Virus record (IMG/VR): IMGVR_UViG_2609459819_000001 | Coordinates: 1-42,054 of that record | Origin: a virus | Taxonomy: Duplodnaviria > Heunggongvirae > Uroviricota > Caudoviricetes | Direction: 5' to 3' (one strand) | DNA: 42,054 bases | Shown: piece after piece, positions 1-42,054 of the stretch | How the letters are laid out: every line of letters starts with the position of its first letter | How positions within the stretch are numbered: position 1 is the first letter of the stretch | Notes under the pieces: generated by a model | The model's database searches: none | What the model was told of the DNA's origin: nothing | Seen by the model: the letters and a program-made list of their open reading frames with translations, nothing else | Program-made: the position numbers and the translations under genes

Positions 1-1013
1 CCTGCAAGATTTGTTGTCTGAGAGCCGCGAAAATTAGCCGAATTACCATTCACATTAACGTTGGCGCTCAGAAATGAACTACCGTCAGACAGCACCGCAT
101 TGACGCTTACAAATATGGCGAAAGACTGGCTGTTGGTGTATACGACACCGAGATTTCTAGATTTCATTCCGCATTGACCAAACAACCCTTTCATATCTGA
201 GTAGTTTTGTGATGCAGCAAGTGATGATGCAGCAACACCTGATTCTGTTGATGTTCTGGAATCAGATACGCGGATAATTCCCTTGTTTGTTGGGGTCGCA
301 TCATTGGTCTTGCCTTGCAGAGCTACAATATCCGCATAATTCATCGCTGCCGCTTTTGCTGTTGCAGCAAGCGTTTCAGATTCGGATACCCTTGATGATG
401 TAAGTTGAACAATTCCTTTCTGTGTCGTAGTTGAATCCTGAGTTTTGTTTTGCAAAGATTTTATGTCCGTATAGTTTTGCGCGACAGCATTAGCTGTGGC
501 TGCAATATCCTCTGCACCCGATACCCGCGATGACGTTAACCGGACTAAACCCACCTGTGTTGTTGATGCGTCTTTAATACCAAGGTATGTGAGAATGTCA
601 GCAATAGTATTTTTCCCAATAATGTCACGGCCAACAGAAGTTAAATCAGTCTGCGCTGCTGTATCATTTCCAGTGAAATATGGGAGTTTATTTGCACCTG
701 TTGCGAGCCCAGCTAATGCCGACAGCGTGGCATCAAGCGCCTGGAAATCTTTCCCGAAAGCGGTCCCCATTTTGGATATAAACCCGTTCAGGTCTCCATC
801 ATCAAGCACATCCAGCCTGCTTTTGTTGGCGGTGTACTGCGCCAACGCTGCCGCGATAAAGCTGGCTTGCCGAATAGCTTTGTTGACCTGTGCGCTGGAT
901 GCTTTACCTGCCGTAAACCCTGAAAGCAGAGCCGGAAGTGCTTCCCAGTCAGCTTGTGAGGTGACGTTAGCGTTCGGATCAAGCGCGAAAGGTTTAAAGT
1001 TGTTTATTGCCAT
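1..1013 (-). CDS. Tail fiber protein, N-terminal 337 codons (gene continues past window start)
   Basis: Manually translated minus-strand frame is open from ATG at 1013..1011 to position 1 with no stop; N-terminus MAINNFKPFALDPNANVTSQADWEAL; three tandem ~43-aa repeats (GLVRLTSSRVS.., GIVQLTSSRVS.., GIIRVSDSRTS..); sits downstream of baseplate genes. Confidence 0.55.
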   Translation of the reverse strand, partial: MAINNFKPFALDPNANVTSQADWEALPALLSGFTAGKASSAQVNKAIRQASFIAAALAQYTANKSRLDVLDDGDLNGFISKMGTAFGKDFQALDATLSALAGLATGANKLPYFTGNDTAAQTDLTSVGRDIIGKNTIADILTYLGIKDASTTQVGLVRLTSSRVSGAEDIAATANAVAQNYTDIKSLQNKTQDSTTTQKGIVQLTSSRVSESETLAATAKAAAMNYADIVALQGKTNDATPTNKGIIRVSDSRTSTESGVAASSLAASQNYSDMKGLFGQCGMKSRNLGVVYTNSQSFAIFVSVNAVLSDGSSFLSANVNVNGNSANFRGSQTTNLA

Positions 1014-1693
1014 TAGAGTATTGTCCCCCATGCTCCAACATCGAACCCGCCGATGTATTCGTTATCCATATCAAACCCAAAGAATTTAGAGCCCTCGGAT
1101 GGTGCTTCTACCGAAGGCGTTTCAACATCACCGGCCCATACGCCAGCTGCTTTAACGGTGAGATAGCCCTGTTTGATAGCGGCAATCAGTTCAAGAGACA
1201 CATCAGAAATATCAGTCTCGGGGAATACCCAAACCGATATCGTCATGTCCTGGTTGTCGACAATTTGCATCCTCAGGCCTGAGCCTTCAGTCGCAGCGTC
1301 AAGGATGGGAGGCAGAGAGTCGTTCCGACCGTCCCAGTTGTTGATAGCGATTTTCGCTTTCAGAATGATGCGGTACGTCTCATCGCTTAGCGTCGTATAG
1401 CCAGAATCAGGATCATATGGCCCTTGCCAGATGCCCTGGTCATACCCAAGCCCGTCAGTGTCCCAGCTGAAATAAACTCCGCTAATTGGCTGGCTGACTA
1501 TGCGACTGCGTCCGATCCACAGACCGAGGATGTCGAGCTGTACACCGACAGCAGTATCAATATCGAAGGCTGTTATAAGCCCTGACATAGTGCTGGACAC
1601 ATCAATCAGCGGGCGGGTGCTCAGATCTATATGGTCAAAAAAGAGTGGCTTGGTAGCGTGGTAGTTAGTGATCAGTTCGGTGTATTTGCTCAT
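1013..1693 (-). CDS. Baseplate / tail-fiber-proximal structural protein (gpI-position)
   Basis: 226-aa ORF between J-like gene and tail fiber; TAATG stop/start overlap with tail fiber; assignment by position. Confidence 0.4.
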   Translation of the reverse strand: MSKYTELITNYHATKPLFFDHIDLSTRPLIDVSSTMSGLITAFDIDTAVGVQLDILGLWIGRSRIVSQPISGVYFSWDTDGLGYDQGIWQGPYDPDSGYTTLSDETYRIILKAKIAINNWDGRNDSLPPILDAATEGSGLRMQIVDNQDMTISVWVFPETDISDVSLELIAAIKQGYLTVKAAGVWAGDVETPSVEAPSEGSKFFGFDMDNEYIGGFDVGAWGTIL

Positions 1694-2889
1694 GAGGTCA
1701 CCGTGATACTGATATTCGCGGTGCTACAGGACGCAGAAGCATCATAGGCAATATCAATGTTTGATGCCGATACGCTGCCAGACGACTTACCGATCAGCAG
1801 GTCGGTAATATCGTAATAGCGGGCATTCCCGCCGCTCACAACGCCGAGGTTTGCCGGGGAATAAATACGGCTCAGCAGAACGTCGTCGCCAATTGTTAGG
1901 CCATTTATATAATCGGCAACAGCCTGTTTAATCTGCTCGCCGATTTGAGAGGTATAGCCGGTAAAAACTTTCAGGGTAATGGCTACGAAAATTGGCACAT
2001 CGGTAGAGCGCGAAAAACTGATGACGTGTGGATTACCGTAAGTATCCGGCACCGTGACAGAAGTTTTACCGTAAGTTGCGGTTCCCTGCCCTTTACTCCC
2101 CCGGATTGTTTGGGCTATCTCGGTAACATCCCCTCCATCGACGATGGCGGAAATAGAGTGTGGCGGCAGCCCGTTGCTGTCGGTTGCCCCAGTGTCGTTC
2201 TCATATAGTTTGTGACGTGTCACGCCAGCAACATTAGCGATAGCACCGTCGACACCTTCAAACGGTGTGATCGATGGTAGCGCGACGCTTTGCCCCTGCC
2301 GAATGCGCAGCTCTGCGTCGGTTTCGGCTGGTGAACCGACAGTAGCCGCAACTGGATTGGTTACCGACACCCAACCTCGGGTCGGGGTGTTGATAGTGGT
2401 AATAGTCCCGGCCAGCGCCGCAACCGAACCGCTATTCGCACATGTGGCCGTCACCAGCACAGTACCATCAACGCCGATCGCTACACTTGCGGGAAAATTC
2501 CAGATAATGCCGTTTTTATCCCGTGCGGAGCCATTCGTGATAGTCGTGCCTGCCGTACCGGTTAACAGAAGGTCAGCAGTAGAGTTTGTCGCTACTTTTC
2601 GCGTGATCCCGTTAATTTTCACATTGCTGCTAAGCGCTGCGGCCTGCGCTGTCGTCGGTGAAAAAGAGTTGTAGATCCCGATAGCGGTGTTGTTAGCGTC
2701 ATGCACGGCAAGAGCCACCAGCGCGACCATCTGCCCGTCTTTGCTGTCTGGTTCGAGGTAGGCATCACTACCGTAAATCTGCCTGAAATAGCTGGTCAGT
2801 GTATCTAGGATTGTCTGGTAATCAGGCGCACTAATCCCCTGGGCGGTTACCGTTGCCGATAGCCCCAGCGTGTCGAGGTTCAAAGCCAT
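1690..2889 (-). CDS. Baseplate J-like protein
   Basis: 399-aa ORF; size and position (after W-like, before fiber) as in Mu gp47 / P2 gpJ; start overlaps the upstream stop. Confidence 0.5.
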   Translation of the reverse strand: MALNLDTLGLSATVTAQGISAPDYQTILDTLTSYFRQIYGSDAYLEPDSKDGQMVALVALAVHDANNTAIGIYNSFSPTTAQAAALSSNVKINGITRKVATNSTADLLLTGTAGTTITNGSARDKNGIIWNFPASVAIGVDGTVLVTATCANSGSVAALAGTITTINTPTRGWVSVTNPVAATVGSPAETDAELRIRQGQSVALPSITPFEGVDGAIANVAGVTRHKLYENDTGATDSNGLPPHSISAIVDGGDVTEIAQTIRGSKGQGTATYGKTSVTVPDTYGNPHVISFSRSTDVPIFVAITLKVFTGYTSQIGEQIKQAVADYINGLTIGDDVLLSRIYSPANLGVVSGGNARYYDITDLLIGKSSGSVSASNIDIAYDASASCSTANISITVTS

Positions 2890-3243
2890 TTATGCCTCGC
2901 TTGTTACAGTCGTCTGGCCGTAGATTGTGTCAATGGAGGAAGTGAAGGTGACGCGACGGCTGGTGCCGTCATAATTGGTATCGAAGGAAAGAATCGACAG
3001 AACGCCCGGTGTGTCCTGTATGCGTTCACGTATAGCCAGGATGTAGACGTCAGATCGCTGTTTACCAAGCACCGACTGAACATACGGCGTGCCTTCCGTC
3101 AGATCGAGAAACCACTGACCGCGCCACAGCTCGAAGCGGGTTTTTACTGCCTGGGCGACACATTCCGGACTGTCGATAAGGAAAGTATCGTCACCCTGCC
3201 CGAAAGTGTAATCACCGTCGGCGTCTTCACGTCTGTATCGCAT
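2890..3243 (-). CDS. Small baseplate protein (gpW / Mu gp46 position)
   Basis: 117-aa ORF immediately upstream of J-like gene. Confidence 0.4.
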   Translation of the reverse strand: MRYRREDADGDYTFGQGDDTFLIDSPECVAQAVKTRFELWRGQWFLDLTEGTPYVQSVLGKQRSDVYILAIRERIQDTPGVLSILSFDTNYDGTSRRVTFTSSIDTIYGQTTVTSEA

Positions 3244-3246
3244 AAA

Positions 3247-3345
3247 TCACCACCAGCGTATAGCGCTAATAACGCTTGACAGACCGAATAAAAAGAACAC
3301 GGCCCAGATGAGGAAGAATTTCCAGTTGGGTAGTTTTTCGCCCAT
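3247..3345 (-). CDS. 32-aa hydrophobic small ORF (MGEKLPNWKFFLIWAVFFLFGLSSVISAIRWW)
   Basis: Manually translated; GGGAG about 9 nt upstream of ATG; one predicted TM helix; below the ORF-track length cut-off. Confidence 0.2.
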   Translation of the reverse strand: MGEKLPNWKFFLIWAVFFLFGLSSVISAIRWW

Positions 3346-3424
3346 GACTCGCAACTCCCGTATCAGTTTGCTAAAATTAATCACATATTCTCCCTTGCTA
3401 TCCTCAAGGTGCAGAAAGTAAAAA

Positions 3425-3451
3425 GCCCCGAAGTGTTAGCGCACCCGGGGC
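3425..3451 (-). terminator. GC hairpin (GCCCCG..CGGGGC) with T runs on both sides; weak intrinsic terminator or RNA stability element
   Basis: 6-bp GC stem 3425-3430/3446-3451, flanked by AAAA (3421-3424) and TTTT (3452-3455). Confidence 0.3.
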
Positions 3452-3471
3452 TTTTGTCTGTTTGGTAGTTT

Positions 3472-4212
3472 TTAATTAGGCGCGGTAGTATTCCCGCTGC
3501 CATTCTGCACACCGCCATGGGTATGCTGGATGAGGCTCTTACCTCCAGCCTTCACATCGTTAGTCACCGTCACCGGCCCAAGCATCGTCGCAGTACCGCC
3601 ACTTTCGCCCATTCCCTGAGACAGATTGCCATTAATCGTTACGTTGCCGTTCAGCGTGATAGTCGGGGATGTGATTGTCGTTCCACCTTCAGCCGTAGCC
3701 GTGAGCTGGCCCGGTGTTTGAACGGTGATGTTATGTCCTGCGGCAACCTCTACGAACGCCGCACCATCATCGGTTCGCAGCTGCGCGGCGCTGGTACTGA
3801 TACCGCTGATTTTCTGTGCTTGCGACTGCGGGCCAACGATGGCGAACGCATCAGATAAGTCATGCTGTCGCGGATCGACGGTCTCCTGAACGCCGCCGCT
3901 CTGCCACCAGAAATCGATGCAACGGTCGGCAAAGATCAGCAGGCACTCGTCGCCTTCTTTTACCGGAAAGGTCAGCGTGCAACCGCCGCCGCGCGGGAAG
4001 ATAACCGGCACATCCACCAGCGGTTTTAATTCGGTGGAGCCATCGCCAACAATACCGCGAAGCGCTACCTCTACTGTGCAGGTAACAGTGTCAGGATCGA
4101 ACGACTGAATGATGCCGGGCATCGCTACGCGCATCTGGGTAGACACCGAATCGGCAATGGCCTGCGCGGTCTGCTGCTCACCGCCGATCTGTGATTGAGT
4201 TGTGATTGGCAT
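3472..4212 (-). CDS. Baseplate central spike protein (gpV / Mu gp45-like)
   Basis: 246-aa ORF; Gly/Thr-rich C-terminus ending LIQHTHGGVQNGSGNTTAPN; position between hub and W-like genes; GGGGG 4 nt upstream of ATG. Confidence 0.5.
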   Translation of the reverse strand: MPITTQSQIGGEQQTAQAIADSVSTQMRVAMPGIIQSFDPDTVTCTVEVALRGIVGDGSTELKPLVDVPVIFPRGGGCTLTFPVKEGDECLLIFADRCIDFWWQSGGVQETVDPRQHDLSDAFAIVGPQSQAQKISGISTSAAQLRTDDGAAFVEVAAGHNITVQTPGQLTATAEGGTTITSPTITLNGNVTINGNLSQGMGESGGTATMLGPVTVTNDVKAGGKSLIQHTHGGVQNGSGNTTAPN

Positions 4213-4223
4213 AAAACCCCCAT

Positions 4224-4247
4224 AAAAAAACCAGCCGAAGCTGGTTT
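4224..4247 (-). terminator. Hairpin with T7 run on minus strand (ACCAGC-ttcg-GCTGGT then TTTTTTT)
   Basis: Stem 4230-4235/4240-4245; lies 12 nt upstream of the V-like start, so probably a cargo-gene terminator read through in the late transcript. Confidence 0.4.
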
Positions 4248-4434
4248 GGTATCAATTATCTCTTAGTAACTAAGCTACATCAGTGTGAAGTAAGGCTTTT
4301 CCGCTGCAATGGCACACATTCACAAGGTGTATTAGGATATGTTTGCAACAAGTAAGCATTGAAAATCAATTTCAGCCATGAAGCCGCCATAGAGTGGACC
4401 TGCACCATCGCATTATTGACTACAGGAGTAACAA

Positions 4435-4725
4435 ATGGGATTTAGATTTCGTAAAAGAATCCGGATTGCGCCCGGACTCGCGATCAACATTAGTAAAAGC
4501 GGAGTAAGCACTTCAATTGGTGGTAAAGGTTCCACCATTAACATCGGGAAAAAAGGCGTAAAGATGACAAATGGCCTTCCCGGCACGGGGCTGTCGCATA
4601 CCACTAACCTTTACTCTCCCGGGAAATCGACAGAAAAAAAACAACTTACTCATAAGCAAAAAATAATTAGAAACATCCTGTTCGTAATTATTGTGTTTAT
4701 TATAATTAAAGCTCAATATTTTTGA
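4435..4725 (+). CDS. DUF4236-like small protein with C-terminal TM helix
   Basis: 96-aa ORF on opposite strand to tail genes; N-terminus MGFRFRKRIRIAPGLAINISKSGVSTSIGGKG recalled as the DUF4236 signature; AGGAG 7 nt upstream; AT-rich. Confidence 0.5.
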   Translation: MGFRFRKRIRIAPGLAINISKSGVSTSIGGKGSTINIGKKGVKMTNGLPGTGLSHTTNLYSPGKSTEKKQLTHKQKIIRNILFVIIVFIIIKAQYF

Positions 4726-4730
4726 CGCAT

Positions 4731-4760
4731 GCCCGCCTATCTGGCGGGCTATTTTACTTT
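4731..4760 (+). terminator. Intrinsic terminator after the DUF4236-like gene
   Basis: GCCCGCC-tatct-GGCGGGC stem (4731-4749) followed by TATTTTACTTTT. Confidence 0.5.
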
Positions 4761-5639
4761 TCGGCAGTCGTATGTTGCATACTGACGCGGCGCATTCATG
4801 CTGGCTTGCAGCCACTGGGCATTGAGAATAGCTTTTCCGTTGCGCTTGATGTACTCAAGCCCAACCCAGCGGCCGGGTTGATTAGTGGCAGCCATCCACT
4901 CCATCTTGATGTTATCCGGTTCCCCTTTGGTGCTACCACCAGAGCCGATTGGGCTAATTTTTTGCGTCTCTGGTTTTGCGCCATTAATTCTGGCCCAACC
5001 ATCAGCAGAAGACAGATCAATCGTATAAGGACCACAGACTGTTTTGTAATTCACGCCAAGCTTTTCGTTACTGTGAACATTACTACTTTTCTCGTAATCA
5101 GCCTTGGCTACGTCGTTCATTTTTTGATAGATGGCAGGTTGCTTCAGCGATAACTCATTTAGCTGTTTTACAAAATTTTCTCGTGAAACCTCTGCAAGCC
5201 CCATGGGTTTTCTATCAATGATATAATCATCATAAATCTTTAATACAACAGCCGAAGAAGAAAGTTTCTTAGCTAAATCATTTACAAAATTGAGATAATT
5301 TAGCTGAGAATTATCTCTTACATCGATAGCCCTAACTCCACCTGTGCCGTACTCATGATATGCAGCATAAAAAGCTGGTATATTCTCCGGCTTTTTATTG
5401 ATTGCCTTAATCAACCCGTCAGGACCACAGATCTCGCCACTCCAGTCAATTAGTGACTTCCCTTTAGATTTCCATGTCTGACAATCATCTGTCGATAAAA
5501 TTACTATCGGCTGCCATCCTGGACGTCTTTTGTACTCAGCGTTCTGCGCGGAATTAAAGCCTGCACTCGCGCCCCCGGATAAGAGCAACCCGGAAAGAAA
5601 AAGTGCGCTATATCGAATTCCGTTCTTATTTGTACCCAC
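4749..5639 (-). CDS. Secreted protein of unknown function (Sec-type signal peptide); cargo gene inside the baseplate cluster
   Basis: 296-aa ORF; GTG start 1 nt after hub stop with AGGAGG 7 nt upstream; N-terminus has basic n-region, hydrophobic LFLSGLLLSGGASAGF and ASA/AQNA cleavage-like motif; AT-rich. Confidence 0.5.
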   Translation of the reverse strand: MGTNKNGIRYSALFLSGLLLSGGASAGFNSAQNAEYKRRPGWQPIVILSTDDCQTWKSKGKSLIDWSGEICGPDGLIKAINKKPENIPAFYAAYHEYGTGGVRAIDVRDNSQLNYLNFVNDLAKKLSSSAVVLKIYDDYIIDRKPMGLAEVSRENFVKQLNELSLKQPAIYQKMNDVAKADYEKSSNVHSNEKLGVNYKTVCGPYTIDLSSADGWARINGAKPETQKISPIGSGGSTKGEPDNIKMEWMAATNQPGRWVGLEYIKRNGKAILNAQWLQASMNAPRQYATYDCRKVK

Positions 5640-6707
5640 TTAATTTCCTCCTGAGCGAGCTATAGTCGACTGGCTAATCAGGTCACGAGCCCCACGCGCA
5701 AAACACATCAAATCCATGTACCACGCCTGACCTCTGGTGTCGCCAGTATAGTCGATAGCTTTGACGATATAAACGCCATCCGTCGCAATGCTGGCAGCCT
5801 GTGACGTCGTGCCGGTCAGCACACGGTTGCCGTTCTCTTCTGTTTCGGTGATACGCCCGGGCGACTGTGCGATTTCGCTATTGCCGAGCGCGGCGCGGTA
5901 CACCGAAGCCTGATCGAGCTGGATAAGACCATTAATACGGATGTTTGGGTTTATCAGGCACCGCACGTTTACTCCGCCGCCCATCGTTTGTTGCGGCATA
6001 CCGATCAGGCCAGTATCGGCATTCAACACAATGGCTTCGTGAATATATTTATCCTCCGGCACCATCTGGACCTGACCATCCACCAGCTGCCATGTCGCTT
6101 TGCACTGCGCAGCAATATTATCCATCACGTTACGGGTGGATGAATAAATCGCACGGCCACGAGGAAACACGGTATCAGGAAAGTCACCGGTAATGCCCTG
6201 CGTCACGCCGAACGCGTTGAAATCCTGCATAGTCGCCCGGTGCAGGTCCGCAACGGTATAACCAGCGGCAAGCGTGGTGATGGTAGTCGCGTAGAGGAAC
6301 GCTTCGTGGTTACTGATGGCCTGAATCAGCACCCAGGAATCGGTGATGTTGTCCTTCCCGGTGACGGTGAAGCGAATATCACCGTCAAATATCAGGCCGT
6401 AGTTCTGACCGTTCACCTGCCCTACCTGGTCTGGTGAAATCTCCCGGGCGACACCAACCTGGCTCGCATCAACATCCGGCGCAATACCGTCATACCCGGC
6501 AATGATGCGAATTTTTGCAAACTCCTGCCCCAGTATCTTGTTCGTGGTATCGGTCGAAAGGTTGTAAATTTTCACGTTCGCCACTCGCGGCCAGCGTGTA
6601 TCTGCCCACTCGATCTGGAACGTGACCTTAAAATCAGACAGGGAAACGCCCTGCCCGTTCTGGTCCAACAGTTGCAGCTCAAAATGGCGCATCCAGTTAA
6701 GAGACAT
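5640..6707 (-). CDS. Baseplate hub protein (Mu gp44 / P2 gpD-like position)
   Basis: 355-aa ORF two genes downstream of tape measure. Confidence 0.45.
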   Translation of the reverse strand: MSLNWMRHFELQLLDQNGQGVSLSDFKVTFQIEWADTRWPRVANVKIYNLSTDTTNKILGQEFAKIRIIAGYDGIAPDVDASQVGVAREISPDQVGQVNGQNYGLIFDGDIRFTVTGKDNITDSWVLIQAISNHEAFLYATTITTLAAGYTVADLHRATMQDFNAFGVTQGITGDFPDTVFPRGRAIYSSTRNVMDNIAAQCKATWQLVDGQVQMVPEDKYIHEAIVLNADTGLIGMPQQTMGGGVNVRCLINPNIRINGLIQLDQASVYRAALGNSEIAQSPGRITETEENGNRVLTGTTSQAASIATDGVYIVKAIDYTGDTRGQAWYMDLMCFARGARDLISQSTIARSGGN

Positions 6708-6709
6708 TT

Positions 6710-7015
6710 CTACTCCTGTACGAAAATGAGGTGGCTGTATGTGCCGAGGTTGGTTTTGGTGGGCTCGTCTGGTGCGCCCTTATCGGTCGCCACCACCAGC
6801 GCGCCATCAATGCCAAGCTGTGGATATTGTCGTAAAAGGTTTACGCCGGTCAGTATAGGTACGCCAGAGAGAAGCGCGGCACCGCCGCTATCCATCACGT
6901 CCATAATCCAGCCAGCCGCATCACGCCAGATGATCCTGAGTGTATACGTGGTATTGCCCAGCAAAACGCGGAACTGCTGATTGTCAGGAGAAAGCGGTAT
7001 TTCGTTAAACTGCAT
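6710..7015 (-). CDS. Tail/baseplate protein
   Basis: 101-aa ORF tightly packed between tail genes. Confidence 0.35.
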   Translation of the reverse strand: MQFNEIPLSPDNQQFRVLLGNTTYTLRIIWRDAAGWIMDVMDSGGAALLSGVPILTGVNLLRQYPQLGIDGALVVATDKGAPDEPTKTNLGTYSHLIFVQE

Positions 7016-7016
7016 A

Positions 7017-7619
7017 TCATCCCCCGAATGCTGATGTAACGCTTCCGCCCAGCTGGCTCAGCAAGGATTCGTTTGGCGGTGTAGTGGATTTCATCCCGGA
7101 ATTCTGCACCGCCGATGTGCTGACGCCATCCTGCATATCTGATTTATCTGCAACGCTAACGCTCTGCGTCTGCGACATGATCACTTCACGCAGGGTAAGC
7201 GTGCAGTTCAGCACGTTCTCGCTGGTTTTATCCGTTGTCACCTCGATGGCTCGCACCAGCATATTGCTGTAAACCCGCTTTCCGGTCACTACATCGAACG
7301 GCACCCGAGAGGACTGGAGATCCAGTAGTTGCTGATAGGTCTCTTTCGGGCTAAGTCCGGCGCTGAGGCCGATTGACGATGTATCAATGAAGTCCAGCAA
7401 CGAACCGCCACCAGCGAAGCCGCATTCCATTGTGACTTCGCTGGGGCGCTTATACGCATGATCGGCGATGAAGCCCGAAGCGCTATTCGTTGTTGGCTTC
7501 TCCACCGGGTGCTCAGTAATTTCGAGCGCATCAGAATGCTTTTCGGAGACGACCACGCTGGGGATCAGCAGGCCAATTCGCCGGGATTGCTGGCGAAAAA
7601 TCGCTGATAAAATATCCAT
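7017..7619 (-). CDS. Tail protein (Mu gp43 DNA-circulation position)
   Basis: 200-aa ORF directly after the tape measure gene with overlapping stop/start. Confidence 0.35.
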   Translation of the reverse strand: MDILSAIFRQQSRRIGLLIPSVVVSEKHSDALEITEHPVEKPTTNSASGFIADHAYKRPSEVTMECGFAGGGSLLDFIDTSSIGLSAGLSPKETYQQLLDLQSSRVPFDVVTGKRVYSNMLVRAIEVTTDKTSENVLNCTLTLREVIMSQTQSVSVADKSDMQDGVSTSAVQNSGMKSTTPPNESLLSQLGGSVTSAFGG

Positions 7620-17636: not shown

Positions 17637-18954
17637 TCTCGATATCCTCGTCGGTAATGGATGCCCCGATGCCGGTGACGTCAGAGTTTTCGCGCAGGTC
17701 GGTCATCGCCGCCTTACGCGTCATCAATCCGTCGCCCAGCGCGGTACTGATCGCGTTGGTGGTGTTTACGGCCACCGTTGATCGGTCAACGTCTGACATT
17801 TGCCATAGCGGGTTAAACTCAAACGTGAAATCGTCCGGCAGCGGCTTTCCGAGTTCCGAGCGGTGCATAATGTCCAGTATCCGGCGCATCGGCAGCCGTA
17901 AGCGGCGCTCCTGCAATGAGCTCACCCGGTCGTAATAGTTGGCGAGGTCTGCATCACCAGTAGAGAAGCCTTTCGGGGATTGACCGAACAGGCGTACCAG
18001 CGGGATACCAACGGCACCGCTGATCTGCTCAGCAAACTGCGAAAGAATGTCATCCAGACCACTAAAGCTGTACTGGTGGGTTTCGAACTTATCCCGCGAG
18101 TCCATGAGCGTCATACCTTCATTGCTCTGGAACTGGCGGATCAGGTCGATGTTCTTCAGCAACGCTTCGAACGCCGGGCCTCCAAGCGCGATAAGCTCGC
18201 GCAACTTCTCCACGCTATAGGTACGCAGATGCGCTTTATAGACCAGCTGCGCCGCGCCGACAGTAGCGCTATCGAACGCAGTAAGCCGATCCCAGATACG
18301 CTCTACAACCGACATTCCCCATTCGTTTTCGGTCATCTTCTGCTGGAATGGCAGCGTCACCCCGTCGAAGCGAATCAGGCGGCTGTGATGGATGCGCCAG
18401 GCCGGGATGCCCGTTGCAGTGGTCACCACGTCGTAAAACTCAGGCTTGCCGAGGTCCGGCCCCATATCTTTAATGCGGCGGGTCAGCACCGGGTTAATCA
18501 TCCAGCGGTCGAGCGGGAGAATGCCCTTAAACTTGCCTTCTCCAATGGTTTCGAGCCGCAACGGGGTCATTGGTGCCTGCCCCTCAATCATGATGAAGCC
18601 CACCGCGCCGCCGTAGAGACGCGACCATTTCAGCACGTCGTTCAGCGCATCCCAGATCTGCAACTCATCCAGCTGCGCTTCCAGGGTGCCACGGTCTTTG
18701 GCGTCAATCTCCGAAGTGATGCGAATGCCTTTCCGGGTCATATCGTCCGGGATAGCGTCGACCGCTTCGCCGATAACCCACGATCCGCGATATGACCATT
18801 CCACCAGCATGCGGTTGCGGCTGGTGGAGTTCGCCCGGTAGGTCGATGCTGAATGCTGGTTAGGCGTCTGCATCCCCACGCGGGCGACAAAGTTTTCATA
18901 GCCATCAGCGGTGGCCTGCGCCGTTCGCTGAGAGGCTTGCTTGTTTCGTGCCAT
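17485..18954 (-). CDS. Portal protein
   Basis: 489-aa ORF immediately downstream of terminase large subunit with 1-nt stop/start overlap. Confidence 0.6.
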   Translation of the reverse strand: MARNKQASQRTAQATADGYENFVARVGMQTPNQHSASTYRANSTSRNRMLVEWSYRGSWVIGEAVDAIPDDMTRKGIRITSEIDAKDRGTLEAQLDELQIWDALNDVLKWSRLYGGAVGFIMIEGQAPMTPLRLETIGEGKFKGILPLDRWMINPVLTRRIKDMGPDLGKPEFYDVVTTATGIPAWRIHHSRLIRFDGVTLPFQQKMTENEWGMSVVERIWDRLTAFDSATVGAAQLVYKAHLRTYSVEKLRELIALGGPAFEALLKNIDLIRQFQSNEGMTLMDSRDKFETHQYSFSGLDDILSQFAEQISGAVGIPLVRLFGQSPKGFSTGDADLANYYDRVSSLQERRLRLPMRRILDIMHRSELGKPLPDDFTFEFNPLWQMSDVDRSTVAVNTTNAISTALGDGLMTRKAAMTDLRENSDVTGIGASITDEDIENAEDEAPPGIGELGDKPPEPPGGDPISNEPTADSAGGRGYRKWSLRWFKR

Positions 18955-20582
18955 CAGGCCTGTCTCCCTAGCAGCTCCCAGATGTTCAGGGCTGAATTCA
19001 TTGGCGCGTAGCTGATCATCACCGAGTCGGCGAGGTTCGGCGACTTGGTGCCGTCAGGCTGTTTATCAACAACGATTTTCCCCACACCGTTAATGGAATA
19101 GGTCGGTTGCGACAGCTCGATGATGAGTTTGTCTTTGCTCGCCATGGCGCTGCTGATTGAGATAATTTCGTCCGGGTTGTAGGCCATTCCCTCAACCACG
19201 GCGCGATAGGTGTTCTGGAAAAGCTTGCGTAATTGCCACCAGCTCTGGGCCTTGGCGTTAGCAAAGAAGTCCTTGTTCAGGCGGGCGGCCTGTCCGTTGT
19301 CGCCGCGCACCGCTTCGTCGTCCGGATCAAACACCGCGCCGCTACCGCGAAACGGTGTGGCGAGTATTGACGGTCGGCGCGCAGCGTTACGCAGTTCGTT
19401 GATGGCGCGTGCATCGCCGCGAACGCCAGCGCCCAGGCCGTCCTCGTCGAAGCGAAATTCTTCGAGGTTGTCCTGTTCGCAAAAGCCGAAGACCTTCTCA
19501 ACGGACTGGTAAATGTCGCTGCCCACGCCGGACCATTCCCGCACGTTCTCCAGGAGGAAGCCGTGACGGGTCGAAAAGGCGTTTTTGTCCCGGCCTTCGT
19601 CGGCGACGTCCATCGCGCCCAGTCGCTTGCCCGTTGGCTGAATACCAAGTTTGATATGCGCGTCGACGGCAGCCTGTACCCAGTCGGACGGGATCAGGAC
19701 GCCTTCCGCAGATGCGCTGTAGTTCAGGTCAAGTTCCTGCGCCACCACCACCGGATTGTCGATTTTCTCGCACTCCCTGCGATACCACTCTTCATCCTTG
19801 CGCGGGTCATCTCGCCAGTGGAACGTGAATACTGGTATTTTTCCGCCGTGGCGCTTCTGCGCGAACGGGTTCGCCATGCCATTAACCGAGCTCAGGTCAA
19901 TACGGCAACGGGTGGTTTGCGACAGCGCCGCATCAATCAACAGAGGACGCTGGAGGAATGCAGCTTCATCCACCAGGTAGAGCGTGGTACGGTCACCACG
20001 TCCGATATTGTCGCCAGCCTCGCCTTTGATAACCGCGCCAGTATCGGGAAACTCAACGCGCATGTACGGCGCGTGCTTCTTCTCGTCCCACGAACCGCGA
20101 AACTCGACGGGCAGCGTTTCCACGAACTTGCGCGCCTTCCAGAACAGCGCCTTCGGGTCTCCGGTGCTGTCGACGTATTCCTCTTTACGGGAGCCGAAGC
20201 CGATGACCATTTCTTTGTTGAAGAGGCAGAGCGAACAGGCCAGCCCGATCGCCGTCCAGCTGAGCCCCATTTCGCGGCTCTTTTCGGTGATGCCGTTCTC
20301 CAGCCGTTCGCGCCGCTCCATGATCCAGTGAATCCACTCTTCCTGTTTCGGAAACAGCAGAAAAGGGATGGTGACCGGCAGGCCATAATCGATGTTACGC
20401 GGGTCAGTAGTCATCCCCCAGTCGATGATGAACTGTGCCGGGTTGGTGCGGTAAAACTGCTTTAGCGCTGGCAGCATTTCAGGGTTCTGGCGAATGCGCT
20501 GTAAGCGCTCCATCCGCCATTCAAAAACCATCTGGTAATCAGGGTTTCTGAAATCGAATTCAAACGGGAGAGGCATGATCAC
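18954..20582 (-). CDS. Terminase large subunit
   Basis: 542-aa ORF; ATPase-like N-terminal region and nuclease-like C-terminal region ([12 protein letters not shown]); ATGA overlap with small subunit. Confidence 0.65.
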
Positions 20583-21052
20583 CCCATCATCTTGCGGTAA
20601 ATCTCTGCGGCCTGATCTGCAGTGAGATTGGTCGTCTCGGTCTTGATCGGGCCGCCATCCTTGCCGGTGCTCTCAACCTTCAGCTTATTGGTGTAAGCGT
20701 CGCCAACCTCTTTCGCGGCCTGTTCAATCAGCTGCGCCGTCAGGGAGAAGTTTTTCATCCCCTCGGTTTTGGTTGCCATGCGGTCAAGCACGCGGAGGCG
20801 ATAGGATTTGTTCGCGATCGGAATGTCGCTGGTTTCGGTCAGGAACCGTTCGCGCGTCGCGTGGAACATCTCGATCCACTTTTTGGCGAGCGTCTTACCG
20901 CTGGCCTTCGTGGGGTCGTGAGATTCAGCCTGCTGGCGGGTGATCTTGATCCCAAATTCTTTTTGGACAGCCTCGACCACCTGCGATGGCGTGTCATAGC
21001 ACGCAAGCGACTGAATGATGAAGGCTTTCACATCAGGTTTTAATGCAGCCAT
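20579..21052 (-). CDS. Terminase small subunit
   Basis: 157-aa ORF translationally coupled to TerL. Confidence 0.45.
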
Positions 21053-21083
21053 AAATCACCATTCGTCTTATACAGTCCAGTAT

Positions 21084-21704
21084 TTAAGCCAGTCGCAGCA
21101 TGCACGTCCCGCACGCTCTGGCAATATCGAGATGAGCAACCTCCGCTGGCTGATTCGCCGCATCAATCATTTCCTGCACGTCCCGGCTTGCACCGTAACG
21201 GCGAACCACGCCCACAAACTCTTCCACGTCATGACCGCGCAGCTTCAGCTTTGGCTGCCCTTCCTGCGTGAACTTCGGCGCGCCAAATTCATCTGTCGCC
21301 TGGCAGATGTGATAAAGCTCGTGCTCTATCAGCGCGCAGAACTCCAGATCGGAACATTGCGAACAGTAATCGGCGGCGAGCGTGATGATGAAATGCGGCA
21401 CCCTGCCGAACCATTCATACATCTGCTGCTCCATCCGCGCTTTCTGCCAGCCTCCGGCACGCATTGCCACTTCTTCCGCCTGCCCCAGCACGGAACGCCC
21501 TTTCTTCTCGAAAGCGTTCGACGCCCAGAGAAAGCACAGATCCGCTTCAAGCAAATGCTGGTGGTCAGGGTTGTAGAGGTCACCCTCATCGCTCAGGATG
21601 TGCTGATTCAGCCACTCGCCAACGTCATTAGCGGGCATAATGCTGATGTACGGCTTCGGGTCAGGTGGCATCGTAAAATGCGCTGGTGGGTGTGGTCTGT
21701 TCAT
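21084..21704 (-). CDS. HExxH zinc-metallopeptidase-like protein
   Basis: 206-aa ORF with IEHELYHI (HExxH) and nearby CxxC cysteines; between lysis genes and terminase. Confidence 0.35.
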   Translation of the reverse strand: MNRPHPPAHFTMPPDPKPYISIMPANDVGEWLNQHILSDEGDLYNPDHQHLLEADLCFLWASNAFEKKGRSVLGQAEEVAMRAGGWQKARMEQQMYEWFGRVPHFIITLAADYCSQCSDLEFCALIEHELYHICQATDEFGAPKFTQEGQPKLKLRGHDVEEFVGVVRRYGASRDVQEMIDAANQPAEVAHLDIARACGTCMLRLA

Positions 21705-21758
21705 GAATAATTCCAGTGCTCCATTATCGAAGCCCCTCAGTGAAGGGCTTCTGTAATG

Positions 21759-21944
21759 TCAGTCCCGGACGAACGTAACCTTTGTGGTTATCATTCGCCG
21801 CACAAGGCGCGCCACTTCGCGTTGCATTTCATCAATTACTTTTGGCGTCAGTGGTTGATGCGCATATTTACGCTCAATCTCTGCAAAAATCCCGTTCAGC
21901 GCCTCGCTGCTTGGCGGGATAACTTCAACGTTTAATCGTGCCAT
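21759..21944 (-). CDS. Hypothetical 61-aa protein
   Basis: ORF only; overlaps 3' end of o-spanin by 20 nt. Confidence 0.2.
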   Translation of the reverse strand: MARLNVEVIPPSSEALNGIFAEIERKYAHQPLTPKVIDEMQREVARLVRRMITTKVTFVRD

Positions 21945-22203
21945 CGGTTTGTCCTGCCCTGTTGTTCTCGAAAGTCCTGATATCAGCCTTATCCCTGTTG
22001 CACTGTGCTAACGCTGACAACAACGCAACATTCAGGTTAAGGCTTGCTCCCCACGTAAACGGATCGGGTAAATCTGGCTGGGGTGTTTCAGCCGTCAGGT
22101 TGGCTGGTAACGGAACCACCGGAACTGGAACGTAGACCGTTCGCGTAGTCGTGCAGCCGCTTAACTGCGCCAGAAGGCACAAAACGAACAGCACAATCAT
22201 CAT
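21925..22203 (-). CDS. o-spanin (Rz1-like outer-membrane lipoprotein), overlapped type
   Basis: Internal start MMIVLFVLCLLAQLSGC gives signal peptide plus lipobox (LSGC); Pro-rich mature region; starts inside the Rz-like gene in another frame and extends past its stop. Confidence 0.45.
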   Translation of the reverse strand: MMIVLFVLCLLAQLSGCTTTRTVYVPVPVVPLPANLTAETPQPDLPDPFTWGASLNLNVALLSALAQCNRDKADIRTFENNRAGQTDGTIKR

Positions 22204-22480
22204 CCGCAACAGCCACTTTGATATCTTCCTCGGTTCTCTGTGACTCCAGTGCGATCTGCTGCCTGGCATATTGATTTGTCTCCAGAATGATGTTCGTTAT
22301 TGCTACGGTGCGCAGGACATTCGCGGTGATGGTCTCAAAGGAATCAGCGCGCTGTTCTGCATCGTCAGCGCGCCGCTGTTCCTCCAGAAACTTTCCATGG
22401 TAATGATTCGCTGACCAGACAAGACCACCAGCAATACAAGCAATAAACGTTAAAATGAGCGCCCAATAACTCATCTTCAT
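22088..22480 (-). CDS. i-spanin (Rz-like)
   Basis: N-terminal TM helix followed by charged coiled-coil-like region; WSANHYHGK resembles lambda Rz WAVNHYRDN; ATGA overlap with endolysin. Confidence 0.5.
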   Translation of the reverse strand: MKMSYWALILTFIACIAGGLVWSANHYHGKFLEEQRRADDAEQRADSFETITANVLRTVAITNIILETNQYARQQIALESQRTEEDIKVAVADDDCAVRFVPSGAVKRLHDYANGLRSSSGGSVTSQPDG

Positions 22481-23091
22481 ACCAGCAGCGCCGCCCGCGC
22501 CTTGTTGTATCGGACCTTACGATCCTCAATACCGTTCAGACCGCCGTTAATGATGCGAGTAACACGATTAATATCGGCACCGTAGATCATGCAGCCTTTA
22601 GAGGTGTAGAACCATGCAGCTGAGCGCGCAGCCTGTAGTTCCTGTTCCAGTTGTTCAGGTGAAGTCACCAAATCTAACTTCAGAGCAGCCCCGCAGGTGC
22701 GATAATTGTCGAGGCCAGTGATTTGAATTAACCCTCTGCCGCGATATTTCCAGCCGTCGCCGGGCGCTTTGTTACCCAGGCGGTTGCTATACACCAGATT
22801 GGCAATAGCATCCTGACGAGCTGCATGTCCGGATGTTCTGCCAAGGGCATCAGCCTGCTGCTGTGTGATCCTCTTTCCGAACGTCGCCACCAGCGCAGAT
22901 GGTGTGTAGTTCAAATTTTCAACTACAGCGCTAAAGCCACCAGACTCATGACCTACCTGAGCGATGAACATGGCCTGATCCGCGGGTGCTGTAATGCCGA
23001 ATTCTTTCATCGCTGCATCTACTGGTTGAAACCAGCGCACAGCCAGTCCGGCGCTGATACCAGCCGCCTTTTGAAATAATTGTTGGTTCAT
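22477..23091 (-). CDS. Endolysin, glycoside hydrolase family 19 (chitinase-like)
   Basis: EFGITAPADQAMFIAQVGHESGGF and GLIQITGLDNYRTCG match the GH19 phage endolysin pattern from memory; located between holins and spanins. Confidence 0.7.
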   Translation of the reverse strand: MNQQLFQKAAGISAGLAVRWFQPVDAAMKEFGITAPADQAMFIAQVGHESGGFSAVVENLNYTPSALVATFGKRITQQQADALGRTSGHAARQDAIANLVYSNRLGNKAPGDGWKYRGRGLIQITGLDNYRTCGAALKLDLVTSPEQLEQELQAARSAAWFYTSKGCMIYGADINRVTRIINGGLNGIEDRKVRYNKARAALLV

Positions 23092-23372
23092 TAGTGCCTC
23101 AGATGATCAACCAGGCGTGCAACGTTGCCTCTGACGGCCACCAGCACGGAAAGAAAAATAGTATTCGCCACGATAATGGGCCATGAGGAATGGGGATAAA
23201 TCCCACAGAGATAGGCCAACGGAACAGCACTGTATGTAACAGTAATCAGCCAGGCTAAACGTGAAACCCAAGGACGATGCCGCGAATCACCACGACGATA
23301 AAACATCAGAGTAATAACAACACAAGCACATAACAGCGCGTTTATAGTTGCTGTCGGGTCATTTAGCTCCAC
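23091..23372 (-). CDS. Holin-associated membrane protein (possible antiholin/holin)
   Basis: 93-aa ORF with about three TM segments; GTG start with GGGGAGG 5 nt upstream. Confidence 0.35.
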   Translation of the reverse strand: MELNDPTATINALLCACVVITLMFYRRGDSRHRPWVSRLAWLITVTYSAVPLAYLCGIYPHSSWPIIVANTIFLSVLVAVRGNVARLVDHLRH

Positions 23373-23745
23373 CTGAACCTCCCCGGCGCGTTATGAGCGC
23401 CACCAGCGACCCGATATCCTGATTATTCAGGAACGTCAGGATCTTAACGGCTAAAGCAGATACGATTACGGCACCAATGGCATCCAGAGGTTTATCACTG
23501 TATCCGGTCAAGCTTGCCAGCTTGGAGCCAACCAACCCAGAGCAAAGGATCCCGGCAATATACGACACGATAAAATATGCCAGTCGGCGCGATGCGCTCA
23601 GATCCGCTGCTGTTGCTATGTAGAATACAGCCCCTGCAAATGCGCCAAATACAACGCCGTAATCAGTTCCGGTCAGCAGTCCATAAACACTGGCACCCGT
23701 CAGGGCACCACCAGCCAGCCCAGTACCGGAAATTGGATCGGACAT
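23359..23745 (-). CDS. Putative holin
   Basis: 128-aa Gly-rich multi-TM protein; first gene of the lysis cassette; GAGGGGG upstream of ATG. Confidence 0.4.
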   Translation of the reverse strand: MSDPISGTGLAGGALTGASVYGLLTGTDYGVVFGAFAGAVFYIATAADLSASRRLAYFIVSYIAGILCSGLVGSKLASLTGYSDKPLDAIGAVIVSALAVKILTFLNNQDIGSLVALITRRGGSGGAK

Positions 23746-23861
23746 TTAGCCCCCTCTTAATTGCTGTGAGTCCTCTCAGGTATGAGGGGAAATAGGCTCA
23801 GGCTTCACGGGTTGGATTTATCAACAAAGCACGTAGCGGATGATTACCGTGAGCCGGAAAT

Positions 23862-23887
23862 AAAAAAGCCCCAGCGGGTGCCGGGGC
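23862..23887 (-). terminator. Intrinsic terminator downstream of the Q-lysis cargo gene
   Basis: Minus-strand GCCCC..GGGGC stem followed by TTTTTT. Confidence 0.4.
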
Positions 23888-23979
23888 GAGTTATAGATAA
23901 GTGCATGCTCTAGCAGCAAATCACTGTATTTGATATCGTTAAATCGCCAAAAATAACCCTATCAAACATGGAGAATTAT

Positions 23980-24129
23980 ATGAGTGAATCAAACAAACCA
24001 TCTGGAGAAAATAAGCCTCAACCCGCACCACAGCCTAAACCGGCTCCACAGCCAGCCGAAAGAAATCTGAGGACAGGTTATACCTTTGTTGCCGATTCTG
24101 CTGAAAACATCAGAAAAAAAGGTAAGTAA
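23980..24129 (+). CDS. 49-aa Pro-rich small ORF (MSESNKPSGENKPQPAPQPKPAPQPAERNL...)
   Basis: Manually translated; GGAGA 5 nt upstream of ATG; convergent with and overlapping 20 nt of the 189-aa membrane protein gene. Confidence 0.2.
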   Translation: MSESNKPSGENKPQPAPQPKPAPQPAERNLRTGYTFVADSAENIRKKGK

Positions 24130-24679
24130 GTACTGAGATTACAAGTGCACAAACAGGGGTGAGGATTGTAGCGATCCTTACCCTTTCTAGTTCTCGGCCT
24201 ATTCTGGCATTCTCTTTTTTACTCATTTCAGCCATTCTGGTTAAATCCGCAAGCCGGTAGCGCCGCAAGACGTTCAATGTTGAACGCTTTCCTGAAAATC
24301 CTTTCGACTCAAAACCAGTGTAATCATCTTCAGTAAACCCTTTATAGTCATCATGGTAAAGCGCATAGGGTGTCGATGACACGAGAGCTCGTGACCTTAC
24401 AACGAGGACGCAGCGAACAAGATAAGCCGCACACATTGCCCAGTAGACTAAAAAAACAGACATTCCAGCGGTGAGGTAATCAAAACCTGTACGTTGCGTT
24501 AATAACAAAAATGACGAGCCCACGCCAGCAATGAGTATACTCAATAACTTCTGGCCATTTTCTTTGTTTAGTGCGTTGGACTGGTGAATTTCGCGTATAC
24601 AATCCTCGCCCTGCTTCTCCAGAAAAGCAACGAGTTCGTCGTCCGCATCCAAAAAGTAATCATCGGGTAGATTATTCAT
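24110..24679 (-). CDS. Membrane protein of unknown function (cargo gene between Q and lysis genes)
   Basis: 189-aa ORF; acidic N-terminal region, about three hydrophobic TM segments; bracketed by two minus-strand terminators. Confidence 0.45.
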   Translation of the reverse strand: MNNLPDDYFLDADDELVAFLEKQGEDCIREIHQSNALNKENGQKLLSILIAGVGSSFLLLTQRTGFDYLTAGMSVFLVYWAMCAAYLVRCVLVVRSRALVSSTPYALYHDDYKGFTEDDYTGFESKGFSGKRSTLNVLRRYRLADLTRMAEMSKKENARIGRELERVRIATILTPVCALVISVLTYLFF

Positions 24680-24756
24680 TCCCCAACCTCACATCCTGTA
24701 ATGCATCAATTTTACCTGAATGTCTCGAACCTTGGTATTGCTGTCTCCAGAAACGC

Positions 24757-24784
24757 AAAAAACCCCACGGTGTTATCCGCAGGG
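24757..24784 (-). terminator. tR'-like intrinsic terminator downstream of Q
   Basis: RNA stem CCCUGCGG/CCGUGGGG (with G-U pairs) followed by U6, about 100 nt downstream of Q stop. Confidence 0.5.
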
Positions 24785-24818
24785 CTTGAAACGAAGGCAT
24801 TAACCCATCGTTGGGACA

Positions 24819-24846
24819 AAATTAACACAGATTCGGGAAAAGTAAA
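24819..24846 (-). promoter_or_regulatory. pR'-like late promoter candidate
   Basis: TTTACT-16 nt-TAATTT with TGT extended -10, between Q stop and the tR'-like terminator; predicts a short 6S-like transcript. Confidence 0.3.
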
Positions 24847-24883
24847 TAGCCCAAGACAAAATCATAGGCTATCGCTATAGGCG

Positions 24884-25666
24884 TTACCGCGTTATCTGCT
24901 TAAGCTGTTTTTCGGCCCAGGACTCTTCGATATCAAATTTCGTGATCAGCAGGTCGTAGAATGGCTTAACAGACTTTTTCCAGGTGTCCAGGCTAATGGC
25001 GTCAGTAATCTGGCATACAGCAGCATAGGCTTCAGTCGACGGAAGTCGTTCATACCCACGCCCTCCGCAGCGCTTACAGTCAGCCAGAACAGGAACGCCC
25101 TGTTTCTCAGTAAGAGCCTGGTTCACTGCCTTGCCGCGCCCATGGCAATCACTGCAAGAAGCACTAACCACACCAGAGCCATTACACTTTTTGCATAGCA
25201 CTTTGATGGATTCTTTGACCTTCACCATCCCGGACACGGTCATTTTCCCTTCTGGCTTACGGAATTTATTGGTAAACACGTCAGCCTCAATGAAGCCCTG
25301 ACCGTCACAACAATCGCACTGCTTCACGCTGGCAGCGCTGCGGGAATAGTCCTCAAAAGCGAAGGTGGCCAACTGGTGCATCACCTGAGGTTTAACCGCG
25401 GCACCGAGCTTACGCAGTGCGGCAACCTTGTCGCATTTTGTCATCGCGTACTCAGCCAGCAGACCGATCGCCCGATCCCGGTCGTTATTGCTTATGCCCA
25501 TCTTGCCGAGGAAGGCGCTGTAACCCATTGCGGCGCGTTCCTGCGTCATGCCCATGGCAGCCATTATGTCGGTACCGGTCAGTGAATCGGAGGCGGTAGC
25601 GCGCGGAGAATCGCTAATCAGTGTGGATTTAGCGAAGTGGTATTTCACTGTGTTTTCAAGGTTCAT
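24884..25666 (-). CDS. Q: Late-gene antiterminator Q (lambda Q family)
   Basis: N-terminal SDSPRATASDSLTGTDIMAAMGM and C-terminal TWKKSVKPFYDLL closely resemble lambda Q as recalled; multiple CxxC zinc motifs. Confidence 0.85.
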   Translation of the reverse strand: MNLENTVKYHFAKSTLISDSPRATASDSLTGTDIMAAMGMTQERAAMGYSAFLGKMGISNNDRDRAIGLLAEYAMTKCDKVAALRKLGAAVKPQVMHQLATFAFEDYSRSAASVKQCDCCDGQGFIEADVFTNKFRKPEGKMTVSGMVKVKESIKVLCKKCNGSGVVSASCSDCHGRGKAVNQALTEKQGVPVLADCKRCGGRGYERLPSTEAYAAVCQITDAISLDTWKKSVKPFYDLLITKFDIEESWAEKQLKQITR

Positions 25667-25803
25667 AGCGCTTCTCCAGCATAAGTTTTCACGTAATTCT
25701 TCAGTATCCGGTAGTCCGTTAGCACAGAGCCGGGAAAGTGGTATAAGCGAAGCCGCTGCCAGCGAACGCGGAGGTGATCGGAAAAACAGGATTCAAATGT
25801 CAT
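25663..25803 (-). CDS. ylcG: YlcG-like small protein (46 aa)
   Basis: Manually translated [46 protein letters not shown]; ATGA overlaps with rusA stop and Q start. Confidence 0.5.
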
Positions 25804-26162
25804 ACGGCCTCCAGCCCGGTGATTGTCAGTTCCAGCTTTCCACCTTTGGTAACGGGCATCTTCACAACGCGATAATCAACGACCTGAGCATCGTCCAGCC
25901 AGAAACCTGCTTTGGTGAGTGCGTCAAAAGCGGCCTTTTGCAGATTATCCAGGTCACGGCGACGGCGATCCGGCATGTGGCACTCAATGCGGATTTTCAC
26001 AGGCATAGCCAGACCGATATCCAGCATTGCGTTTTTAATGATTCGGGCGACGTTATCGCGGTATGCCTGCCCTTCTGCGCTGATGTGCGTGCGCCCGCGA
26101 TTATGGCGGTAGTAGCGGTTATTGCTCGGCGGCCAGGGCAATGTGATGTTGTAAGTATTCAC
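25800..26162 (-). CDS. rusA: Holliday junction resolvase RusA
   Basis: [37 protein letters not shown]... nearly identical to E. coli RusA as recalled; 120 aa from GTG at 26162 overlapping ybcO stop. Confidence 0.85.
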
Positions 26163-26449
26163 GCCTTGATTACCCCCTCTTTCAGCCAGATAACCTGCGT
26201 TCTCGCCATACCTTCCAGCGCGCATTCTTTAGCATACTCAGCATCGACAAAATGTGTACGGCGGTCGATCTCGTCGTGACAGGCAGAGCATGCAATGGTG
26301 GCAATCAGATCAGGCGGTTTGATTCCGGTGCCACATAACCCGGCCAGGCGAATGTGCGCCAGTACAGACGTTTCCGGGTTACCGTTGCAGACGCCGGGAA
26401 TTCGAACCTGACAATCACGACCACGAGCCTCTTTGCGTAAATTTGCCAT
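26159..26449 (-). CDS. ybcO: YbcO-like protein (DUF1364, putative nuclease)
   Basis: 96 aa from internal ATG ([42 protein letters not shown]...); DLP12-like gene order ybcN-ybcO-rusA-ylcG. Confidence 0.65.
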
Positions 26450-26451
26450 GC

Positions 26452-26658
26452 TCACCCCCACGCCTTGCTTTGCCATACCCGGCTCGGGCGAGGCGCGTTG
26501 TCGCCTTCCGGCAATTGCACGCTGACGGTCCAGGTGATGTTGTCGCGATTCAGGCTGCGCTCTGTCTTTACACCGCGCGCCCGGTATTTCTCCACCAGCT
26601 CGTCGGCCTGTTCGGTGGTGCATTCGTGATGGTGGAACCAGGAAAATTTCATCGCCAT
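26452..26658 (-). CDS. Hypothetical small protein (NinE position)
   Basis: 68-aa ORF packed between ybcN and ybcO with overlapping stop/start. Confidence 0.3.
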   Translation of the reverse strand: MAMKFSWFHHHECTTEQADELVEKYRARGVKTERSLNRDNITWTVSVQLPEGDNAPRPSRVWQSKAWG

Positions 26659-27257
26659 CACCCCGCAAAGCTCATCAGCTGGGCGGCGGCGTTTTCTGCC
26701 TCTTCACAACTGCGAAATGATCGGGAGAGTATCCATCGCCACAGAACATCGAGCGCGGCTTTGTACAGCTGCTGGAACTCGGTTTCGTCCATGTTAGCGA
26801 AGGCAATACTGCGGGGATGTTTGCGAAGTGTTCCGTCAGGAAGCTGAATAGCGTCATAGTGACCAGACTCGACGATCACCCAGGCGCGATAAGCATCATA
26901 GGATTTGCAGATGCTGATGCTACCGGCGCGCTTATCGGCGATGCGGTCCAGATATTGCTCGGCAGCATCCAGCAGTGCGCCTTCGTTTCCACCAAATGCC
27001 GCGAGGAATTTAGCATAACCACTTACGAGCTTACGCTCATTGCTGGATATCGCCCCTCCAGTAGGTTCCCAGTATTCAAACCCGAGATTCAGGAGCGCAA
27101 AAAAACGGCGATGGAATGCGGGATTCCTCACCTGGCGAAATTCGGCTACCAGCACGGCGCCGAGTTTGATTTTTGATTGCAGAATATCGCTGGTCTCCGG
27201 CGTCGCGGGGATCAGGATTCCTGATGACTGCTTGATGAGTTGTAGTTCGTGCGCCAT
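26658..27257 (-). CDS. ybcN: YbcN-like protein (DUF1367)
   Basis: MAHELQLIKQSSGILIPATPETSDIL... recalled as DLP12 YbcN-like; position upstream of ybcO/rusA. Confidence 0.6.
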   Translation of the reverse strand: MAHELQLIKQSSGILIPATPETSDILQSKIKLGAVLVAEFRQVRNPAFHRRFFALLNLGFEYWEPTGGAISSNERKLVSGYAKFLAAFGGNEGALLDAAEQYLDRIADKRAGSISICKSYDAYRAWVIVESGHYDAIQLPDGTLRKHPRSIAFANMDETEFQQLYKAALDVLWRWILSRSFRSCEEAENAAAQLMSFAG

Positions 27258-27291
27258 GGTTTCTCTCCGTGGCGCAGTAGGTTACGGTTGT

Positions 27292-27540
27292 TCAGACCGT
27301 TGATTTCATATTATCAGAAGGTGGGGTTACCCGGTAGCCGAGACGGTGAATAAACTGCATAAAACCATTAGGAGTAAAGACCTCTTCATCATCCAGCAAA
27401 GGCCGCATAGAAACCATGCCATTGACGCGATAAATTAGATGCCTGCCCGATGAAGGAAAGCTAAACACCACGCAGCCGTCAGACCTTCTTACAATGTCAT
27501 ACCAGTTGTCATCTGACGTTTGCAAAGCTGAATCACTCAC
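27292..27540 (-). CDS. Hypothetical 82-aa protein, likely co-transcribed with the dinI-like gene
   Basis: GTG start with AGGGAG upstream; no terminator seen between it and dinI-like gene. Confidence 0.3.
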   Translation of the reverse strand: MSDSALQTSDDNWYDIVRRSDGCVVFSFPSSGRHLIYRVNGMVSMRPLLDDEEVFTPNGFMQFIHRLGYRVTPPSDNMKSTV

Positions 27541-27657
27541 ATTTATGTTCTCCCTTCGAGCGACTAACAGACGCGATTAAAGATTGTCGGCAGCAGCATC
27601 AGAGGGTTACGCAAATTGCGGTATTCTGATAAATGCGCGCCAGCCTTAAGCGCAATT

Positions 27658-27891
27658 CTAATAAAACCAGTCGTCAGCGCTTTCCCAGGTTTCCTGGAGG
27701 ATGGATTCGATTTTCTTTTTATCGTCCTTGTCTCCACCGAAAACACTTAACCCATCGGACCCGGCACGGCGGATTGTGAGCCTGCAATTGTCATAGTGAT
27801 CATTCAGGCGCTTAAGCAATTCTTTCTCCAGTGCTGGTACCGCGCCTTTAGGAAGTTCTTTCATGCGATCAATGGTTAATTCAACTTTCAT
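27658..27891 (-). CDS. dinI: DinI-family protein
   Basis: C-terminus KKIESILQETWESADDWFY matches DinI signature; start at second ATG with GGAGG 5 nt upstream; LexA box directly upstream. Confidence 0.75.
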   Translation of the reverse strand: MKVELTIDRMKELPKGAVPALEKELLKRLNDHYDNCRLTIRRAGSDGLSVFGGDKDDKKKIESILQETWESADDWFY

Positions 27892-27909
27892 AATGGCCTC
27901 CATTGCATG

Positions 27910-27929
27910 TACTGTGTTTTTATACAGTA
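27910..27929. promoter_or_regulatory. LexA (SOS) box TACTGTGTTTTTATACAGTA
   Basis: Perfect CTGT-N8-ACAG with flanking TA/TA, 19 nt upstream of dinI-like start codon, overlapping a TATACT -10-like hexamer. Confidence 0.7.
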
Positions 27930-27990
27930 TACCTATGCACGGAAATGATCAACGTTTTAAGAGCACAAATTGTTAATTTTCTGTCAGTAG

Positions 27991-28018
27991 AAAAAAAAAA
28001 AAACCCGCCGTAGCGGGT
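27991..28018 (-). terminator. Strong intrinsic terminator (minus strand)
   Basis: ACCCGC-tacg-GCGGGT stem followed by a 12-13 nt T run on the minus strand. Confidence 0.6.
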
Positions 28019-28222
28019 TGAATTAGCAATGTTTTATTAAGCCGCTATTTGTTTCTGCTGACAAAGCTCTGGCAAATTTGCACGCACCAGTGCTTCAGCA
28101 AACATCGCTGGCTCCGCCGTGAAATCGCGGGATTCTGTTTTGTATCTGCTAATTATGAACCAGCAGAAACTTTACTAAGATATGAAAATTAGCCTGCTTA
28201 AACAGCCTTTATGAAAGGTTAG

Positions 28223-28690
28223 TTAATCTTCAAAAAGCTTAAAAGCCAAGTAAGCAACACTTGCGACTGCTGCGACAGGTGCCACCGCTGTGATTATTGC
28301 CCCGGCGGCCATTCCTCCTCCAACAACCGAACCAACGGCTGCCATTCCGGATGAGATCGACGCAGCCCCTGCCGTTCCTGCTGCGCCTGCTAAAGATGCA
28401 ACACTGGCTCCAACTGTTCCAGCTGTTGCAGACATTATAGTAGCAGCTGACCCACCAGTAACGGCCGAAGCTGTAGTGGCTGCAACGCCAGCAGTTCCGA
28501 TCAATCCACCAGCACCGACAATTGTTGAAGATTTTATTTCTGAATTTGAATCAAGCACAGTTTTTCCAGGCGACCGAGAGTTCGAATCTTCTATAGTGTT
28601 CTCCCTAACGGCTTGTTCAAGGGCCTCGGCAAATACTCTCACTGCCTGCTGGGGTGATGAATGTTGCACAACTTCATTCTTAGTATCCAT
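28223..28690 (-). CDS. Gly/Ala-rich putative membrane-active protein
   Basis: 155-aa ORF; polar 55-aa N-terminus then about 100 aa of G/A/S/T/V-rich sequence with repeated small-xxx-small spacing; GGAGAG 6 nt upstream; own downstream terminator. Confidence 0.4.
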   Translation of the reverse strand: MDTKNEVVQHSSPQQAVRVFAEALEQAVRENTIEDSNSRSPGKTVLDSNSEIKSSTIVGAGGLIGTAGVAATTASAVTGGSAATIMSATAGTVGASVASLAGAAGTAGAASISSGMAAVGSVVGGGMAAGAIITAVAPVAAVASVAYLAFKLFED

Positions 28691-28818
28691 TATCGCTCTC
28701 CGGGTATAATTTCATTGCTGTCCATTATCATAAACTAAGATTTACACTCTCAGTAATGTCCATCTCACAATGCATAATCAAATACACTCGAAACATTATT
28801 CATTGTTGCTACGGTGAG

Positions 28819-29295
28819 TCAGCTAAAATCAATACGCTCATGATTCATTCTGTCATGTACACATGGCTCACCGTCTTTCGGCTCAGGCCATTTGCGCTGT
28901 TTGTTAATCGCCAACTTCTCTACCATCGCTTGGGTAATCTGTTCATCACTGATACCGGCACGACGTTGCGCATCCCATAACAGGAATTGCATGTCAGCCC
29001 ATTCGGTAAGGTCACTTGGTTCAGCTGCCGCCTCGAGCGCTTCTTTGGAAAGGTGCTTCAGCGGACCAACTGGACCGACATCGCCGAAAGTAGCCTGTGA
29101 CCATGTAGCATGCTCACGGCGTACTTGCTCACGGGCCATCGACTCCAGAACTCCATCAATCACCTTCACAGCATCAGCCATTGCGTAGCCGAGATTACCG
29201 CCGTCGCTTTGTGCTGCTGCGTTGCTGAGTATTTCGCGTATCTGGTGCAGGCGATCGAGTGATACATGACCGTGCGCCGGGTGGTTAGTTGTCAT
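28819..29295 (-). CDS. DUF550-like protein (possible dATP/dGTP pyrophosphohydrolase domain)
   Basis: 158-aa ORF; family assignment from memory of similar prophage proteins, not verified. Confidence 0.35.
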   Translation of the reverse strand: MTTNHPAHGHVSLDRLHQIREILSNAAAQSDGGNLGYAMADAVKVIDGVLESMAREQVRREHATWSQATFGDVGPVGPLKHLSKEALEAAAEPSDLTEWADMQFLLWDAQRRAGISDEQITQAMVEKLAINKQRKWPEPKDGEPCVHDRMNHERIDFS

Positions 29296-29298
29296 GGG

Positions 29299-29502
29299 TT
29301 AGTCCGTCCAGTAAGTAAGTTCTTCCGCCAGGCGGTCATCTGCTTCGGCTTGGTTAGGGATATCAGCATCGGTTTCTATGCTGGCTCCGGCAAAATCACG
29401 AGCACAAGCTTTGCGGTGTTTACGATTGCCCATGTCCCATTCTGGATTTTTAAGCTCTTTGTTCCATGCCCGTAGCATGAGTTTCATTGGTGACTTTGAC
29501 AT
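29299..29502 (-). CDS. Hypothetical 67-aa protein
   Basis: ORF in tightly packed early-right operon. Confidence 0.3.
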   Translation of the reverse strand: MSKSPMKLMLRAWNKELKNPEWDMGNRKHRKACARDFAGASIETDADIPNQAEADDRLAEELTYWTD

Positions 29503-29503
29503 C

Positions 29504-30049
29504 TCATTCCCCCTTCACGCCAATGCCAGCGGCGCGGTCAATGCGTTCAATTTCTGCCAGAATAAGAGCGCCAGCTTTTACCAAGTCGCAGCGTGCTCCT
29601 GATTGCTTCCACCAATCAGGCGACCACGGCCAATGTGCTGGAGTGGAGAAACCTTGGTTGTGCGCATGAATTGCGTAACAAGCCGCTGCATCTGCTAATT
29701 CGCTATTTTGATATGCGTTGTCATGTTCAGGAGTCCATCCTTCAACCGACTGTTGCCGCTGACGTTCGGCTACCACATCCAGAATTGCTGGATTGAATGA
29801 ACGCGCCTCCAGTTCTGCTATGCGCTTCTCTGCGGCTTCCAGCTCATCCAGCAGCGCCAGCACGGTGGCGGGGTTGGCTGCGGCGATAAATGCAGCATCA
29901 CGCGCTTCGTTTTCACTGAATACCATGGCTATTTGCTCATGGTTCACGCCGTCAGTGGAGTAAATCTCATCGTCGAACTCAACAGCCCACCGGCCTTTCG
30001 TCGCCTTCTCCGCTGCTTCCCGTAATCCACGTTTGTCGATGTTGCTCAT
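29504..30049 (-). CDS. Ead/Ea22-like protein
   Basis: NPATVLALLDELEAAEKRIAELEAR motif recalled from Ead/Ea22-like prophage proteins. Confidence 0.4.
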   Translation of the reverse strand: MSNIDKRGLREAAEKATKGRWAVEFDDEIYSTDGVNHEQIAMVFSENEARDAAFIAAANPATVLALLDELEAAEKRIAELEARSFNPAILDVVAERQRQQSVEGWTPEHDNAYQNSELADAAACYAIHAHNQGFSTPAHWPWSPDWWKQSGARCDLVKAGALILAEIERIDRAAGIGVKGE

Positions 30050-30243
30050 TGGGCGGCCTCCTCCATGGCTGGGTCTGCTGGTAAAGTCATGTGCGGCACT
30101 TCAATCAGTTCTGCCCGAGCATCAGCCGTGTTAAGCGCCATTAATGCGACGATCCGCTTCTGCTCAGCATCCATTCGTAACGCTACTGTCTTGCCGTTCA
30201 TATTGAAGAACACCGCAACGTTTTTGATATCTTCGATTTTCAT
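30046..30243 (-). CDS. Hypothetical 65-aa protein
   Basis: Start at internal ATG 30243 (ATGA overlap with ren stop); GGGAGGG upstream. Confidence 0.3.
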   Translation of the reverse strand: MKIEDIKNVAVFFNMNGKTVALRMDAEQKRIVALMALNTADARAELIEVPHMTLPADPAMEEAAQ

Positions 30244-30584
30244 ACCCCTACCCTCCCCCAAACCATCAATACCCTTCTCATCGCCGCGCTGTTGCGGCAC
30301 TCCTGGCAGATCACGTTTGTGTCCGTCCGCTGAATTAACTTCGACTTACCCTGCTTCATGCCAGGTATCGTGTCAGGGGCGAAGCGCATTCCGTAGCTGG
30401 TCAGGCTGTAAAGGCGCTGGCCGTATTTTCCTTCGCAGCGGATCAGGCCGTCTGCCAGCAGCGTGCTCACCGTTCCGGATATCTTTTTGGTGTCCATGCC
30501 GATAAGCCCTGCCAGTTTGGCGTTGTTCAACCCTGGGTTGTTGCGCAGGGCTGCCAGCACCTGCTCACGGATTGTTATGTTCAT
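30240..30584 (-). CDS. ren: Ren-like protein
   Basis: C-terminus CQECRNSAAMRRVLMVWG resembles lambda Ren (ECRQSAAMKRVLAVYG) as recalled; located directly after P. Confidence 0.7.
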   Translation of the reverse strand: MNITIREQVLAALRNNPGLNNAKLAGLIGMDTKKISGTVSTLLADGLIRCEGKYGQRLYSLTSYGMRFAPDTIPGMKQGKSKLIQRTDTNVICQECRNSAAMRRVLMVWGRVGV

Positions 30585-30585
30585 G

Positions 30586-31275
30586 TCACACCATCCCGTT
30601 CGACTTGTTGCGGTTGTACTTGGCCAGCAGCAGCTGGATCGGCGTCGGCCCTTGCTCGGCAGCTGGTGCGGCAATAGCCCGGCGTACCGGCGGCACTGGC
30701 TTACCCTCGGTGACGCGCCTTTCCCACATGTCCAGCAGATCGCCTGCCTCGCGTGCCAGTTCACCATGCGTTAACTGGCGCTCGGTGCTGCGGTGGCGCA
30801 ATTCTACGCAAATGTGGTACATGACCGGCTGCGACCATGGAAATTGCTCGCTGGAGATGAATTCGAACGAGCGGTTACGCCAGTCCCAGTATTCGGCGAT
30901 CACCTGGTCAACGTTGACGCCCAGCGCGCCGCTGCTCTGCTTGCACCAGGCGACGAACTGGCCCGGCGACGGCAGGAATGGGCGCTCCTGGCGGCGGGCA
31001 ATGCGCATGCCGGCATCGACCTGAGCCATGGTGTGGATCCCGTTCTCCTGAAACGCCAGCAGCCACTGACGGCGGAATTCGTTCAGGTCTTCCTGGGTGC
31101 GGAAGTTCGCCATGCTGGCCGGGAACGCGGCGCGCAGCTCGTTGAACAGCTTGTTGAATACCTGCGCCACCTGCTCGACCGGCGCGCACTCCTGGTACTG
31201 CTCTGGCAGGTTATGGGCCATGCGGCTCATCTGCTCGCGGTCGCGGTTACGCATCTGCTCTGCAAGAGATTTCAT
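30586..31275 (-). CDS. P: Replication protein P (DnaB helicase loader), lambda P family
   Basis: MKSLAEQMRNRDREQM...FPAS..RRQWLLAFQENGI..RPFLPSPGQFVAWC closely parallels lambda P as recalled. Confidence 0.85.
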   Translation of the reverse strand: MKSLAEQMRNRDREQMSRMAHNLPEQYQECAPVEQVAQVFNKLFNELRAAFPASMANFRTQEDLNEFRRQWLLAFQENGIHTMAQVDAGMRIARRQERPFLPSPGQFVAWCKQSSGALGVNVDQVIAEYWDWRNRSFEFISSEQFPWSQPVMYHICVELRHRSTERQLTHGELAREAGDLLDMWERRVTEGKPVPPVRRAIAAPAAEQGPTPIQLLLAKYNRNKSNGMV

Positions 31276-32180
31276 CGGATCACCCCATAGGCCCAGTCAG
31301 TGTTGTTGAAGTCCAGATCTGGCTTGACAGCGCGCTGCTCACCTCCGGCGTTACGCTGCATTGTCAGCTTGTCCCACTGCTTACGCAGGCTTTCGGGACT
31401 CAGGATGTTGGTCTGCCAGAAGTGGTGTTTGCTAGCCCAGTCATACAGCGCGCAGATGTCCTGGTGCGACCGGTTGTCTATCTGGCGCATCAGGCGAACA
31501 GTGTTAGACCAGGAGGTCATGTCCGGGGCTTTGCAGGTTGGGTTAATCAGCTTCACCCTGGAGGAAATCCACTTAGCTGTCTCGAGGTCTTCAGCAGAGC
31601 CCCACTTCGCACCGGATGGTGTGTAGACCGCAGCTTCAGGATGAGTTGATAAAAATTTCTTCAGACGTGCGTCAGAGGATTCGTCAGAATTCTCTGACGA
31701 AGATCTTTTAATACTGTTCTTGTTCTTGTATTGGGTGTCTACCGTTTTCGGGAAGGTTATTCCTGATTTCGGGAAGGATTTTCCCGTTTTCGGGAATTTT
31801 CTTCCCGTTTCCGGTTTGTCTAAAATCCATGCTGAAAGGTCAGTGTTTACACCGACGATTTTCATCATGCCCTGCTTCTGTGAAAAGATGATTTTGCGTT
31901 CTGCGAGAGACTTAAGCGCGTCCGATACATGCGTATCGCTCAGGCCCGTAAGCTCGGCAATAACCGTATTTGTCACGCGGTCCTGTTTCTTGTTCCAGCC
32001 GTAGGTAAGCCAGATCACCGCCTCAAAACATTGCCATTCCCGGCCTGACAGTCTCAGGCGAGGCTTAAGCTGTTGGATCTCGTTAGCGACCTTGGTATAC
32101 CCGTTCGACAGGTCGGCCATACGACCTCCCGGTTGTTCGGTTTTATTTGGGAAATTGATTATTTCAGCGGTGTTTGACAT
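31272..32180 (-). CDS. O: Replication initiator O (lambda O family, N-terminal iteron-binding domain)
   Basis: Start MSNTAEIINFP (lambda O: MTNTAKILNF); contains iteron-encoded FPKTGKSFPKSGITFPKT linker. Confidence 0.8.
   Translation of the reverse strand: MSNTAEIINFPNKTEQPGGRMADLSNGYTKVANEIQQLKPRLRLSGREWQCFEAVIWLTYGWNKKQDRVTNTVIAELTGLSDTHVSDALKSLAERKIIFSQKQGMMKIVGVNTDLSAWILDKPETGRKFPKTGKSFPKSGITFPKTVDTQYKNKNSIKRSSSENSDESSDARLKKFLSTHPEAAVYTPSGAKWGSAEDLETAKWISSRVKLINPTCKAPDMTSWSNTVRLMRQIDNRSHQDICALYDWASKHHFWQTNILSPESLRKQWDKLTMQRNAGGEQRAVKPDLDFNNTDWAYGVIR
31740..31816. repeat. Origin iterons: four direct repeats (core TTTTCGGGAA) at 21-bp spacing, adjacent AT-rich segment
   Basis: Cores at 31745, 31766/7, 31787, 31807; each part of a TTCCCG..CGGGAA inverted repeat; inside the O gene as in lambda ori. 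Confidence 0.6.
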
Positions 32181-32189
32181 ACTGTTCTC

Positions 32190-32257
32190 CGCAATTACGC
32201 CCTGTTTTTGCACCTGAAAGCCGTTGGTGTTCGAGCACCGCGGCTTTCGCCATTTTT
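32190..32257 (+). ncRNA. oop-like antisense small RNA (predicted, about 70 nt)
   Basis: Plus-strand promoter TTGATT(32155-60)-17 nt-CATACT(32178-83) and plus-strand terminator GAAAGCCG..CGGCTTTC + TTTTT (32216-32257); antisense to the O start / cII-position gene 3' end. Confidence 0.35.
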
Positions 32258-32264
32258 GAACCGG

Positions 32265-32804
32265 TCATATAACCCCCAGCATAATCTGCACCATTTCCAT
32301 CAACGGACCGGTTAACCCAGGGTCAACGCGATACATCTCCACGATCCCCTCGCTCAACTCTTTCAGCTTCTGATGACGTGGCGCATCCATTGCGACAGCA
32401 ATCTTCGCTTCGCTGGTTTCCTTCCCCAGCCTTGCCAGACGAGCCATTACGTTGTCTTCTGGTAGCAGACGATTGCGGTATTCAATCGGCAGGACAGCGA
32501 GGATTGCCGGCGTCAGCTGGCGAACGTTTTCGCGGTACCGTTCGCTGTTGAAATGGTTATCCAGAAAGCGGAAAAGCTTCTGACGCTGTCGGCTGAGGTC
32601 ATCAGGGAAAGTGATCTCGTCTCCCCCTTGAGCCTGGTACTCTTCGATGATCAGAGCAGAAACGACATCCTGACCATCTACACCCGCCCACGCACGAACG
32701 GCATCGCGGATCTGGTCATGTTTATCTACCGAGACAGGTTGATTGCGATTTATCATCGCAGCCGTTTGATATCCGCTATTTTGATGAAGTGATAGTGACT
32801 GCAT
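32265..32804 (-). CDS. cII-position regulatory protein (YdaT-like?)
   Basis: 179-aa ORF directly downstream of cro-like gene; YdaT-like assignment by position (Rac ydaS-ydaT arrangement), low certainty. Confidence 0.35.
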   Translation of the reverse strand: MQSLSLHQNSGYQTAAMINRNQPVSVDKHDQIRDAVRAWAGVDGQDVVSALIIEEYQAQGGDEITFPDDLSRQRQKLFRFLDNHFNSERYRENVRQLTPAILAVLPIEYRNRLLPEDNVMARLARLGKETSEAKIAVAMDAPRHQKLKELSEGIVEMYRVDPGLTGPLMEMVQIMLGVI

Positions 32805-32806
32805 GG

Positions 32807-33040
32807 TTATGCCCTCGCTTCCTGAGCCGGTAATCCATCCGTAGGGTTGAGGTACAAATCAGGGCGTAACTCATGTGGAGTTACACCTGTAGCATTGAAA
32901 ATAGGAATGACACGGTTAGCCGGTACGAATCCATTGTCACGGTGACGCCAGTGACTGACCGTCATTGGGGATACATTGAGCTTTTCTGCTAAACGGGTTG
33001 CACCCCCTACGATGCATATTGCTTTATCAAGTGCTTTCAT
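32807..33040 (-). CDS. cro: Cro-like HTH regulator (YdaS/Cro family)
   Basis: 77 aa from internal ATG 33040 (MKALDKAICIVGGATRLAEKLNVSPMTVSHW...); GGAG 6 nt upstream; divergent from the repressor gene. Confidence 0.55.
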   Translation of the reverse strand: MKALDKAICIVGGATRLAEKLNVSPMTVSHWRHRDNGFVPANRVIPIFNATGVTPHELRPDLYLNPTDGLPAQEARA

Positions 33041-33067
33041 ATTTGGCTCCAAGTAATAACGAACCAA

Positions 33068-33096
33068 ATTAAACATTATGTTTATGTTCAAGTCAA
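33068..33096 (-). promoter_or_regulatory. pR-like promoter (TTGACT-17 nt-TTTAAT)
   Basis: -35 at 33096..33091, -10 at 33073..33068 on minus strand; operator palindrome in the spacer. Confidence 0.5.
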
Positions 33097-33111
33097 CATT
33101 ATGAATGTTGA
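33070..33111. promoter_or_regulatory. OR-like operators: palindromes TAAACATTATGTTTA (33070-33084) and TCAACATTATGAATGTTGA (33093-33111)
   Basis: Two perfect palindromes sharing AACATTATG in the 103-bp cro/repressor intergenic region, overlapping the pR -10/-35. Confidence 0.5.
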
Positions 33112-33135
33112 GGCGATAAACTTTTAGTTTAGAAT
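33108..33135 (+). promoter_or_regulatory. pRM-like promoter for the repressor (TTGAGG-16 nt-TAGAAT), near-leaderless transcript
   Basis: -10 ends 8 nt before the repressor ATG (33144); no SD present. Confidence 0.35.
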
Positions 33136-33143
33136 CTTGATAT

Positions 33144-33539
33144 ATGAGAAAAAACACACACCAAACAGATAACCCGCAGGTTCGGCGGTTAAATGAAATC
33201 ATCGAGAAGAAGCGCATATCCAAAGCGGATATAGCGAGAATCTGTGGTGTGAGCGCACAATCAGTCAACAACTGGTTTGTCAGAGGAGCGATAGGAAAAA
33301 GCTCAGCAATAAAACTTGCCGATGCGCTAGGCGTAAGTCTTGAGTGGGTTCTAGGTCAGGACGTGGATGCTAAGAACGGTTTGAGACACGACGAACGGAG
33401 ACTGTTGGAACTCTATAATCAACTCCCAAACGAAGAAGAACAACAGAACATGTTGCGGATCGTATCTCTACGGTTGAAAGAACTCGATGAACTGTACGCC
33501 AAGTACATGGGACGGCGGATTAAGGGCGATGCCGAGTAA
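33144..33539 (+). CDS. Phage repressor, HTH XRE family (cI-like but without peptidase S24 domain)
   Basis: 131-aa ORF divergent from cro; HTH-like region ISKADIARICGVSAQSVNNW; no Ala-Gly / Ser-Lys autocleavage region visible. Confidence 0.6.
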   Translation: MRKNTHQTDNPQVRRLNEIIEKKRISKADIARICGVSAQSVNNWFVRGAIGKSSAIKLADALGVSLEWVLGQDVDAKNGLRHDERRLLELYNQLPNEEEQQNMLRIVSLRLKELDELYAKYMGRRIKGDAE

Positions 33540-33584
33540 CGAGCCGCTGGTGCCCAGGAAGCATGGGTAGACAGGGATAAAATC

Positions 33585-33683
33585 ATGAGAATTGGTATAG
33601 TGTTTCCGATCTTGGTGTTCATCGTAGCTATGGGGTTTATGGCATGGTTTATCATCGATGGATACGCAACACCCAGCGGCTAA
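33585..33683 (+). CDS. 32-aa hydrophobic peptide (MRIGIVFPILVFIVAMGFMAWFIIDGYATPSG)
   Basis: Manually translated; AGGGA 7 nt upstream; single TM helix; immediately downstream of repressor. Confidence 0.25.
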   Translation: MRIGIVFPILVFIVAMGFMAWFIIDGYATPSG

Positions 33684-33795
33684 TTCGCAGTTCCACCGGT
33701 TGATAGCTTATAACAAATTATAGTAGTTGAAGGTGAAACAGATCGGGTATCTTCTGATATAACAATGAAACATTTTGTCTATAGATAGCATAGCT

Positions 33796-33816
33796 TGCAA
33801 CTAGATTTCAGTTGCA
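33796..33816. promoter_or_regulatory. Inverted repeat TGCAACT-N7-AGTTGCA upstream of hicA (candidate HicB operator)
   Basis: Perfect 7-bp arms, about 28 nt upstream of hicA start. Confidence 0.3.
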
Positions 33817-33843
33817 CTACCTTTAACAGAGGATGTATCCTTC

Positions 33844-34098
33844 GTGGGAAGAAAGGAAAAGCTAAAGTCAAAGTTAGACGGCTTACCCAAAAATTTTACT
33901 TGGGATGAGTTCGTTACTCTCATGAACCAGTATGGCTTCAAGCTTTTGAATGCTAAACGAGGTTCTGGTCGTAAATTTTACAACCAACGTGTTGATAGAT
34001 TGGTCATTTTTCATGAGCCTCATCCTGAAAACACCCTCAAAAGGTACGTCTTGGAAGAAGTTAAACAGCTGTTAGATGAGATTGATGATCATGAATAA
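33844..34098 (+). CDS. hicA: HicA-family toxin (YcfA-like mRNA interferase)
   Basis: 84-aa ORF with GF..L...KRGSGRKF...FHEPHP pattern resembling HicA; directly upstream of a HicB-like gene; GTG start. Confidence 0.5.
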   Translation: MGRKEKLKSKLDGLPKNFTWDEFVTLMNQYGFKLLNAKRGSGRKFYNQRVDRLVIFHEPHPENTLKRYVLEEVKQLLDEIDDHE

Positions 34099-34102
34099 CT
34101 TG

Positions 34103-34549
34103 ATGAAATACAAAGGTTACTATGGTAGCTCCAGCATTTCATTTGAAGATGGGGTGATGCATGGAAAACTCGAATGTATAAATGATCTCGTCACTTATGA
34201 GGGTGCAACGGTTGCAGAACTCCGTGCAGCCTTTGAGGAGGCCGTGGACGATTACCTCTCCACTTGTGAAGAGATAGGAAAATCTCCAGATAAGACAATG
34301 AGTGGTTCGTTTAACATCCGGATAGGTGAATCCCTGCATAAAAAAGCATATTTAGCTGCTAAAGCTAAGAATATGACTTTAAACGATTATGTAAAACAGG
34401 CTGTCAGTGAGTCAGTTAATGGGAAAAAAGAGGTTCACTACCACTTTGAAAAACCGAGGGATGTTAGAGAAGTTACTTTCTTCTCATCCCGTAGACGTAC
34501 AGAAGAGACCTATTGGGAAGTTTCAGTAGACAACGGAGTGCCACATTGA
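34103..34549 (+). CDS. hicB: HicB-family antitoxin (HicB fold + C-terminal RHH-like region)
   Basis: MKYKGYYGSSSISFEDGVMHGKLECINDLVTYEGATVAELRAAFEEAVDDYLSTCEEIGKSP...FNIRIGESLHKKA matches the HicB pattern. Confidence 0.65.
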   Translation: MKYKGYYGSSSISFEDGVMHGKLECINDLVTYEGATVAELRAAFEEAVDDYLSTCEEIGKSPDKTMSGSFNIRIGESLHKKAYLAAKAKNMTLNDYVKQAVSESVNGKKEVHYHFEKPRDVREVTFFSSRRRTEETYWEVSVDNGVPH

Positions 34550-34974
34550 TGCTTGATAAAATTCGCTTTAAGGGATTTGATCTCGAGGGTTCTTCCCTTT
34601 TTATCGACGACAGTGATAATTCTGAAGGCGGAAAATATAGCTTAAAATTTTCTGAGCATCACGTTGTTCCTCAAAAAGATGAAGATGGAAATTGGCTCTT
34701 TATTGAAGTTAAGCCATCGATAACTGGTTTCCCTCGCGATAAAAAAGATTTTGATGATGGTGAGGATGTATTGTTCAAGGCAGAGGCTACCTTGACACTA
34801 ACATTTGAGTGTGACCTCGATGAAGAAGTAACTGAGGATTTTTATAATGAAAATGCTTGGTTTTTTGAAAATTATGTATATGTATGTACAAAAACAGTTT
34901 TTGAAAATATGTTCAAAAACACAGTGTTAGATACTATAACGTTACCTTGGTCCCCAACATCATCTAGAAAATAA
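34549..34974 (+). CDS. Acidic hypothetical protein (141 aa) co-oriented with hicAB
   Basis: ATG overlaps hicB stop (TGATG); about 30 Asp/Glu vs about 14 Lys/Arg; AT-rich DNA; followed by terminator. Confidence 0.4.
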   Translation: MLDKIRFKGFDLEGSSLFIDDSDNSEGGKYSLKFSEHHVVPQKDEDGNWLFIEVKPSITGFPRDKKDFDDGEDVLFKAEATLTLTFECDLDEEVTEDFYNENAWFFENYVYVCTKTVFENMFKNTVLDTITLPWSPTSSRK

Positions 34975-34981
34975 TCTCCAA

Positions 34982-35009
34982 CCCGGCCACCGCGCCGGGG
35001 TTTCTTTTG
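34982..35009 (+). terminator. Intrinsic terminator ending the repressor/hicAB transcription unit
   Basis: CCCGGC-caccgc-GCCGGG stem followed by TTTCTTTTG. Confidence 0.5.
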
Positions 35010-35010
35010 C

Positions 35011-35205
35011 CTACCCTTTTCGCACTTCCTCAGCAGCAAACCTGAACACCTGTCGCCAAAAATCGTTCTGCTCAATATCCCCCAGCGACTCCAGCATTGA
35101 AATGATCGCCTCAGTAGTGGGCGCGTCTCCATGTGATATCAGATTCAGCGTCGCTCTACCTACCGCCTGACATACATCGTTGTAACCCACGTAGAACTTT
35201 TCCAT
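35011..35205 (-). CDS. Hypothetical 64-aa protein
   Basis: ORF with GAGGGTGGG upstream of ATG; convergent with hicAB unit. Confidence 0.3.
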   Translation of the reverse strand: MEKFYVGYNDVCQAVGRATLNLISHGDAPTTEAIISMLESLGDIEQNDFWRQVFRFAAEEVRKG

Positions 35206-35317
35206 ATCCCACCCTCATCGATTTTTTTATAACCACAAAATAGACCACAAAACATACTACTCGTGCCAACGAGCGCAACCAACTAAACTTTTTGTTTATA
35301 TAAAAATGCTCATTATG

Positions 35318-35346
35318 TTGACACGCAAATAAACATTGTGTTTAAT
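35318..35346 (+). promoter_or_regulatory. pL-like early promoter (TTGACA-17 nt-TTTAAT) with embedded operator TAAACATTGTGTTTA
   Basis: Near-identical architecture to pR; operator 35330-35344 in spacer/-10; second partial site CATTATGTTGA overlaps the -35. Confidence 0.5.
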
Positions 35347-35589
35347 TGCTCCATCAACACAACCACCAAAGCAGGACGCCCACGAAGAAGCCGTCCGGGG
35401 CATTCGAAGACCGGAATGAGGTGGTGAGATTAACGCGCAGTAGGTTTGAAACGTTCCGCCAGCCTGGCGACAAGGGCAAAGCACAGAGTGAGCTTCGCGG
35501 TGGTGAATTGCAGAGTTAAAGCGCTCAACCGTGAAGATCAGCGCCGCAGCAACACCAGCGAAGTTCACTCAGAAAAACTGGAGTACATC

Positions 35590-35796
35590 ATGGTTCATCA
35601 GCACTACGGTACACAGACAGTAAACCGCGGCGCAGTTCAGCCGGGGATGCTTGTAAAACACAAAGACTCAACCTGGACCGCATCTGCTAACGCACGCGGT
35701 CGCCTGTATCTTCACCGTGGCATCGAACGTACCTACACCAAAGATTTGCTGGTTGAGGTTTATCTAAACGGTTTAGGACATGGCCTTAGCCATTAA
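35590..35796 (+). CDS. Hypothetical 68-aa protein (first gene of pL-like operon)
   Basis: ATG with GGAG 6 nt upstream; preceded by about 240-nt leader. Confidence 0.3.
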   Translation: MVHQHYGTQTVNRGAVQPGMLVKHKDSTWTASANARGRLYLHRGIERTYTKDLLVEVYLNGLGHGLSH

Positions 35797-35807
35797 CGGA
35801 GTGAGTT

Positions 35808-35969
35808 ATGCAGGAGAAAAAATGCGCGTACTGCCGCAAGCCGATCAAGCAAGGGAAGGAAGTTAAAAACGAACTGCTCTTTATCCACGGCACGCAGTTG
35901 AAACGCGAGCAACGTGATTACTGTTCAGTACGTTGCGCTTCGTTCGACCAGATGGCCCACGAAGCATAA
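35808..35969 (+). CDS. Small zinc-ribbon protein (53 aa; CxxC...CxxxC)
   Basis: Manually translated MQEKKCAYCRKPIKQGKEV...DYCSVRCASFDQMAHEA; GGAG 6 nt upstream; occupies the position of Rac ydaE upstream of recE. Confidence 0.3.
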   Translation: MQEKKCAYCRKPIKQGKEVKNELLFIHGTQLKREQRDYCSVRCASFDQMAHEA

Positions 35970-36107
35970 CGAAAACCCCGCGCAAGGCGGGATTCACGTC
36001 CGGTGCCACCGACCAAAGTTACACCGGAATTTATACCAAACCAAAAAACATCCAATGGGCGCTATCTCTGGCCCGGGGATTCTAACACTCAAAAAAGAGG
36101 ATCTCAC

Positions 36108-39017
36108 ATGGAATTTTTCCATCTGATAAAAGCCAGTCAGAAGTCTGGCAAGAAAGATGCAGTGATTTGGTTCACTGCGAAAAGTGTAGCGCGCGCCAAT
36201 CTCCAACTCGATGTGGCACTGGAAGAAGCCGGAATTGAAGAAACTGGCCGCGGTAAAGATTATGCCAAACCAATCCGCACCGATTTCCCGGTATATGACG
36301 ACCTGCCGGAAGAAGGCGCAGTGGATTACACCTGGTGCAAACGCTACGAACTGCAGAACGATGACCGCACCTGGCTGCCAAAAGTCACAGCTGAAAACTC
36401 TGACGAGAAAACGGCTCAGACCGTTGATAGTCACATAACTACTGAGTCAACGCTGCCAGAAACCGCTGGCATCACGCTGGACGAACACGACGACGACTCA
36501 ACCCTCTACCCGGTAGTGCAGATGCCGTTTCGTAAGCAACTGCTTTCCCAGTTCACCGCCGACGAACTGCGCCACCACGTAACCCGCGAAGAGTACGAAG
36601 CTATCGGCGCGCTGGAGATGGACACTGATAACAGTTACGTCCAGAACTTGCTGTTAGCTGCTGAGAACTGCCCGGACGTGAAGGGTTACGACACCAAAGA
36701 CCTGTGGCGCTACACCGATGCCATTCGCAAAGTGTTCAGCCAGGACAAGCGTCACGAACTCGCGCTGGTACTCCGTTTCACCAGAATGTGGGCGGCGACT
36801 GATTACATTGACCGTGGCATCCTGGCGCGTGAATGGGCTGCCGGTAATCACATCAGTAGTGTTCAGCGTACTGATTCCGGAACCAATGCCAACGGCGGTT
36901 ACGTCACTGACCGTGGACCTGATGCATACCATACCCTTGACACTCTCGATTTAGAGATTGCATGTGCCCTTCTGCCTATGGACTTCAACCACTTCGAGAT
37001 CCCGGGCAGCATTCTTCGTCGCGCTAAAGAAATCGTGACCAAAAAAGAAGAACCGTGGAAATCATGGAGCAGCATTCTGCGCAATCAACCCGGCGTTCTT
37101 GGCGTTAACCGCACAGCTATTTTTAACCTGATACGTATCGCGCCGGAAAATATTCATCTAACTCCTGTCGCTCACCTGGAGTTTGTTAACCGGACCATGA
37201 CTGCTGCGTTTAATGCTGCTGTTGAGTTATTGCCATTGCATGAAGCTGAGCCCGCAACACAGGAAATTCCCCAACCTGAAGGTAAGGAGTCTCCGCGCAA
37301 ATCCTTCTGCACTCACGAAGAGAACCTGCAACGCGTGCGTGAAGAAGGAGCACGCCGCCGCGCAGAGGAAGCGGCAGCACAACCGCAGAAAGTCGAACAA
37401 GAACTGGTTAAAAATGTCGGCAACGGAATATTCGACGTTACGGCTTTGCTGCAGAACTCAGCAACTCATGGCACGAAAAAGGCTACGGAGACCACCAGCA
37501 ATGTGCAGGTTCAAGAAACTGTCAGTGATGAAAAACAAGCTGGTGATGAAGTACAGCCAGGCGAAAGCAGTCTGGAGTCTGGTGAAGAGTCAGATACCAG
37601 CCAGAAGGACGATGTAGACCAGAATACGGATTCTGTCGCCAAAAATAGCGATTCTGTAAGCCAAACCGAACCAGTTGCAGCACAAACCGAGCCAGAAGCG
37701 CAATCTGACGAACCAGCTGTTGTTTATCCCGCTTATTTCGAGCCAGGCCGCTATGAAGGGCTGCCAAACGAGGTTTACCACGCCGCCAACGGCATCAGCT
37801 CAACCCAGGTGAAAGATGCGCGCGTTTCGCTGATGTACTTCAATGCGCGCCACGTAGAGAAAACCATCGTCAAAGAGCGCTCAGCGGTGCTGGACATGGG
37901 CAACTTGGTGCATGCGCTGGCGTTGCAGCCTGAACTACTGGACGCAGAATTCAGCGTTGAACCGGTGATCCCTGAAGGCGCATTCACAACGGCCGCGACC
38001 CTGCGCGCCTTTATCGATGAGCACAATGCCAGCCTGCCGGCGCTGCTGTCTGCCGACGACATCAAGGTGTTACTGGAAGAGTACAACGCCACCCTGCCGC
38101 CGCAGGTTCCGCTTGGCGCTAACCTGGAAGAAACGGCACAGAACTATATGGCGCTGCCAGCTGACTTCCAGCGTATTGATGGTGACCAGAAGCAGACGGC
38201 GACGGCAATGAAGGAATGCATTAAAGAGTACAACGCCACCCTGCCGCCGCCGGTTAAAACCAGCGGCAGCCGTGACGCGCTGCTGGAGCAGTTGGCAATC
38301 ATCAACCCTGACCTTGTGGCTCAGGAAGCACAGAAACCGGCACCACTGAAAGTGTCCGGTACCAAAGCAGACATGATCCAGGCCGTGAAGGCAGTCAAAC
38401 CAGATGCCGTATTTGCCGACGAACTGCTGGATGCCTGGCGCGATAACCCGGAAGGAAAAGTGCTGGTCACCCGCCAGCAGCTGAGCACCGCGCTGAATAT
38501 TCAAAAAGCGCTTCTGGCACACCCGACCGCCGGCATGCTGCTGACCCACCCTAGCCGAGCCGTTGAGGTGAGCTACTTTGGTTTTGACGAGGAGACGGGC
38601 TTGGAAGTTCGTGTGCGCCCTGACCTTGAGATCGACCTGGATGGCGTGCGTATAGGTGCAGACCTGAAAACCATCAGCATGTGGAATGTTAAGCAGGAAA
38701 GCCTGCGCGCCAGGCTACACCGGGAAATTATTGAACGTGATTATCACCTGAGCGCGGCTATGTACTGCGAAACCGCAGCGCTGGATCAGTTCTTCTGGAT
38801 TTTCGTCAACAAAGACGAGAACTACCACTGGATCGCCATCATCGAGGCATCCGCTGAACTACTGGAGCTGGGTATGCTCGAGTACCGCAAAGCGATGCGC
38901 AATATCGCAACCGGATTCGACACAGGTGAATGGCCAGCGCCAATCACTGCTGACTACACCGACGAACTGAACGACTTCGACCTGCGCCGCCTTGAAGCGC
39001 TGCGTACTCAGGCATAA
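36108..39017 (+). CDS. recE: RecE-like exonuclease VIII (C-terminal PD-(D/E)xK nuclease domain)
   Basis: 969 aa from ATG 36108 (AAGAGG upstream); acidic N-terminal region; C-terminal RPDLEIDLDGVRIGADLKT with Asp and D-x-K motifs; followed by recT-like gene. Confidence 0.55.
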   Translation: MEFFHLIKASQKSGKKDAVIWFTAKSVARANLQLDVALEEAGIEETGRGKDYAKPIRTDFPVYDDLPEEGAVDYTWCKRYELQNDDRTWLPKVTAENSDEKTAQTVDSHITTESTLPETAGITLDEHDDDSTLYPVVQMPFRKQLLSQFTADELRHHVTREEYEAIGALEMDTDNSYVQNLLLAAENCPDVKGYDTKDLWRYTDAIRKVFSQDKRHELALVLRFTRMWAATDYIDRGILAREWAAGNHISSVQRTDSGTNANGGYVTDRGPDAYHTLDTLDLEIACALLPMDFNHFEIPGSILRRAKEIVTKKEEPWKSWSSILRNQPGVLGVNRTAIFNLIRIAPENIHLTPVAHLEFVNRTMTAAFNAAVELLPLHEAEPATQEIPQPEGKESPRKSFCTHEENLQRVREEGARRRAEEAAAQPQKVEQELVKNVGNGIFDVTALLQNSATHGTKKATETTSNVQVQETVSDEKQAGDEVQPGESSLESGEESDTSQKDDVDQNTDSVAKNSDSVSQTEPVAAQTEPEAQSDEPAVVYPAYFEPGRYEGLPNEVYHAANGISSTQVKDARVSLMYFNARHVEKTIVKERSAVLDMGNLVHALALQPELLDAEFSVEPVIPEGAFTTAATLRAFIDEHNASLPALLSADDIKVLLEEYNATLPPQVPLGANLEETAQNYMALPADFQRIDGDQKQTATAMKECIKEYNATLPPPVKTSGSRDALLEQLAIINPDLVAQEAQKPAPLKVSGTKADMIQAVKAVKPDAVFADELLDAWRDNPEGKVLVTRQQLSTALNIQKALLAHPTAGMLLTHPSRAVEVSYFGFDEETGLEVRVRPDLEIDLDGVRIGADLKTISMWNVKQESLRARLHREIIERDYHLSAAMYCETAALDQFFWIFVNKDENYHWIAIIEASAELLELGMLEYRKAMRNIATGFDTGEWPAPITADYTDELNDFDLRRLEALRTQA

Positions 39018-39028
39018 GGGGAATGATG

Positions 39029-40141
39029 ATGGAAAACACGAATATCGTAACCGCTGAACAGCAGACTCCAAACACGATCTCAGCCAGCAATGCCATTTTC
39101 AACGTGCAGGCTTTAACCCAGCTTCAGTCTGTCGCCGGGTTGATGGCACAGGCAGCCGTAACGGTGCCTGAGCACCTCCGCGGCAATCCGGCAGACTGCA
39201 TGGCCATCATCATGCAGGCGATGCAGTGGGGTATGAACCCTTACGCCGTGGCGCAAAAGACGCACCTGGTTAACGGTGTCCTGGGATACGAAGCGCAACT
39301 GGTTAATGCGGTGATCTCCAGCTCAAACGCCATCGTTGGCCGCTTTCACTATGAGTACGAGGGCGACTGGTCGAAATGTGCCAGCAGCCGCGAGATAACC
39401 GTTAAAAAGCCTGCGAAAGGTGGCGGGACGTACGACAAGAAAGAAATGGTACGCGGTTGGGAAAGTGCTGATGAACAAGGACTGTCGGTACGGGTAGGTG
39501 CCGTTATTCGCGGTGAAAGTGATATCACCTGGGGAGAGCCTGTTTTCCTCTCCAGCGTAATCACACGTAATTCTCCACTTTGGGTATCAAACCCGAAACA
39601 GCAGATCGCTTATCTGGCACTCAAATACTGGGCGCGCCTATATTGCCCTGCAGTTGTTCTTGGTGTGTACACCCCTGATGAGATTGAACAGCGCACAGAA
39701 AAAGAGATCAACCCAACGCCGCAACGCGTTAGCCTGGCTGATATCTCAGGTGACACCGTCACAACCACGCAAAGCGCACAGGAATCGTCGGTAAATGTCG
39801 ACTCTCTTGCCGATGATTTCCGCGAACGCATCGAATCTGCTCAGGACGTGGATAGCGCCAAATCGCTGCGTGCCGACATTGAAACGGCGAAAGCTACGCT
39901 GGGATCCGCACTATTCACCGAGCTGAAAAACAAAGCCGTAAAGCGTTATTACCTAGTGGATGCACGCAACAAGGTTGAGGAGGCTATTAAATCCCTGCCC
40001 CAGCCCGACGAGCCGCATGCAGCCGAACGGTTCGCTGAAGCCGAGCGCATGCTTGCATCTTCAAAGCGTCACTTAGGCGATGAACTGCACGATCAATTCA
40101 GCATCACCCTGGCGGATATGAAACCGGAATACGTGGCCTGA
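39029..40141 (+). CDS. recT: RecT/Bet-family single-strand annealing protein
   Basis: AIIMQAMQWGMNPYAVAQKTHLV and NPKQQIAYLALKYWARLYCP parallel lambda Bet/RecT motifs; start ambiguous among three consecutive ATGs (39023/39026/39029). Confidence 0.6.
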   Translation: MENTNIVTAEQQTPNTISASNAIFNVQALTQLQSVAGLMAQAAVTVPEHLRGNPADCMAIIMQAMQWGMNPYAVAQKTHLVNGVLGYEAQLVNAVISSSNAIVGRFHYEYEGDWSKCASSREITVKKPAKGGGTYDKKEMVRGWESADEQGLSVRVGAVIRGESDITWGEPVFLSSVITRNSPLWVSNPKQQIAYLALKYWARLYCPAVVLGVYTPDEIEQRTEKEINPTPQRVSLADISGDTVTTTQSAQESSVNVDSLADDFRERIESAQDVDSAKSLRADIETAKATLGSALFTELKNKAVKRYYLVDARNKVEEAIKSLPQPDEPHAAERFAEAERMLASSKRHLGDELHDQFSITLADMKPEYVA

Positions 40142-40179
40142 CGAGACCGGGAGGGGTAACCCTCCCTCAAGGAGATTAT

Positions 40180-40422
40180 ATGCGACTGATCAATCGAGGA
40201 AGTAAGCAATCACCTTTAGCTCGCCAAGCATGCGACATCGCGCTGGCAGCTCACTTGCAAACATATGGCGACTATGGGCGAAGCAAGATGAAAGAGACTT
40301 ATACGGTGAAGGTTGAAGGCGTGAAAGTCTGGGTGGAGGTGGTGAACCGAAAGGCGAGCTACGTGGCCACAGCGATGACCGGCATGCGCCGTCTCCGCTC
40401 CCTGCCCGGGCAGGTTGGTTGA
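40180..40422 (+). CDS. Hypothetical 80-aa protein
   Basis: AGGAG 7 nt upstream of ATG; position of Rac ralR/ydaC. Confidence 0.3.
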   Translation: MRLINRGSKQSPLARQACDIALAAHLQTYGDYGRSKMKETYTVKVEGVKVWVEVVNRKASYVATAMTGMRRLRSLPGQVG

Positions 40423-40463
40423 AAAAGATTTTGAATGGCCCGAACGGGCAACTGGAGAGAGCT

Positions 40464-40661
40464 ATGGATGATATTTTGGTAACGTCAGACCTGACCAGTC
40501 GCTACAAAATTTCACGCAAAACCCTTTGGTCATGGCAAAGTGCAGACACAATGCCTCGGGGCTTCGTATGCCCGTTCCCACCCCCTGACTGGCCCGGCAA
40601 CCCTAACCGCTGGCGCTCTGAGTCAATCAAAGAGTGGGAGGATAAAAAGAAGATAAATTAA
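40464..40661 (+). CDS. xis: Excisionase / AlpA-family DNA-binding protein
   Basis: 65 aa from ATG 40464 (GGAGAG upstream); [19 protein letters not shown] pattern; 4-nt convergent overlap with integrase stop. Confidence 0.45.
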
Positions 40662-41851
40662 CTGAAGGGCTCTCCGATGATCTCTTCAAGATGGCTCTGC
40701 CAAACGCGGAGCCAGTGTTTCTGATCATCGATATAGTCATGAAGGTTGTAATGCGCCATAACCCCCACCATCTGATGCCCGAGCAGCTTTTCAATTACGT
40801 GCGGCGGGCAACCTAACTCAGAGAGATTTGTGGCTATCGTCCGCCTCATATCATGAAGCGACCACTCTGCCATACCTGTTCCATTCCAAATAGAACGGGC
40901 GTAATTGGATGCCACAGGTGAATGAACGGGCGAATCTTTGATCCCGCCATCAATTTTACGTTGTGAAGTCACCAGGTGATTGGTGTTTATTTTCTTGAGG
41001 TGATTTCTGACCAGGTTAACGGCGGCGTCTGAGAGTCCCCTTCTAATATGTACCCGAGTTTTATAACTGCCCGCAGGCACGACCCACTCATTATCATCCA
41101 ATCGAAACCATGATCTCTCACTAAGTCGAATCTCAGCCGTACGGCATCCGGTAAGCATAATAAATTTCACCAGGAAAACGGACTCTATCGACATATGGCT
41201 TTTCAACCACTGATAGATTTTGCGCAGATCGTCATCGTCCATCCTGCGAGTTCTCTTTTTAGGCTTTTGCCCGACATCAGATGGCAGTAATCCCTCGAGT
41301 GGGTTTGAGGCGATCACACTTCTGTTAACGCAGAACCTAAACGCCCGTTTGCACAGCGAAAGCATGTAATGAGCCATCACCCTGCTTTCTATAGAATCGA
41401 AGACGTTGATCCAGTGCATTTTCGCTGTGTTATCGACTTTGACATTCTTCATCGGTTCGGCGATATGTTTCTCAAACACCTGGCGATAGTAATCGACTTT
41501 AACTAGCCCGTTAGCGATACAGTGCCTTTCAATCCAGTAATTGAACGCTTCGGCAACGGACATCGCTTCCTGTCGGGTCTGCTTATCCAGCTTCACCTGC
41601 TCTCGCGGATCCAGTCCCTCAGTTAACCAGTTTCTGAATTGTTGGCGACGCTCTCTTGCCTGGGTGATACTCATTGCAGGATAATCACCAACATTGAGTT
41701 TTACCGCTTTACCGGCCCAGCGATACCGATAGAAAAATGATATTTTTCCGGCCTGGCTGATTCTGGCGTTGAGCCCGTGCGAATCAGAAATAATCTCGAT
41801 ATCATCTCTTTTCTTGCCGAGCGCCTTCCTGAGCTTTGTGTCGGTGATCAT
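40658..41851 (-). CDS. int: Tyrosine integrase (P4-like, N-terminal arm-binding domain)
   Basis: C-terminal [28 protein letters not shown]...MAHY catalytic region; N-terminal [14 protein letters not shown]...[23 protein letters not shown]; start taken at internal ATG 41851. Confidence 0.8.
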
Positions 41852-41856
41852 TGAAT

Positions 41857-41898
41857 GGGTACACATTTTTGTTTTTGGGTACACAAAAGTGTACACAA
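41857..41898. repeat. Three direct repeats G(G/T)GTACACA immediately upstream of integrase start
   Basis: Copies at 41857-41865, 41878-41886, 41889-41897 (GTGTACAC is palindromic). Confidence 0.35.
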
Positions 41899-42054
41899 AG
41901 TTGCCCACTCAAAGCTACACGCAATGTAACACTAGTTCGCAGAGTGTTATGATTTACATCCTTGAAAGCCTGCTGGATAAGGGTTTAGCGTAACAGAACG
42001 TTTTTACGCGGAATTGTTCGTAATATGCCAAATGACAATTTAAGAAAGTGTTCT

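Follow-up and report, generated by a model that had tools for sequence, protein, structure and literature searches.

Many lambdoid phages possess YdaS as their equivalent of Cro and YdaT as that of CII (PMC5917428, PMC8630535, PMC9986795, PMC11879457), and the YdaS-YdaT pairs of the prophages Rac (E. coli K-12) and CP-933P (E. coli O157:H7) do not form a toxin-antitoxin (TA) pair (PMC8630535, PMC9986795, PMC11879457, PMC5917428). At the ydaS/ydaT junction, YdaT of both prophages binds the sequence TTGATT/ATGATT-N6-AATCAA, and by activating a reverse promoter it raises expression of the repressor operon (PMC8630535, PMC9986795, PMC11879457). The box footprinted in Rac reads ATGATTN6AATCAA (PMC11879457). 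The solved CP-933P protein (PDB 8bt1) is a tetrameric POU-like HTH protein, which binds TTGATT-N6-AATCAA and activates PRE933P (PMC9986795, PMC8630535); in the published structures its tetramer geometry differs from that of lambda CII (PMC9986795).

We analyzed the corresponding locus in a stretch of 42,054 nucleotides of viral DNA, which as a whole is called the window in the following. The window represents an apparently complete prophage with intact ORFs for integrase, RecET, Q, lysis, terminase, head and tail functions. The Cro-like gene, a member of the YdaS family, is located on the minus strand (33040..32807; ATG at 33040, TAA at 32809-32807), encodes 77 amino acids and is preceded by the Shine-Dalgarno sequence GGAG (33047-33050). 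Its stop codon is separated by a gap of only 2 nt from the start of the cII gene, which belongs to the YdaT family, encodes 179 amino acids (minus strand, 32804..32265; ATG at 32804, TGA at 32267-32265) and possesses the Shine-Dalgarno sequence GAGGG (32812-32816). A preliminary description of this DNA had reported a Cro-like HTH gene followed by a gene for a 179-aa protein, and both ORFs were indeed found on the minus strand exactly where it had placed them. Pfam, PHROGs and the numbers of homologues identified both as real genes as opposed to chance ORFs; 751 protein clusters (formed at 90% identity) matched at E<=1e-5, and nine complete E. coli genomes contain the same locus with more than 99% identity. 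The Cro-like gene is the first gene of a PR-type operon and lies beside the operators, while O and P are situated directly downstream of the pair on the same strand. The gene of the 179-aa protein is thus, as had been proposed, in the cII position, between the cro-like gene and the phi80-type O gene (followed by P) and opposite a divergent HTH repressor gene. We conclude that the two genes very probably encode ordinary regulators of lysis and lysogeny, one Cro-like and one CII-like, in a phi80-related lambdoid E. coli prophage. The finding is real and already explained, the locus being an ordinary member of a known system.

This conclusion is based on the relationships of both proteins. The Cro-like protein matched the Pfam family YdaS_toxin (PF15943; 7.6e-16, 58.1 bits at a cut-off of 30) and more weakly P22_Cro and Phage_CI_repr, furthermore phrog_35 'transcriptional repressor' (1.9e-24) and the 'Cro protein' 3bd1 of the PDB (3.7e-6). 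For the 179-aa protein, matches to Pfam YdaT_toxin (PF06254; 1.1e-24, 87.1 bits at a cut-off of 21) and, over residues 17-178, to phrog_163 'CII-like transcriptional activator' (8.3e-57) were obtained. The profile search suggested in the preliminary description hence gave matches above the cut-off for both proteins and confirmed that they belong to the same Pfam families as the Rac proteins, to which they are 37% (YdaS) and 34% (YdaT) identical. NCBIfam revealed nothing above its cut-off for either of them. Solved YdaT structures were detected by the 179-aa protein in a single-sequence search (PDB 8bt1, 5.7e-6; 3c4r, 9.6e-5) as well as in a profile search (8bt1, 1.2e-26; 3c4r, 7.2e-26). R79, the arginine of the recognition helix, is nearly invariant across 27 diverse family members; the DNA-contacting arginine of recognition helix alpha-3 is R57 in Rac and R60 in CP-933P. 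With YdaT of CP-933P, which is about 30% identical and has 141 aa versus 179 aa, the protein shares the recognition-helix motif QK(I/L)FR(W/F)LD. An AlphaFold2 model calculated from a 26-sequence alignment was all-alpha with a mean pLDDT of only 47. Since this value was too poor for a fold search, only the secondary structure was taken from the model, namely helices at residues 28-40, 47-58, 71-84, 88-104, 107-113 and 119-138 plus two extra C-terminal ones. Compared to YdaT, the phi80-CII subfamily contains approximately 25 extra N-terminal and 40 extra C-terminal residues, and both extensions are missing in the 140-aa YdaT protein of Rac.

Clear homology to the CII family, which according to the preliminary description would speak against a TA-like module, exists to the phi80 type: CII of phi80 (180 aa) is 61% identical to the 179-aa protein over the full length (E 8e-82). 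Of the functions envisaged for this protein, that of a lysogeny regulator is therefore the best-supported one, as far as function can be transferred from Rac and CP-933P (31-34% identical) and from the genetic name of the phi80 gene. In contrast, the 179-aa protein shows no homology to lambda CII. It did not match Pfam Phage_CII (PF05269) at E<=0.1, and BLASTP against lambda CII gave just a 9-residue match (E 0.09).

Phage phi80 exhibits the same gene order and orientation, comprising a cI-like gene, gene 30 (Cro-like), cII, M3 RNA, gene 15 (O) and gene 14 (P). The two phages differ in immunity specificity: the window Cro is only 33% identical to the product of gene 30, and phi80 CI has 236 aa, whereas the window repressor has 131 aa and consists of an HTH only. 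In phage mEp237, the 'CII protein' (AFM76196.1) is approximately 96% identical to the 179-aa protein. DNA identity to mEp237 (96.6%) covers cII, the intergenic region and the 5' end of O (window positions 32100-32891) and takes in approximately the last 85 bp of cro, while in the remainder of cro and in the repressor gene the DNA of the two is unrelated. Thus, a mosaic junction lies inside cro and the immunity type of mEp237 differs from that of the window.

The replication genes O (minus strand, 32180..31272) and P (minus strand, 31275..30586, downstream in the same operon) are of the phi80 type. O matched Pfam Phage_rep_O (6.3e-25) and PHROG 277 and harbors iteron-like repeats at approximately 31743-31812, and P matched Phage_lambda_P (4.7e-50) and PHROG 109. 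With phi80 gene 15, O shares 97.8% identity at its 5' end, and both products start with MSNTAEII. Between cII and O, a gene for a small antisense RNA similar to oop/M3 was identified on the plus strand (32155..32258). Its promoter (TTGATT at 32155-32160, a spacer of 17 nt and CATACT at 32178-32183, with a start near 32191) lies in a block identical to that of the phi80 M3 RNA, which is termed 'homolog of lambda oop RNA' in the phi80 record; the transcribed part of M3 has diverged. The terminator is a hairpin (32216-32248) with a T run to approximately 32258, and the RNA fold has -27.1 kcal/mol (z -4.45). A scan of the whole window with Rfam did not disclose any family, so this RNA was assigned from the annotation of phi80, the identity of the promoter and the fold of the terminator. 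Another plus-strand site (32256-32285, TTGAAC-18-CATAAT) had been considered as the oop promoter and was displaced by the phi80-identical sequence.

These relationships also bear on the question of whether the module could belong to a cryptic prophage that is decaying like Rac, and could have become inert with the loss of its regulatory function. Rac and CP-933P, the best-studied YdaS-YdaT loci, are both defective prophages. However, the window prophage is apparently complete with intact ORFs from integrase to the tail genes, the two regulatory genes themselves are intact and have good ribosome-binding sites, and their coding sequences and regulatory motifs are evidently constrained. Moreover, a nearly identical cII gene is carried by mEp237, a plaque-forming phage, and a homologue by phi80. 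Decay is for these reasons a very unlikely explanation of the locus. Rac differs from the window not only in being defective; it contains the same Pfam families in the order divergent repressor RacR, cro-like gene, cII-like gene and replication genes, but the latter (ydaU, ydaV) are of another type, and RacR resembles the window repressor in the HTH only. CP-933P is likewise cryptic and carries other TA cargo than the window.

A TA-like module is favoured by database names and by one phenotype. Pfam designates the two families YdaS_toxin and YdaT_toxin, RefSeq uses the label 'toxin YdaT domain-containing protein', and over-expressed YdaT of Rac is lethal (PMC11879457, PMC5700377). In such a module, which would serve addiction or defence, growth would be inhibited by YdaT as the toxin, and the part of antitoxin or repressor would fall to the YdaS-type HTH protein or to the divergent repressor. 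This reading has largely been refuted already, and for the window it is extremely improbable. The toxin names derive from a prediction of 2007 that was not confirmed by experiments (PMC5917428, PMC8630535), and YdaT of CP-933P did not show toxicity (PMC8630535). The preliminary description had opposed Rac ydaS-ydaT to lambda cro-cII, which is a false choice because YdaS corresponds to Cro and YdaT to CII (PMC5917428, PMC8630535, PMC9986795, PMC11879457). At 110 loci with this cII type, the upstream partners fell into 15 clusters at 60% identity and into seven clusters without BLAST links to each other (90, 8, 5, 2, 2, 1 and 1 loci). As one and the same cII type is found behind seven Cro-type clusters without mutual BLAST links, there is no cognate TA pairing. 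Nor do the two genes form an autonomous operon; they are the first genes of the PR operon, which continues directly into O and P. With this unconserved partner and this position, the TA-like module put forward earlier fails. In addition, neither the Cro-like nor the 179-aa protein was matched by the PADLOC models, and its homology to solved structures suggests that the latter is a DNA-binding HTH regulator. The 179-aa protein may still inhibit growth under forced over-expression, which is a side effect of a regulator and no evidence for a TA function. Lambda CII likewise inhibits growth when its over-expression is forced.

Having assigned the pair as Cro and CII, we inspected the region upstream of it. 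Two divergent promoters can be read from the sequence between 33068 and 33135. The PR-like promoter on the minus strand comprises TTGACT (33096-33091) and TTTAAT (33073-33068) at a distance of 17 nt, the PRM-like promoter on the plus strand TTGAGG (33108-33113) and TAGAAT (33130-33135) at a distance of 16 nt. The operator palindromes AAACATTATGTTT (33071-33083) and CAACATTATGAATGTTG (33094-33110) are located within this divergent promoter region. The repressor mRNA is probably leaderless, because the -10 region of PRM ends 8 nt before the ATG of the repressor gene; leaderless repressor mRNAs have been demonstrated for lambda cI and CP-933P paaR2 (PMC8630535). The divergent CI-type prophage repressor (plus strand, 33144..33539, 131 aa) contains an HTH (Pfam HTH_3, 2.8e-8; Phage_CI_repr, 1.7e-5; PHROG 8, 2.7e-19) and no S24 peptidase domain, and it shows weak similarity to DicA and RstR. 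It shares with PaaR2 of CP-933P that it is short, lacks a peptidase, is probably translated from a leaderless mRNA and precedes a TA module, paaA2-parE2 in CP-933P and hicAB in the window. Situated beyond the peptidase-less repressor, hicAB occupies the rexAB position and parallels paaR2-paaA2-parE2. This arrangement may be of interest for studies of TA cargo under immunity-region control.

The predicted binding site of the 179-aa protein lies within its own gene. The inverted repeat ATGATAAATCGCAATCAA (32756..32739), in which ATGATA and AATCAA flank AATCGC on the gene strand, covers codons 17-22 of cII and deviates by one mismatch from the footprinted Rac box. It is the sole site within one mismatch in the 42-kb window, for which 0.27 sites were expected. 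In phi80, the box (ATGATAAACCGCGCTCAA) is likewise found at codons 17-22. Rac contains a near-identical box (ATGATTCATGAAAATCAA) at the ydaS/ydaT junction, which in contrast overlaps the start codon. As the Rac ATG lies inside the box, M17 was considered as the true cII start codon. It was rejected because ATG 32804 is preceded by the Shine-Dalgarno sequence GAGGG and because the frame is indel-free and the first codons (ATGCA..CACTT) are present in all relatives.

The box is conserved at the level of DNA. In 94 unique homologous genes, TGATA and TCA of the box are invariant despite variation of the amino acids at positions 17 and 21, and the half-sites are equally conserved at synonymous and non-synonymous positions. 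Isoleucine 18 is encoded by ATA in all but one of these genes (93/94), compared to 15% ATA at other isoleucine codons. Codons 9 and 21 have a final T without exception (94/94). In most relatives the right half-site reads GCTCAA, and the palindrome is therefore imperfect. Upstream in the gene, the plus strand contains TATTTT (32777..32782), a candidate -10 hexamer of a PRE-like promoter that would be directed antisense through cro toward the repressor. A TAnnnT hexamer is present there in each of 68 unique sequences (68/68), while neighbouring synonymous sites vary. Box and hexamer are conserved at the DNA level; some of the constraint may come from the peptide, since the conserved nucleotides reside in coding sequence.

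Hexamer and box are 20 nt apart, which places the box centre near -41.5. The same distance of 20-21 nt was found in Rac, whose antisense hexamer is TATGAT (20 nt), in a CP-933P-like phage, in a Klebsiella phage and in a Stenotrophomonas phage, i.e., in five divergent lineages in all; the antisense hexamer of phi80 is TATTGT. This conserved spacing suggests a PRE-like promoter and is the sole mildly new point of the analysis. The promoters given in the literature sit elsewhere, as PracR4 is located about 190 bp from the Rac box and the predicted PRE933P upstream of the CP-933P box. A generic sigma-70 scan did not reveal a plus-strand promoter near the box, which is expected for an activator-dependent promoter but lends the proposed one no independent support.

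Relaxed box searches gave numbers close to chance (23 found, 19.7 expected). One other good palindrome exists at 27300-27317; a TAnnnT motif at the right spacing is present on neither side of it. No convincing CII-type sites were detected near int or Q. The region near int contains a three-mismatch match to the box (41869-41886) among GGGTACACA repeats. The direct repeat TTGC-N6-TTGC, which is the site of lambda CII, occurs four times in the window, about the number expected by chance, and since no copy lies between 30812 and 42054, there is none at the cro/cII junction.

The box could also be an operator or roadblock instead of an activator site, if the main role of this YdaT-family regulator were autorepression, repression of the PR operon or re-programming of host genes, as by Rac YdaT at rcsA. 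YdaT is often termed a 'repressor' in the literature (PMC9986795), the Rac protein also binds to the racR-ydaS intergenic region and to the host rcsA promoter (PMC11879457), and a tetramer bound within the cII coding sequence could block transcription from PR. Yet an antisense TAnnnT at a fixed distance of 20-21 nt on the repressor side in five lineages is what an activator-dependent promoter, unlike a plain operator, would lead one to expect. Reporter data for Rac and CP-933P showed activation of leftward transcription (PMC8630535, PMC11879457), and the phi80 gene was named cII. We therefore regard such a different main role as unlikely.

Taking the pair as Cro and CII, the switch may work as follows. 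Upon infection or induction, minus-strand transcription of cro, cII, O and P would start from the PR-like promoter. The Cro protein of the YdaS type (77 aa) would bind to the operator palindromes (33071-33110) and turn off the repressor promoter. The 179-aa CII protein, which by homology is expected to consist of a POU-like HTH domain and a tetramerizing helix, would bind to the inverted repeat ATGATA-N6-AATCAA in its own 5' coding region (32739-32756) and switch on a weak leftward promoter on the plus strand, with the candidate -10 region at 32777-32782 and a start near 32789. The CII-dependent transcript would cross cro in antisense direction and reach the repressor gene (33144-33539) and, beyond it, hicAB, and in this way repression and lysogeny would be established. 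The oop/M3-like antisense RNA (~32191-32258) would be made just downstream of cII, as in phi80. DNA binding, tetramerization, promoter activation and the role in lysogeny are thereby assumed to be as in the homologues.

The proposed switch shows several parallels to lambda. There, too, the gene that follows cro encodes a tetrameric HTH activator, CII, which has its site within the 5' end of this gene and is toxic when over-expressed. PRE is a weak leftward promoter running antisense through cro into cI, and the small antisense RNA gene oop lies between cII and O. The binding sites are different, an inverted repeat in the window and a direct repeat in lambda. Unlike for lambda CII, we know of no link to CIII or FtsH for CII proteins of the YdaT/phi80 type.

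Readers and annotation pipelines are still misled toward a TA pair by the names 'toxin YdaS' and 'toxin YdaT' in the databases, while what is actually present is the Cro/CII switch of phi80-like phages. The locus studied here illustrates this correction well, given the close homology between the 179-aa protein and phi80 CII. A testable prediction is a CII-dependent repressor-establishment promoter within the 5' end of cII, at a distance of 20 nt from the box. Tentatively, and with a chance that we rate slightly below even, this may be extended to the whole YdaT/phi80-CII family. The establishment promoter would then adjoin the box in a class-II-type arrangement (18-bp box, 20-21 bp, antisense TAnnnT -10, centre near -41.5), and in the phi80 type it would lie inside the N-terminal cII extension of approximately 25 codons, which would be constrained mainly at the DNA level. 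If this is true, the YdaT-activated promoter of Rac would move from the computer-predicted PracR4, about 190 bp away, and the family would gain a unified PRE architecture converging on that of lambda.

The two genes are arranged in tandem on the minus strand within 32265-33040. The first, a YdaS-type gene designated cro here, encodes an HTH protein of 77 aa (ATG at 33040, stop at 32809-32807) and is preceded by a GGAG ribosome-binding site. The second, designated cII, encodes 179 aa (ATG at 32804, stop at 32267-32265), has a GAGGG site 7 nt upstream and starts two bases past the cro stop. Gene coordinates and neighbours agree with the preliminary description, in which a Cro-like HTH was placed ahead of a 179-aa protein occupying the cII position; that description was accurate to the base. 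Profile searches confirmed that the genes belong to the YdaS and YdaT families. The 77-aa protein matched Pfam YdaS_toxin (7.6e-16, above the cut-off), PHROG 35 ('transcriptional repressor') and the solved structure 3bd1 ('Cro protein', 3.7e-6). With the 179-aa protein, Pfam YdaT_toxin (1.1e-24) and PHROG 163 ('CII-like transcriptional activator', 8.3e-57) were obtained. The solved YdaT structures 8bt1 and 3c4r were hit by the single sequence with 5.7e-6 and 9.6e-5, respectively, and by the family profile with 1e-26. The protein is 34% identical to Rac YdaT, and direct sequence comparison disclosed no similarity to lambda CII. The decisive comparison was that with the phi80 cII product (180 aa), which revealed 61% identity over the full length (E 8e-82). 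Thus, the likening of the pair to Rac ydaS-ydaT holds for the families, but not in its rejection of cro-cII. The mEp237 gene annotated 'CII protein' is 96.6% identical to the cII gene of the window, and the whole locus is present with at least 99% identity in nine complete E. coli genomes. The cII family is small and mainly enterobacterial: it comprises 751 clusters when grouped at 90% identity, and in a set of 1.8 billion proteins it has 110 representatives at the 50% level.

The gene order cro, cII, small antisense RNA, O, P of phi80 is exactly matched by the window. In the 1988 record of phi80 (X13065.1, 3750-4148) cII was annotated with 132 aa from an internal start, in the 2012 genome record with 180 aa (543 nt). 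We favour the long form because its ATG, ribosome-binding site and frame are conserved in more than 90 relatives. The phi80 RNA is annotated as 'M3 RNA, homolog of lambda oop RNA'. Its counterpart lies on the plus strand at 32155-32258 between cII and O, where the M3 promoter block is found base for base (TTGATT at 32155-32160, CATACT at 32178-32183). The transcribed part has diverged from phi80, while a strong terminator hairpin with a T run was retained (32216-32258; -27.1 kcal/mol, z -4.45). The -10 sequence CATACT overlaps the start codon of O. The predicted RNA would be complementary to the O leader and its ribosome-binding site and not to the coding sequence of cII.

RefSeq labels the cII gene 'toxin YdaT domain-containing protein', and it was from such database names that the framing of the pair as a toxin-antitoxin module descended. 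Published work argues against it. [quoted passage not shown] Jurenas et al. demonstrated that YdaS and YdaT of CP-933P behave like Cro and CII and do not form a TA module, YdaT being the activator of a leftward PRE-type promoter (PMC8630535). Over-expression of Rac YdaT is toxic via host targets, e.g., rcsA (Wons et al., PMC11879457). Neither protein of the window matched any PADLOC model. A cognate toxin and antitoxin would be expected to stay together, but the direct upstream neighbours of this cII type in 110 loci fell into seven clusters without BLAST links between them (90 YdaS-like, 8, 5 lambda-Cro-like, 2, 2, 1 and 1; fifteen clusters at 60% identity). This diversity of partners, too, argues against the toxin-antitoxin framing. 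The replication genes downstream of cII vary, too. Moreover, the similarity to mEp237 extends from O through cII and, after reaching some 85 bp into the 3' end of cro, breaks at about 32891, indicating a recombination boundary of the immunity module within cro, so that the promoter proposed below travels with cII. The exchange of partners on both sides and this break indicate that cII and its promoter region are a mosaic module, which recombines freely with different immunity types.

YdaT is a tetramer whose POU-like HTH domains are joined via a long C-terminal helix, and its footprint at the ydaS/ydaT junction is TTGATT-N6-AATCAA (Prolic-Kalinsek et al., PMC9986795). Wons et al. reported the footprint ATGATTCATGAAAATCAA over the start codon of Rac ydaT, a box on which the activation of leftward transcription into racR, up to 29-fold, depends (PMC11879457); we confirmed this sequence in K-12. 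Within cII of the window, a candidate box ATGATAAATCGCAATCAA, which differs from that of Rac by one half-site base, covers codons 17-22 (32756..32739, minus strand), at most about 50 nt from the cro/cII junction. It is the only site within one mismatch in 42 kb (0.27 expected). To judge its conservation, the 110 related loci, taken from genomes and viral contigs, were reduced to 94 unique genes and, for the first 81 nt, to 68 unique sequences. The box always occupied nucleotides 49-66 of the gene, within an otherwise highly variable N-terminal region. The half-site cores TGATA and TCA were invariant or almost so, despite changes of the encoded residues: codon 17 occurred as ATG, GTG, TTG or CTG, and codon 21 as GCT, AAT, ACT, TCT or GAT, always with a final T. 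Ile18 was encoded by ATA in 93 of the 94 genes, compared with 15% ATA at their other Ile codons. Such conservation would be better explained by selection at the DNA level than by selection on the peptide alone. A second good box-like palindrome, TTGATTTCATATTATCAG, is located at 27300-27317, where a small gene of the nin region ends, immediately ahead of a DUF1367 gene. One match of this kind is expected by chance, and neither flank has a TAnnnT hexamer at the appropriate distance.

Towards cro and the repressor gene, 20 nt from the box in cII, we identified the candidate -10 hexamer TATTTT (32777-32782, plus strand, antisense to cII). A TAnnnT hexamer was present at this distance in all 68 unique sequences. 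Codon 9, which contributes one hexamer base, ended with T in 94 of 94 genes, while the same codon families did so elsewhere in these genes in 36%. A transcription start 7 nt past the hexamer would place the box centre at about -41.5, a class II activator geometry resembling that of lambda CII at PRE. Corresponding hexamers were found in Rac (L002, 2652-2695, TATGAT), the CP-933P-like phage vB_EcoS-640R1 (L119, 865-908, TATGAT) and Stenotrophomonas phage BUCT708 (L121, 722-765, TAAGCT), each 20 nt from the box, as well as in Klebsiella phage Kp4882-1 (L120, about 764-808, TATCAT), 21 nt from it. This suggests that a YdaT-activated promoter adjoins the box in the window and in all four other lineages. 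Two different promoters have been proposed, namely PracR4 of Rac, predicted by BProm about 190 bp from the box (PMC11879457), and the likewise predicted PRE933P of CP-933P (PMC8630535). As both are predictions, neither being mapped as an activated start site in the portions of the published accounts available to us, they do not contradict a promoter adjacent to the box. Its detailed geometry is plausible, at close to even chances.

The phi80-type subfamily differs from the YdaT proteins characterised so far in an N-terminal extension of roughly 25 residues, which contains box and hexamer, and in a conserved stretch of about 40 additional residues at the C-terminus (...SEGIVEM(F/Y)RVDP.LT.PLM.MV..MLG..), in which AlphaFold2 modelled two extra helices with low confidence (pLDDT 47). 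The recognition helix QKLFRFLD is close to QKIFRWLD of CP-933P YdaT, and R57 of Rac YdaT, an Arg needed for binding (PMC11879457), is conserved as R79.

The window apparently represents a complete lambdoid prophage. Its left part harbors tail, head, terminase, lysis and Q genes, followed on the minus strand by the nin region, P (31275..30586), O (32180..31272, directly downstream of cII), cII and cro. Within O, TTTCGGGAA-type iterons at about 31743-31812 are a probable replication origin. The 3' end of cro contains a hairpin with a 10-bp stem (GGTGTAACTC-CACAT-GAGTTACGCC, minus strand, 32863-32887), which precedes a weak T run. This part of cro is common to mEp237 and several other Cro variants ending ...TPHELRPDLYPNPTDGLP, and the hairpin may be mere codon chance or may act as a tR1-like attenuator in front of cII. 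Genes for the repressor, HicA, HicB, RecE and RecT lie on the plus strand. The integrase ORF is listed at 40658-41908 with a GTG start at 41908; its 5' end is overlapped by three GGGTACACA / GTGTACACA repeats (41857-41900), possibly sites of the arm type or of regulation.

Divergently from cro, a 131-aa HTH repressor is encoded at 33144-33539. The spacer of 103 bp holds two palindromic operators (AAACATTATGTTT and CAACATTATGAATGTTG), a PR-like promoter (TTGACT-17-TTTAAT, minus strand) and the PRM-like promoter of the repressor gene (TTGAGG-16-TAGAAT, 33108-33135). Since 8 nt separate the -10 region of the latter from the repressor ATG, which lacks a Shine-Dalgarno sequence, the repressor mRNA is probably leaderless. 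A Pfam search disclosed the HTH and no S24 autocleavage domain. Judged by this domain content, RecA-stimulated self-cleavage could not drive induction, which may need an antirepressor or some other way; a similar question was discussed for PaaR2 (PMC8630535). A PL-like promoter (about 35311-35346, plus strand; TTGACA-17-TTTAAT near 35318-35346), flanked by the OR-operator-like sequences CATTATGTT and AAACATTGTGTTT, heads the operon of ydaE-like, RecE and RecT genes. Between the repressor gene and this promoter, HicA toxin (33844-34098; Pfam 1.2e-7) and HicB antitoxin (34076-34549; 1.5e-18) are encoded on the plus strand, followed by a 153-aa ORF (34513-34974, plus strand) without match in the family search. 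The pair hicAB, which occupies the position of rexAB in lambda and of paaA2-parE2 in CP-933P, is a real TA module of this immunity region, but not the pair singled out in the preliminary description.

Taken together, these elements form a coherent lambda-type immunity region, and the two genes belong to a system already understood, as cro and cII of a phi80-like prophage. Most probably, the repressor operon is served by a leftward establishment promoter that the 179-aa protein activates in the manner of CII, a role we consider very likely for this protein.

Follow-up and report, generated by a model that had tools for sequence, protein, structure and literature searches.

Among described immunity switches, those of Gifsy-1 (ATCC14028), CP-933P, Rac, and lambda bear on the one considered here. 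In Gifsy-1, the repressor GfoR stays uncleaved on induction and is inactivated by the antirepressor GfoA, and a LexA box followed by dinI and an antirepressor gene is an arrangement known for Gifsy prophages (PMC3121763, Lemire et al. 2011). The assays of that study, pull-down or EMSA and western blots after mitomycin C, dealt with the GtgR/GftA pair as well as with GfoR/GfoA. The PaaR2-YdaS-YdaT system of CP-933P/Sp12 in E. coli O157:H7 (PMC8630535, Jurenas et al. 2021; YdaT structure in PMC9986795) has mapped PR and PRM starts, a leaderless repressor mRNA, PRM activation by low levels of PaaR2, and PL hexamers that equal those of PR (PMC8630535); the prophage is cryptic, and mitomycin C does not induce it. 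In the RacR-YdaS-YdaT system of Rac (PMC9638921, PMC5700373), the repressor operon diverges from the ydaS-ydaT operon, and three operators, each an inverted repeat, lie between the two. The repressor and antirepressor biology of the GfoR type is thus already known, but its operators were not found in the searchable literature, including the searchable text of PMC3121763, and a literature search on the exact operator strings described below gave no relevant match. Apparently, the exact operator sequence of a GfoR-type switch had not been written down before.

The window, by which we mean the whole 42,054-nucleotide stretch of phage DNA that was analyzed, very probably contains a lambdoid prophage's immunity switch of the GfoR type known from Gifsy-1 (ATCC14028). 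It had been proposed in the preliminary description that twin pR and pL promoters with shared palindromic operators define the immunity of this phage; gene order, site statistics, conservation, and covariation all agree with such a lambda-like reading and thus lend the proposal support. Both in the window and in about 100 related loci, a divergent pR and pRM are predicted between the cro and repressor genes, and a pL with the same operators lies beyond the repressor gene. The gene order of lambda is mirrored: cro, pR/OR/pRM, the repressor gene with its morons, and then OL/pL. Each operator, as in lambda, has three predicted sites 23-24 bp apart, with the central site at about -42 from the pRM start and beside a poor -35, and a leaderless repressor mRNA is predicted as well. 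There are differences: the repressor is without the S24 autocleavage and oligomerization domain of lambda CI, the sites measure 15 bp against 17 bp in lambda, and the outer sites are strong and the central one very weak (by matrix score), whereas those of lambda are graded OR1 > OR2 > OR3. The Cro and CII equivalents are of the YdaS and YdaT families and unrelated to the lambda proteins, and induction, unlike that of lambda, is predicted to proceed by an antirepressor. The switch is conventional though well conserved, a further example of an established type, and the general understanding of such switches is unchanged by it. What it does provide is a concrete candidate sequence for the GfoR immunity type, TAAAC-N5-GTTTA (four strong plus two weak sites), and a probable instance in which the lambda design of tripartite operators, twin pR/pL promoters, and leaderless repressor mRNA was kept where a LexA-controlled antirepressor replaced repressor self-cleavage.

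The Gifsy-1 repressor is 73% identical to that of the window, with 79% identity in the N-terminal domain and only 61% in the C-terminal domain; the recognition helix (VSAQSVNNWFVRG) is identical, as are the TAAAC-N5-GTTTA arms, which occupy the same OR and OL positions. The identification of this 73% homologue (P0112) as GfoR was made by primer match, the gfoR primers le144 and le145 (PMC3121763) both matching its locus (L082). Gifsy-1 and the window further share a YdaS-like Cro, a short repressor without a cleavage domain, and a LexA box, dinI, and a GfoA-like ORF beyond the immunity region. They differ in the second pR gene (YdaT-type in the window, lambda-CII-type in Gifsy-1), in the cargo after the repressor (a membrane protein, hicAB, and an ORF versus parA-like genes), and in the distance from the pRM -10 to the repressor ATG (8 nt versus 6 nt). 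CP-933P resembles the window in having a CI analogue that is short and non-cleavable, YdaS and YdaT in the roles of Cro and CII, PR and PRM diverging within ~100 bp of intergenic DNA, a repressor mRNA that is leaderless (by prediction in the window), and a PL with the -35 and -10 of PR and similar operators, the last being, for CP-933P, by the description in the paper. A toxin-antitoxin cassette lies downstream of both repressors, paaA2-parE2 in CP-933P and hicAB in the window, but the four 18-bp inverted repeats of CP-933P, with half-site consensus GTTTAGTAA, are unlike the window sites. Rac shares with the window the divergent operons, the three intervening operators (predicted ones in the window), and the position of O1 over the ydaS promoter; the RacR operators, (T/A)TAGGC-N3-GCCTA(T/A), are again unlike those of the window (PMC9638921), RacR is larger and described with two HTH domains, and Rac O3 overlaps the RacR start codon. 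The comparison of PaaR2 and RacR with the window repressor covered their published operators and descriptions.

The predicted pR (33068-33096, minus strand) consists of a -35 TTGACT (33096-33091), a 17-nt spacer, and a -10 TTTAAT (33073-33068), with a predicted start near 33060-33064. Its counterpart pL (35318-35346, plus strand) has a -35 TTGACA (35318-35323), a spacer of the same 17 nt, and a -10 TTTAAT (35341-35346), with a start predicted near 35353. All of these hexamers and spacings had been given in the preliminary description and were confirmed at their coordinates; they are not random, as the exact pattern TTGACW-N17-TTTAAT has only two matches in the window, pR and pL themselves. Judged by gene order, pR drives the cro/ydaS-like gene, and pL drives a kil-like gene and recE. 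The strength of both promoters and their exact start points are uncertain.

The conserved operator unit is a putative 15-bp site, TAAAC-N5-GTTTA, which occurs four times in the window (at 33070, 33117, 35284, and 35330) against 0.00 expected from 100 shuffles; all four occurrences fall inside the two promoter regions. Scored with a weight matrix derived from the strong sites, these four reached 22.6-25.8 bits, and the next best of 42,040 positions reached 12.0. The strong predicted sites are OR1 (33070-33084, centre 33077; TAAACATTATGTTTA; 25.8 bits) in the pR spacer and -10, OR3 (33117-33131, centre 33124; TAAACTTTTAGTTTA; 22.6 bits) in the pRM spacer and -10, OL1 (35330-35344, centre 35337; TAAACATTGTGTTTA; 23.2 bits), which is conserved and lies in the pL spacer and -10, and OL3 (35284-35298, centre 35291; TAAACTTTTTGTTTA; 23.9 bits), 46 bp upstream of OL1. 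Two weak sites are postulated between them. OR2 (33093-33107, centre 33100; TCAACATTATGAATG) overlaps the pR -35, 23 bp from OR1, and is a direct repeat of the left half of OR1; its matrix score of 1.8 bits ranks only 23rd of 42,040, although the sequence is conserved in all ORs. OL2 (35307-35321, centre 35314; TGCTCATTATGTTGA) overlaps the pL -35 at a distance of 23 bp from OL1 and from OL3, and scored -0.8 bits (rank 51 of 42,040); a conserved block here, (A/C)(C/T)TCATWWTGTTGAC, reaches past the -35 hexamer in the 69 distinct OLs. The conservation of OR2 and OL2 is in part explained by the -35 hexamers. Each operator would then combine two strong sites with a weak but conserved half-site, spaced by 23-24 bp, and we read this arrangement as a lambda-like tripartite OR and OL. 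A lambda-like order of affinities at OR is, however, a guess, because the arms of both OR1 and OR3 are perfect; the order derives only from the extra A/T pair (TAAACA...TGTTTA) present at the promoter-proximal sites.

The operator form first put forward, TAAACATT(A/G)TGTTTA, was placed within the spacers of both promoters. Both promoters indeed carry the palindrome, at 33070-33084 and 35330-35344, but the longer form, TAAACA-N3-TGTTTA, is confined to the promoter-proximal sites, and each palindrome ends with 4 nt that belong to the -10 (its first 4) rather than to the spacer. The other half of the set of strong sites (33117-33131 and 35284-35298) was missed in the preliminary description.

Conservation was assessed over 98 loci having an OR and a repressor 73-100% identical to that of the window; these provided 60 distinct ORs and 69 distinct OLs from Escherichia, Salmonella, Citrobacter, Klebsiella, Raoultella, Enterobacter, Kluyvera, Siccibacter, Silvania, and Leclercia. 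In all 98, the OR pair is spaced by 47 bp, at -74/-27 or -72/-25 from the repressor ATG. The second (OL) pair, 46 bp apart, is found in 93 of the 98, between 0.58 and 3.3 kb downstream, whatever the intervening cargo. No variation was seen in the operator arms, the -35, or the -10; the spacers between the sites drift, with a pairwise divergence of 0.3-0.5 versus 0.14-0.16 at third codon positions. The O1-O2 spacer was considered as a hypervariable hotspot, but these values fit neutral drift over 4-5 sites.

The pRM-like promoter (33108-33135, plus strand), TTGAGG-16-TAGAAT, was found by the promoter scan. Its -35 is weak, with only the TTG conserved, and its -10 is conserved as TA(G/A)AAT. The repressor gene (33144-33539, plus strand) starts with an ATG 8 nt past this -10; in the GfoR group the distance is 6 nt, like that of lambda cI, and no Shine-Dalgarno sequence precedes the repressor ATG. 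The earlier suggestion of a near-leaderless repressor mRNA from a pRM-like promoter agrees with this geometry. The predicted product is 131 amino acids long and comprises an N-terminal Xre/CI-type HTH (residues ~11-69) and a C-terminal helical hairpin, both recovered in an AlphaFold2 model (pLDDT 87). Its Pfam matches are HTH_3, Phage_CI_repr, and other HTH models only; there is no Pfam match to Peptidase_S24, for which 131 residues leave no space. Searches of solved structures gave generic HTH matches only (sequence E-values of at least 0.1, best Foldseek E-value 3e-3). By its sequence, the protein is to be classed as a GfoR-type short repressor and not as a cleavable CI.

The first gene of the pR operon (32807-33040, minus strand) encodes a 77-amino acid Cro-like protein of the YdaS family (Pfam YdaS_toxin, PF15943, 58.1 bits against a cut-off of 30; PHROG 35). 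The second (32265-32804, minus strand) encodes a CII-like protein of 179 residues in the YdaT family (YdaT_toxin, PF06254, 87.1 bits against a cut-off of 21; PHROG 163, CII-like activator); because Gifsy-1 loci have a lambda-type CII instead, a YdaT-type gene is not tied to these operators. Downstream of pL are Kil (PHROG 294) and then a 1004-amino acid ORF (36003-39017), whose homologues in related loci are annotated as exonuclease VIII/RecE. The cargo following the repressor gene is here a small membrane protein, hicAB, and one ORF. A small minus-strand gene at 35011-35205 was considered as part of the immunity module but occurs in only 11 of 93 loci and is therefore a moron. The conserved leader after pL was likewise considered as a structured RNA, for which a fold z-score of +1.16 gave no support, and the only Rfam match was a sub-threshold, isrB-like one further downstream.

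The reading of pR and pL as promoters and of TAAAC-N5-GTTTA as the repressor operator has to be set against other explanations. A consensus promoter scan called neither pR nor pL, because TTTAAT has a T and not an A at the second -10 position (-11). The base that matters most in the -10 of sigma-70 promoters is the A at -11. It could therefore be argued that the T disables the -10, so that these hexamers are not working promoters and early transcripts begin at some other place or depend on an additional factor. We judge this unlikely, since about 100 loci have TTGAC(A/T) and TTTAAT without change, always 17 nt apart, at pL as well as at pR, and since conservation among the 60 distinct ORs ends exactly at the final T of TTTAAT, even though the AAT falls outside the operator arms. 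Moreover, the same design is seen in heteroimmune relatives, and neither the sequence nor the promoter scan offers a better pair of hexamers in either intergenic region. If pR and pL are taken to be functional promoters, the question becomes which protein reads the sites within them. Every locus that has the operators also encodes a Cro homologue with a conserved HTH, and in CP-933P both YdaS and PaaR2 footprint on the same intergenic region (PMC8630535). Because Cro/YdaS co-varies with repressor and operators throughout, sequence alone cannot assign a reader to each site, and TAAAC-N5-GTTTA might primarily serve the YdaS-like Cro, with the repressor reading some other sequence such as the TCAAC...GTTGA palindrome. 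That division of labour seems improbable: the full TCAAC palindrome is present at OR only, with a half-site at OL, although a lysogen needs pL to be repressed too; the palindrome has not kept its symmetry among the ORs; and the strong sites occupy just those positions from which a repressor must block pR and pL. Lambda-like switches in any case share operators between the two proteins, so this alternative mostly reduces to both of them binding.

The preliminary description had also drawn attention to a 19-bp palindrome (33093-33111; 8-3-8, TCAACATT-ATG-AATGTTGA) that spans OR2 and the start of the pRM -35. It is perfect and located as described, but it is not beyond chance, with 0.68 perfect 19-bp palindromes expected per window and at least one in 51 of 100 simulations, nor is its symmetry conserved: only 16 of the 60 distinct ORs retain 8/8 symmetry, and the substitutions are not compensatory. 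Its primary reading as an independent operator was rejected on these grounds and because it is also present in loci with another type of CII. Its perfect inverted repeat in the window and the conservation of its sequence in all ORs might nevertheless suggest a separate site for a third factor, for example, the YdaT/CII-like protein or a host protein. We consider this very unlikely, slightly more so than the two alternatives above, because one such palindrome is expected by chance, the element is equally conserved in Gifsy-1 loci that have a lambda-type CII in place of YdaT, and the target of YdaT in CP-933P is the ydaS/ydaT junction rather than OR (PMC9986795). Its outer bases are, furthermore, those of two -35 hexamers, and its inner bases resemble the left half of OR1. 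The palindrome is better read as a weak O2 site adjoining and overlapping two back-to-back, divergent -35 hexamers.

With repressor-operator recognition as the preferred reading, the switch could work as follows. A dimer of the 131-residue HTH repressor would read the 15-bp TAAAC-N5-GTTTA sites, the half-site centres of which are 10 bp apart. In a lysogen, repressor at OR1 and OL1, and cooperatively at OR2 and OL2, would occlude RNA polymerase at pR and pL; kil and recE would be silenced on the pL side, and on the pR side the replication genes along with the cro/ydaS-like and ydaT/CII-like genes. Repressor at OR2 could also stimulate pRM, since OR2 lies ~42 bp upstream of the predicted pRM start, beside a poor -35 (TTGAGG), and occupancy of OR3 would give negative autoregulation. 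The pRM transcript would begin at, or within ~2 nt of, the repressor AUG and thus be leaderless or nearly so. The YdaS-like Cro probably binds the same region, shutting pRM during lytic growth. We infer that the repressor (as opposed to Cro, or both) binds at these sites, and the affinity order, cooperativity, looping, pRM activation, start sites, and antirepressor action should likewise be taken as predictions. GfoR behaved as a dimer in gel filtration (PMC3121763), which tempers any expectation of higher-order cooperativity or OL-OR looping in the GfoR family.

Since a cleavage domain is missing from the repressor, a LexA-controlled antirepressor is expected to bring about induction. A LexA box is predicted at 27910-27929 (TACTGTGTTTTTATACAGTA), upstream of a dinI-antirepressor operon and outside the immunity region; the only match to CTGT-N8-ACAG in the window falls inside it. 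The first gene past the box is a dinI homologue (27658-27903, minus strand; Pfam DinI, 92.6 bits; PHROG 189), the true start of which is probably the ATG at 27891, after GGAGG. An 82-amino acid ORF (27292-27540, minus strand) is the candidate for a GfoA-like antirepressor: its termini, MSDSALQ and VTPPSD, match those specified by the gfoA primers pp866/pp867 (MSNSALQ and VTPPSDI; PMC3121763). Of 13 phage records with a homologue of this ORF, 12 have a repressor homologue as well, and mEp237 has the same arrangement of LexA box, dinI, and antirepressor. DNA damage would lead to LexA cleavage and to expression of dinI and the GfoA-like protein from the 27910-27929 LexA box; the antirepressor would then bind the repressor and strip it from its operators.

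The N-terminal domain of the repressor is 77-79% identical to those of GfoR and mEp237 gp38, and the recognition helix of gp38 is near-identical (VTSQSVNNWFVRG); the mEp237 genome is without TAAAC-N5-GTTTA operators, and gp38 therefore gives no comparison of arms. Heteroimmune relatives have N-terminal domains only 44-54% identical to that of the window repressor, with C-terminal domains 77-87% identical; in these phages, the geometry is kept and the arms changed together with the N-terminal domain. The arms are GTAAA-N7-TTTAC for mEp237 gp39, L020, and ST846phi9.2, and TAAGC-N5-GCTTA-like for SEN34 and SW-37. The corresponding promoters are TTGACT-17-TTTACT at both pR and pL in the L020/mEp237-type phages and TTGATT-17-CTTAAT in SEN34. 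A speculative generalization, which we offer as a possibility only and think somewhat doubtful, is that Gifsy-type short repressors follow an operator code with a TAAA...TTTA core, in which specificity resides in the base just inside or outside the core, the N-terminal domain is a swappable reader, and the C-terminal domain is the antirepressor target. TAAAC-N5-GTTTA, GTAAA-N7-TTTAC, and TAAGC-N5-GCTTA may be variants of this code, and in its design the outer arm may always supply the first four bases of a -10 with T at -11 (TTTAAT, TTTACT, or CTTAAT). If true, sequence could be used to sort hundreds of enterobacterial prophages into immunity groups, and the second, operator-less "stowaway" repressor of mEp237, SEN34, and L020 would be explained as a weapon against heteroimmune competitors. 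The prophage in the window is predicted to be homoimmune, or nearly so, with Gifsy-1 ATCC14028 and heteroimmune with mEp237-type and GfhR-like phages.

One further matrix match, at 33767 upstream of hicA (12.0 bits), was considered as a fifth operator and is probably unrelated. mEp234 and HK106 match the window from about 33505, a shared stretch without OR and without the repressor gene save its last ~35 bases, and the hicAB cassette that holds the 33767 sequence is 99.7% identical in both.

The motif TAAAC-N5-GTTTA occurs exactly four times in the window, against 0.00 expected from shuffles. Two of these sites are the 15-bp palindromes that the preliminary description had located in the pR and pL spacers, OR1 (TAAACATTATGTTTA, 33070-33084) and OL1 (TAAACATTGTGTTTA, 35330-35344); they lie where it put them, but each runs into the -10 of its promoter, the last four bases being shared with the start of that element. 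The operator set was incomplete, as two more full sites had been overlooked: OR3 (TAAACTTTTAGTTTA, 33117-33131), overlying the pRM-like promoter at its spacer and -10, and OL3 (TAAACTTTTTGTTTA, 35284-35298), 46 bp upstream of OL1. A weight matrix trained on the TAAAC-N5-GTTTA sites of related loci was used to score 42,040 window positions; the four strong sites scored 22.6-25.8 bits. The fifth-best match, at 12.0 bits, is GAAACATTTTGTCTA (33767-33781), just upstream of hicA in the mobile hicAB cassette, and is probably either a chance occurrence or a HicB operator. Two degenerate copies with one good arm, OR2 (TCAACATTATGAATG, 33093-33107, matrix rank 23, also detected as a direct repeat of the OR1 left half) and OL2 (TGCTCATTATGTTGA, 35307-35321, matrix rank 51), each lie exactly 23 bp from the promoter-proximal site, OR1 or OL1. 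The sites of lambda's tripartite operators are spaced 23-24 bp, and the site centres at OR (33077, 33100, and 33124) and OL (35337, 35314, and 35291) show the same rhythm. Across related loci, the central five operator bases are variable yet A/T-rich. Only the promoter-proximal sites extend their symmetry to TAAACA-N3-TGTTTA, plausibly the basis of a higher affinity there; because the arms are perfect in both OR1 and OR3, the order in which those two fill is uncertain.

The related loci are those whose repressors are 73-100% identical to that of the window; they came from 80 IMG/VR contigs (92-99% identity), 1 Klebsiella phage record, 4 Salmonella loci, and 13 species-representative genomes, and cover Escherichia, Salmonella, Citrobacter, Klebsiella, Raoultella, Enterobacter, Kluyvera, Siccibacter, Silvania, and Leclercia. 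In each of the 98 loci with a locatable OR, two TAAAC-N5-GTTTA sites separated by 47 bp stand at -74 and -27, or at -72 and -25, relative to the ATG; in 93 of the 98, another two, with a separation of 46 bp, lie 0.58-3.3 kb downstream, irrespective of the genes between. When 60 distinct ORs and 69 distinct OLs were compared, little or no variation was seen in the arms, the -35 TTGAC(A/T), the -10 TTTAAT, or the pRM -10 TA(G/A)AAT, and the stretches between sites are scrambled. Within the closest group, pairwise divergence is 0.14-0.16 at third codon positions and 0.3-0.5 in the inter-site spacer, but 0 at operator and promoter bases.

Both early promoters were read in the sequence, and the hexamers and 17-nt spacing of pR (minus strand; -35 TTGACT 33096-33091, -10 TTTAAT 33073-33068) and pL (plus strand; -35 TTGACA 35318-35323, -10 TTTAAT 35341-35346) are all as first placed; nothing else in the 42-kb window matches TTGACW-N17-TTTAAT exactly. 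A consensus promoter scan called neither, because both have T (at -11) where it demands A, the second base of the -10. The sole intergenic promoter it called was the pRM-like TTGAGG-16-TAGAAT (33108-33135, plus strand), whose -10 ends 8 nt ahead of the repressor ATG (33144), in keeping with the proposal of a near-leaderless repressor mRNA; the intergenic sequence has no Shine-Dalgarno sequence before that ATG. Conservation of pR and pL (the same 60 ORs and 69 OLs) ends precisely at the final T of TTTAAT, though AAT lies outside the operator arms, which argues that TTTAAT is the -10 in actual use. The first four -10 bases are operator arm, and -11 is T, in every specificity group (the window, locus L020, mEp237 [L099], and SEN34 [L100]); across these groups of the repressor family, the early-promoter -10s are TTTAAT, TTTACT, and CTTAAT, a consistent departure from the canonical TATAAT.

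A longer palindrome of 19 bp (33093-33111, TCAACATT-ATG-AATGTTGA) had also been singled out. It is indeed a perfect 8-3-8 inverted repeat overlapping the pR -35, but as a separate operator it was rejected. Chance alone yields a mean of 0.68 such repeats per window, with at least one in 51 of 100 simulations; conservation extends to its sequence but not to its symmetry (8/8 in 16, 7/8 in 25, and 6/8 in 19 distinct ORs), the substitutions being one-sided; and its bases are otherwise explained, the outer ones as two divergent -35s (GTCAA, the complement of the pR TTGAC, and TTGA, the start of the pRM -35) and the left and central part as a repeat of the OR1 left half. Only the OL1-facing half is present at OL, where the block TCATWWTGTTGAC is conserved far past the -35 hexamer. 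Gifsy-1 loci with a lambda-type CII in place of YdaT conserve the palindrome equally, and in CP-933P, an E. coli O157:H7 prophage, YdaT binds where ydaS meets ydaT instead of in OR (PMC9986795). From the chance count, the one-sided changes, the -35 overlap, the half at OL, and conservation irrespective of CII type, we read the palindrome as promoter elements combined with a weak OR2.

In design this is a conventional switch, and its repressor falls within a known family. The repressor (33144-33539, plus strand, 131 aa) matches HTH_3 and Phage_CI_repr; such HTH models were its only matches, with no peptidase domain. Its AlphaFold2 model (pLDDT 87) has a five-helix Xre/CI domain (11-69) and a helical hairpin (82-130), and structure searches returned only generic HTH relatives (C.Csp231I, SinR, P22 c2, and the lambda cI N-terminal domain). 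A 131-aa homologue, P0112, 73% identical and found on >1000 contigs, is by sequence GfoR, the repressor of Gifsy-1 in S. Typhimurium ATCC14028: in locus L082 the published cloning primers le144 and le145 fit the start of its coding sequence and its 3' flank, and the parA-like gene downstream also agrees with the paper (PMC3121763). The recognition helix VSAQSVNNWFVRG is identical in the two repressors, and the GfoR locus has identical operator arms at identical positions. Gifsy repressors are short and uncleaved, and are inactivated by small antirepressors whose genes sit after a dinI homologue, with a LexA box ahead, outside the immunity region (Lemire et al., PMC3121763). The window shares this module: a consensus LexA box (TACTGTGTTTTTATACAGTA, 27910-27929) ahead of dinI (27658-27903, minus strand, Pfam 92.6 bits), then a candidate GfoA-like antirepressor of 82 aa (27292-27540, minus strand), whose N-terminal MSDSALQ and C-terminal VTPPSD match gfoA primers pp866 and pp867, and then a NinB/DUF1367 gene (26658-27257). 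Among 50,697 phage records, the repressor homologue occurs in 24 and the 82-aa ORF homologue in 13, of which 12 are among the 24. Phage mEp237 has the same LexA/dinI/antirepressor module, its 82-aa protein being 96% identical.

More distant homologues in isolated phages keep the layout, in that OR has a pair of strong palindromes separated by 47-49 bp and the pR and pL promoters are twins whose -10 the operator enters. Their arms differ: GTAAA-N7-TTTAC for mEp237 gp39, L020, and ST846phi9.2 (pR and pL both TTGACT-17-TTTACT), TAAGC-N5-GCTTA-like for SEN34 and SW-37 (TTGATT-17-CTTAAT), and (G/A)TAAAC-N5-ATTTAC for PHB10. GfoR, with the same arms as the window, is 79% identical to the window protein over residues 1-75 and 61% over 76-131, whereas in heteroimmune proteins the N-terminal domain shows 44-54% and the C-terminal domain 77-87% identity. 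The arms track N-terminal and not C-terminal identity, which supports reading of the operator by the N-terminal HTH. The same pattern suggests that the conserved C-terminal hairpin is the surface for dimerisation and antirepressor binding, which would agree with the cross-reactivity reported for GfoA and GfhA (PMC3121763). Cro/YdaS also changes in step with the arms; Cro likely uses the same sites, and its binding and that of the repressor are inseparable by such comparison. Tandem repressor paralogues were observed in mEp237 (L099/L105, 32154-33033), SEN34 (L100, 3090-3902), and L020 (3514-4396). The first is the phage's own repressor, with GTAAA-N7-TTTAC or TAAGC-N5-GCTTA operators; the second, directly downstream, has another specificity and no operators of its own, and looks like a "stowaway" immunity gene against heteroimmune phages. 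In mEp237 the second is gp38, 72% identical to the window repressor (77% N-terminal, 65% C-terminal) with a near-identical recognition helix; no TAAAC-N5-GTTTA site occurs anywhere in the genome of mEp237, even when one mismatch is tolerated, so the arms of gp38 are uncheckable there.

In a lysogen, repressor dimers at OR1 and OL1, aided by weak OR2 and OL2, would occlude pR and pL. The OR2 centre is ~42 bp upstream of the predicted pRM start, beside a poor -35 (only TTG is conserved); lambda CI activates pRM from this geometry, as does low PaaR2 at PRM of CP-933P (PMC8630535). OR3, over the pRM spacer and -10, would cap repressor synthesis. The repressor mRNA would be leaderless or have a leader of ~2 nt; the lambda cI ATG lies 6 nt after the -10, exactly so in the GfoR group. 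CP-933P paaR2 mRNA was shown by experiment to be leaderless (PMC8630535). GfoR behaved as a dimer in solution (PMC3121763), so cooperativity and OL-OR looping are hypothetical. Induction would proceed by SOS-dependent antirepressor expression, not repressor cleavage.

Gene order mirrors that of lambda (cro; pR/OR/pRM; cI and morons; OL/pL). After pR come a YdaS-family Cro analogue (33040-32807, minus strand), a YdaT-family CII analogue (32804-32265, minus strand), and lambda-type O and P genes, O by Pfam and P by position and ORF only. Within the 3' part of cro/ydaS, an inverted repeat GTAACTC-N5-GAGTTAC (32866-32884) is a candidate YdaT/pRE site; with ≤2 mismatches it occurs in 31 of 79 loci with YdaT versus 1 of 19 without, and CP-933P YdaT has its OM site next to pRE at the equivalent position. 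Beyond the repressor lie a membrane-protein ORF, hicA, hicB, an ORF, a terminator (34982-34999), a minus-strand moron, pL, a Kil-like gene, and a 1004-aa ORF; related loci have homologues of this ORF that carry the annotation exonuclease VIII/RecE. The moron block between the repressor gene and OL (33585-34974) consists of a 32-aa YoaK-like membrane-protein gene, hicA, hicB, and a 141-aa ORF of PHROG 19522; CP-933P offers a parallel, with the toxin-antitoxin pair paaA2-parE2 following PaaR2. The stretch starting at ~33505 matches phages mEp234 and HK106 at 99.7% identity; they share no OR with the window and only the last ~35 bases of its repressor gene, so the block is a mobile cassette. Just 11 of 93 related loci have the 64-aa ORF (35011-35205, minus strand), which is transcribed away from OL3; it is thus a moron outside the switch, and its possible promoter, TTGGTT-17-TAGTAT, abuts OL3.

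Only 12 of 5,426 complete E. coli genomes have the switch module, which makes it rare in that species; its sole annotation is "helix-turn-helix protein". Among phage records its OR was found only in one Klebsiella prophage-derived record, the repressor there being mislabelled Cro. The operator strings were absent from papers in the literature searched. The leader after pL (35375-35400), (A)CCACC(C/A)AGGCAGGACGCCCACG, is strongly conserved in all related loci, ~25-50 nt past the predicted start, even where its flanks diverge; no stable fold was found (z = +1.16), and the leader may serve as an RNA element, nut-like or other, or as a protein-binding element. At 35971-36066 (minus strand), antisense to the beginning of the large recE-like ORF, Rfam gave a sub-threshold match to the Hfq-binding sRNA isrB (30.4 bits, where the gathering score is 35; E = 0.01).

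Follow-up and report, generated by a model that had tools for sequence, protein, structure and literature searches.

A probable HicAB-type toxin-antitoxin-chaperone module at the rex position of a Rac-like lambdoid prophage

The window, that is the whole stretch of DNA that was analysed, comprises 42,054 nucleotides and carries, directly downstream of an immunity repressor gene, a cassette of genes closed by a terminator (Table 1). On its left the cargo slot is bounded by the repressor gene; the junctions are the repressor stop codon and Timm. An operator-like palindrome, AAACATTNTGTTTA, is present at 33071 and again at 35285/35331; five matches were found compared to the 0.08 expected in the whole window. 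Since such palindromes flank the region, the cassette between the repressor gene and pL is assigned to the rex position. It is co-oriented with the repressor gene, and the cargo between that gene and Timm is variable among sister prophages. The slot is filled by other cargo in strains KMi029 and B18271; the third of the B18271 cargo genes also encodes 141 amino acids and is unrelated to the chaperone family described below. In lambda the equal position and orientation, between repressor gene and Timm, belong to rexAB, which is co-transcribed with the repressor and supplies an exclusion function expressed in the lysogen. RexAB is a sensor and membrane ion-channel system rather than a toxin-antitoxin (TA) pair with a chaperone, and shares no homology with the cassette.

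Table 1. Genes and other features in and around the slot downstream of the immunity repressor gene.
Feature	Position	Strand	Remarks
YdaS/Cro-like gene	32807-33037	-	Divergent from repressor gene
Immunity repressor gene	33144-33539	+	131 aa, helix-turn-helix only, RacR/DicA-like; Pfam HTH_3 and Phage_CI_repr, NCBIfam DicA-like
YoaK-family small membrane protein	33585-33683	+	32 aa; NCBIfam NF033821 equivalog, 54.9 bits, cutoff 32
Prophage-repressor operator-like site, AAACATTTTGTCTA	33768-33781		In hicA upstream region; one mismatch from oR/oL palindrome
Candidate HicB operator, TGCAACT-N7-AGTTGCA palindrome	33796-33816		Invariant in six diverged cassettes
hicA toxin gene	33844-34098	+	84 aa, GTG start; Pfam PF07927, 32.1 bits, gathering score 27
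hicB antitoxin gene	34091-34549	+	152 aa: HicB domain, putative DNA-binding domain, C-terminal tail; Pfam PF05534, 66.9 bits, gathering score 21
Codons of HicB tail (residues 112-152), KKEVHYHFEKPRDVREVTFFSSRRRTEETYWEVSVDNGVPH	34424-34546	+	Putative ChAD; beyond DNA-binding domain
SecB-like chaperone gene, 'hicC'	34549-34974	+	141 aa, predicted SecB-like fold, pI 4.36; start overlaps hicB stop (ATGA)
Intrinsic terminator, Timm equivalent	34982-35009	+	CCCGGC-N6-GCCGGG then T-run; closes cassette and repressor operon

Every feature listed in a first-pass annotation of this DNA was recovered in place, and its proposal that HicA and HicB form a module in the slot equivalent to that of rex is borne out. 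The cassette has a GC content of 39% against 52% for the window. The last ~35 nucleotides of the repressor gene recur in phage mEp234, there downstream of lambda cI and upstream of the cassette, and this shared end is a recombination scar. The identical cassette is found in phages mEp234, HK106 and mEp506. All three have lambda immunity and are isolated phages of E. coli, and the system should therefore be easy to handle. We discounted a minus-strand open reading frame for 64 amino acids (35011-35205) as a fourth component, since it stays where the cargo differs. A search of positions 32800-35700 against Rfam found no RNA families.

The terminator that had been claimed at the end of the cassette is present, with a GC-rich stem of 6 bp, a loop of six nucleotides and a T-run. 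It is labelled as Timm in GenBank entry EF120460, and both mEp234 and prophages with other cargo retain it at the slot's right-hand end. It is also the only plus-strand terminator in the interval 32900-35500, with none between the repressor gene and the cassette. Because the repressor gene is not followed by a terminator and the cassette is closed by one, expression of the cassette in the lysogen is plausible.

The product of hicA belongs to its family by profile and by fold. The HicA_toxin Pfam match spans residues 20-73 and the protein matches phrog_8887 'toxin' (E 2.7e-34). An AF2 model (pLDDT 86.6) displays a dsRNA-binding-domain-like fold with helix-strand-strand-strand-helix topology (helix 20-29, strands 32-35, 42-47 and 52-57, helix 67-83) and an extra N-terminal helix (3-12). 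HicA toxins (6g26, 5yrz) are the top three Foldseek matches in the PDB, with target-normalised TM scores of 0.72-0.74.

The GSGRKF motif pointed out previously in this gene is confirmed, with a Pfam score above the gathering threshold. The catalytic histidine of the G-S-H motif was sought in the window HicA and is absent; Gly42 occupies that position, opposite His36 in an alignment with the S. pneumoniae toxin (5yrz). The corresponding residues in characterised HicAs are His23 (Ec), His24 (Bps), His28 (Yp) and His36 (Stp), and the histidine is needed in the Yersinia, Burkholderia, Streptococcus and E. coli proteins (PMC11594946). The window protein lacks it and is therefore a member of the family by fold and HMM but a catalytic variant. 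The whole clade is without this histidine, carrying instead the motif GS[R/G/K]RKF ... H-x-P-H-P. Among the 120 closest members the residue following GS is arginine in 71, glycine in 34, lysine in six and another residue in two, with seven giving no clean match. Lys44, His57 and His60 are invariant, and Arg43 at least 90% conserved, across 59 sequences, of which the most distant is 37% identical to the window protein.

The earlier identification of a clear HicB-like antitoxin is supported by the Pfam HicB score. The start of hicB is placed at 34091 and not 34076 because the N-terminus and the 8-nucleotide hicA/hicB overlap are conserved in homologues; the overlap is seen also in the Yersinia and Klebsiella loci. 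A match to phrog_9151 (E 5e-55) covers the first ~119 residues only, and residues 73-119 give a weak match to the Arc-like repressor phrog_582. The C-terminal tail, of ~40 amino acids, is aromatic-rich and includes His116, Tyr117, His118, Phe119, Phe130, Phe131, Tyr141, Trp142 and His152. An H-x-H motif and a C-terminal histidine are widely conserved.

The third gene has a GGAG sequence 10 nucleotides upstream of its start and, in keeping with an earlier description of a translationally coupled, strongly acidic product of 141 residues, overlaps hicB at ATGA. It has been annotated as encoding a hypothetical protein in mEp234 and HK106 since 2007. No match was found in Pfam, NCBIfam or PADLOC. 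At the level of fold the statement that the protein is of no recognisable family does not hold, the closest resemblance being to a TA-associated SecB-like chaperone. The structure model derives from a shallow alignment of ten sequences (pLDDT 78.6); its Foldseek matches with E values of 1e-3 or better are all SecB. The nearest neighbour (E 3e-5, TM up to 0.73) is 5mtw, a TA-dedicated SecB with bound ChAD peptide, which ranks ahead of housekeeping SecB. Sequence comparisons are much less informative. The Pfam SecB model matches neither this protein nor any of 54 family members, phmmer and two family profiles gave no meaningful match among PDB sequences, and hhalign gave a weak alignment with E. 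coli SecB (E 0.16), in which the long helix and the last strand nevertheless fall into register. On the basis of the model the third protein is predicted to have a SecB-like chaperone fold and with such a fold the cassette would represent a three-part toxin-antitoxin-chaperone (TAC) module. A 2025 GenBank record labels the gene "HicC chaperone", a name given independently by the depositor.

The first-pass annotation had suggested a DNA mimic, regulator or effector for the acidic protein. This is not the best reading given the SecB fold and the strict co-occurrence with the HicB C-terminal extension. Housekeeping SecB is itself acidic, so acidity is no argument for DNA mimicry. In the HMM and structure searches put forward in that annotation, Pfam recognises HicA and HicB and not the third protein, and Foldseek pairs HicA with HicA and the third protein with SecB.

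The three-gene unit was identified in ten distinct loci, that of the window included, from Escherichia, Pantoea, Yersinia, Rahnella, Klebsiella, Vibrio, Pseudoalteromonas, Oceanospirillum, Desulfobotulus and Pontiellaceae. The gene order is conserved, all the third genes match the family HMM, and each of them either overlaps hicB or adjoins it. The window and five further loci have an overlap of a single base; in the other four the arrangement ranges from a 17-nucleotide overlap to a 3-nucleotide gap. Some of the loci adjoin a type I restriction-modification specificity subunit or integrases. Two-component relatives that have neither tail nor third gene encode a HicB of 115 (IncX4 plasmids) or 125 residues (Hydrotalea). 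A HicB of 151-158 residues is always accompanied by the third gene, and one of 115 or 125 residues never is. Over these 12 loci tail and third gene are both present in 10/10 TAC loci and both absent in 2/2 two-gene loci, a correspondence that makes the unit a probable HicAB-type TAC module. Mean identity is 21% for the tail and 28% for the chaperone, against 51% for HicA and 59% for the HicB core; rapid divergence of this kind has been reported where a ChAD and its chaperone form a specific pair (PMC5105189). PADLOC recognised no component of the cassette. We found no paper dealing with it, and the mEp234 and HK106 papers found are unrelated.

The inverted repeat upstream of hicA, proposed earlier as an operator, is a candidate HicB operator with strong support from phylogenetic footprinting. 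The palindrome is invariant in the Escherichia, Pantoea, Yersinia, Klebsiella, Vibrio and Oceanospirillum cassettes, the flanks of which are otherwise unconserved, and it occurs once in the window. It is positioned ~27 nucleotides upstream of the hicA start, the left arm overlapping a -35-like TTGCAA. The operator-like site at 33768-33781 resembles those on either side of the slot, only 0.08 such matches being expected in the whole window, and we infer from this resemblance that the prophage repressor may bind here. A consensus scan identified no sigma-70 promoter for hicA. TTGCAA-N17-TACCTT and an extended -10, TGATATAAC, picked out manually, are speculative candidates.

Three TA families, HicAB among them, are known to occur with SecB-like chaperones (PMC5105189). 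The HicAB-SecBTA system of Methylomonas methanica MC09 (Metme_2813/2812 and chaperone) is chaperone-dependent in E. coli (Bordes et al. 2016, PMC5105189) and likewise consists of HicA and HicB followed by a SecB-fold chaperone. Its HicB has ~159 residues with a ~41-residue ChAD at 119-159, of the same size and position as the tail of the window protein. The two HicB sequences are nevertheless visibly unlike when the supplementary alignment of PMC5105189 is inspected by eye, the chaperones in that paper are described as SecB-like whereas the one in the window goes undetected by the Pfam SecB model, and no prophage is reported in the Methylomonas genomic context. The HigBAC system of E. coli NT1F31 defends against lambda-vir, the chaperone sensing gpV, a tail protein of lambda (Mets et al. 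2024, bioRxiv 10.1101/2024.02.24.581848). It occupies the equivalent slot of another lambdoid prophage, downstream of cI / rexAB, and relies on aromatic-dependent ChAD recognition. The toxin-antitoxin pair is HigB/HigA rather than HicA/HicB, and the ChAD, of ~97 residues (122-218) with four aromatic motifs ~30 residues apart, is longer than the 41-residue tail in the window. The M. tuberculosis HigBA1-SecBTA system (Rv1955-Rv1957, PDB code 5mtw) shares only 12-14% sequence identity, has a toxin of a different family and is chromosomal and described as stress-responsive, whereas the window cassette is prophage-borne. The IncX4 plasmid HicAB (pJIE143 type) has a HicA (GSR...HRPHP) that also falls in the His-less clade and a HicB core that is 42% identical, but it is the tail-less two-component form. 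According to a 2024 review none of the plasmid-borne HicAB systems is characterised, and the IncX4 HicAB was found to have no part in plasmid maintenance.

On this evidence we consider it likely that the cassette is a HicAB-type TAC, a moron inserted into the cargo slot of a Rac-like lambdoid prophage. A mechanism can be proposed by analogy with the M. tuberculosis, Methylomonas and HigBAC systems and with CmdTAC. The HicB tail would act as a ChAD, leaving HicB prone to aggregation or sensitive to proteases unless a SecB-like tetramer binds it. With the tail held by the chaperone, HicB would neutralise HicA and repress the operon through the palindrome. Transcription in the lysogen might combine read-through from the repressor promoter with the activity of the operon's own promoter. 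A protein of a superinfecting phage could compete for the client groove of the chaperone; HicB would then be lost and HicA freed to shut down translation and abort the infection. That the cassette serves in anti-phage defence we infer from its position and by analogy. The suggestion of a defence or addiction module made previously fits the HigBAC precedent in the equivalent lambdoid slot.

A more elaborate version of this scheme is possible but, in our estimation, doubtful. The cassette would represent a distinct TAC lineage in which a His-less HicA uses a presumably non-canonical active site (Arg43, Lys44, His57 and His60) and the sensor belongs to a SecB-fold family without sequence similarity to known SecB. 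The immunity repressor would be wired to the module through the operator-like site in the promoter, and a structural protein of the superinfecting phage would displace the HicB tail from the chaperone to bring about rex-like exclusion.

Is the activity of the module directed at other phages? An unlikely alternative is a TAC for addiction to or stabilisation of the prophage, or for stress-responsive control of growth. Cells that lose or silence the prophage would be killed or arrested, and such post-segregational killing is the classical role of TA systems on mobile elements. Also in its favour are a repressor operator-like site in the hicA promoter region, through which expression could depend on immunity, the lack of a PADLOC match and the stress response ascribed to the M. 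tuberculosis TAC (PMC3581621). Set against this, the slot is a variable locus equivalent to that of rexAB, and HigBAC, as yet its single characterised TAC, acts in defence. A restriction-modification specificity subunit and integrases, neighbours usual in defence islands, are also found beside the unit, and the related two-component HicAB of IncX4 gave no plasmid stabilisation.

Is HicA a toxin at all? We regard it as improbable that the clade lacks RNase activity and that the module is a non-toxic regulatory or RNA-binding unit. Such a unit would be consistent with arginine, glycine or lysine at the histidine position in 111 of the 120 closest clade members, with Gly42 in the window protein, and with the requirement for that histidine elsewhere (PMC11594946). 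A literature search found no demonstration of toxicity for any His-less member, and the IncX4 relative is among the plasmid-borne systems that the 2024 review lists as uncharacterised. However, the alternative set of Arg43, Lys44, His57 and His60 is under strong purifying selection, the HicA fold and the partnership with HicB are kept, and retention of antitoxin, chaperone and autoregulatory operator makes little sense if there is no toxic activity to control.

An ordinary two-component hicAB followed by an independent SecB-fold moron that does not act on HicB and might instead be a holdase with a phage or host client, counteract defence or serve as acidic decoy or DNA mimic, would accommodate the pI of 4.36 and the lack of sequence similarity to any SecB, but is very improbable since the hicB stop and third-gene start overlap in the window and five of the nine other loci and closely abut in the rest, the third gene and the long HicB tail are never found apart, and the top structural neighbour is the TA-dedicated and not the housekeeping SecB.

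TAC modules are already known as a kind, as is one of them (HigBAC) as a phage defence at a lambda-like prophage slot. What the HicAB-type TAC adds is modest: a chaperone family invisible to SecB sequence searches, a HicA clade without the canonical histidine and a repressor-operator-like site near hicA. The picture of TA and TAC biology is extended, not changed. A hypothetical protein of mEp234 and HK106 becomes a testable chaperone and possible phage sensor, and a HicAB-type TAC joins the cargos at the lambdoid rex slot. Surveys based on SecB homologues would probably have missed this family; SecB-like TA chaperones reach beyond detection by sequence models and TACs are therefore probably undercounted. 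In addition, a large HicA clade, including the HicAB of IncX4 resistance plasmids, is without the histidine held essential for HicA activity.

The gene nearest the repressor is separate from this unit. In the Klebsiella and Vibrio loci no YoaK-like gene is called upstream of hicA, and the ORF lists of the other loci hold no equivalent; the YoaK-family gene accompanies the E. coli cassette and is outside the conserved TAC core. A 9-bp inverted repeat around it was rejected as an element, being at about chance expectation. The prediction of a membrane peptide of 32 residues agrees with the equivalog match, and RefSeq also labels this ORF as YoaK family.

The cassette at 33585-35009 lies in a Rac-like lambdoid prophage and comprises the elements described in the first-pass annotation: a short peptide gene, hicA-like and hicB-like genes, a translationally coupled ORF for an acidic protein and a terminator. 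The TGA stop of hicB and the ATG of the third gene have one A in common, and the third protein has a pI of 4.36. The GC content is 39%, compared with 52% for the window. The best-supported assignment is a HicAB-type toxin-antitoxin-chaperone (TAC) system. The earlier reading of a toxin-antitoxin module at the rex position stands, while that of the third protein, which is SecB-like by predicted fold, does not.

Features of the cassette and flanking region
Feature	Position	Strand	Remarks
HTH repressor, 131 aa	33144-33539	+	Divergent from YdaS/Cro-like and YdaT-like genes
Hydrophobic 32-aa ORF	33585-33683	+	ORF table/sequence; YoaK-family small membrane protein by NCBIfam equivalog, 54.9 bits
Extended -10-like TGATATAAC	33755-33763
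Repressor operator-like site (putative)	33768-33781		One mismatch from AAACATTNTGTTTA
Inverted repeat TGCAACT-N7-AGTTGCA	33796-33816		Candidate operator
hicA, 84-aa ORF, GTG start	33844-34098	+	Pfam HicA_toxin, 32.1 bits (gathering score 27)
hicB, 152-157-aa ORF	end at 34549	+	Pfam HicB, 66.9 bits
Third gene, 141-aa ORF	34549-34974	+	ORF table/sequence
Intrinsic terminator	34982-34999 plus T-run	+	Only + strand one found in 32900-35500
64-aa ORF	35011-35205	-	Convergent with cassette, between Timm and pL

HicA and HicB are recognized by Pfam, the third protein by its structural model only. Pfam, NCBIfam and PADLOC gave no match for it, and sequence methods gave no link to any known family. The family is small: a word-indexed search identified 12 proteins, and an exhaustive profile search across 1.84 billion representatives gave 60 clusters at E <= 1e-3. 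In the AlphaFold model (pLDDT 78.6, pTM 0.72) a long helix comes after an antiparallel sheet, and all 18 Foldseek matches in the PDB at E <= 1e-3 are SecB. The best, with TM 0.67-0.73, is Mycobacterium tuberculosis Rv1957, a SecB-like chaperone dedicated to a toxin-antitoxin system, for which there is a crystal structure with the peptide of a chaperone-addiction element (ChAD). The assignment of the predicted model to the SecB fold is unambiguous. Alignment with Escherichia coli SecB using hhalign is not significant (E 0.16) but pairs the equivalent strand and helix. The protein had been described as of no recognisable family and possibly a DNA mimic, regulator or effector; the SecB-like fold of the model contradicts this.

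HicB has a conserved core (residues 1 to approximately 111) and a 41-residue tail, KKEVHYHFEKPRDVREVTFFSSRRRTEETYWEVSVDNGVPH; the PHROG HicB-like profile ends at about residue 119. The HicB proteins of IncX4 plasmids (115 residues) and of a Hydrotalea genome (125 residues) stop directly after the DNA-binding domain, and the third gene is absent beside these two-component forms. At every examined locus with a HicB of 151-158 residues, which besides the window are those of Pantoea, Yersinia, Oceanospirillum, Klebsiella, Vibrio, Rahnella, Pseudoalteromonas, Pontiellaceae and Desulfobotulus, a third-gene homologue abuts or overlaps hicB. Over 10 TAC loci the HicB core has the highest mean pairwise identity, at 59%, ahead of HicA (51%), the chaperone (28%) and the tail (21%). 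This pattern matches published TAC systems: HicAB is one of three toxin-antitoxin families linked to SecB-like chaperones, ChADs are variable and chaperone-specific, and that of Methylomonas HicB is residues 119-159 of 159 (PMC5105189). A tetramer of the SecB-like protein would bind the tail of HicB and so keep HicB able to repress the operon and to neutralise HicA, and loss of this protection would free HicA. For this cassette we infer chaperone dependence, toxicity, trigger and defence alike.

The HicA model (AF2 pLDDT 86.6) has the HicA fold and its three best PDB matches are HicA toxins. A catalytic histidine is common to all characterised HicAs (PMC11594946). Gly42 occupies this position, and the lack of the histidine, noted earlier as GSGRKF in place of the usual GSH, is a clade-wide trait. 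Among the 120 closest relatives a motif scan finds arginine in 71, glycine in 34 and lysine in six. The histidine-less clade, with 1057 hits (one at L017 908-1156), carries GS[R/G/K]RKF and retains an H-x-P-H-P motif; in an alignment of 59 sequences Lys44, His57 and His60 are invariant and Arg43 nearly so. TAC-linked and two-component members both occur, the latter including HicAB of IncX4 resistance plasmids. Several records misname clade members 'hexulose-6-phosphate synthase'. A literature search brought up no experiment showing that a member of this clade is toxic, and this is the main weakness of the toxin-antitoxin reading.

With one mismatch allowed, the palindrome AAACATTNTGTTTA is present at 33071, 35285 and 35331 and, outside the cassette, nowhere else in the window (chance expectation at one mismatch 0.08 per window). 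These operator-like sites mark oR and oL, and the cassette, co-oriented with the repressor, therefore lies between the repressor gene and pL. Lambda rexAB takes exactly this position. In sister E. coli prophages that share this repressor and backbone, unrelated cargo fills the slot, which runs from the repressor stop codon to the terminator. Two such Rac-like prophages encode proteins of 101 and 211 residues (L014 1981-2927) and of 107, 127 and 141 residues (L015 2052-3179); Pfam and PADLOC gave no significant match for any of these proteins, and their genes are candidates for uncharacterised exclusion or defence functions.

A functional precedent is HigBAC, which occupies this same position, 'downstream of cI', in a lambdoid prophage of E. 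coli NT1F31. It confers protection from lambda-vir and Bas25 through its chaperone HigC, for which the tail protein gpV competes with the ChAD (bioRxiv 10.1101/2024.02.24.581848). By analogy the cassette is plausibly a defence system. Such TACs were found through a search for sequence relatives of SecB (same reference), an approach that would probably miss the third-protein family. The cassette is an uncharacterised new example of TAC systems, a kind already known; of secondary interest are the repressor operator-like site, a SecB-fold family lacking SecB sequence similarity and the histidine-less clade of HicA.

Positions 33505-35012 are 99.7% identical in phages mEp234, HK106 and mEp506, where the cassette follows a lambda-type cI and ends at an annotated Timm. 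In mEp234 the last 35 or so nucleotides of the window-type repressor gene (33505-33539) precede it, downstream of the phage's own cI (L001, about 3001-3035). This recombination scar shows the direction of transfer: the lambda-immunity phages obtained the cassette by recombining with a phage that has the immunity type of the window. The YoaK-family gene, between repressor and hicA, accompanies it into mEp234 and HK106, unannotated; no equivalent was seen in TAC loci of other genera. The third gene is 'hypothetical' in 2007 and 2012 records and 'HicC chaperone' in a 2025 record (PV340539.1), so the chaperone label is already public, in one record. A literature search found no paper describing this 'HicC' gene.

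The inverted repeat upstream of hicA is invariant in six of six cassettes from six genera, amid unconserved sequence, which supports the proposal that it is an operator. Lying 15 nt upstream of this candidate HicB palindrome, and shortly after the extended -10-like element, is the repressor operator-like site, through which the resident immunity repressor may control the cassette promoter. In other genera the site is not conserved, and the sequence scan assigned no cassette promoter with confidence. The repressor is a RacR/DicA-like HTH protein and, since it has no S24 peptidase domain, RecA-stimulated self-cleavage, as for lambda cI, would be an unlikely induction route.

The 64-residue ORF has no Pfam family and is a conserved backbone gene, retained when the slot holds other cargo (L014, L015). 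In Pantoea (L003 4015-4236) and Yersinia (L004 4068-4274) the TAC is likewise followed by a small homologous ORF, with 22-34% identity. Further downstream, in the early-left operon, a 1004-residue ORF (36003-39017) has a RecE-family exodeoxyribonuclease as its RefSeq counterpart; the RefSeq start is approximately 100 nt further downstream, and the translated ORF has a long, acidic, low-complexity central region.

Follow-up and report, generated by a model that had tools for sequence, protein, structure and literature searches.

A predicted helical module related to SAP domains within the nuclease domain of an mEp237-type RecE, and rare recombination between its short DNA repeats

RecE and RecT are workhorses of recombineering. 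The sole structure of a RecE nuclease domain is that of the Escherichia coli K-12 enzyme, exonuclease VIII of the Rac prophage (3H4R), in which the rim loops that capture DNA lack order and are little understood (PMC11611040). The loop at residues 665-698 is described as largely disordered, and a toroidal tetramer and processive 5′-3′ exonuclease activity on double-stranded DNA are known for K-12 RecE only (PMC11611040). A second point of reference is the SAP domain. In Ku70 the SAP is situated at the DNA aperture, where it makes loading onto DNA ends faster (PMC8653891, PMC10681742), and the SAP of SLX4 is described as binding MUS81 (PMC13171448). A literature search on RecE and SAP found no paper on the insert considered here or on its repeats, the results being clouded by matches to "SAP" as strand-annealing protein and to "receptor".

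We have analyzed a RecE-family gene and its neighborhood in a stretch of 42,054 nucleotides of viral DNA, the whole of which we call the window. The principal features are the following.

36003..39017, + strand: RecE-family exonuclease gene, a mechanical open reading frame (ORF) from GTG 36003, 1004 aa
37776..37985, + strand: N-terminal segment of the nuclease domain (YHAANG ... LVHALAL ... FSVEPVIPEGAF), aligning with 3H4R chain residues 5-70
37986..38453, + strand: helical insert of 156 aa (ORF aa 662-817), architecture A1-A2-C-A3-B1-B2, missing from 3H4R in the alignment
38454..39014, + strand: PD-(D/E)XK catalytic core (GKVLVT ... RPD at aa 873-874, D-L-K at aa 887-889, YHLSAAMY), aligning with 3H4R chain residues 92-252
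39023..40141, + strand: RecT-family annealase, 372 aa (Pfam RecT, 125.5 bits), immediately downstream of the RecE-family gene

The true start of the RecE-family gene is likely ATG 36108, giving a protein of 969 aa that begins MEFFHLIK. Two Pfam profiles match it above their gathering scores, Exonuc_VIII (78.5 bits; cutoff 25) and DUF3799 (39.7 bits; cutoff 26). The gene is 99.9% identical to the exonuclease of phage mEp237 (annotated CDS of 2910 nt), and its E. coli copies carry the RefSeq name "RecE family exodeoxyribonuclease". The catalytic histidine is ORF residue 637, in a motif at nt 37905-37925. Residues invariant in 53 homologs include Y18, H19, G59, H63, R298, D300, D313, K315, Y340 and Y347 (in the numbering of a 430-aa query), and the catalytic residues among them, H63, D300, D313 and K315, correspond to ORF residues 637, 874, 887 and 889. 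The top Foldseek match for the model of the nuclease domain is 3h4r (E 6e-10; TM normalised to target 0.61). The Pfam profiles, the catalytic residues, the 3H4R fold and the adjacent RecT all place the protein in the RecE family, and the order recE-recT is common to mEp237 and every relative examined.

The window protein therefore shares with K-12 RecE its family, its fold, the catalytic His...D...DxK residues and the recE-recT pair, although the sequence similarity of the nuclease domains is remote (phmmer E 0.0017; 20% identity in the Foldseek alignment). Far closer are the RecE proteins of Gifsy-1, Gifsy-2, HK225, SPN3UB and mEp237. These are orthologs with the same 155-aa insert, three motifs and 80-99.9% DNA identity; there is no difference in kind, and the window is essentially the mEp237 allele.

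The alignment with 3H4R spans ORF residues 590-~660 and 818-982. The insert separates these two segments, coming after the helix of the catalytic His and before the D...DxK core, and so within the nuclease domain, and not in a linker preceding it as an earlier note on this DNA had proposed. At the corresponding position K-12 RecE has its disordered rim loop (residues 665-698). Both enzymes thus have a variable element at the same spot on the rim of the DNA channel; in K-12 RecE this is a 34-residue, largely disordered loop, whereas in the window it is predicted to be a folded helical array of 156 aa. It can be divided into these units.

37986..38045, + strand: unit A1 (TTAATLRAFIDEHNASLPAL), with the degenerate DNA copy at 38017-38048; hhalign A1~A2 98.3%, A1~A3 97.9%; Asn invariant
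38046..38105, + strand: unit A2 (LSADDIKVLLEEYNATLPPQ), with the first exact 27-mer at 38077-38103; defined by the DNA repeat and hhalign
38106..38192, + strand: spacer C (VPLGANLEETAQNYMALPADFQRIDGDQK), one short helix (AlphaFold2 helix 134-142), with Y-x-x-L-P-x-x-F-Q-x-I conserved in the family consensus
38193..38252, + strand: unit A3 (QTATAMKECIKEYNATLPPP), with the second exact 27-mer at 38224-38250; defined by the DNA repeat and hhalign
38253..38345, + strand: unit B1 (VKTSGSRDALLEQLAIINPDLVAQEAQKPAP); B1~B2 hhalign 95.4%, E 2e-8; G96 and R98 nearly invariant
38346..38453, + strand: unit B2 and trailing helix (LKVSGTKADMIQAVKAVKPDAVFADELLDAWRDNPE), the part nearest to canonical SAP helix 2
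38077..38223, + strand: 147-bp segment (49 codons) delimited by the 27-mers; E. coli CUWW10 has two copies of it and E. coli 730V1 has lost it

The three A units are each of 20 aa and close in [YH]N-x-[ST]-L-P. The two B units are each of 31 aa, with the signature K-x-SG-x-[KR] (more fully, K-x-S-G-x-[KR]-x-x-L). In hhalign comparisons the A units match one another with 98% probability and the B units with 95%, compared with 3-4% for A-versus-B controls. Spacer C has, by eye, the Gly-to-Pro spacing of a B unit, but hhalign gives just 3-15% probability, and we do not claim that it is a degenerate B. The only invariant residues in the insert are the three motif asparagines and one leucine.

An AlphaFold2 model of the nuclease domain has mean pLDDT 94.8 and pTM 0.79, with the blocks of the insert at 85-97; the insert modeled alone gives pLDDT 90.3. 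The insert is all-helical in the model, with eight helices. The prediction is that of a confidently folded helical module, and not of an ordinary disordered linker, the outcome that the earlier note had named as one that would count against its proposal.

In the DNA there are exactly two occurrences of the 27-mer AAGAGTACAACGCCACCCTGCCGCCGC, at 38077-38103 and 38224-38250, both on the + strand. This had been pointed out before and holds by exact match, with such a match in 0 of 100 dinucleotide-preserving shuffles. The identity stretches to 32 nt if one mismatch is allowed. A degenerate third copy had also been reported, and is indeed found at 38017-38048 with 75% identity. The start-to-start distances among the three copies are 60 and 147 nt, and in the frame of the 36003-39017 ORF they translate to IDEHNASLPALL, LEEYNATLPPQV and IKEYNATLPPPV.

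The description of these sequences as tandem repeats of ~49 aa is correct in one respect, since 49 residues is the distance from copy 2 to copy 3. There is, however, no tandem array. Tandem Repeats Finder returned 0 arrays at a score of 30 or more in 37500-39017, for which reason we rejected the label "tandem DNA repeat", and the likeness at the DNA level is confined to the 27-32 nt core. What truly repeats is a unit of ~20 aa, whose three copies match one another in hhalign with 98% probability (E 1e-12 to 1e-14) and are spaced by 20 and 49 aa. The A2-C block can be aligned with the A3-B1 block, each of 47 aa (97.5%, 41 columns), chiefly via their A parts; hhalign of C versus B1 alone gave no significant match.

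The identical 27-mers occasionally recombine, gaining or losing one 49-residue unit, and both products are seen. In E. coli CUWW10 the 147-bp unit is followed directly by a perfect second copy, in frame, giving three 27-mers. E. coli 730V1 has the exact reciprocal 147-bp deletion, with its ORF intact and 0 other differences in 389 aa. A Salmonella prophage remnant carries the same type of deletion, the junction falling within the shared 20-mer. The earlier suggestion that the repeats are recombinogenic is thus borne out by all three alleles. Such events are rare; copy-number variants account for two of the 35 E. coli alleles, a sample of complete genomes that match junction queries built from the window allele, and for none of 110 viral loci. 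This rarity suggests that changes in length arise now and then by accident, and are not a mechanism under selection. The breakpoints within 20-27 bp of identity and the reciprocal products of plus or minus one unit, both in frame, are as found in intragenic in-frame repeat polymorphism, but the window has two exact copies 147 bp apart, the events are rare, and there is no on/off switching. Nor does it have the features of a contingency locus, since there is no head-to-tail array of near-identical DNA units, and copy-number polymorphism in close relatives is infrequent at the frequencies just given.

The length of the insert is strongly conserved. Each of the 110 IMG/VR loci tested, which comprise 82 distinct sequences, has an insert of 155 aa, and the length is constant in all but one full-length E. 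coli match among the matches listed. The insert is ungapped across phages of E. coli, Salmonella, Klebsiella, Aeromonas and Actinobacillus, and the 155-aa architecture survives at about 25% identity. No hidden length variants came to light among the ten viral loci that lack both anchors; these are contig ends, frameshifted remnants or RecE-RecT fusions. More widely, insert sizes in the Gifsy/mEp237 lineage are 57, 106, 155, 204 and 206-208 aa, with older variants containing additional units in E. coli, Klebsiella, Photobacterium and metagenomes, and an unrelated lineage has a GKPENQ/GKPEPY repeat of 43 to 180 aa at the same site.

These data bear on the idea that the region is a flexible, disordered linker, in which recombinogenic repeats exist to vary its length. 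The alleles with 147 bp added or removed agree with this, as do the greater numbers of units in other lineages. But the region lies inside the nuclease domain and is confidently folded in the AlphaFold2 model, its length is invariant in the viral loci and nearly so in the listed E. coli matches, its architecture is retained in distant homologs, and the DNA contains no tandem array. The linker model is largely refuted, and we consider it very improbable. What survives of the earlier proposal of linker-length variation is that rare length alleles exist, in a region that is conserved in length and predicted to be folded. Repeat number compared across relatives is nearly, not completely, invariant, so that neither an invariant repeat number nor an ordinary disordered linker, the two observations said to weigh against that proposal, was fully found.

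How did the two 27-mers come to be identical? All eight complete codons are the same in both copies, for which P is about 6e-4 if codons are chosen independently according to the ORF's own usage. A recent, short gene-conversion tract between A2 and A3 in the lineage of the window could account for this, the alternative being retained ancestral codons together with shared codon preference. Conversion would fit a core that is identical between diverged flanks, and tails that are lineage-specific yet shared by the copies (CCGCCGC in the window, CCAGCGC in all three HK225 copies and CCCGCCCAGGT in Klebsiella). It would also fit the extreme character of the window allele, which has 2 differences per 30 nt; just 2 of 92 distinct alleles reach so low a value. 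Yet over those 92 alleles the A2-A3 distance within genomes (5.80 per 30 nt) is about that between genomes (5.93), and the 9-nt tail, which is unascertained, gives P = 0.12 in permutation tests. In the core, most codons (TAC, AAC, ACC, CTG, CCG) are those that enterobacteria prefer. Of the 92 alleles, 88 have the 20-mer core in A3, but the IMG/VR set was itself ascertained on the 20-mer, making the apparent conservation of A3 uninterpretable. Pervasive concerted evolution, which we had at first deduced from the shared tails, was downgraded to a possible occasional tract in view of the equal distances and the permutation result. The data do not support gene conversion as a general process between the copies, and we regard a single recent tract in the window lineage as plausible but somewhat less than an even chance.

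The ancestry of the insert emerges from distant relatives. In three of these (P0240, P0245 and P0263) the insert at the same site scores 34.4, 33.4 and 29.6 bits, respectively, against Pfam SAP (PF02037; cutoff 23.9). Using hhalign, a profile of the single-SAP inserts matches the full window insert (99.2%, E 1.2e-19), an A1+B2 splice (99.7%, E 2.4e-26), A3-B1 (96.4%, E 1.1e-9) and B2 (99.3%, E 1e-20). When 25 window-type inserts were compared with Pfam, SAP ranked first for 16 of them, with a best E of 1.1e-5. The window insert itself falls below the Pfam gathering score (14.3-14.4 bits versus 23.9), and the sub-threshold match covers profile positions 19-32 only, corresponding to helix 2 of B2. 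Foldseek with the insert-only model (163 aa) found no significant counterpart for the whole insert in the PDB or BFVD (best E 0.72 and 0.80). The SAP assignment is thus based on sequence and profile homology and not on a fold match.

The prediction shows the geometry expected of a SAP, two helices with an extended loop of ~10 residues between them and G-x-[KR] opening helix 2. In the AlphaFold2 model helices 159-172 and 183-193 are separated by a loop, and helix 214-224 is preceded by VSGTK; G96, R98 and G127 are nearly invariant across inserts. A3 and B1 together are predicted to form a SAP-like helix-loop-helix. The motif Asn aligns with the conserved Gly that ends SAP helix 1, and for this reason its role is probably a structural one in helix capping and turn formation. 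The alternative offered by the earlier note, a protein-binding motif, gained no positive support as a binding peptide. Homology to the SAP-bearing relatives is demonstrated by the profile comparisons, and the module probably derives from a single SAP domain by duplication of half-units. It differs from PF02037 in having three A and two B half-units and a spacer in place of one 35-aa domain, in the change of the helix-1 Gly to Asn, in its acidity and in lying under the Pfam cutoff, and its DNA binding is putative.

The explanation that we favor, and regard as reasonably probable, is that a folded, SAP-derived module at the rim of the RecE channel would capture DNA ends, with rare recombination of one unit. 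On this explanation, [YH]-N-x-[ST]-L-P would be the helix-end and turn signature of three 20-residue A helix units, which with two B units and the spacer would build a 156-residue, all-helical module inside the nuclease domain. The module, at the site of the disordered loop of K-12 RecE on the rim of the DNA-entry channel, would have arisen from a single SAP (helix-extended loop-helix) at the same site by half-unit duplication. The ring context is extrapolated from K-12 RecE; each subunit of the presumed ring would carry a multi-SAP arm at the channel mouth, likely capturing double-stranded DNA ends and aiding their threading. There is a parallel with the C-terminal SAP of Ku70, which is likewise attached at the DNA entrance of a ring-shaped protein that threads DNA ends; the relatives have a SAP at the homologous site and the window units are profile-homologous to it. 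The conserved motif leaves A2 and A3 with 20-27 bp of identical DNA, which would be enough to permit, on rare occasions, slippage or unequal recombination with the gain or loss of exactly one 49-codon unit and no change of frame.

The charge of the insert is a poor fit with simple electrostatic DNA binding. It is acidic (net -10, pI 4.5; family mean -6.7), while the canonical single-SAP inserts have charges of +3 and +4. This would suit a protein-docking platform, in which the acidic helical array binds not DNA but a partner such as the C-terminal tail of the cognate RecT, SSB or a host factor, the units providing multiple docking sites. SAP domains can act as protein-binding modules, as the SLX4 example above illustrates, and the C-terminal domain of the lambda annealase docks on its exonuclease (PMC6393309, PMC11611040). 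The RecT of the window has a C-terminal tail of ~140 aa, which is 63% identical beside a RecE with a 57-aa single module (P0148) but cannot be aligned beside RecE proteins with no insert (P0195) or with the GKPE repeat (P0177). However, this co-variation of RecT with insert type concerns just four loci and is confounded by the divergence of their RecE cores, and RecT might dock on any part of the nuclease. The nuclease core taken as a whole has the same net charge of -10, and the conserved G-x-[KR] opening helix 2 agrees with the SAP profile at the equivalent positions. Moreover the canonical single-SAP nuclease P0263 has as neighbors an AAA_24 protein and SSB, and not RecT, indicating that the ancestral module was not tied to RecT. 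We think docking unlikely in comparison with the capture of DNA ends.

A broader and speculative possibility, which we rate as doubtful, is that the rim loop of RecE-type nucleases is an evolutionary "accordion" site, where arrays of helical units are gained or lost singly, tuning DNA-end capture or partner docking. If this were true, the natural 106-, 155- and 204-aa alleles of E. coli would be an allelic series with differing activities. In a radical variant of the idea the acidic array may be a DNA-mimicking gate or decoy, and not a DNA binder.

Under the SAP-derived explanation, the widespread Gifsy/mEp237-type RecE would have swapped the rim loop of the K-12 enzyme for a folded multi-helix array. 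The insert would be a clear example of the evolution of a small DNA-binding domain by half-unit duplication, in which the DNA identity of a short conserved motif drives in-frame gain and loss of units. A folded insert may also offer a well-ordered target for seeing the engagement of DNA, which has so far failed with K-12 RecE. The alleles with inserts of 106, 155 and 204 aa in otherwise identical proteins provide a testable handle on the function of the rim, in end loading, processivity or docking.

We show that a folded, SAP-derived helical array in the RecE-like protein sits where K-12 RecE, exonuclease VIII of the Escherichia coli Rac prophage, has the rim element of its DNA-entry channel. 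The relevant features are as follows.

36003-39017, + strand: RecE-family exonuclease ORF, Pfam Exonuc_VIII N-terminal and DUF3799 (PD-(D/E)XK) C-terminal
37986-38453: insert with the repeats, aa 662-817 (156 aa), in the gap between two 3H4R-aligned blocks
39023-40141: RecT gene, after RecE
40658-41908, minus strand: integrase

Lambdoid phage mEp237 and prophages of 34 complete E. coli genomes match this region at 99.9% identity. Called mechanically, the ORF begins at GTG 36003, while the mEp237 annotation implies ATG 36108 and a protein of 969 aa. Positions 1-35000 of the window resemble a complete lambdoid prophage and contain long series of ORFs on the minus strand; a search for tRNA and tmRNA genes found none.

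Exactly two copies of the 27-mer AAGAGTACAACGCCACCCTGCCGCCGC occur in the window, on the + strand at 38077-38103 and 38224-38250, as the earlier note had reported, and a 27-mer match was seen in 0/100 dinucleotide-preserving shuffles. With a repeat finder the identity between the copies reaches 32 nt with one mismatch, and the degenerate third copy that the note described is located at 38017-38048 (75% identical). The start-to-start spacings of the three copies are 60 and 147 nt. Tandem Repeats Finder reported no array, indicating that only a short core is alike. Of the 'tandem ~49-aa repeats' proposed earlier, the 147-nt spacing of the exact copies stands, but the repeating unit is an element of about 20 aa. 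In the frame of the RecE ORF the three copies encode IDEHNASLPALL, LEEYNATLPPQV and IKEYNATLPPPV. Inside the 27-mer 8/8 complete codons are identical between copies, with P about 6e-4 for the ORF's own codon usage if codons are assumed to be chosen independently.

The earlier note had put the repeats in a linker ahead of the nuclease domain, which is wrong. Only one relative has a solved structure, the nuclease domain of K-12 RecE (PDB 3H4R). It aligns to ORF aa 590-~660 and then 818-982, i.e., on both sides of the insert, and the repeats are therefore inside the domain. The insert replaces K-12 residues 665-698 (numbering set by His-652 = chain index 51). It is flanked by the helix of the catalytic His (aa 637) and by the core containing PD (aa 873-874) and DxK (aa 887-889), and these catalytic residues are invariant in 53 homologs.

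An AlphaFold2 model of the nuclease domain, using a 53-sequence alignment, has a mean pLDDT of 94.8 and pTM of 0.79. Within it the insert forms eight helices with pLDDT 85-97. Since the insert modelled alone retains a pLDDT of 90.3, it is predicted to be folded and not to be a disordered linker. Profile comparison of sub-blocks gives the order A1-A2-C-A3-B1-B2. The three copies of unit A (20 aa) match each other with 98% probability (E 1e-12 to 1e-14), and the two copies of unit B (31 aa) with 95% (E 2e-8); A-versus-B controls gave 3-4% only, and spacer C (29 aa) was not significantly B-like. The motif recognized in the earlier note is the end of helix A and the turn that follows. Four residues of the insert, the three motif Asn and one Leu, are the only ones that do not vary among relatives as distant as 24% identity.

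The origin of the insert was sought in a survey of 1.84 billion representative proteins, measuring length between two conserved anchors. At this site many DUF3799 nucleases have 4-16 aa and others 45-58 aa; the window type has 155 aa and expanded forms 206-208 aa. Three 45-58-aa forms exceed the Pfam SAP gathering score (cutoff 23.9 bits) over nearly the whole profile: P0240 (34.4 bits, already labelled 'DUF3799/SAP domain' by the JGI pipeline), P0245 (33.4) and P0263 (29.6). A profile built from single-module inserts was compared with the window-type alignment.

Matches of the single-module profile (probability, E value)
A1+B2 splice: 99.7%, 2.4e-26
A3-B1: 96.4%, 1.1e-9
A2-C: 86.8%, 4.3e-6
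Full insert: 99.2%, 1.2e-19

The single-module alignment places the motif Asn opposite the Gly that SAP conserves where helix 1 ends; of the amino acids, these two most easily take the left-handed conformation that caps a helix. Among 25 window-type inserts, 16 have SAP as their best Pfam family (best E 1.1e-5); next come SAP_new25, Thymopoietin/LEM and Ish1, all of which we take to be helix-extension-helix relatives. The window's own insert scores below the SAP cutoff (14.4 vs 23.9 bits), and Foldseek with the whole insert found no counterpart. Given its homology to SAP inserts and these two negative results, we describe it, from profile evidence, as SAP-derived and not as a formal member of the SAP family.

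In a related RecE/DUF3799 lineage (P0176, P0177, P0181, P0185, P0187, P0191, P0200, P0204) an unrelated repeat family, GKPENQxLKP[ST]DKxI..VE.W and GKPEPYxGKPTDKQI..Y..W, occupies the same site, giving inserts of 43, 86, 124, 133 and 180 aa. The rim-loop position has thus undergone a second, independent repeat expansion. P0177 (locus L134, 3001-6882) has no precomputed Pfam hit and adjoins a 373-aa RecT.

The 155-aa architecture was found in 110/110 IMG/VR loci that could be scored (82 distinct sequences). Phages of E. coli, Salmonella, Klebsiella, Aeromonas and Actinobacillus also have it, aligned without gaps. When 5426 complete E. coli genomes were screened with synthetic junction queries, 35 matched. 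The duplication junction was contiguous in strain CUWW10 only, which has three 27-mers in a perfect 147-bp tandem duplication, and the deletion junction (167/167 nt) only in O19:H7 strain 730V1. The latter encodes an intact 920-aa RecE whose last 389 residues match those of the window save for an exact loss of 49 aa. The same kind of deletion is present in a prophage remnant of Salmonella, where the junction falls inside the shared 20-mer. Older, diverged expansions add a 49-aa unit (P0013) or an extra A and an extra B unit (E. coli P0012; Klebsiella P0110, P0119 and P0120; P0121), and Photobacterium-type proteins P0161 and P0166 have expanded independently. Because units are gained and lost among relatives, the 27-mers are recombinogenic, as had been proposed. 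The length variation also foreseen does occur, as gain or loss of the 49-aa unit, but such events are rare, with a strong preference for the standard form.

Other length changes were observed. Some remnants have deletions joining the RecE insert region to RecT; in one (L026, IMG/VR 3300012279_000030, ~4354) '...LAIINPDLV' is fused to 'SNPKQQIAYLALKYW...'. A nucleotide match in E. coli NZ_OZ510750.1 (2630476-2631192) stops at query 717, window 38366. RecE alleles whose nuclease domains are nearly identical differ greatly in N-terminal length (window, 969/1004 aa; CUWW10, 1178 aa; 730V1, 920 aa), so the N-terminal half is mosaic or indel-prone (window 36003-37730, compared with loci L001 979-4515 and L010 1602-4364).

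Why are the 27-mers identical? Tails are shared by lineage: CCGCCGC in the window, CCAGCGC in the three copies of phage HK225 and CCCGCCCAGGT in Klebsiella. These first suggested gene conversion, but the A2-A3 distances are equal within (5.80 per 30 nt) and between genomes (5.93; 92 distinct alleles). With a permutation P = 0.12 for the 9-nt tail outside the ascertained core, general concerted evolution is not supported by the allele comparison. The window allele lies at the similar extreme, with 2 differences per 30 nt, reached by 2/92 alleles. This allele may be due to a single short conversion tract on top of constraint on the motif and a common codon preference. Locus L052 (IMG/VR 3300014726_000006, 839-1065) has the 20-mer GAGTACAACGCCACCCTGCC in all three motif copies, spaced by 60 and 147 nt, and is the sole allele among the 92 with it in A1 as well.

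There is precedent for the gene family, for the SAP domain and for indels mediated by repeats, and pipelines already tag SAP in some DUF3799 proteins. In the literature we found no description of a split, expanded SAP array in Gifsy/mEp237-type RecE, of the insert's equivalence to the K-12 rim loop, or of natural +49 and -49 aa alleles.

What might the array do? The insert is acidic (net -10, pI 4.5; family mean -6.7), compared with +3 and +4 for canonical single-SAP forms, and this counts against a simple DNA-binding picture. The nuclease core is as acidic as the insert, and conserved basic residues cluster at K-x-SG-x-[KR] turns. The main rival to the DNA-end capture model described below is that the insert is a protein-docking site, e.g., for the ~140-aa tail of RecT (residues 231-372), beyond its Pfam core (residues 39-228). 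The RecT next to a Salmonella single-module RecE shares this tail at 63% identity, above that of the core (53%); in RecTs beside no-insert or GKPE-repeat RecEs it cannot be aligned. The tail may be the RecE-docking domain. Divergence among the RecE cores confounds this comparison. Moreover, the partner of the canonical single-SAP nuclease is an AAA_24 protein and not RecT. That nuclease, P0263, is a stand-alone 336-aa DUF3799 protein in a metagenome locus (L135, 2677-5954) beside AAA_24 and SSB genes, so SAP-bearing nucleases pair with different recombinase types.

The closest functional parallel to the arm we propose, by analogy, is the SAP of Ku70, a 'flexible entry gate' at the DNA aperture of the Ku ring (PMC8653891), which speeds first loading of Ku on DNA ends and leaves sliding unaffected (PMC10681742). 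Each subunit of a presumed RecE-like ring would similarly present a multi-SAP arm, which may help to capture and thread dsDNA ends.

Follow-up and report, generated by a model that had tools for sequence, protein, structure and literature searches.

The window analysed here, a 42,054-nucleotide stretch of a tailed-virus record (IMG/VR IMGVR_UViG_2609459819_000001), carries towards its right end an adjacent pair of genes encoding a RecE-like exonuclease and a RecT/Bet-like single-strand annealing protein, set among regulatory and integration genes of phage type (Table 1). An earlier note, made from the letters alone, had marked positions 36108-40141 as a Rac-like RecE/RecT module; that interval runs exactly from the recE start to the recT stop. 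The naming of the two proteins holds up well: both open reading frames (ORFs) are intact and full length, with Pfam matches to Exonuc_VIII and RecT, respectively, and PHROG profile matches to phrog_607 (exonuclease) and phrog_561 (E 2.6e-165). Neither Rfam nor tRNA scans returned anything over the full length of the window.

Table 1. Features of the recE-recT region and its flanks (window positions; aa, residues of the encoded protein; AF2, AlphaFold2).
Feature	Position	Strand	Details
Short prophage repressor	33144..33539	+	131 aa, HTH only; HTH_3 and Phage_CI_repr; heads leftward operon with recE and recT
kil, septation inhibitor	35590..35796	+	phrog_294 Kil, E 2.8e-35; PF27398 KilR (precomputed annotation)
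ydaE-family small zinc-binding protein	35808..35969	+	phrog_1520; PF27493 YdaE; 50% identical to Rac YdaE
recE-like exonuclease gene	36108..39017	+	969 aa; start at ATG 36108
RecE N-terminal Exonuc_VIII domain	36114..36650	+	aa 3-181; PF06630, E 7.9e-22, profile positions 5-203 of 203
RecE acidic low-complexity linker	37233..37742	+	aa 376-545; net charge -21; E/Q/S/T-rich
RecE C-terminal PD-(D/E)XK nuclease domain	37743..39014	+	H602, D839, D852, K854
Helical insertion in RecE nuclease domain	37983..38462	+	aa 626-785
recT-like single-strand annealing protein gene	39023..40141	+	372 aa from 39023; 370 aa from 39029
RecT C-terminal helical domain	39797..40135	+	aa 259-371; AF2 pLDDT 85-90, helices only
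DUF4060 gene	40180..40422	+	PF13269, E 1.5e-34
xis, excisionase	40464..40661	+	phrog_1553; 100% identical to phi80 Xis
int, tyrosine integrase	40658..41908	-	Arm-DNA-bind_3 and Phage_integrase domains
Terminator-like hairpin ending leftward operon	40692..40714	+	pattern scan; within int 3' end
phi80-type attP core	42035..42054	.	at contig end

A ribosome-binding site (AAGAGGA) lies 7 nt 5' of the recE start codon, and a longer product begun at the alternative GTG 36003 is unlikely. The protein combines the two hallmarks of the RecE family, an N-terminal PF06630 region covering the full profile and a C-terminal nuclease domain of the form His...Asp...Asp-x-Lys, for which Pfam also returns a PDDEXK/DUF3799 match (E 6e-10). 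The four catalytic residues, invariant in 20 homologues, align with H652, D748, D759 and K761 of Rac RecE and with PDB 3H4R, which is the C-terminal domain of RecE from the Rac prophage of E. coli K-12; the Rac motif YHVQDAFY reads YHLSAAMY here, with serine in place of glutamine. The acidic linker (AF2 pLDDT about 25-30) is the variable portion of recE, and positions 37219-37725 are unmatched in the GPEC60 prophage, which is elsewhere 96-99% identical. Within the nuclease domain the catalytic His and Asp stand 237 aa apart, where Rac RecE has only 96 aa between them, and the helical insertion contains three exact E(E/H)YNA(S/T)LP repeats together with two looser units. This insertion is modelled as all helical (pLDDT 85-94) and is 87% conserved in Salmonella (Gifsy-type) RecE.

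On the same strand as recE, recT begins 5-11 nt past the recE stop codon. Residues 39-228 of its product match the Pfam RecT family (PF03837, E 2.5e-36) over profile positions 2-195 of 198, a near-full-length match with the partner exonuclease gene adjacent, and a disordered linker (aa 223-256) precedes a C-terminal helical domain that is conserved across 26 homologues, its terminal DMKPEY motif included. Rac RecT gave no BLASTP match, and comparing it with the RecT alignment by hhalign gave no significant one; neither method detected similarity to phi80 Rec. Searches of PDB sequences with the RecT alignment profile returned no relative, nor did phmmer. Since pairwise similarity to Rac RecT and phi80 Rec is lacking, the assignment to the family depends on the profile matches in Pfam and PHROG. 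Homologous clusters of RecT number more than 5000, frequently labelled 'enterohemolysin' or RecT.

Pfam gave only sub-threshold noise (E up to 10) for the insertion and middle region of RecE and for the C-terminus of RecT, the best of it a SAP match on the insertion (E 0.053). AlphaFold2 was run on shallow alignments (20 sequences for RecE and 26 for RecT, all at least 70% identical), giving pLDDT of about 30 for the nuclease core in the RecE C-terminal region and 78-85 for the RecT core; Foldseek searches of the two models against the PDB yielded nothing below E 0.1, and the models serve here for domain segmentation alone.

The genes on either side carry their own affinities. The repressor, in which Pfam detects no peptidase domain, is 27% identical to Gifsy-2 GtgR. 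The block kil-ydaE-recE-recT opens with kil, whose product has 97% identity with Kil of mEp237 and 34% with KilR of Rac. The DUF4060 gene occupies the interval between recT and xis (in phi80, that between damL and xis), and its product is identical to that of mEp237, 92% identical to that of phi80 and 71% identical to STM1007 of Gifsy-2. The hairpin beyond xis matches the position of the annotated phi80 leftward terminator. The earlier note had placed int in Rac-like order; instead it stands on the opposite strand and is transcribed towards xis, a convergent arrangement also annotated in phi80, where int has its own promoter. Int is 100% identical to the integrases of phi80 and mEp237, and the integration module is of phi80 type throughout, with Int and Xis both 100% and the DNA 99.5-99.9% identical, attP core included; the core was located by carrying over the positions annotated in phi80 (24623-24639) and mEp237 (23324-23340), in alignments of 99.5% and 98.8% identity. 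An 82-aa ORF follows dinI in the window; since BLASTP does not match it to GftA, the antirepressor of Gifsy-2, an antirepressor role for it would be a guess from position.

Elsewhere in the window, the genes for virion, lysis, replication and regulation form a set without interruptions. The replication and late-control genes are lambda-like, as had been proposed: homologues of O, P, Ren and Q occur in lambda order at 30-48% identity (39%, 48%, 30% and 37%, respectively, by BLASTP for Q), O having a Phage_rep_O domain and 21-bp-spaced iterons at 31742-31814, internal to its gene, P a Phage_lambda_P match and the Ren-like protein a match to phrog_142. A reading of Q as not lambda-like, taken from its Pfam 'Antiterm' match, was dropped upon the BLASTP result, in which DLP12 QuuD was unmatched. 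The proposed DLP12-like nin block is likewise borne out, ybcO, rusA and ylcG being 94%, 96% and 65% identical to their DLP12 counterparts. The virion module encodes a contractile tail, with a DUF3383 sheath, a KPP10_Orf10 tube and baseplate J. Its tail relatives among the best 30 of 1084 tblastn matches are Omnitron, SEN34-type, Felix-O1-like and PAK_P/KPP10-like phages, with neither Mu nor SfV among them; the earlier assignment to a contractile-tail myovirus thus stands without its 'Mu-like' qualifier, and by sequence the tail is of SEN34/Omnitron type. The window itself is a draft-assembly contig, cut within a tail-fibre gene.

How far the likeness to Rac extends bears on whether Rac biochemistry and recombineering behaviour could be transferred directly to this pair, as they could if it were an orthologue of Rac recET. 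We consider such orthology improbable. The 'Rac-like' label is sound as to protein family and gene order: the same two Pfam families, the same catalytic residues and the same kil-ydaE-recE-recT succession, with xis further on, are found in Rac, and RecE aligns with its Rac counterpart at E 4e-48. It fails as to close sequence relationship, however, because RecE is only 24% identical and has a nuclease-domain insertion of roughly 140 aa that Rac RecE lacks, while Rac RecT (269 aa) shows no detectable pairwise similarity, is about 100 aa shorter and has no C-terminal helical domain. Rac also carries racC, ralR/ralA, rcbA and a co-directional intR, in the one-strand order kilR-ydaE-racC-recE-recT-ralR-rcbA-xisR-intR, whereas no equivalents of racC, ralR/ralA or rcbA lie at the corresponding window positions, where the DUF4060 gene is found instead, and the phi80-type int is inverted. 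Much closer relatives of both proteins are those of Gifsy and mEp237.

Two further readings concern function. Both ORFs are full length with their catalytic residues intact, their products are 98.5-100% identical to those of mEp237, near-identical copies occur in many genomes, and the virion, lysis, replication and regulatory genes of the window are uninterrupted; it is therefore very improbable that recE and recT are functionless genes decaying within a cryptic prophage, even though a draft contig cut within its tail-fibre gene cannot establish a whole prophage. We give still less credence to the idea that the product of the recT-like gene is a virulence factor, an 'enterohemolysin' of Ehly1 type. 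Several close homologues, Klebsiella phage annotations among them, do bear that name, which on RecT homologues is a historical carry-over; the present protein, however, matches nearly the whole RecT profile, its gene is coupled 3' of the RecE nuclease gene, at the place where a lambdoid early operon has its recombination genes, and the Pfam search revealed no signal peptide or toxin domain.

Very probably, then, recE-recT is a recombination module that belongs to a temperate lambdoid phage, integrated in E. coli where phi80 attaches, and it acts by RecET steps; the enzymatic activities, the regulation and any partner binding by the extra domains we infer from family knowledge and from the genetics of the Gifsy orthologues. 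The pair would belong to a leftward early operon comprising repressor, hicAB, kil, ydaE, recE, recT, DUF4060 and xis, silent in the lysogen and transcribed upon derepression. RecE would act as a PD-(D/E)XK 5'-to-3' double-strand DNA exonuclease whose resection leaves 3' single-stranded tails, and RecT, an annealing protein of the RecT/Red-beta family whose gene follows recE and is translationally coupled to it, would coat the single strand and anneal complementary DNA, leading to RecA-independent end repair and phage recombination. A passage in PMC3121763 that cites Lemire 2008 reports that Gifsy orthologues of the pair promote recombination when derepressed, and describes the Gifsy recET genes as repressed in lysogens and as suppressing recombination defects when activated.

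The two conserved, confidently helical additions, which found no structural or sequence match in Foldseek searches against the PDB or in Pfam, invite a more adventurous suggestion: the helical-repeat insertion of RecE (HeH/SAP-like) and the C-terminal domain of RecT might together form a dedicated device for partner recognition or DNA tethering, and confer different recombineering properties. We regard this as doubtful; if true, it would be something unseen in Rac and lambda Red, the systems that have been studied.

The gene pair itself is already known, being annotated in mEp237 and in dozens of E. coli genomes. Of 5426 complete E. coli genomes, about 60 (about 1%) carry the recE-recT segment intact at a nucleotide identity of at least 95%, and there PGAP names its genes RecE family and RecT family. 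This frequency, together with near-identity to the mEp237 pair, indicates that the module is real but ordinary, and its candidacy as a recombineering pair, raised in the earlier note, is plausible but not new. We know of no study that benchmarks RecET of the Gifsy/mEp237 lineage for recombineering; that lineage is native to E. coli, and recombineering use of it is the sole, modest practical point to emerge.

The window was also put forward as a record of module exchange. No single phage record covers it whole; mEp237 best covers the early half and Omnitron the virion half, so that near-identity to one described phage holds for the recE-recT module, in mEp237, and not for the window. Sequence comparison instead resolves it into a lambdoid mosaic of phi80/mEp237 early arm, mEp234 immunity region and SEN34/Omnitron virion genes. 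The same early and late combination sits in the kch/yciI interval of E. coli GPEC60-12-649 (94-99% identity over aligned blocks), the two halves are contiguous also in WEM25, CH468 and AR_0119, and in two other assemblies the same RecE adjoins int and then kch-cls-yciU-opp. Lambdoid mosaicism in SEN34-type 'lambda-like myoviruses' has already been described (PMC5261728). Several E. coli genomes have the combination where phi80 attaches, and SEN34 is published; the mosaic reading holds but the mosaicism is routine, and the window adds a further example with little wider weight.

Set beside individual phages, the components diverge. In SEN34, a Salmonella phage (Brunovirus), lambdoid early genes are likewise joined to a DUF3383-sheath virion module, and the virion half is 85% identical, although SEN34 was absent among the matches to the recE-recT segment; the virion half of Citrobacter phage Omnitron is 92-96% identical, with otherwise only a few short early-region fragments in common. 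phi80 shares the attP core, convergent int and xis, and a replication region with iterons inside the O-like gene (gp15, 100% identical to the O-like protein here; gp14, 98.7% to the P-like), but for recombination it uses a lambda-Exo-like nuclease and another RecT-like protein, with Gam and Agt. mEp237 (NC_019704) is closest over the early-left arm, with DNA 98.8% identical from kil to attP, gp30 identical to RecT and gp31 98.5% identical to RecE, and it has the same DUF4060 gene, xis, inverted int and phi80-type attP; this identity, like the family membership, catalytic residues and gene coupling, can be read from the sequence directly. mEp237 itself is a siphovirus, however, with N15/lambda-like head and tail genes and another immunity region, whereas the window combines the matching arm with a myovirus virion module and an mEp234-type immunity region. 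Gifsy-2 RecE and RecT are 61% and 71% identical and of equal length, and the recET genes of Gifsy-1 and Gifsy-2 share both the nuclease-domain insertion and the C-terminal RecT domain; the Gifsy phages, from Salmonella Typhimurium, also have a DUF4060-like gene followed by xis, a short repressor of non-cleavable type and a LexA box by dinI. They differ in an integrase of another type, encoded on the same strand as xis, and in a replication loader that is DnaC-like rather than P-like. These comparisons place the pair in the Gifsy/mEp237 RecET lineage and not in that of Rac, from which it is set apart by a helical stretch of about 140-160 aa inserted in the nuclease domain of RecE and by about 110 aa that form a further helical domain at the C-terminus of RecT.

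The interval flagged in the earlier note, 36108-40141, runs exactly from the recE start to the recT stop, and the gene pair that it holds is real; our computational analysis indicates that the pair is almost certainly functional, with a predicted working mode that joins a RecE-type resection nuclease to a RecT-type annealase. The first recT ATG lies 5 nt past the recE stop codon, and the 969-aa RecE start is the one used by the described coliphage mEp237, PGAP and the collection gene calls alike, a 1004-aa RecE from GTG 36003 being simply a mechanical extension.

Features of the window, followed by its segments with their closest phage relatives
Feature	Position	Strand	Remarks
82-aa ORF after dinI	27292-27540	-	phrog_340
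dinI homologue	27658-27903	-	
155-aa ORF	28223-28690	-	
dATP/dGTP pyrophosphohydrolase-family gene	28819-29295	-	PF04447, E 7.6e-41
iterons	31742-31814		21-bp-spaced
cro-like and cII-like genes	32265-33040	-	YdaS and YdaT families
prophage repressor, 131 aa	33144-33539	+	HTH-only, without peptidase domain
hicA/hicB	33844-34549	+	3' of repressor gene
64-aa ORF	35011-35205	-	
kil	35590-35796	+	5' of recE
ydaE-family gene	35808-35969	+	5' of recE
recE-like ORF, 969 aa	ATG 36108 to 39017	+	AAGAGGA upstream of ATG, right spacing
recT-like ORF, 370-372 aa	three consecutive ATGs 39023-39031, end 40141	+	
DUF4060 gene	40180-40422	+	3' of recT
xis	40464-40661	+	3' of DUF4060
int	40658-41908	-	strand opposite to recET
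terminator-like hairpin	40692-40714		3' of xis
virion genes	792-21758		Citrobacter phage Omnitron 92-96%; Salmonella phage SEN34 85%
lysis genes	~21977-23791		phages SKA5 and 118970_sal3, 92.5%
Q and nin region	24745-28099		mEp237, 82-95%
replication, cII-like, cro-like	29983-32891		mEp237, 98.9%
immunity region with hicAB	~33505-35012		mEp234 immunity fragment, 99.7%
early-left arm	34981-42054		mEp237, 96.6%

The pair falls within the Gifsy/mEp237 branch of RecET, which was known before. RecT is 100% identical to mEp237 gp30 and RecE 98.5% identical to gp31, Kil and the DUF4060 protein match their mEp237 counterparts at 97% and 100%, Int and Xis are 100% identical to those of both mEp237 and phi80, and nucleotide identity to mEp237 is 98.8% over the stretch between 35930 and the contig end. 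RecE and RecT share 61% and 71% identity with those of the Salmonella prophage Gifsy-2; RecE shares 24% (E 4e-48) with that of Rac, the E. coli K-12 prophage, and RecT has no significant match to Rac RecT or phi80 Rec. The description of the pair as Rac-like survives as to protein family and gene order, but not in the sense of close sequence relationship. Of 5426 complete E. coli genomes, 112 carry the recET segment (at least 80% covered in 58 of the 112, at least 95% identical in 61), chromosomal every time and with its genes labelled RecE family and RecT family, and strain TC24 has it at 99.8% identity; the RecT type spans more than 5000 90%-identity clusters across Enterobacterales, many with the legacy name 'enterohemolysin'. 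A described phage and many genomes thus already contain the pair under its correct annotation.

In RecE (phrog_607), Pfam places an Exonuc_VIII domain at the N terminus (E 7.9e-22) and a PDDEXK/DUF3799 domain at the C terminus (E 6e-10). Alignment with Rac RecE and the structure of its C-terminal domain (PDB 3H4R) equates H602, D839, D852 and K854 with Rac H652, D748, D759 and K761, and these catalytic residues are invariant in 20 homologues. The catalytic His stands 237 residues from the first Asp, as against 96 in Rac RecE, and an insertion at about aa 626-785 carries an E(E/H)YNA(S/T)LP repeat in three exact copies, alongside two looser units; the insertion is predicted confidently as helices (pLDDT 85-94) in a model that is otherwise poor. 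Because of that poor model, which returned no Foldseek match, and a Pfam hit to SAP at only E 0.053, we give the insertion no fold name; Salmonella RecE proteins keep it at 87% identity. An acidic low-complexity linker (aa 376-545, net charge -21) is the sole recE stretch unmatched in the prophage of E. coli GPEC60-12-649, the rest being 96-99% identical.

RecT (phrog_561) covers the whole Pfam RecT profile with aa 39-228 (E 2.5e-36); in the predicted structure a disordered linker (aa 223-256) leads to a helical domain (aa 259-371, pLDDT 85-90) which, with its terminal DMKPEY motif, is kept in 26 of 26 aligned homologues. The C-terminal domain of lambda Red-beta binds its partner exonuclease and host SSB, and by analogy that of RecT may play a similar role. 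Both this extra domain and the RecE helical insertion are lineage-wide features, not specific to the window.

DUF4060 lies directly 5' of xis in the window, mEp237, phi80 and Gifsy-2 (70-100% identity), whatever recombination module precedes, which suggests that in function the gene goes with excision and not with recET. The proposed Rac-like order of int is not supported: int runs towards xis in exactly the convergent arrangement annotated in phi80, whose int has its own promoter.

The window is the complete 42,054-bp contig JNMJ01000036.1 (assembly GCA_000700285.1), so that each end is a break in the assembly: on the left, a minus-strand tail-fibre gene that starts near 1013 is truncated at position 1, and on the right the contig stops at a phi80-type attP core (42035-42054). 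The rightward and late genes occupy the minus strand between about 1000 and 33040, and the leftward early operon is made up of the plus-strand genes at 33144-40661. In the related E. coli prophage, the tail-fibre region goes on with a DNA invertase and with alternative genes for tail fibres and their assembly, a repeat structure at which assemblies are likely to break.

The lambda-like and DLP12-like assignments made from the sequence were borne out: O, with its iterons, is a Phage_rep_O protein (100% to phi80 gp15, 39% to lambda O), P a Phage_lambda_P protein (98.7% to phi80 gp14, 48% to lambda P), Ren falls in phrog_142 (30% to lambda Ren), Q aligns full length with lambda Q (37%) and has no match to DLP12 QuuD, and the nin block resembles that of DLP12 (ybcO 94%, rusA 96%, ylcG 65%). 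The tail is contractile, with sheath, tube, baseplate J and gpV-like spike, and a Mu-like type is not supported, the sheath being DUF3383 and the tube KPP10_Orf10; relatives among the matches listed (best 30 of 1084) are Omnitron (99.5%), SEN34-type, Felix-O1-like and PAK_P/KPP10-like phages. No single phage record covers the whole window. E. coli GPEC60-12-649 carries the same overall combination between kch and yciI (94-99% identity in aligned blocks, most of the window), and the window's two halves are contiguous in WEM25, CH468 and AR_0119 too. The mosaic is routine, and SEN34 itself was described as a 'lambda-like genome with myovirus morphology', defining a new lambda cluster (PMC5261728). 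The nin and replication regions are separated by a variable stretch, mostly unmatched in mEp237 and in the GPEC60 prophage, in which the dATP/dGTP pyrophosphohydrolase-family gene and the 155-aa ORF lie; the latter has no Pfam or PHROG match.

In the immunity region, the hicA/hicB toxin-antitoxin pair, its DNA 99.7% identical to mEp234 immunity fragment EF120460, holds the position of rexAB in lambda. The 64-aa ORF between the hicAB/unknown-gene block and kil, which three independent assemblies and RefSeq all annotate as a gene, sits on the opposite strand in the slot of the opposite-strand exclusion gene sieB of Rac and lambda. The cro-like and cII-like products share 37% and 34% identity with YdaS and YdaT of Rac, so that, kil and ydaE aside, it is the regulatory switch and not the recombination proteins that has a detectable Rac relationship.

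The sole CTGT-N8-ACAG LexA-box-like site in the window, CTGTGTTTTTATACAG (27912-27927), lies directly 5' of the dinI homologue; since 28 of 100 shuffled sequences contain one such site by chance, it is suggestive through its location alone. BLASTP of the 82-aa protein against GftA gave no match. The layout of box, dinI homologue, 82-aa ORF and repressor is the same as in the LexA-controlled dinI and antirepressor induction system of Gifsy (PMC3121763), in which leftward-operon derepression was reported by recE-lacZ fusions; the Gifsy recET orthologues are silenced in lysogens and, once activated, suppress recombination defects (PMC3121763).

Follow-up and report, generated by a model that had tools for sequence, protein, structure and literature searches.

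The three short direct repeats that lie immediately upstream of the integrase gene of this prophage are probably arm-type sites for the integrase (Int) which also serve as an autoregulatory operator of int. The sequence-only reading had described them as candidate arm-type sites or an int operator, and comparison with related phages and prophages argues well for that proposal: the repeats are conserved blocks, they stand at a fixed distance from the attachment core, and further copies of the motif occur on the other arm. The features of the locus discussed here, with positions counted in the window (the whole stretch of DNA analyzed, 42,054 nt), are as follows.

40464–40661, + strand: xis, encoding an excisionase of 65 aa (annotated in X04051 and JX871397)
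40658–40661, both strands: TTAA common to the 3′ ends of xis and int
40658–41851, − strand: int, encoding a heterobivalent tyrosine integrase of 397 aa (402 aa from 41866)
40692–40714, + strand: stable hairpin that follows the xis stop directly, within the 3′ end of int; putative terminator for leftward (pL/xis) transcription
41857–41865, + strand: proximal repeat, GGGTACACA
41877–41885, + strand: middle repeat, GGGTACACA
41889–41897, + strand: distal repeat, GTGTACACA
41888–41893, − strand: putative −10 (TACACT) of the int promoter pI (JX871397, “possible promoter for int”)
41915–41920, − strand: putative −35 (GTGTAG) of pI (JX871397; a weak match, 21 bp from the −10)
41898–42034: rest of the int-proximal att arm, with conserved blocks from alignments (an inverted repeat and a core-proximal block)
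42035–42051: 17-bp phi80 att core, ACAATTTAAGAAAGTGT (JX871397, “attP core”; single exact match in the window)

The phi80 Integration Module in a Mosaic Prophage

The repeats belong to the well-known integration module of phage phi80, which was named in no part of the sequence-only reading. Positions 40201–42054 are 99.5–99.9% identical to the phi80 int-xis-attP module, and the 1655 bp from 40400 to 42054 are 99.9% identical to phi80 (JX871397, NC_021190, X04051) and likewise to HK225, mEp237 and mEpX1. The module also matches 174 complete E. coli genomes, those of DH5alpha, DH10B and TOP10 included, and JM83 is a further carrier. The locus is a known and already characterized kind of integration system whose convergent gene arrangement has already been published: X04051, the int-xis record of 1986, shows convergent genes with a 4-nt overlap, and JX871397 annotates xis, int, a putative terminator (40693–40713), a “possible” int promoter and the 17-bp attP core. 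The module was reportedly the subject of work by Leong et al. in 1985 (JBC 260:4468) and 1986 (JMB 189:603), as cited in the GenBank records and in reference lists. The arm repeats are without annotation in the GenBank phi80 records, and no mapping of the phi80 Int arm sites, or of the motif, was found in the literature searched, the reach of which did not extend to the primary phi80 papers of 1985–86. What we add here is the family-wide architecture of three plus two repeats, the fixed distances between its parts and the overlap of the repeats with putative expression signals of int.

In this module the DNA of the window is that of phi80: xis and int converge with the 4-nt overlap, the 17-bp core is identical, and insertion is likewise at the 3′ end of yciI. 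The int-proximal arm has a single SNP, at 41952 (A in the window, G in phi80 JX871397). The window is, however, not phi80 itself, being phi80-like only in ~40201–42054. The prophage is a mosaic in which the phi80-like part is the DUF4060-xis-int-att module alone (99.5%) and the early region resembles mEp237 (97.9% identity over 82% of 30000–42054). The left end of the window encodes baseplate J/gp47-type contractile-tail proteins similar to those of Citrobacter phage Omnitron and Yersinia phage YP3, whereas phi80 is a siphovirus. Because the window starts within a tail-fibre gene, the other end of the prophage lies outside it. The DUF4060 gene (40180–40422, + strand; Pfam 1.5e-34) is directly upstream of xis, and it accompanies the int-xis module in phi80 and in a 52%-identical Klebsiella relative. 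The int-xis module itself is found in phages with differing immunity and structural genes and, since it is shared across different immunity regions, the protein that binds the repeats would be one encoded by the module or by the host.

At its right end the window stops 3 nt past the att core, and a strain that harbors this type of prophage has an identical 17-bp core at the junction with yciI. There are no tRNA genes in the window, the insertion target being the 3′ end of yciI.

Three Repeats Upstream of int

On the int-sense strand the order is TGTGTACAC (distal), 3 nt, TGTGTACCC (middle), 11 nt, TGTGTACCC (proximal), 5 nt and then the ATG at 41851, with an int-sense consensus of TGTGTAC; if base 41888 is included, the distal repeat reads TGTGTACACT. 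Measured from start to start, the spacing is 20 bp between the proximal and middle repeats and 12 bp between the middle and distal repeats, so that all three fall inside 41 bp and span 5–47 nt upstream of the ATG. The distal repeat is an 8-bp palindrome; the core of the motif, GTGTACAC in this repeat, is palindromic, so that neither the orientation of the motif nor monomeric binding is certain.

The statement that three 9-bp copies sit just upstream of int is borne out, positions included, when int is taken to begin at the RefSeq start (ATG 41851, 397 aa), which leaves all three copies outside the gene. Other start codons are on record: GenBank JX871397 uses the ATG at 41866..41864 (402 aa), which overlaps the proximal repeat by 2 nt, and X04051 lists the longest int, beginning with a GTG from 41908 (416 aa), which would put all three repeats within the ORF. 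The RefSeq start is the one that fits both the onset of the arm-domain profile, as Arm-DNA-bind_3 starts one residue after the Met encoded at 41851, and the start codons of relatives, which have ATG or TTG at the equivalent codon. We also observed that dozens of predicted prophage contigs in IMG/VR have the int start codon (corresponding to 41851) as their exact beginning; boundary trimming at that point therefore drops the att arm together with its repeats and the core.

Four copies of the 9-mer GKGTACACA are present in the 42-kb window against 0.32 expected, and at least four were obtained in 0 of 100 shuffles. The 7-mer GTACRCA, by comparison, is not enriched over the whole window (nine found versus 7.9 expected). 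The fourth exact 9-mer (GTGTACACA), at 39664–39672 on the − strand, is isolated within a recT-like gene and is probably there by chance.

Conservation of the Repeats in Related Phages

Our comparison covered 29 distinct variants of the 75 nt upstream of int, from Escherichia, Kluyvera, Citrobacter and Klebsiella, with Int proteins 52–100% identical. Among the relatives are Kluyvera and Citrobacter prophages (Int 81–87%) and the Klebsiella phage Kp4864-1 (77%), while the group at 52% comprises Klebsiella phages, Stx2a phages and E. coli ML35 and is inserted at the sapB/sapC junction (the sapC group). The distal TGTGTACACT is invariant in 29 of the 29 variants, its trailing T included, as is GTGTAC of the proximal copy (29/29). 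In the middle copy it is G.GTA and the 12-bp spacing that are conserved, the relatives reading TGCGTACTC, TGTGTACTC, TGTGTATAT or AGTGTATAC. GTAC is constant throughout the phi80 group, and GTACACA is the part of the motif most conserved among relatives.

Across the 29 variants the repeats are the only conserved non-coding blocks, the spacers and flanks being variable, and when the phi80 and sapC groups are compared they are the sole part of the arm that can be aligned. Their spacing is fixed at 12 bp and then 19–20 bp (the middle and proximal copies are 20 bp apart here and 19 bp apart in relatives), and the core and the distal copy are separated by 137 nt in phi80 and by 135 nt in the sapC group. 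This geometry is common to groups that use different host insertion sites, yciI in one and sapB/sapC in the other. Between the two groups, the N-terminal 90 residues of Int are 73% identical, versus 46% over the remaining residues and 50% in Xis; a conserved Int N-domain joined to a diverged remainder parallels an arm motif that is unchanged and a core target that is not. A sequence beside the distal copy in the sapC group, CAATTTAAG, resembles the phi80 core, and we rejected the likeness as a coincidence since this sequence is variable among close relatives.

The Other Attachment Arm

Is the motif also found on the far side of the core? The sequence-only reading had proposed that the same 9-mer be sought at the unseen end of the prophage, and the outcome for the motif is positive: a pair of copies is present on the other arm in three lineages. 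The exact 9-mer G(G/T)GTACACA does not occur on that arm, where the variant AAGTACACA, which shares GTACACA, is alone present. In phi80 there is one additional GTACACA, 81–83 nt beyond the core, in the same orientation. E. coli GPEC60-12-649, the prophage of which is 100% identical to positions 579–3000 of the window, carries a phi80-like other arm at its yciI junction, and both this arm and that of phi80 read, on the int-sense strand, TGTGTACTT and then, 12 bp on, a weak TGTGCCC. The other arm of Kp4864-1 is otherwise poorly conserved and has TGTGTACTT and TGTGTCC at the same place. In ML35 (Int 52%), the arms of which are unalignable with those of phi80, the other arm has TGTGTATAT-N3-TGTGTATAT, 75 nt from a 14-bp core. 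The pair is thus 12 bp apart and in the same orientation in three lineages, 75–81 nt from the core. Absence of the motif from the other arm was the result that the sequence-only reading had named as telling against it, and with the motif on both arms that result did not arise.

Between the core and the other-arm pair there are two perfect matches to the IHF consensus (WATCAANNNNTTR) in phi80 and one in ML35, and none with up to one mismatch on the int-proximal arm. A scan of viral contigs for the sapB junction gave 0 matches. Other candidates for the sapC-group arm were rejected: the Stx2a record has no junction at its right end, strain 90-3040 is rearranged, and the Klebsiella record stops before the junction.

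The other-arm pair was also seen to lie within or beside a GC-rich hairpin that follows the final phage gene, which in phi80 is pinL. The stem of the phi80 hairpin, GGGCACA/TGTGCCC, itself forms the weak second copy, and in Kp4864-1 a different hairpin stem encloses both copies. On this arm, a terminator and the arm sites appear to occupy the same space.

Int, Its Putative Promoter and the Int-Proximal Arm

The integrase has both a Pfam Arm-DNA-bind_3 domain (1.5e-18; residues 7–92 of the 402-aa form) and a Phage_integrase domain (8e-17), and is 100% identical to the Int proteins of phi80, HK225 and mEp237. Its gene starts at 41851, 184 bp from the core at 42035, with no annotated gene between. 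Because int starts at the outer end of the arm with its 5′ end facing the core, the int promoter must lie within the arm. The putative −10 TACACT of JX871397 lies within the distal repeat and is invariant in all relatives; neither this hexamer nor the −35 was recovered by a sigma-70 consensus scan, which detected no consensus promoter there. A cII box of the lambda type was rejected, as TTGC-N6-TTGC (≤1 mismatch) is absent upstream of int. In the sapC-group relatives, the proximal copy is placed exactly between a Shine-Dalgarno-like sequence (GGAG/GAGG) and the TTG start.

We infer that the repeats of the int-proximal arm are bound by the N-terminal domain of the phi80-type Int. Two further copies, on the other arm just outside the window, would complete a set of five which, together with IHF sites and the 17-bp core, would build the intasome for integration and excision. 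With int starting at the outer end of the arm and pointing away from the core, these sites also overlap its putative expression signals: the distal copy would cover the −10, the middle copy the likely transcript start and the proximal copy the region before the start codon. Int bound at the repeats would then repress its own gene, as with KplE1 IntS and P4 Int. Several points count against this model, namely the poor −35, the 21-bp spacer, a promoter that comes from GenBank annotation only, the weakness of the TGTGCCC copy and the absence of an IHF consensus from the int-proximal arm.

The arm holds other features between the repeats and the core. An inverted repeat, TAACACT-N9-AGTGTTA, is present at 41927–41949; its inner part, ACACT-N9-AGTGT, is kept with a variable spacer in the Kluyvera/Citrobacter relatives and is not kept in Kp4864-1. 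It could be a site for a dimeric protein, either Xis or a host factor. A block next to the core (~41985–42020, CGTAACAGAACGTTTTTACGCGGAATTGTTCG) is almost invariant in the whole phi80 group, the 77%-identical Kp4864-1 included, and exceeds the int coding sequence in conservation; it is a candidate for holding sites of Xis, IHF or Fis, or core-type contacts with Int. On the + strand, a promoter-like sequence with a TG extension (GTAACA-16-TATGAT, 41926–41953) reads outward to the att core and host DNA. At 41952, the one SNP of this arm relative to phi80, the A found here gives this sequence a better −10, TATGAT in place of the TATGGT that results from the G of JX871397.

Xis and the Convergent Overlap

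The excisionase matches PHROG 1553 “excisionase” at 7e-34. It had been called AlpA-like in the sequence-only reading, and older papers place phi80 Xis in or near the AlpA family (PMC3064807; PMC2603039). That label finds no support in profile searches, as Pfam Phage_AlpA (PF05930) gave no match for phi80 Xis at E ≤ 10, nor for three relatives at E ≤ 1; the matches obtained instead were the one to PHROG 1553 and a sub-threshold one to the Gifsy-1 Xis model NF033499 (E = 1.3e-3). Phi80-type Xis proteins match the Gifsy-1 model weakly, with E values of 1.3e-3 and 4e-7, and Xis has no sequence match in the PDB.

The convergent arrangement of xis and int, with 4 nt shared, was read correctly, and the overlap is kept in relatives, where it amounts to 4 nt in Kp4864-1, 37 nt in an Stx2a phage and 104 nt in Klebsiella phage ST846-OXA48phi9.2. 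It is the genes that share the 4 nt; the two stop codons share 2 nt, that of xis being the TAA at 40659–40661 (+ strand) and that of int being read from 40660 to 40658 (− strand). In all relatives examined xis adjoins int and, because Xis accompanies Int in every one of them, co-variation cannot separate the two proteins.

What would this geometry mean for transcription? The hairpin that follows xis has 9 pairs and then a weak U tract in the terminator scan, and folds at −27 kcal/mol (z = −3.8). On the int-sense strand downstream of the int stop there is no convincing terminator (106 nt folded, z = −1.8, no U run; whole region scanned), and for this reason int transcripts probably run antisense through xis. 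The geometry would allow xis and int to be coupled through transcriptional interference, as the sequence-only reading had proposed, and mutual interference or antisense control is plausible. A more far-reaching proposal, which we regard as doubtful, is that directionality in phi80-type phages is controlled in a manner unlike that of lambda: the three plus two Int sites would make int self-limiting from a promoter buried in the arm and, on induction, the pL/xis transcript would run antisense into the overlapping 3′ end of int and so reduce the level of Int in relation to that of Xis, thereby replacing sib retroregulation. We know of no lambdoid phage in which such antisense coupling has been demonstrated.

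Alternative Explanations for the Repeats

The serious alternative is that the three repeats form a tripartite Xis site of the lambda X1-X1.5-X2 or Gifsy-1 type, at which Xis would bend the arm for excision and shut int down at the level of DNA or leader RNA, as with P4 Vis and KplE1 TorI. Gifsy-1 Xis does bind three imperfect direct repeats in attP (PMC2603039), the phi80-type Xis proteins match the model of that protein, if weakly (E 1.3e-3, 4e-7), excisionases repress int in both KplE1 (TorI) and P4 (Vis) (PMC2951348), and xis is found beside int in all relatives examined. A tripartite excisionase site would, however, consist of packed repeats placed on one arm only and between the arm sites and the core. 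The Xis sites of lambda are confined to one arm, and the usual place of an excisionase site is on the core side of the arm-type sites. Here three lineages have the motif on each of the two arms, the cluster occupies the outermost part of its arm, 137–194 bp from the core, and spacings of 12 and 19–20 bp would give no contiguous filament; moreover, the motif is unchanged between groups in which identity is 50% for Xis, below the 73% of the Int N-domain. The TorI sites of KplE1 are likewise described on attL only (PMC2951348). On balance we consider it distinctly unlikely that the repeats are a site for Xis.

Nor do we give much credence to the idea that the repeats play no role in recombination and serve expression alone, be it as promoter, UP-like or translation-initiation elements or as an operator at which a host regulator or some other phage regulator acts. 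It would account for the annotated −10 TACACT inside the distal copy, with a trailing T that is invariant too, for the place of the proximal copy between Shine-Dalgarno-like sequence and start codon in the sapC group, and for the 8-bp palindrome of the distal copy, of a kind expected for dimeric regulators. It leaves without explanation a motif pair on the other arm in three lineages, far from any int promoter, and a distance to the core that is conserved though the intervening sequence is not; the movement of the module between differing immunity regions argues against a phage repressor, and no sigma-70 consensus promoter was detected. That the cluster is a product of chance, or the functionless relic of a small local duplication, is scarcely credible. 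The motif is short, a fourth exact copy does occur in the recT-like gene and GTACRCA is not enriched in the window (9 vs. 7.9 expected), but a stretch of 41 bp contains three copies, four copies of the 9-mer arose in none of 100 shuffles and the copies are invariant across relatives in which the surrounding DNA is unalignable, so that the chance reading is effectively refuted by what the alignments indicate about conservation.

Comparison with Known Integration Systems

If the repeats are, as we think probable, Int arm sites that double as the int operator, then the arm bases likely to be needed and the probable self-repression of int would be of use in designing a minimal attP and in interpreting prophage stability. 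For single-copy integration into the chromosome, the phi80 int/attP module is in standard use (CRIM and “clonetegration” vectors). The biological gain is a small one: one more probable member of the KplE1/P4 class of autoregulated integrases, here at a protein-gene target.

In this respect the phi80-type module resembles KplE1 (CPS-53) intS/TorI and P4 int/Vis. In KplE1, the P′1 arm site is close to the −10 of the intS promoter and IntS represses intS, and the same has been reported for P4 Int (PMC2951348). As in those systems, the 5′ end of int faces the core, Int has an arm-binding domain, int and the excisionase gene are transcribed separately and the arm repeats are at or near the −10 and the transcript start, the promoter being putative here. 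Negative autoregulation has been demonstrated by experiment for KplE1 intS and P4 int and would be expected here by analogy. There are differences of arrangement: the phi80-type xis is next to int and convergent with it, with overlapping 3′ ends, and is not at the other end of the prophage, and the target is a protein gene (yciI or sapB) and not a tRNA gene.

The attP of lambda has five arm-type sites (P1, P2 and P′1–P′3), IHF sites and a core. The phi80-type module resembles it in its heterobivalent Int, in five arm repeats split three plus two, in having one long and one short arm and, on the short arm only, in matches to the IHF consensus placed between the core and the repeats. It is unlike lambda in the motif and in the family of the Int N-domain (Arm-DNA-bind_3, as in P4-type integrases), and also in that int points away from attP and would have a promoter of its own in the arm, with neither pL-driven int nor sib-type retroregulation. 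To the Xis site of Gifsy-1, finally, the resemblance consists of three imperfect direct repeats in attP and an excisionase weakly similar to phi80 Xis, but in the phi80-type module the motif is on both arms, stands at the outer end of the arm and is irregularly spaced.
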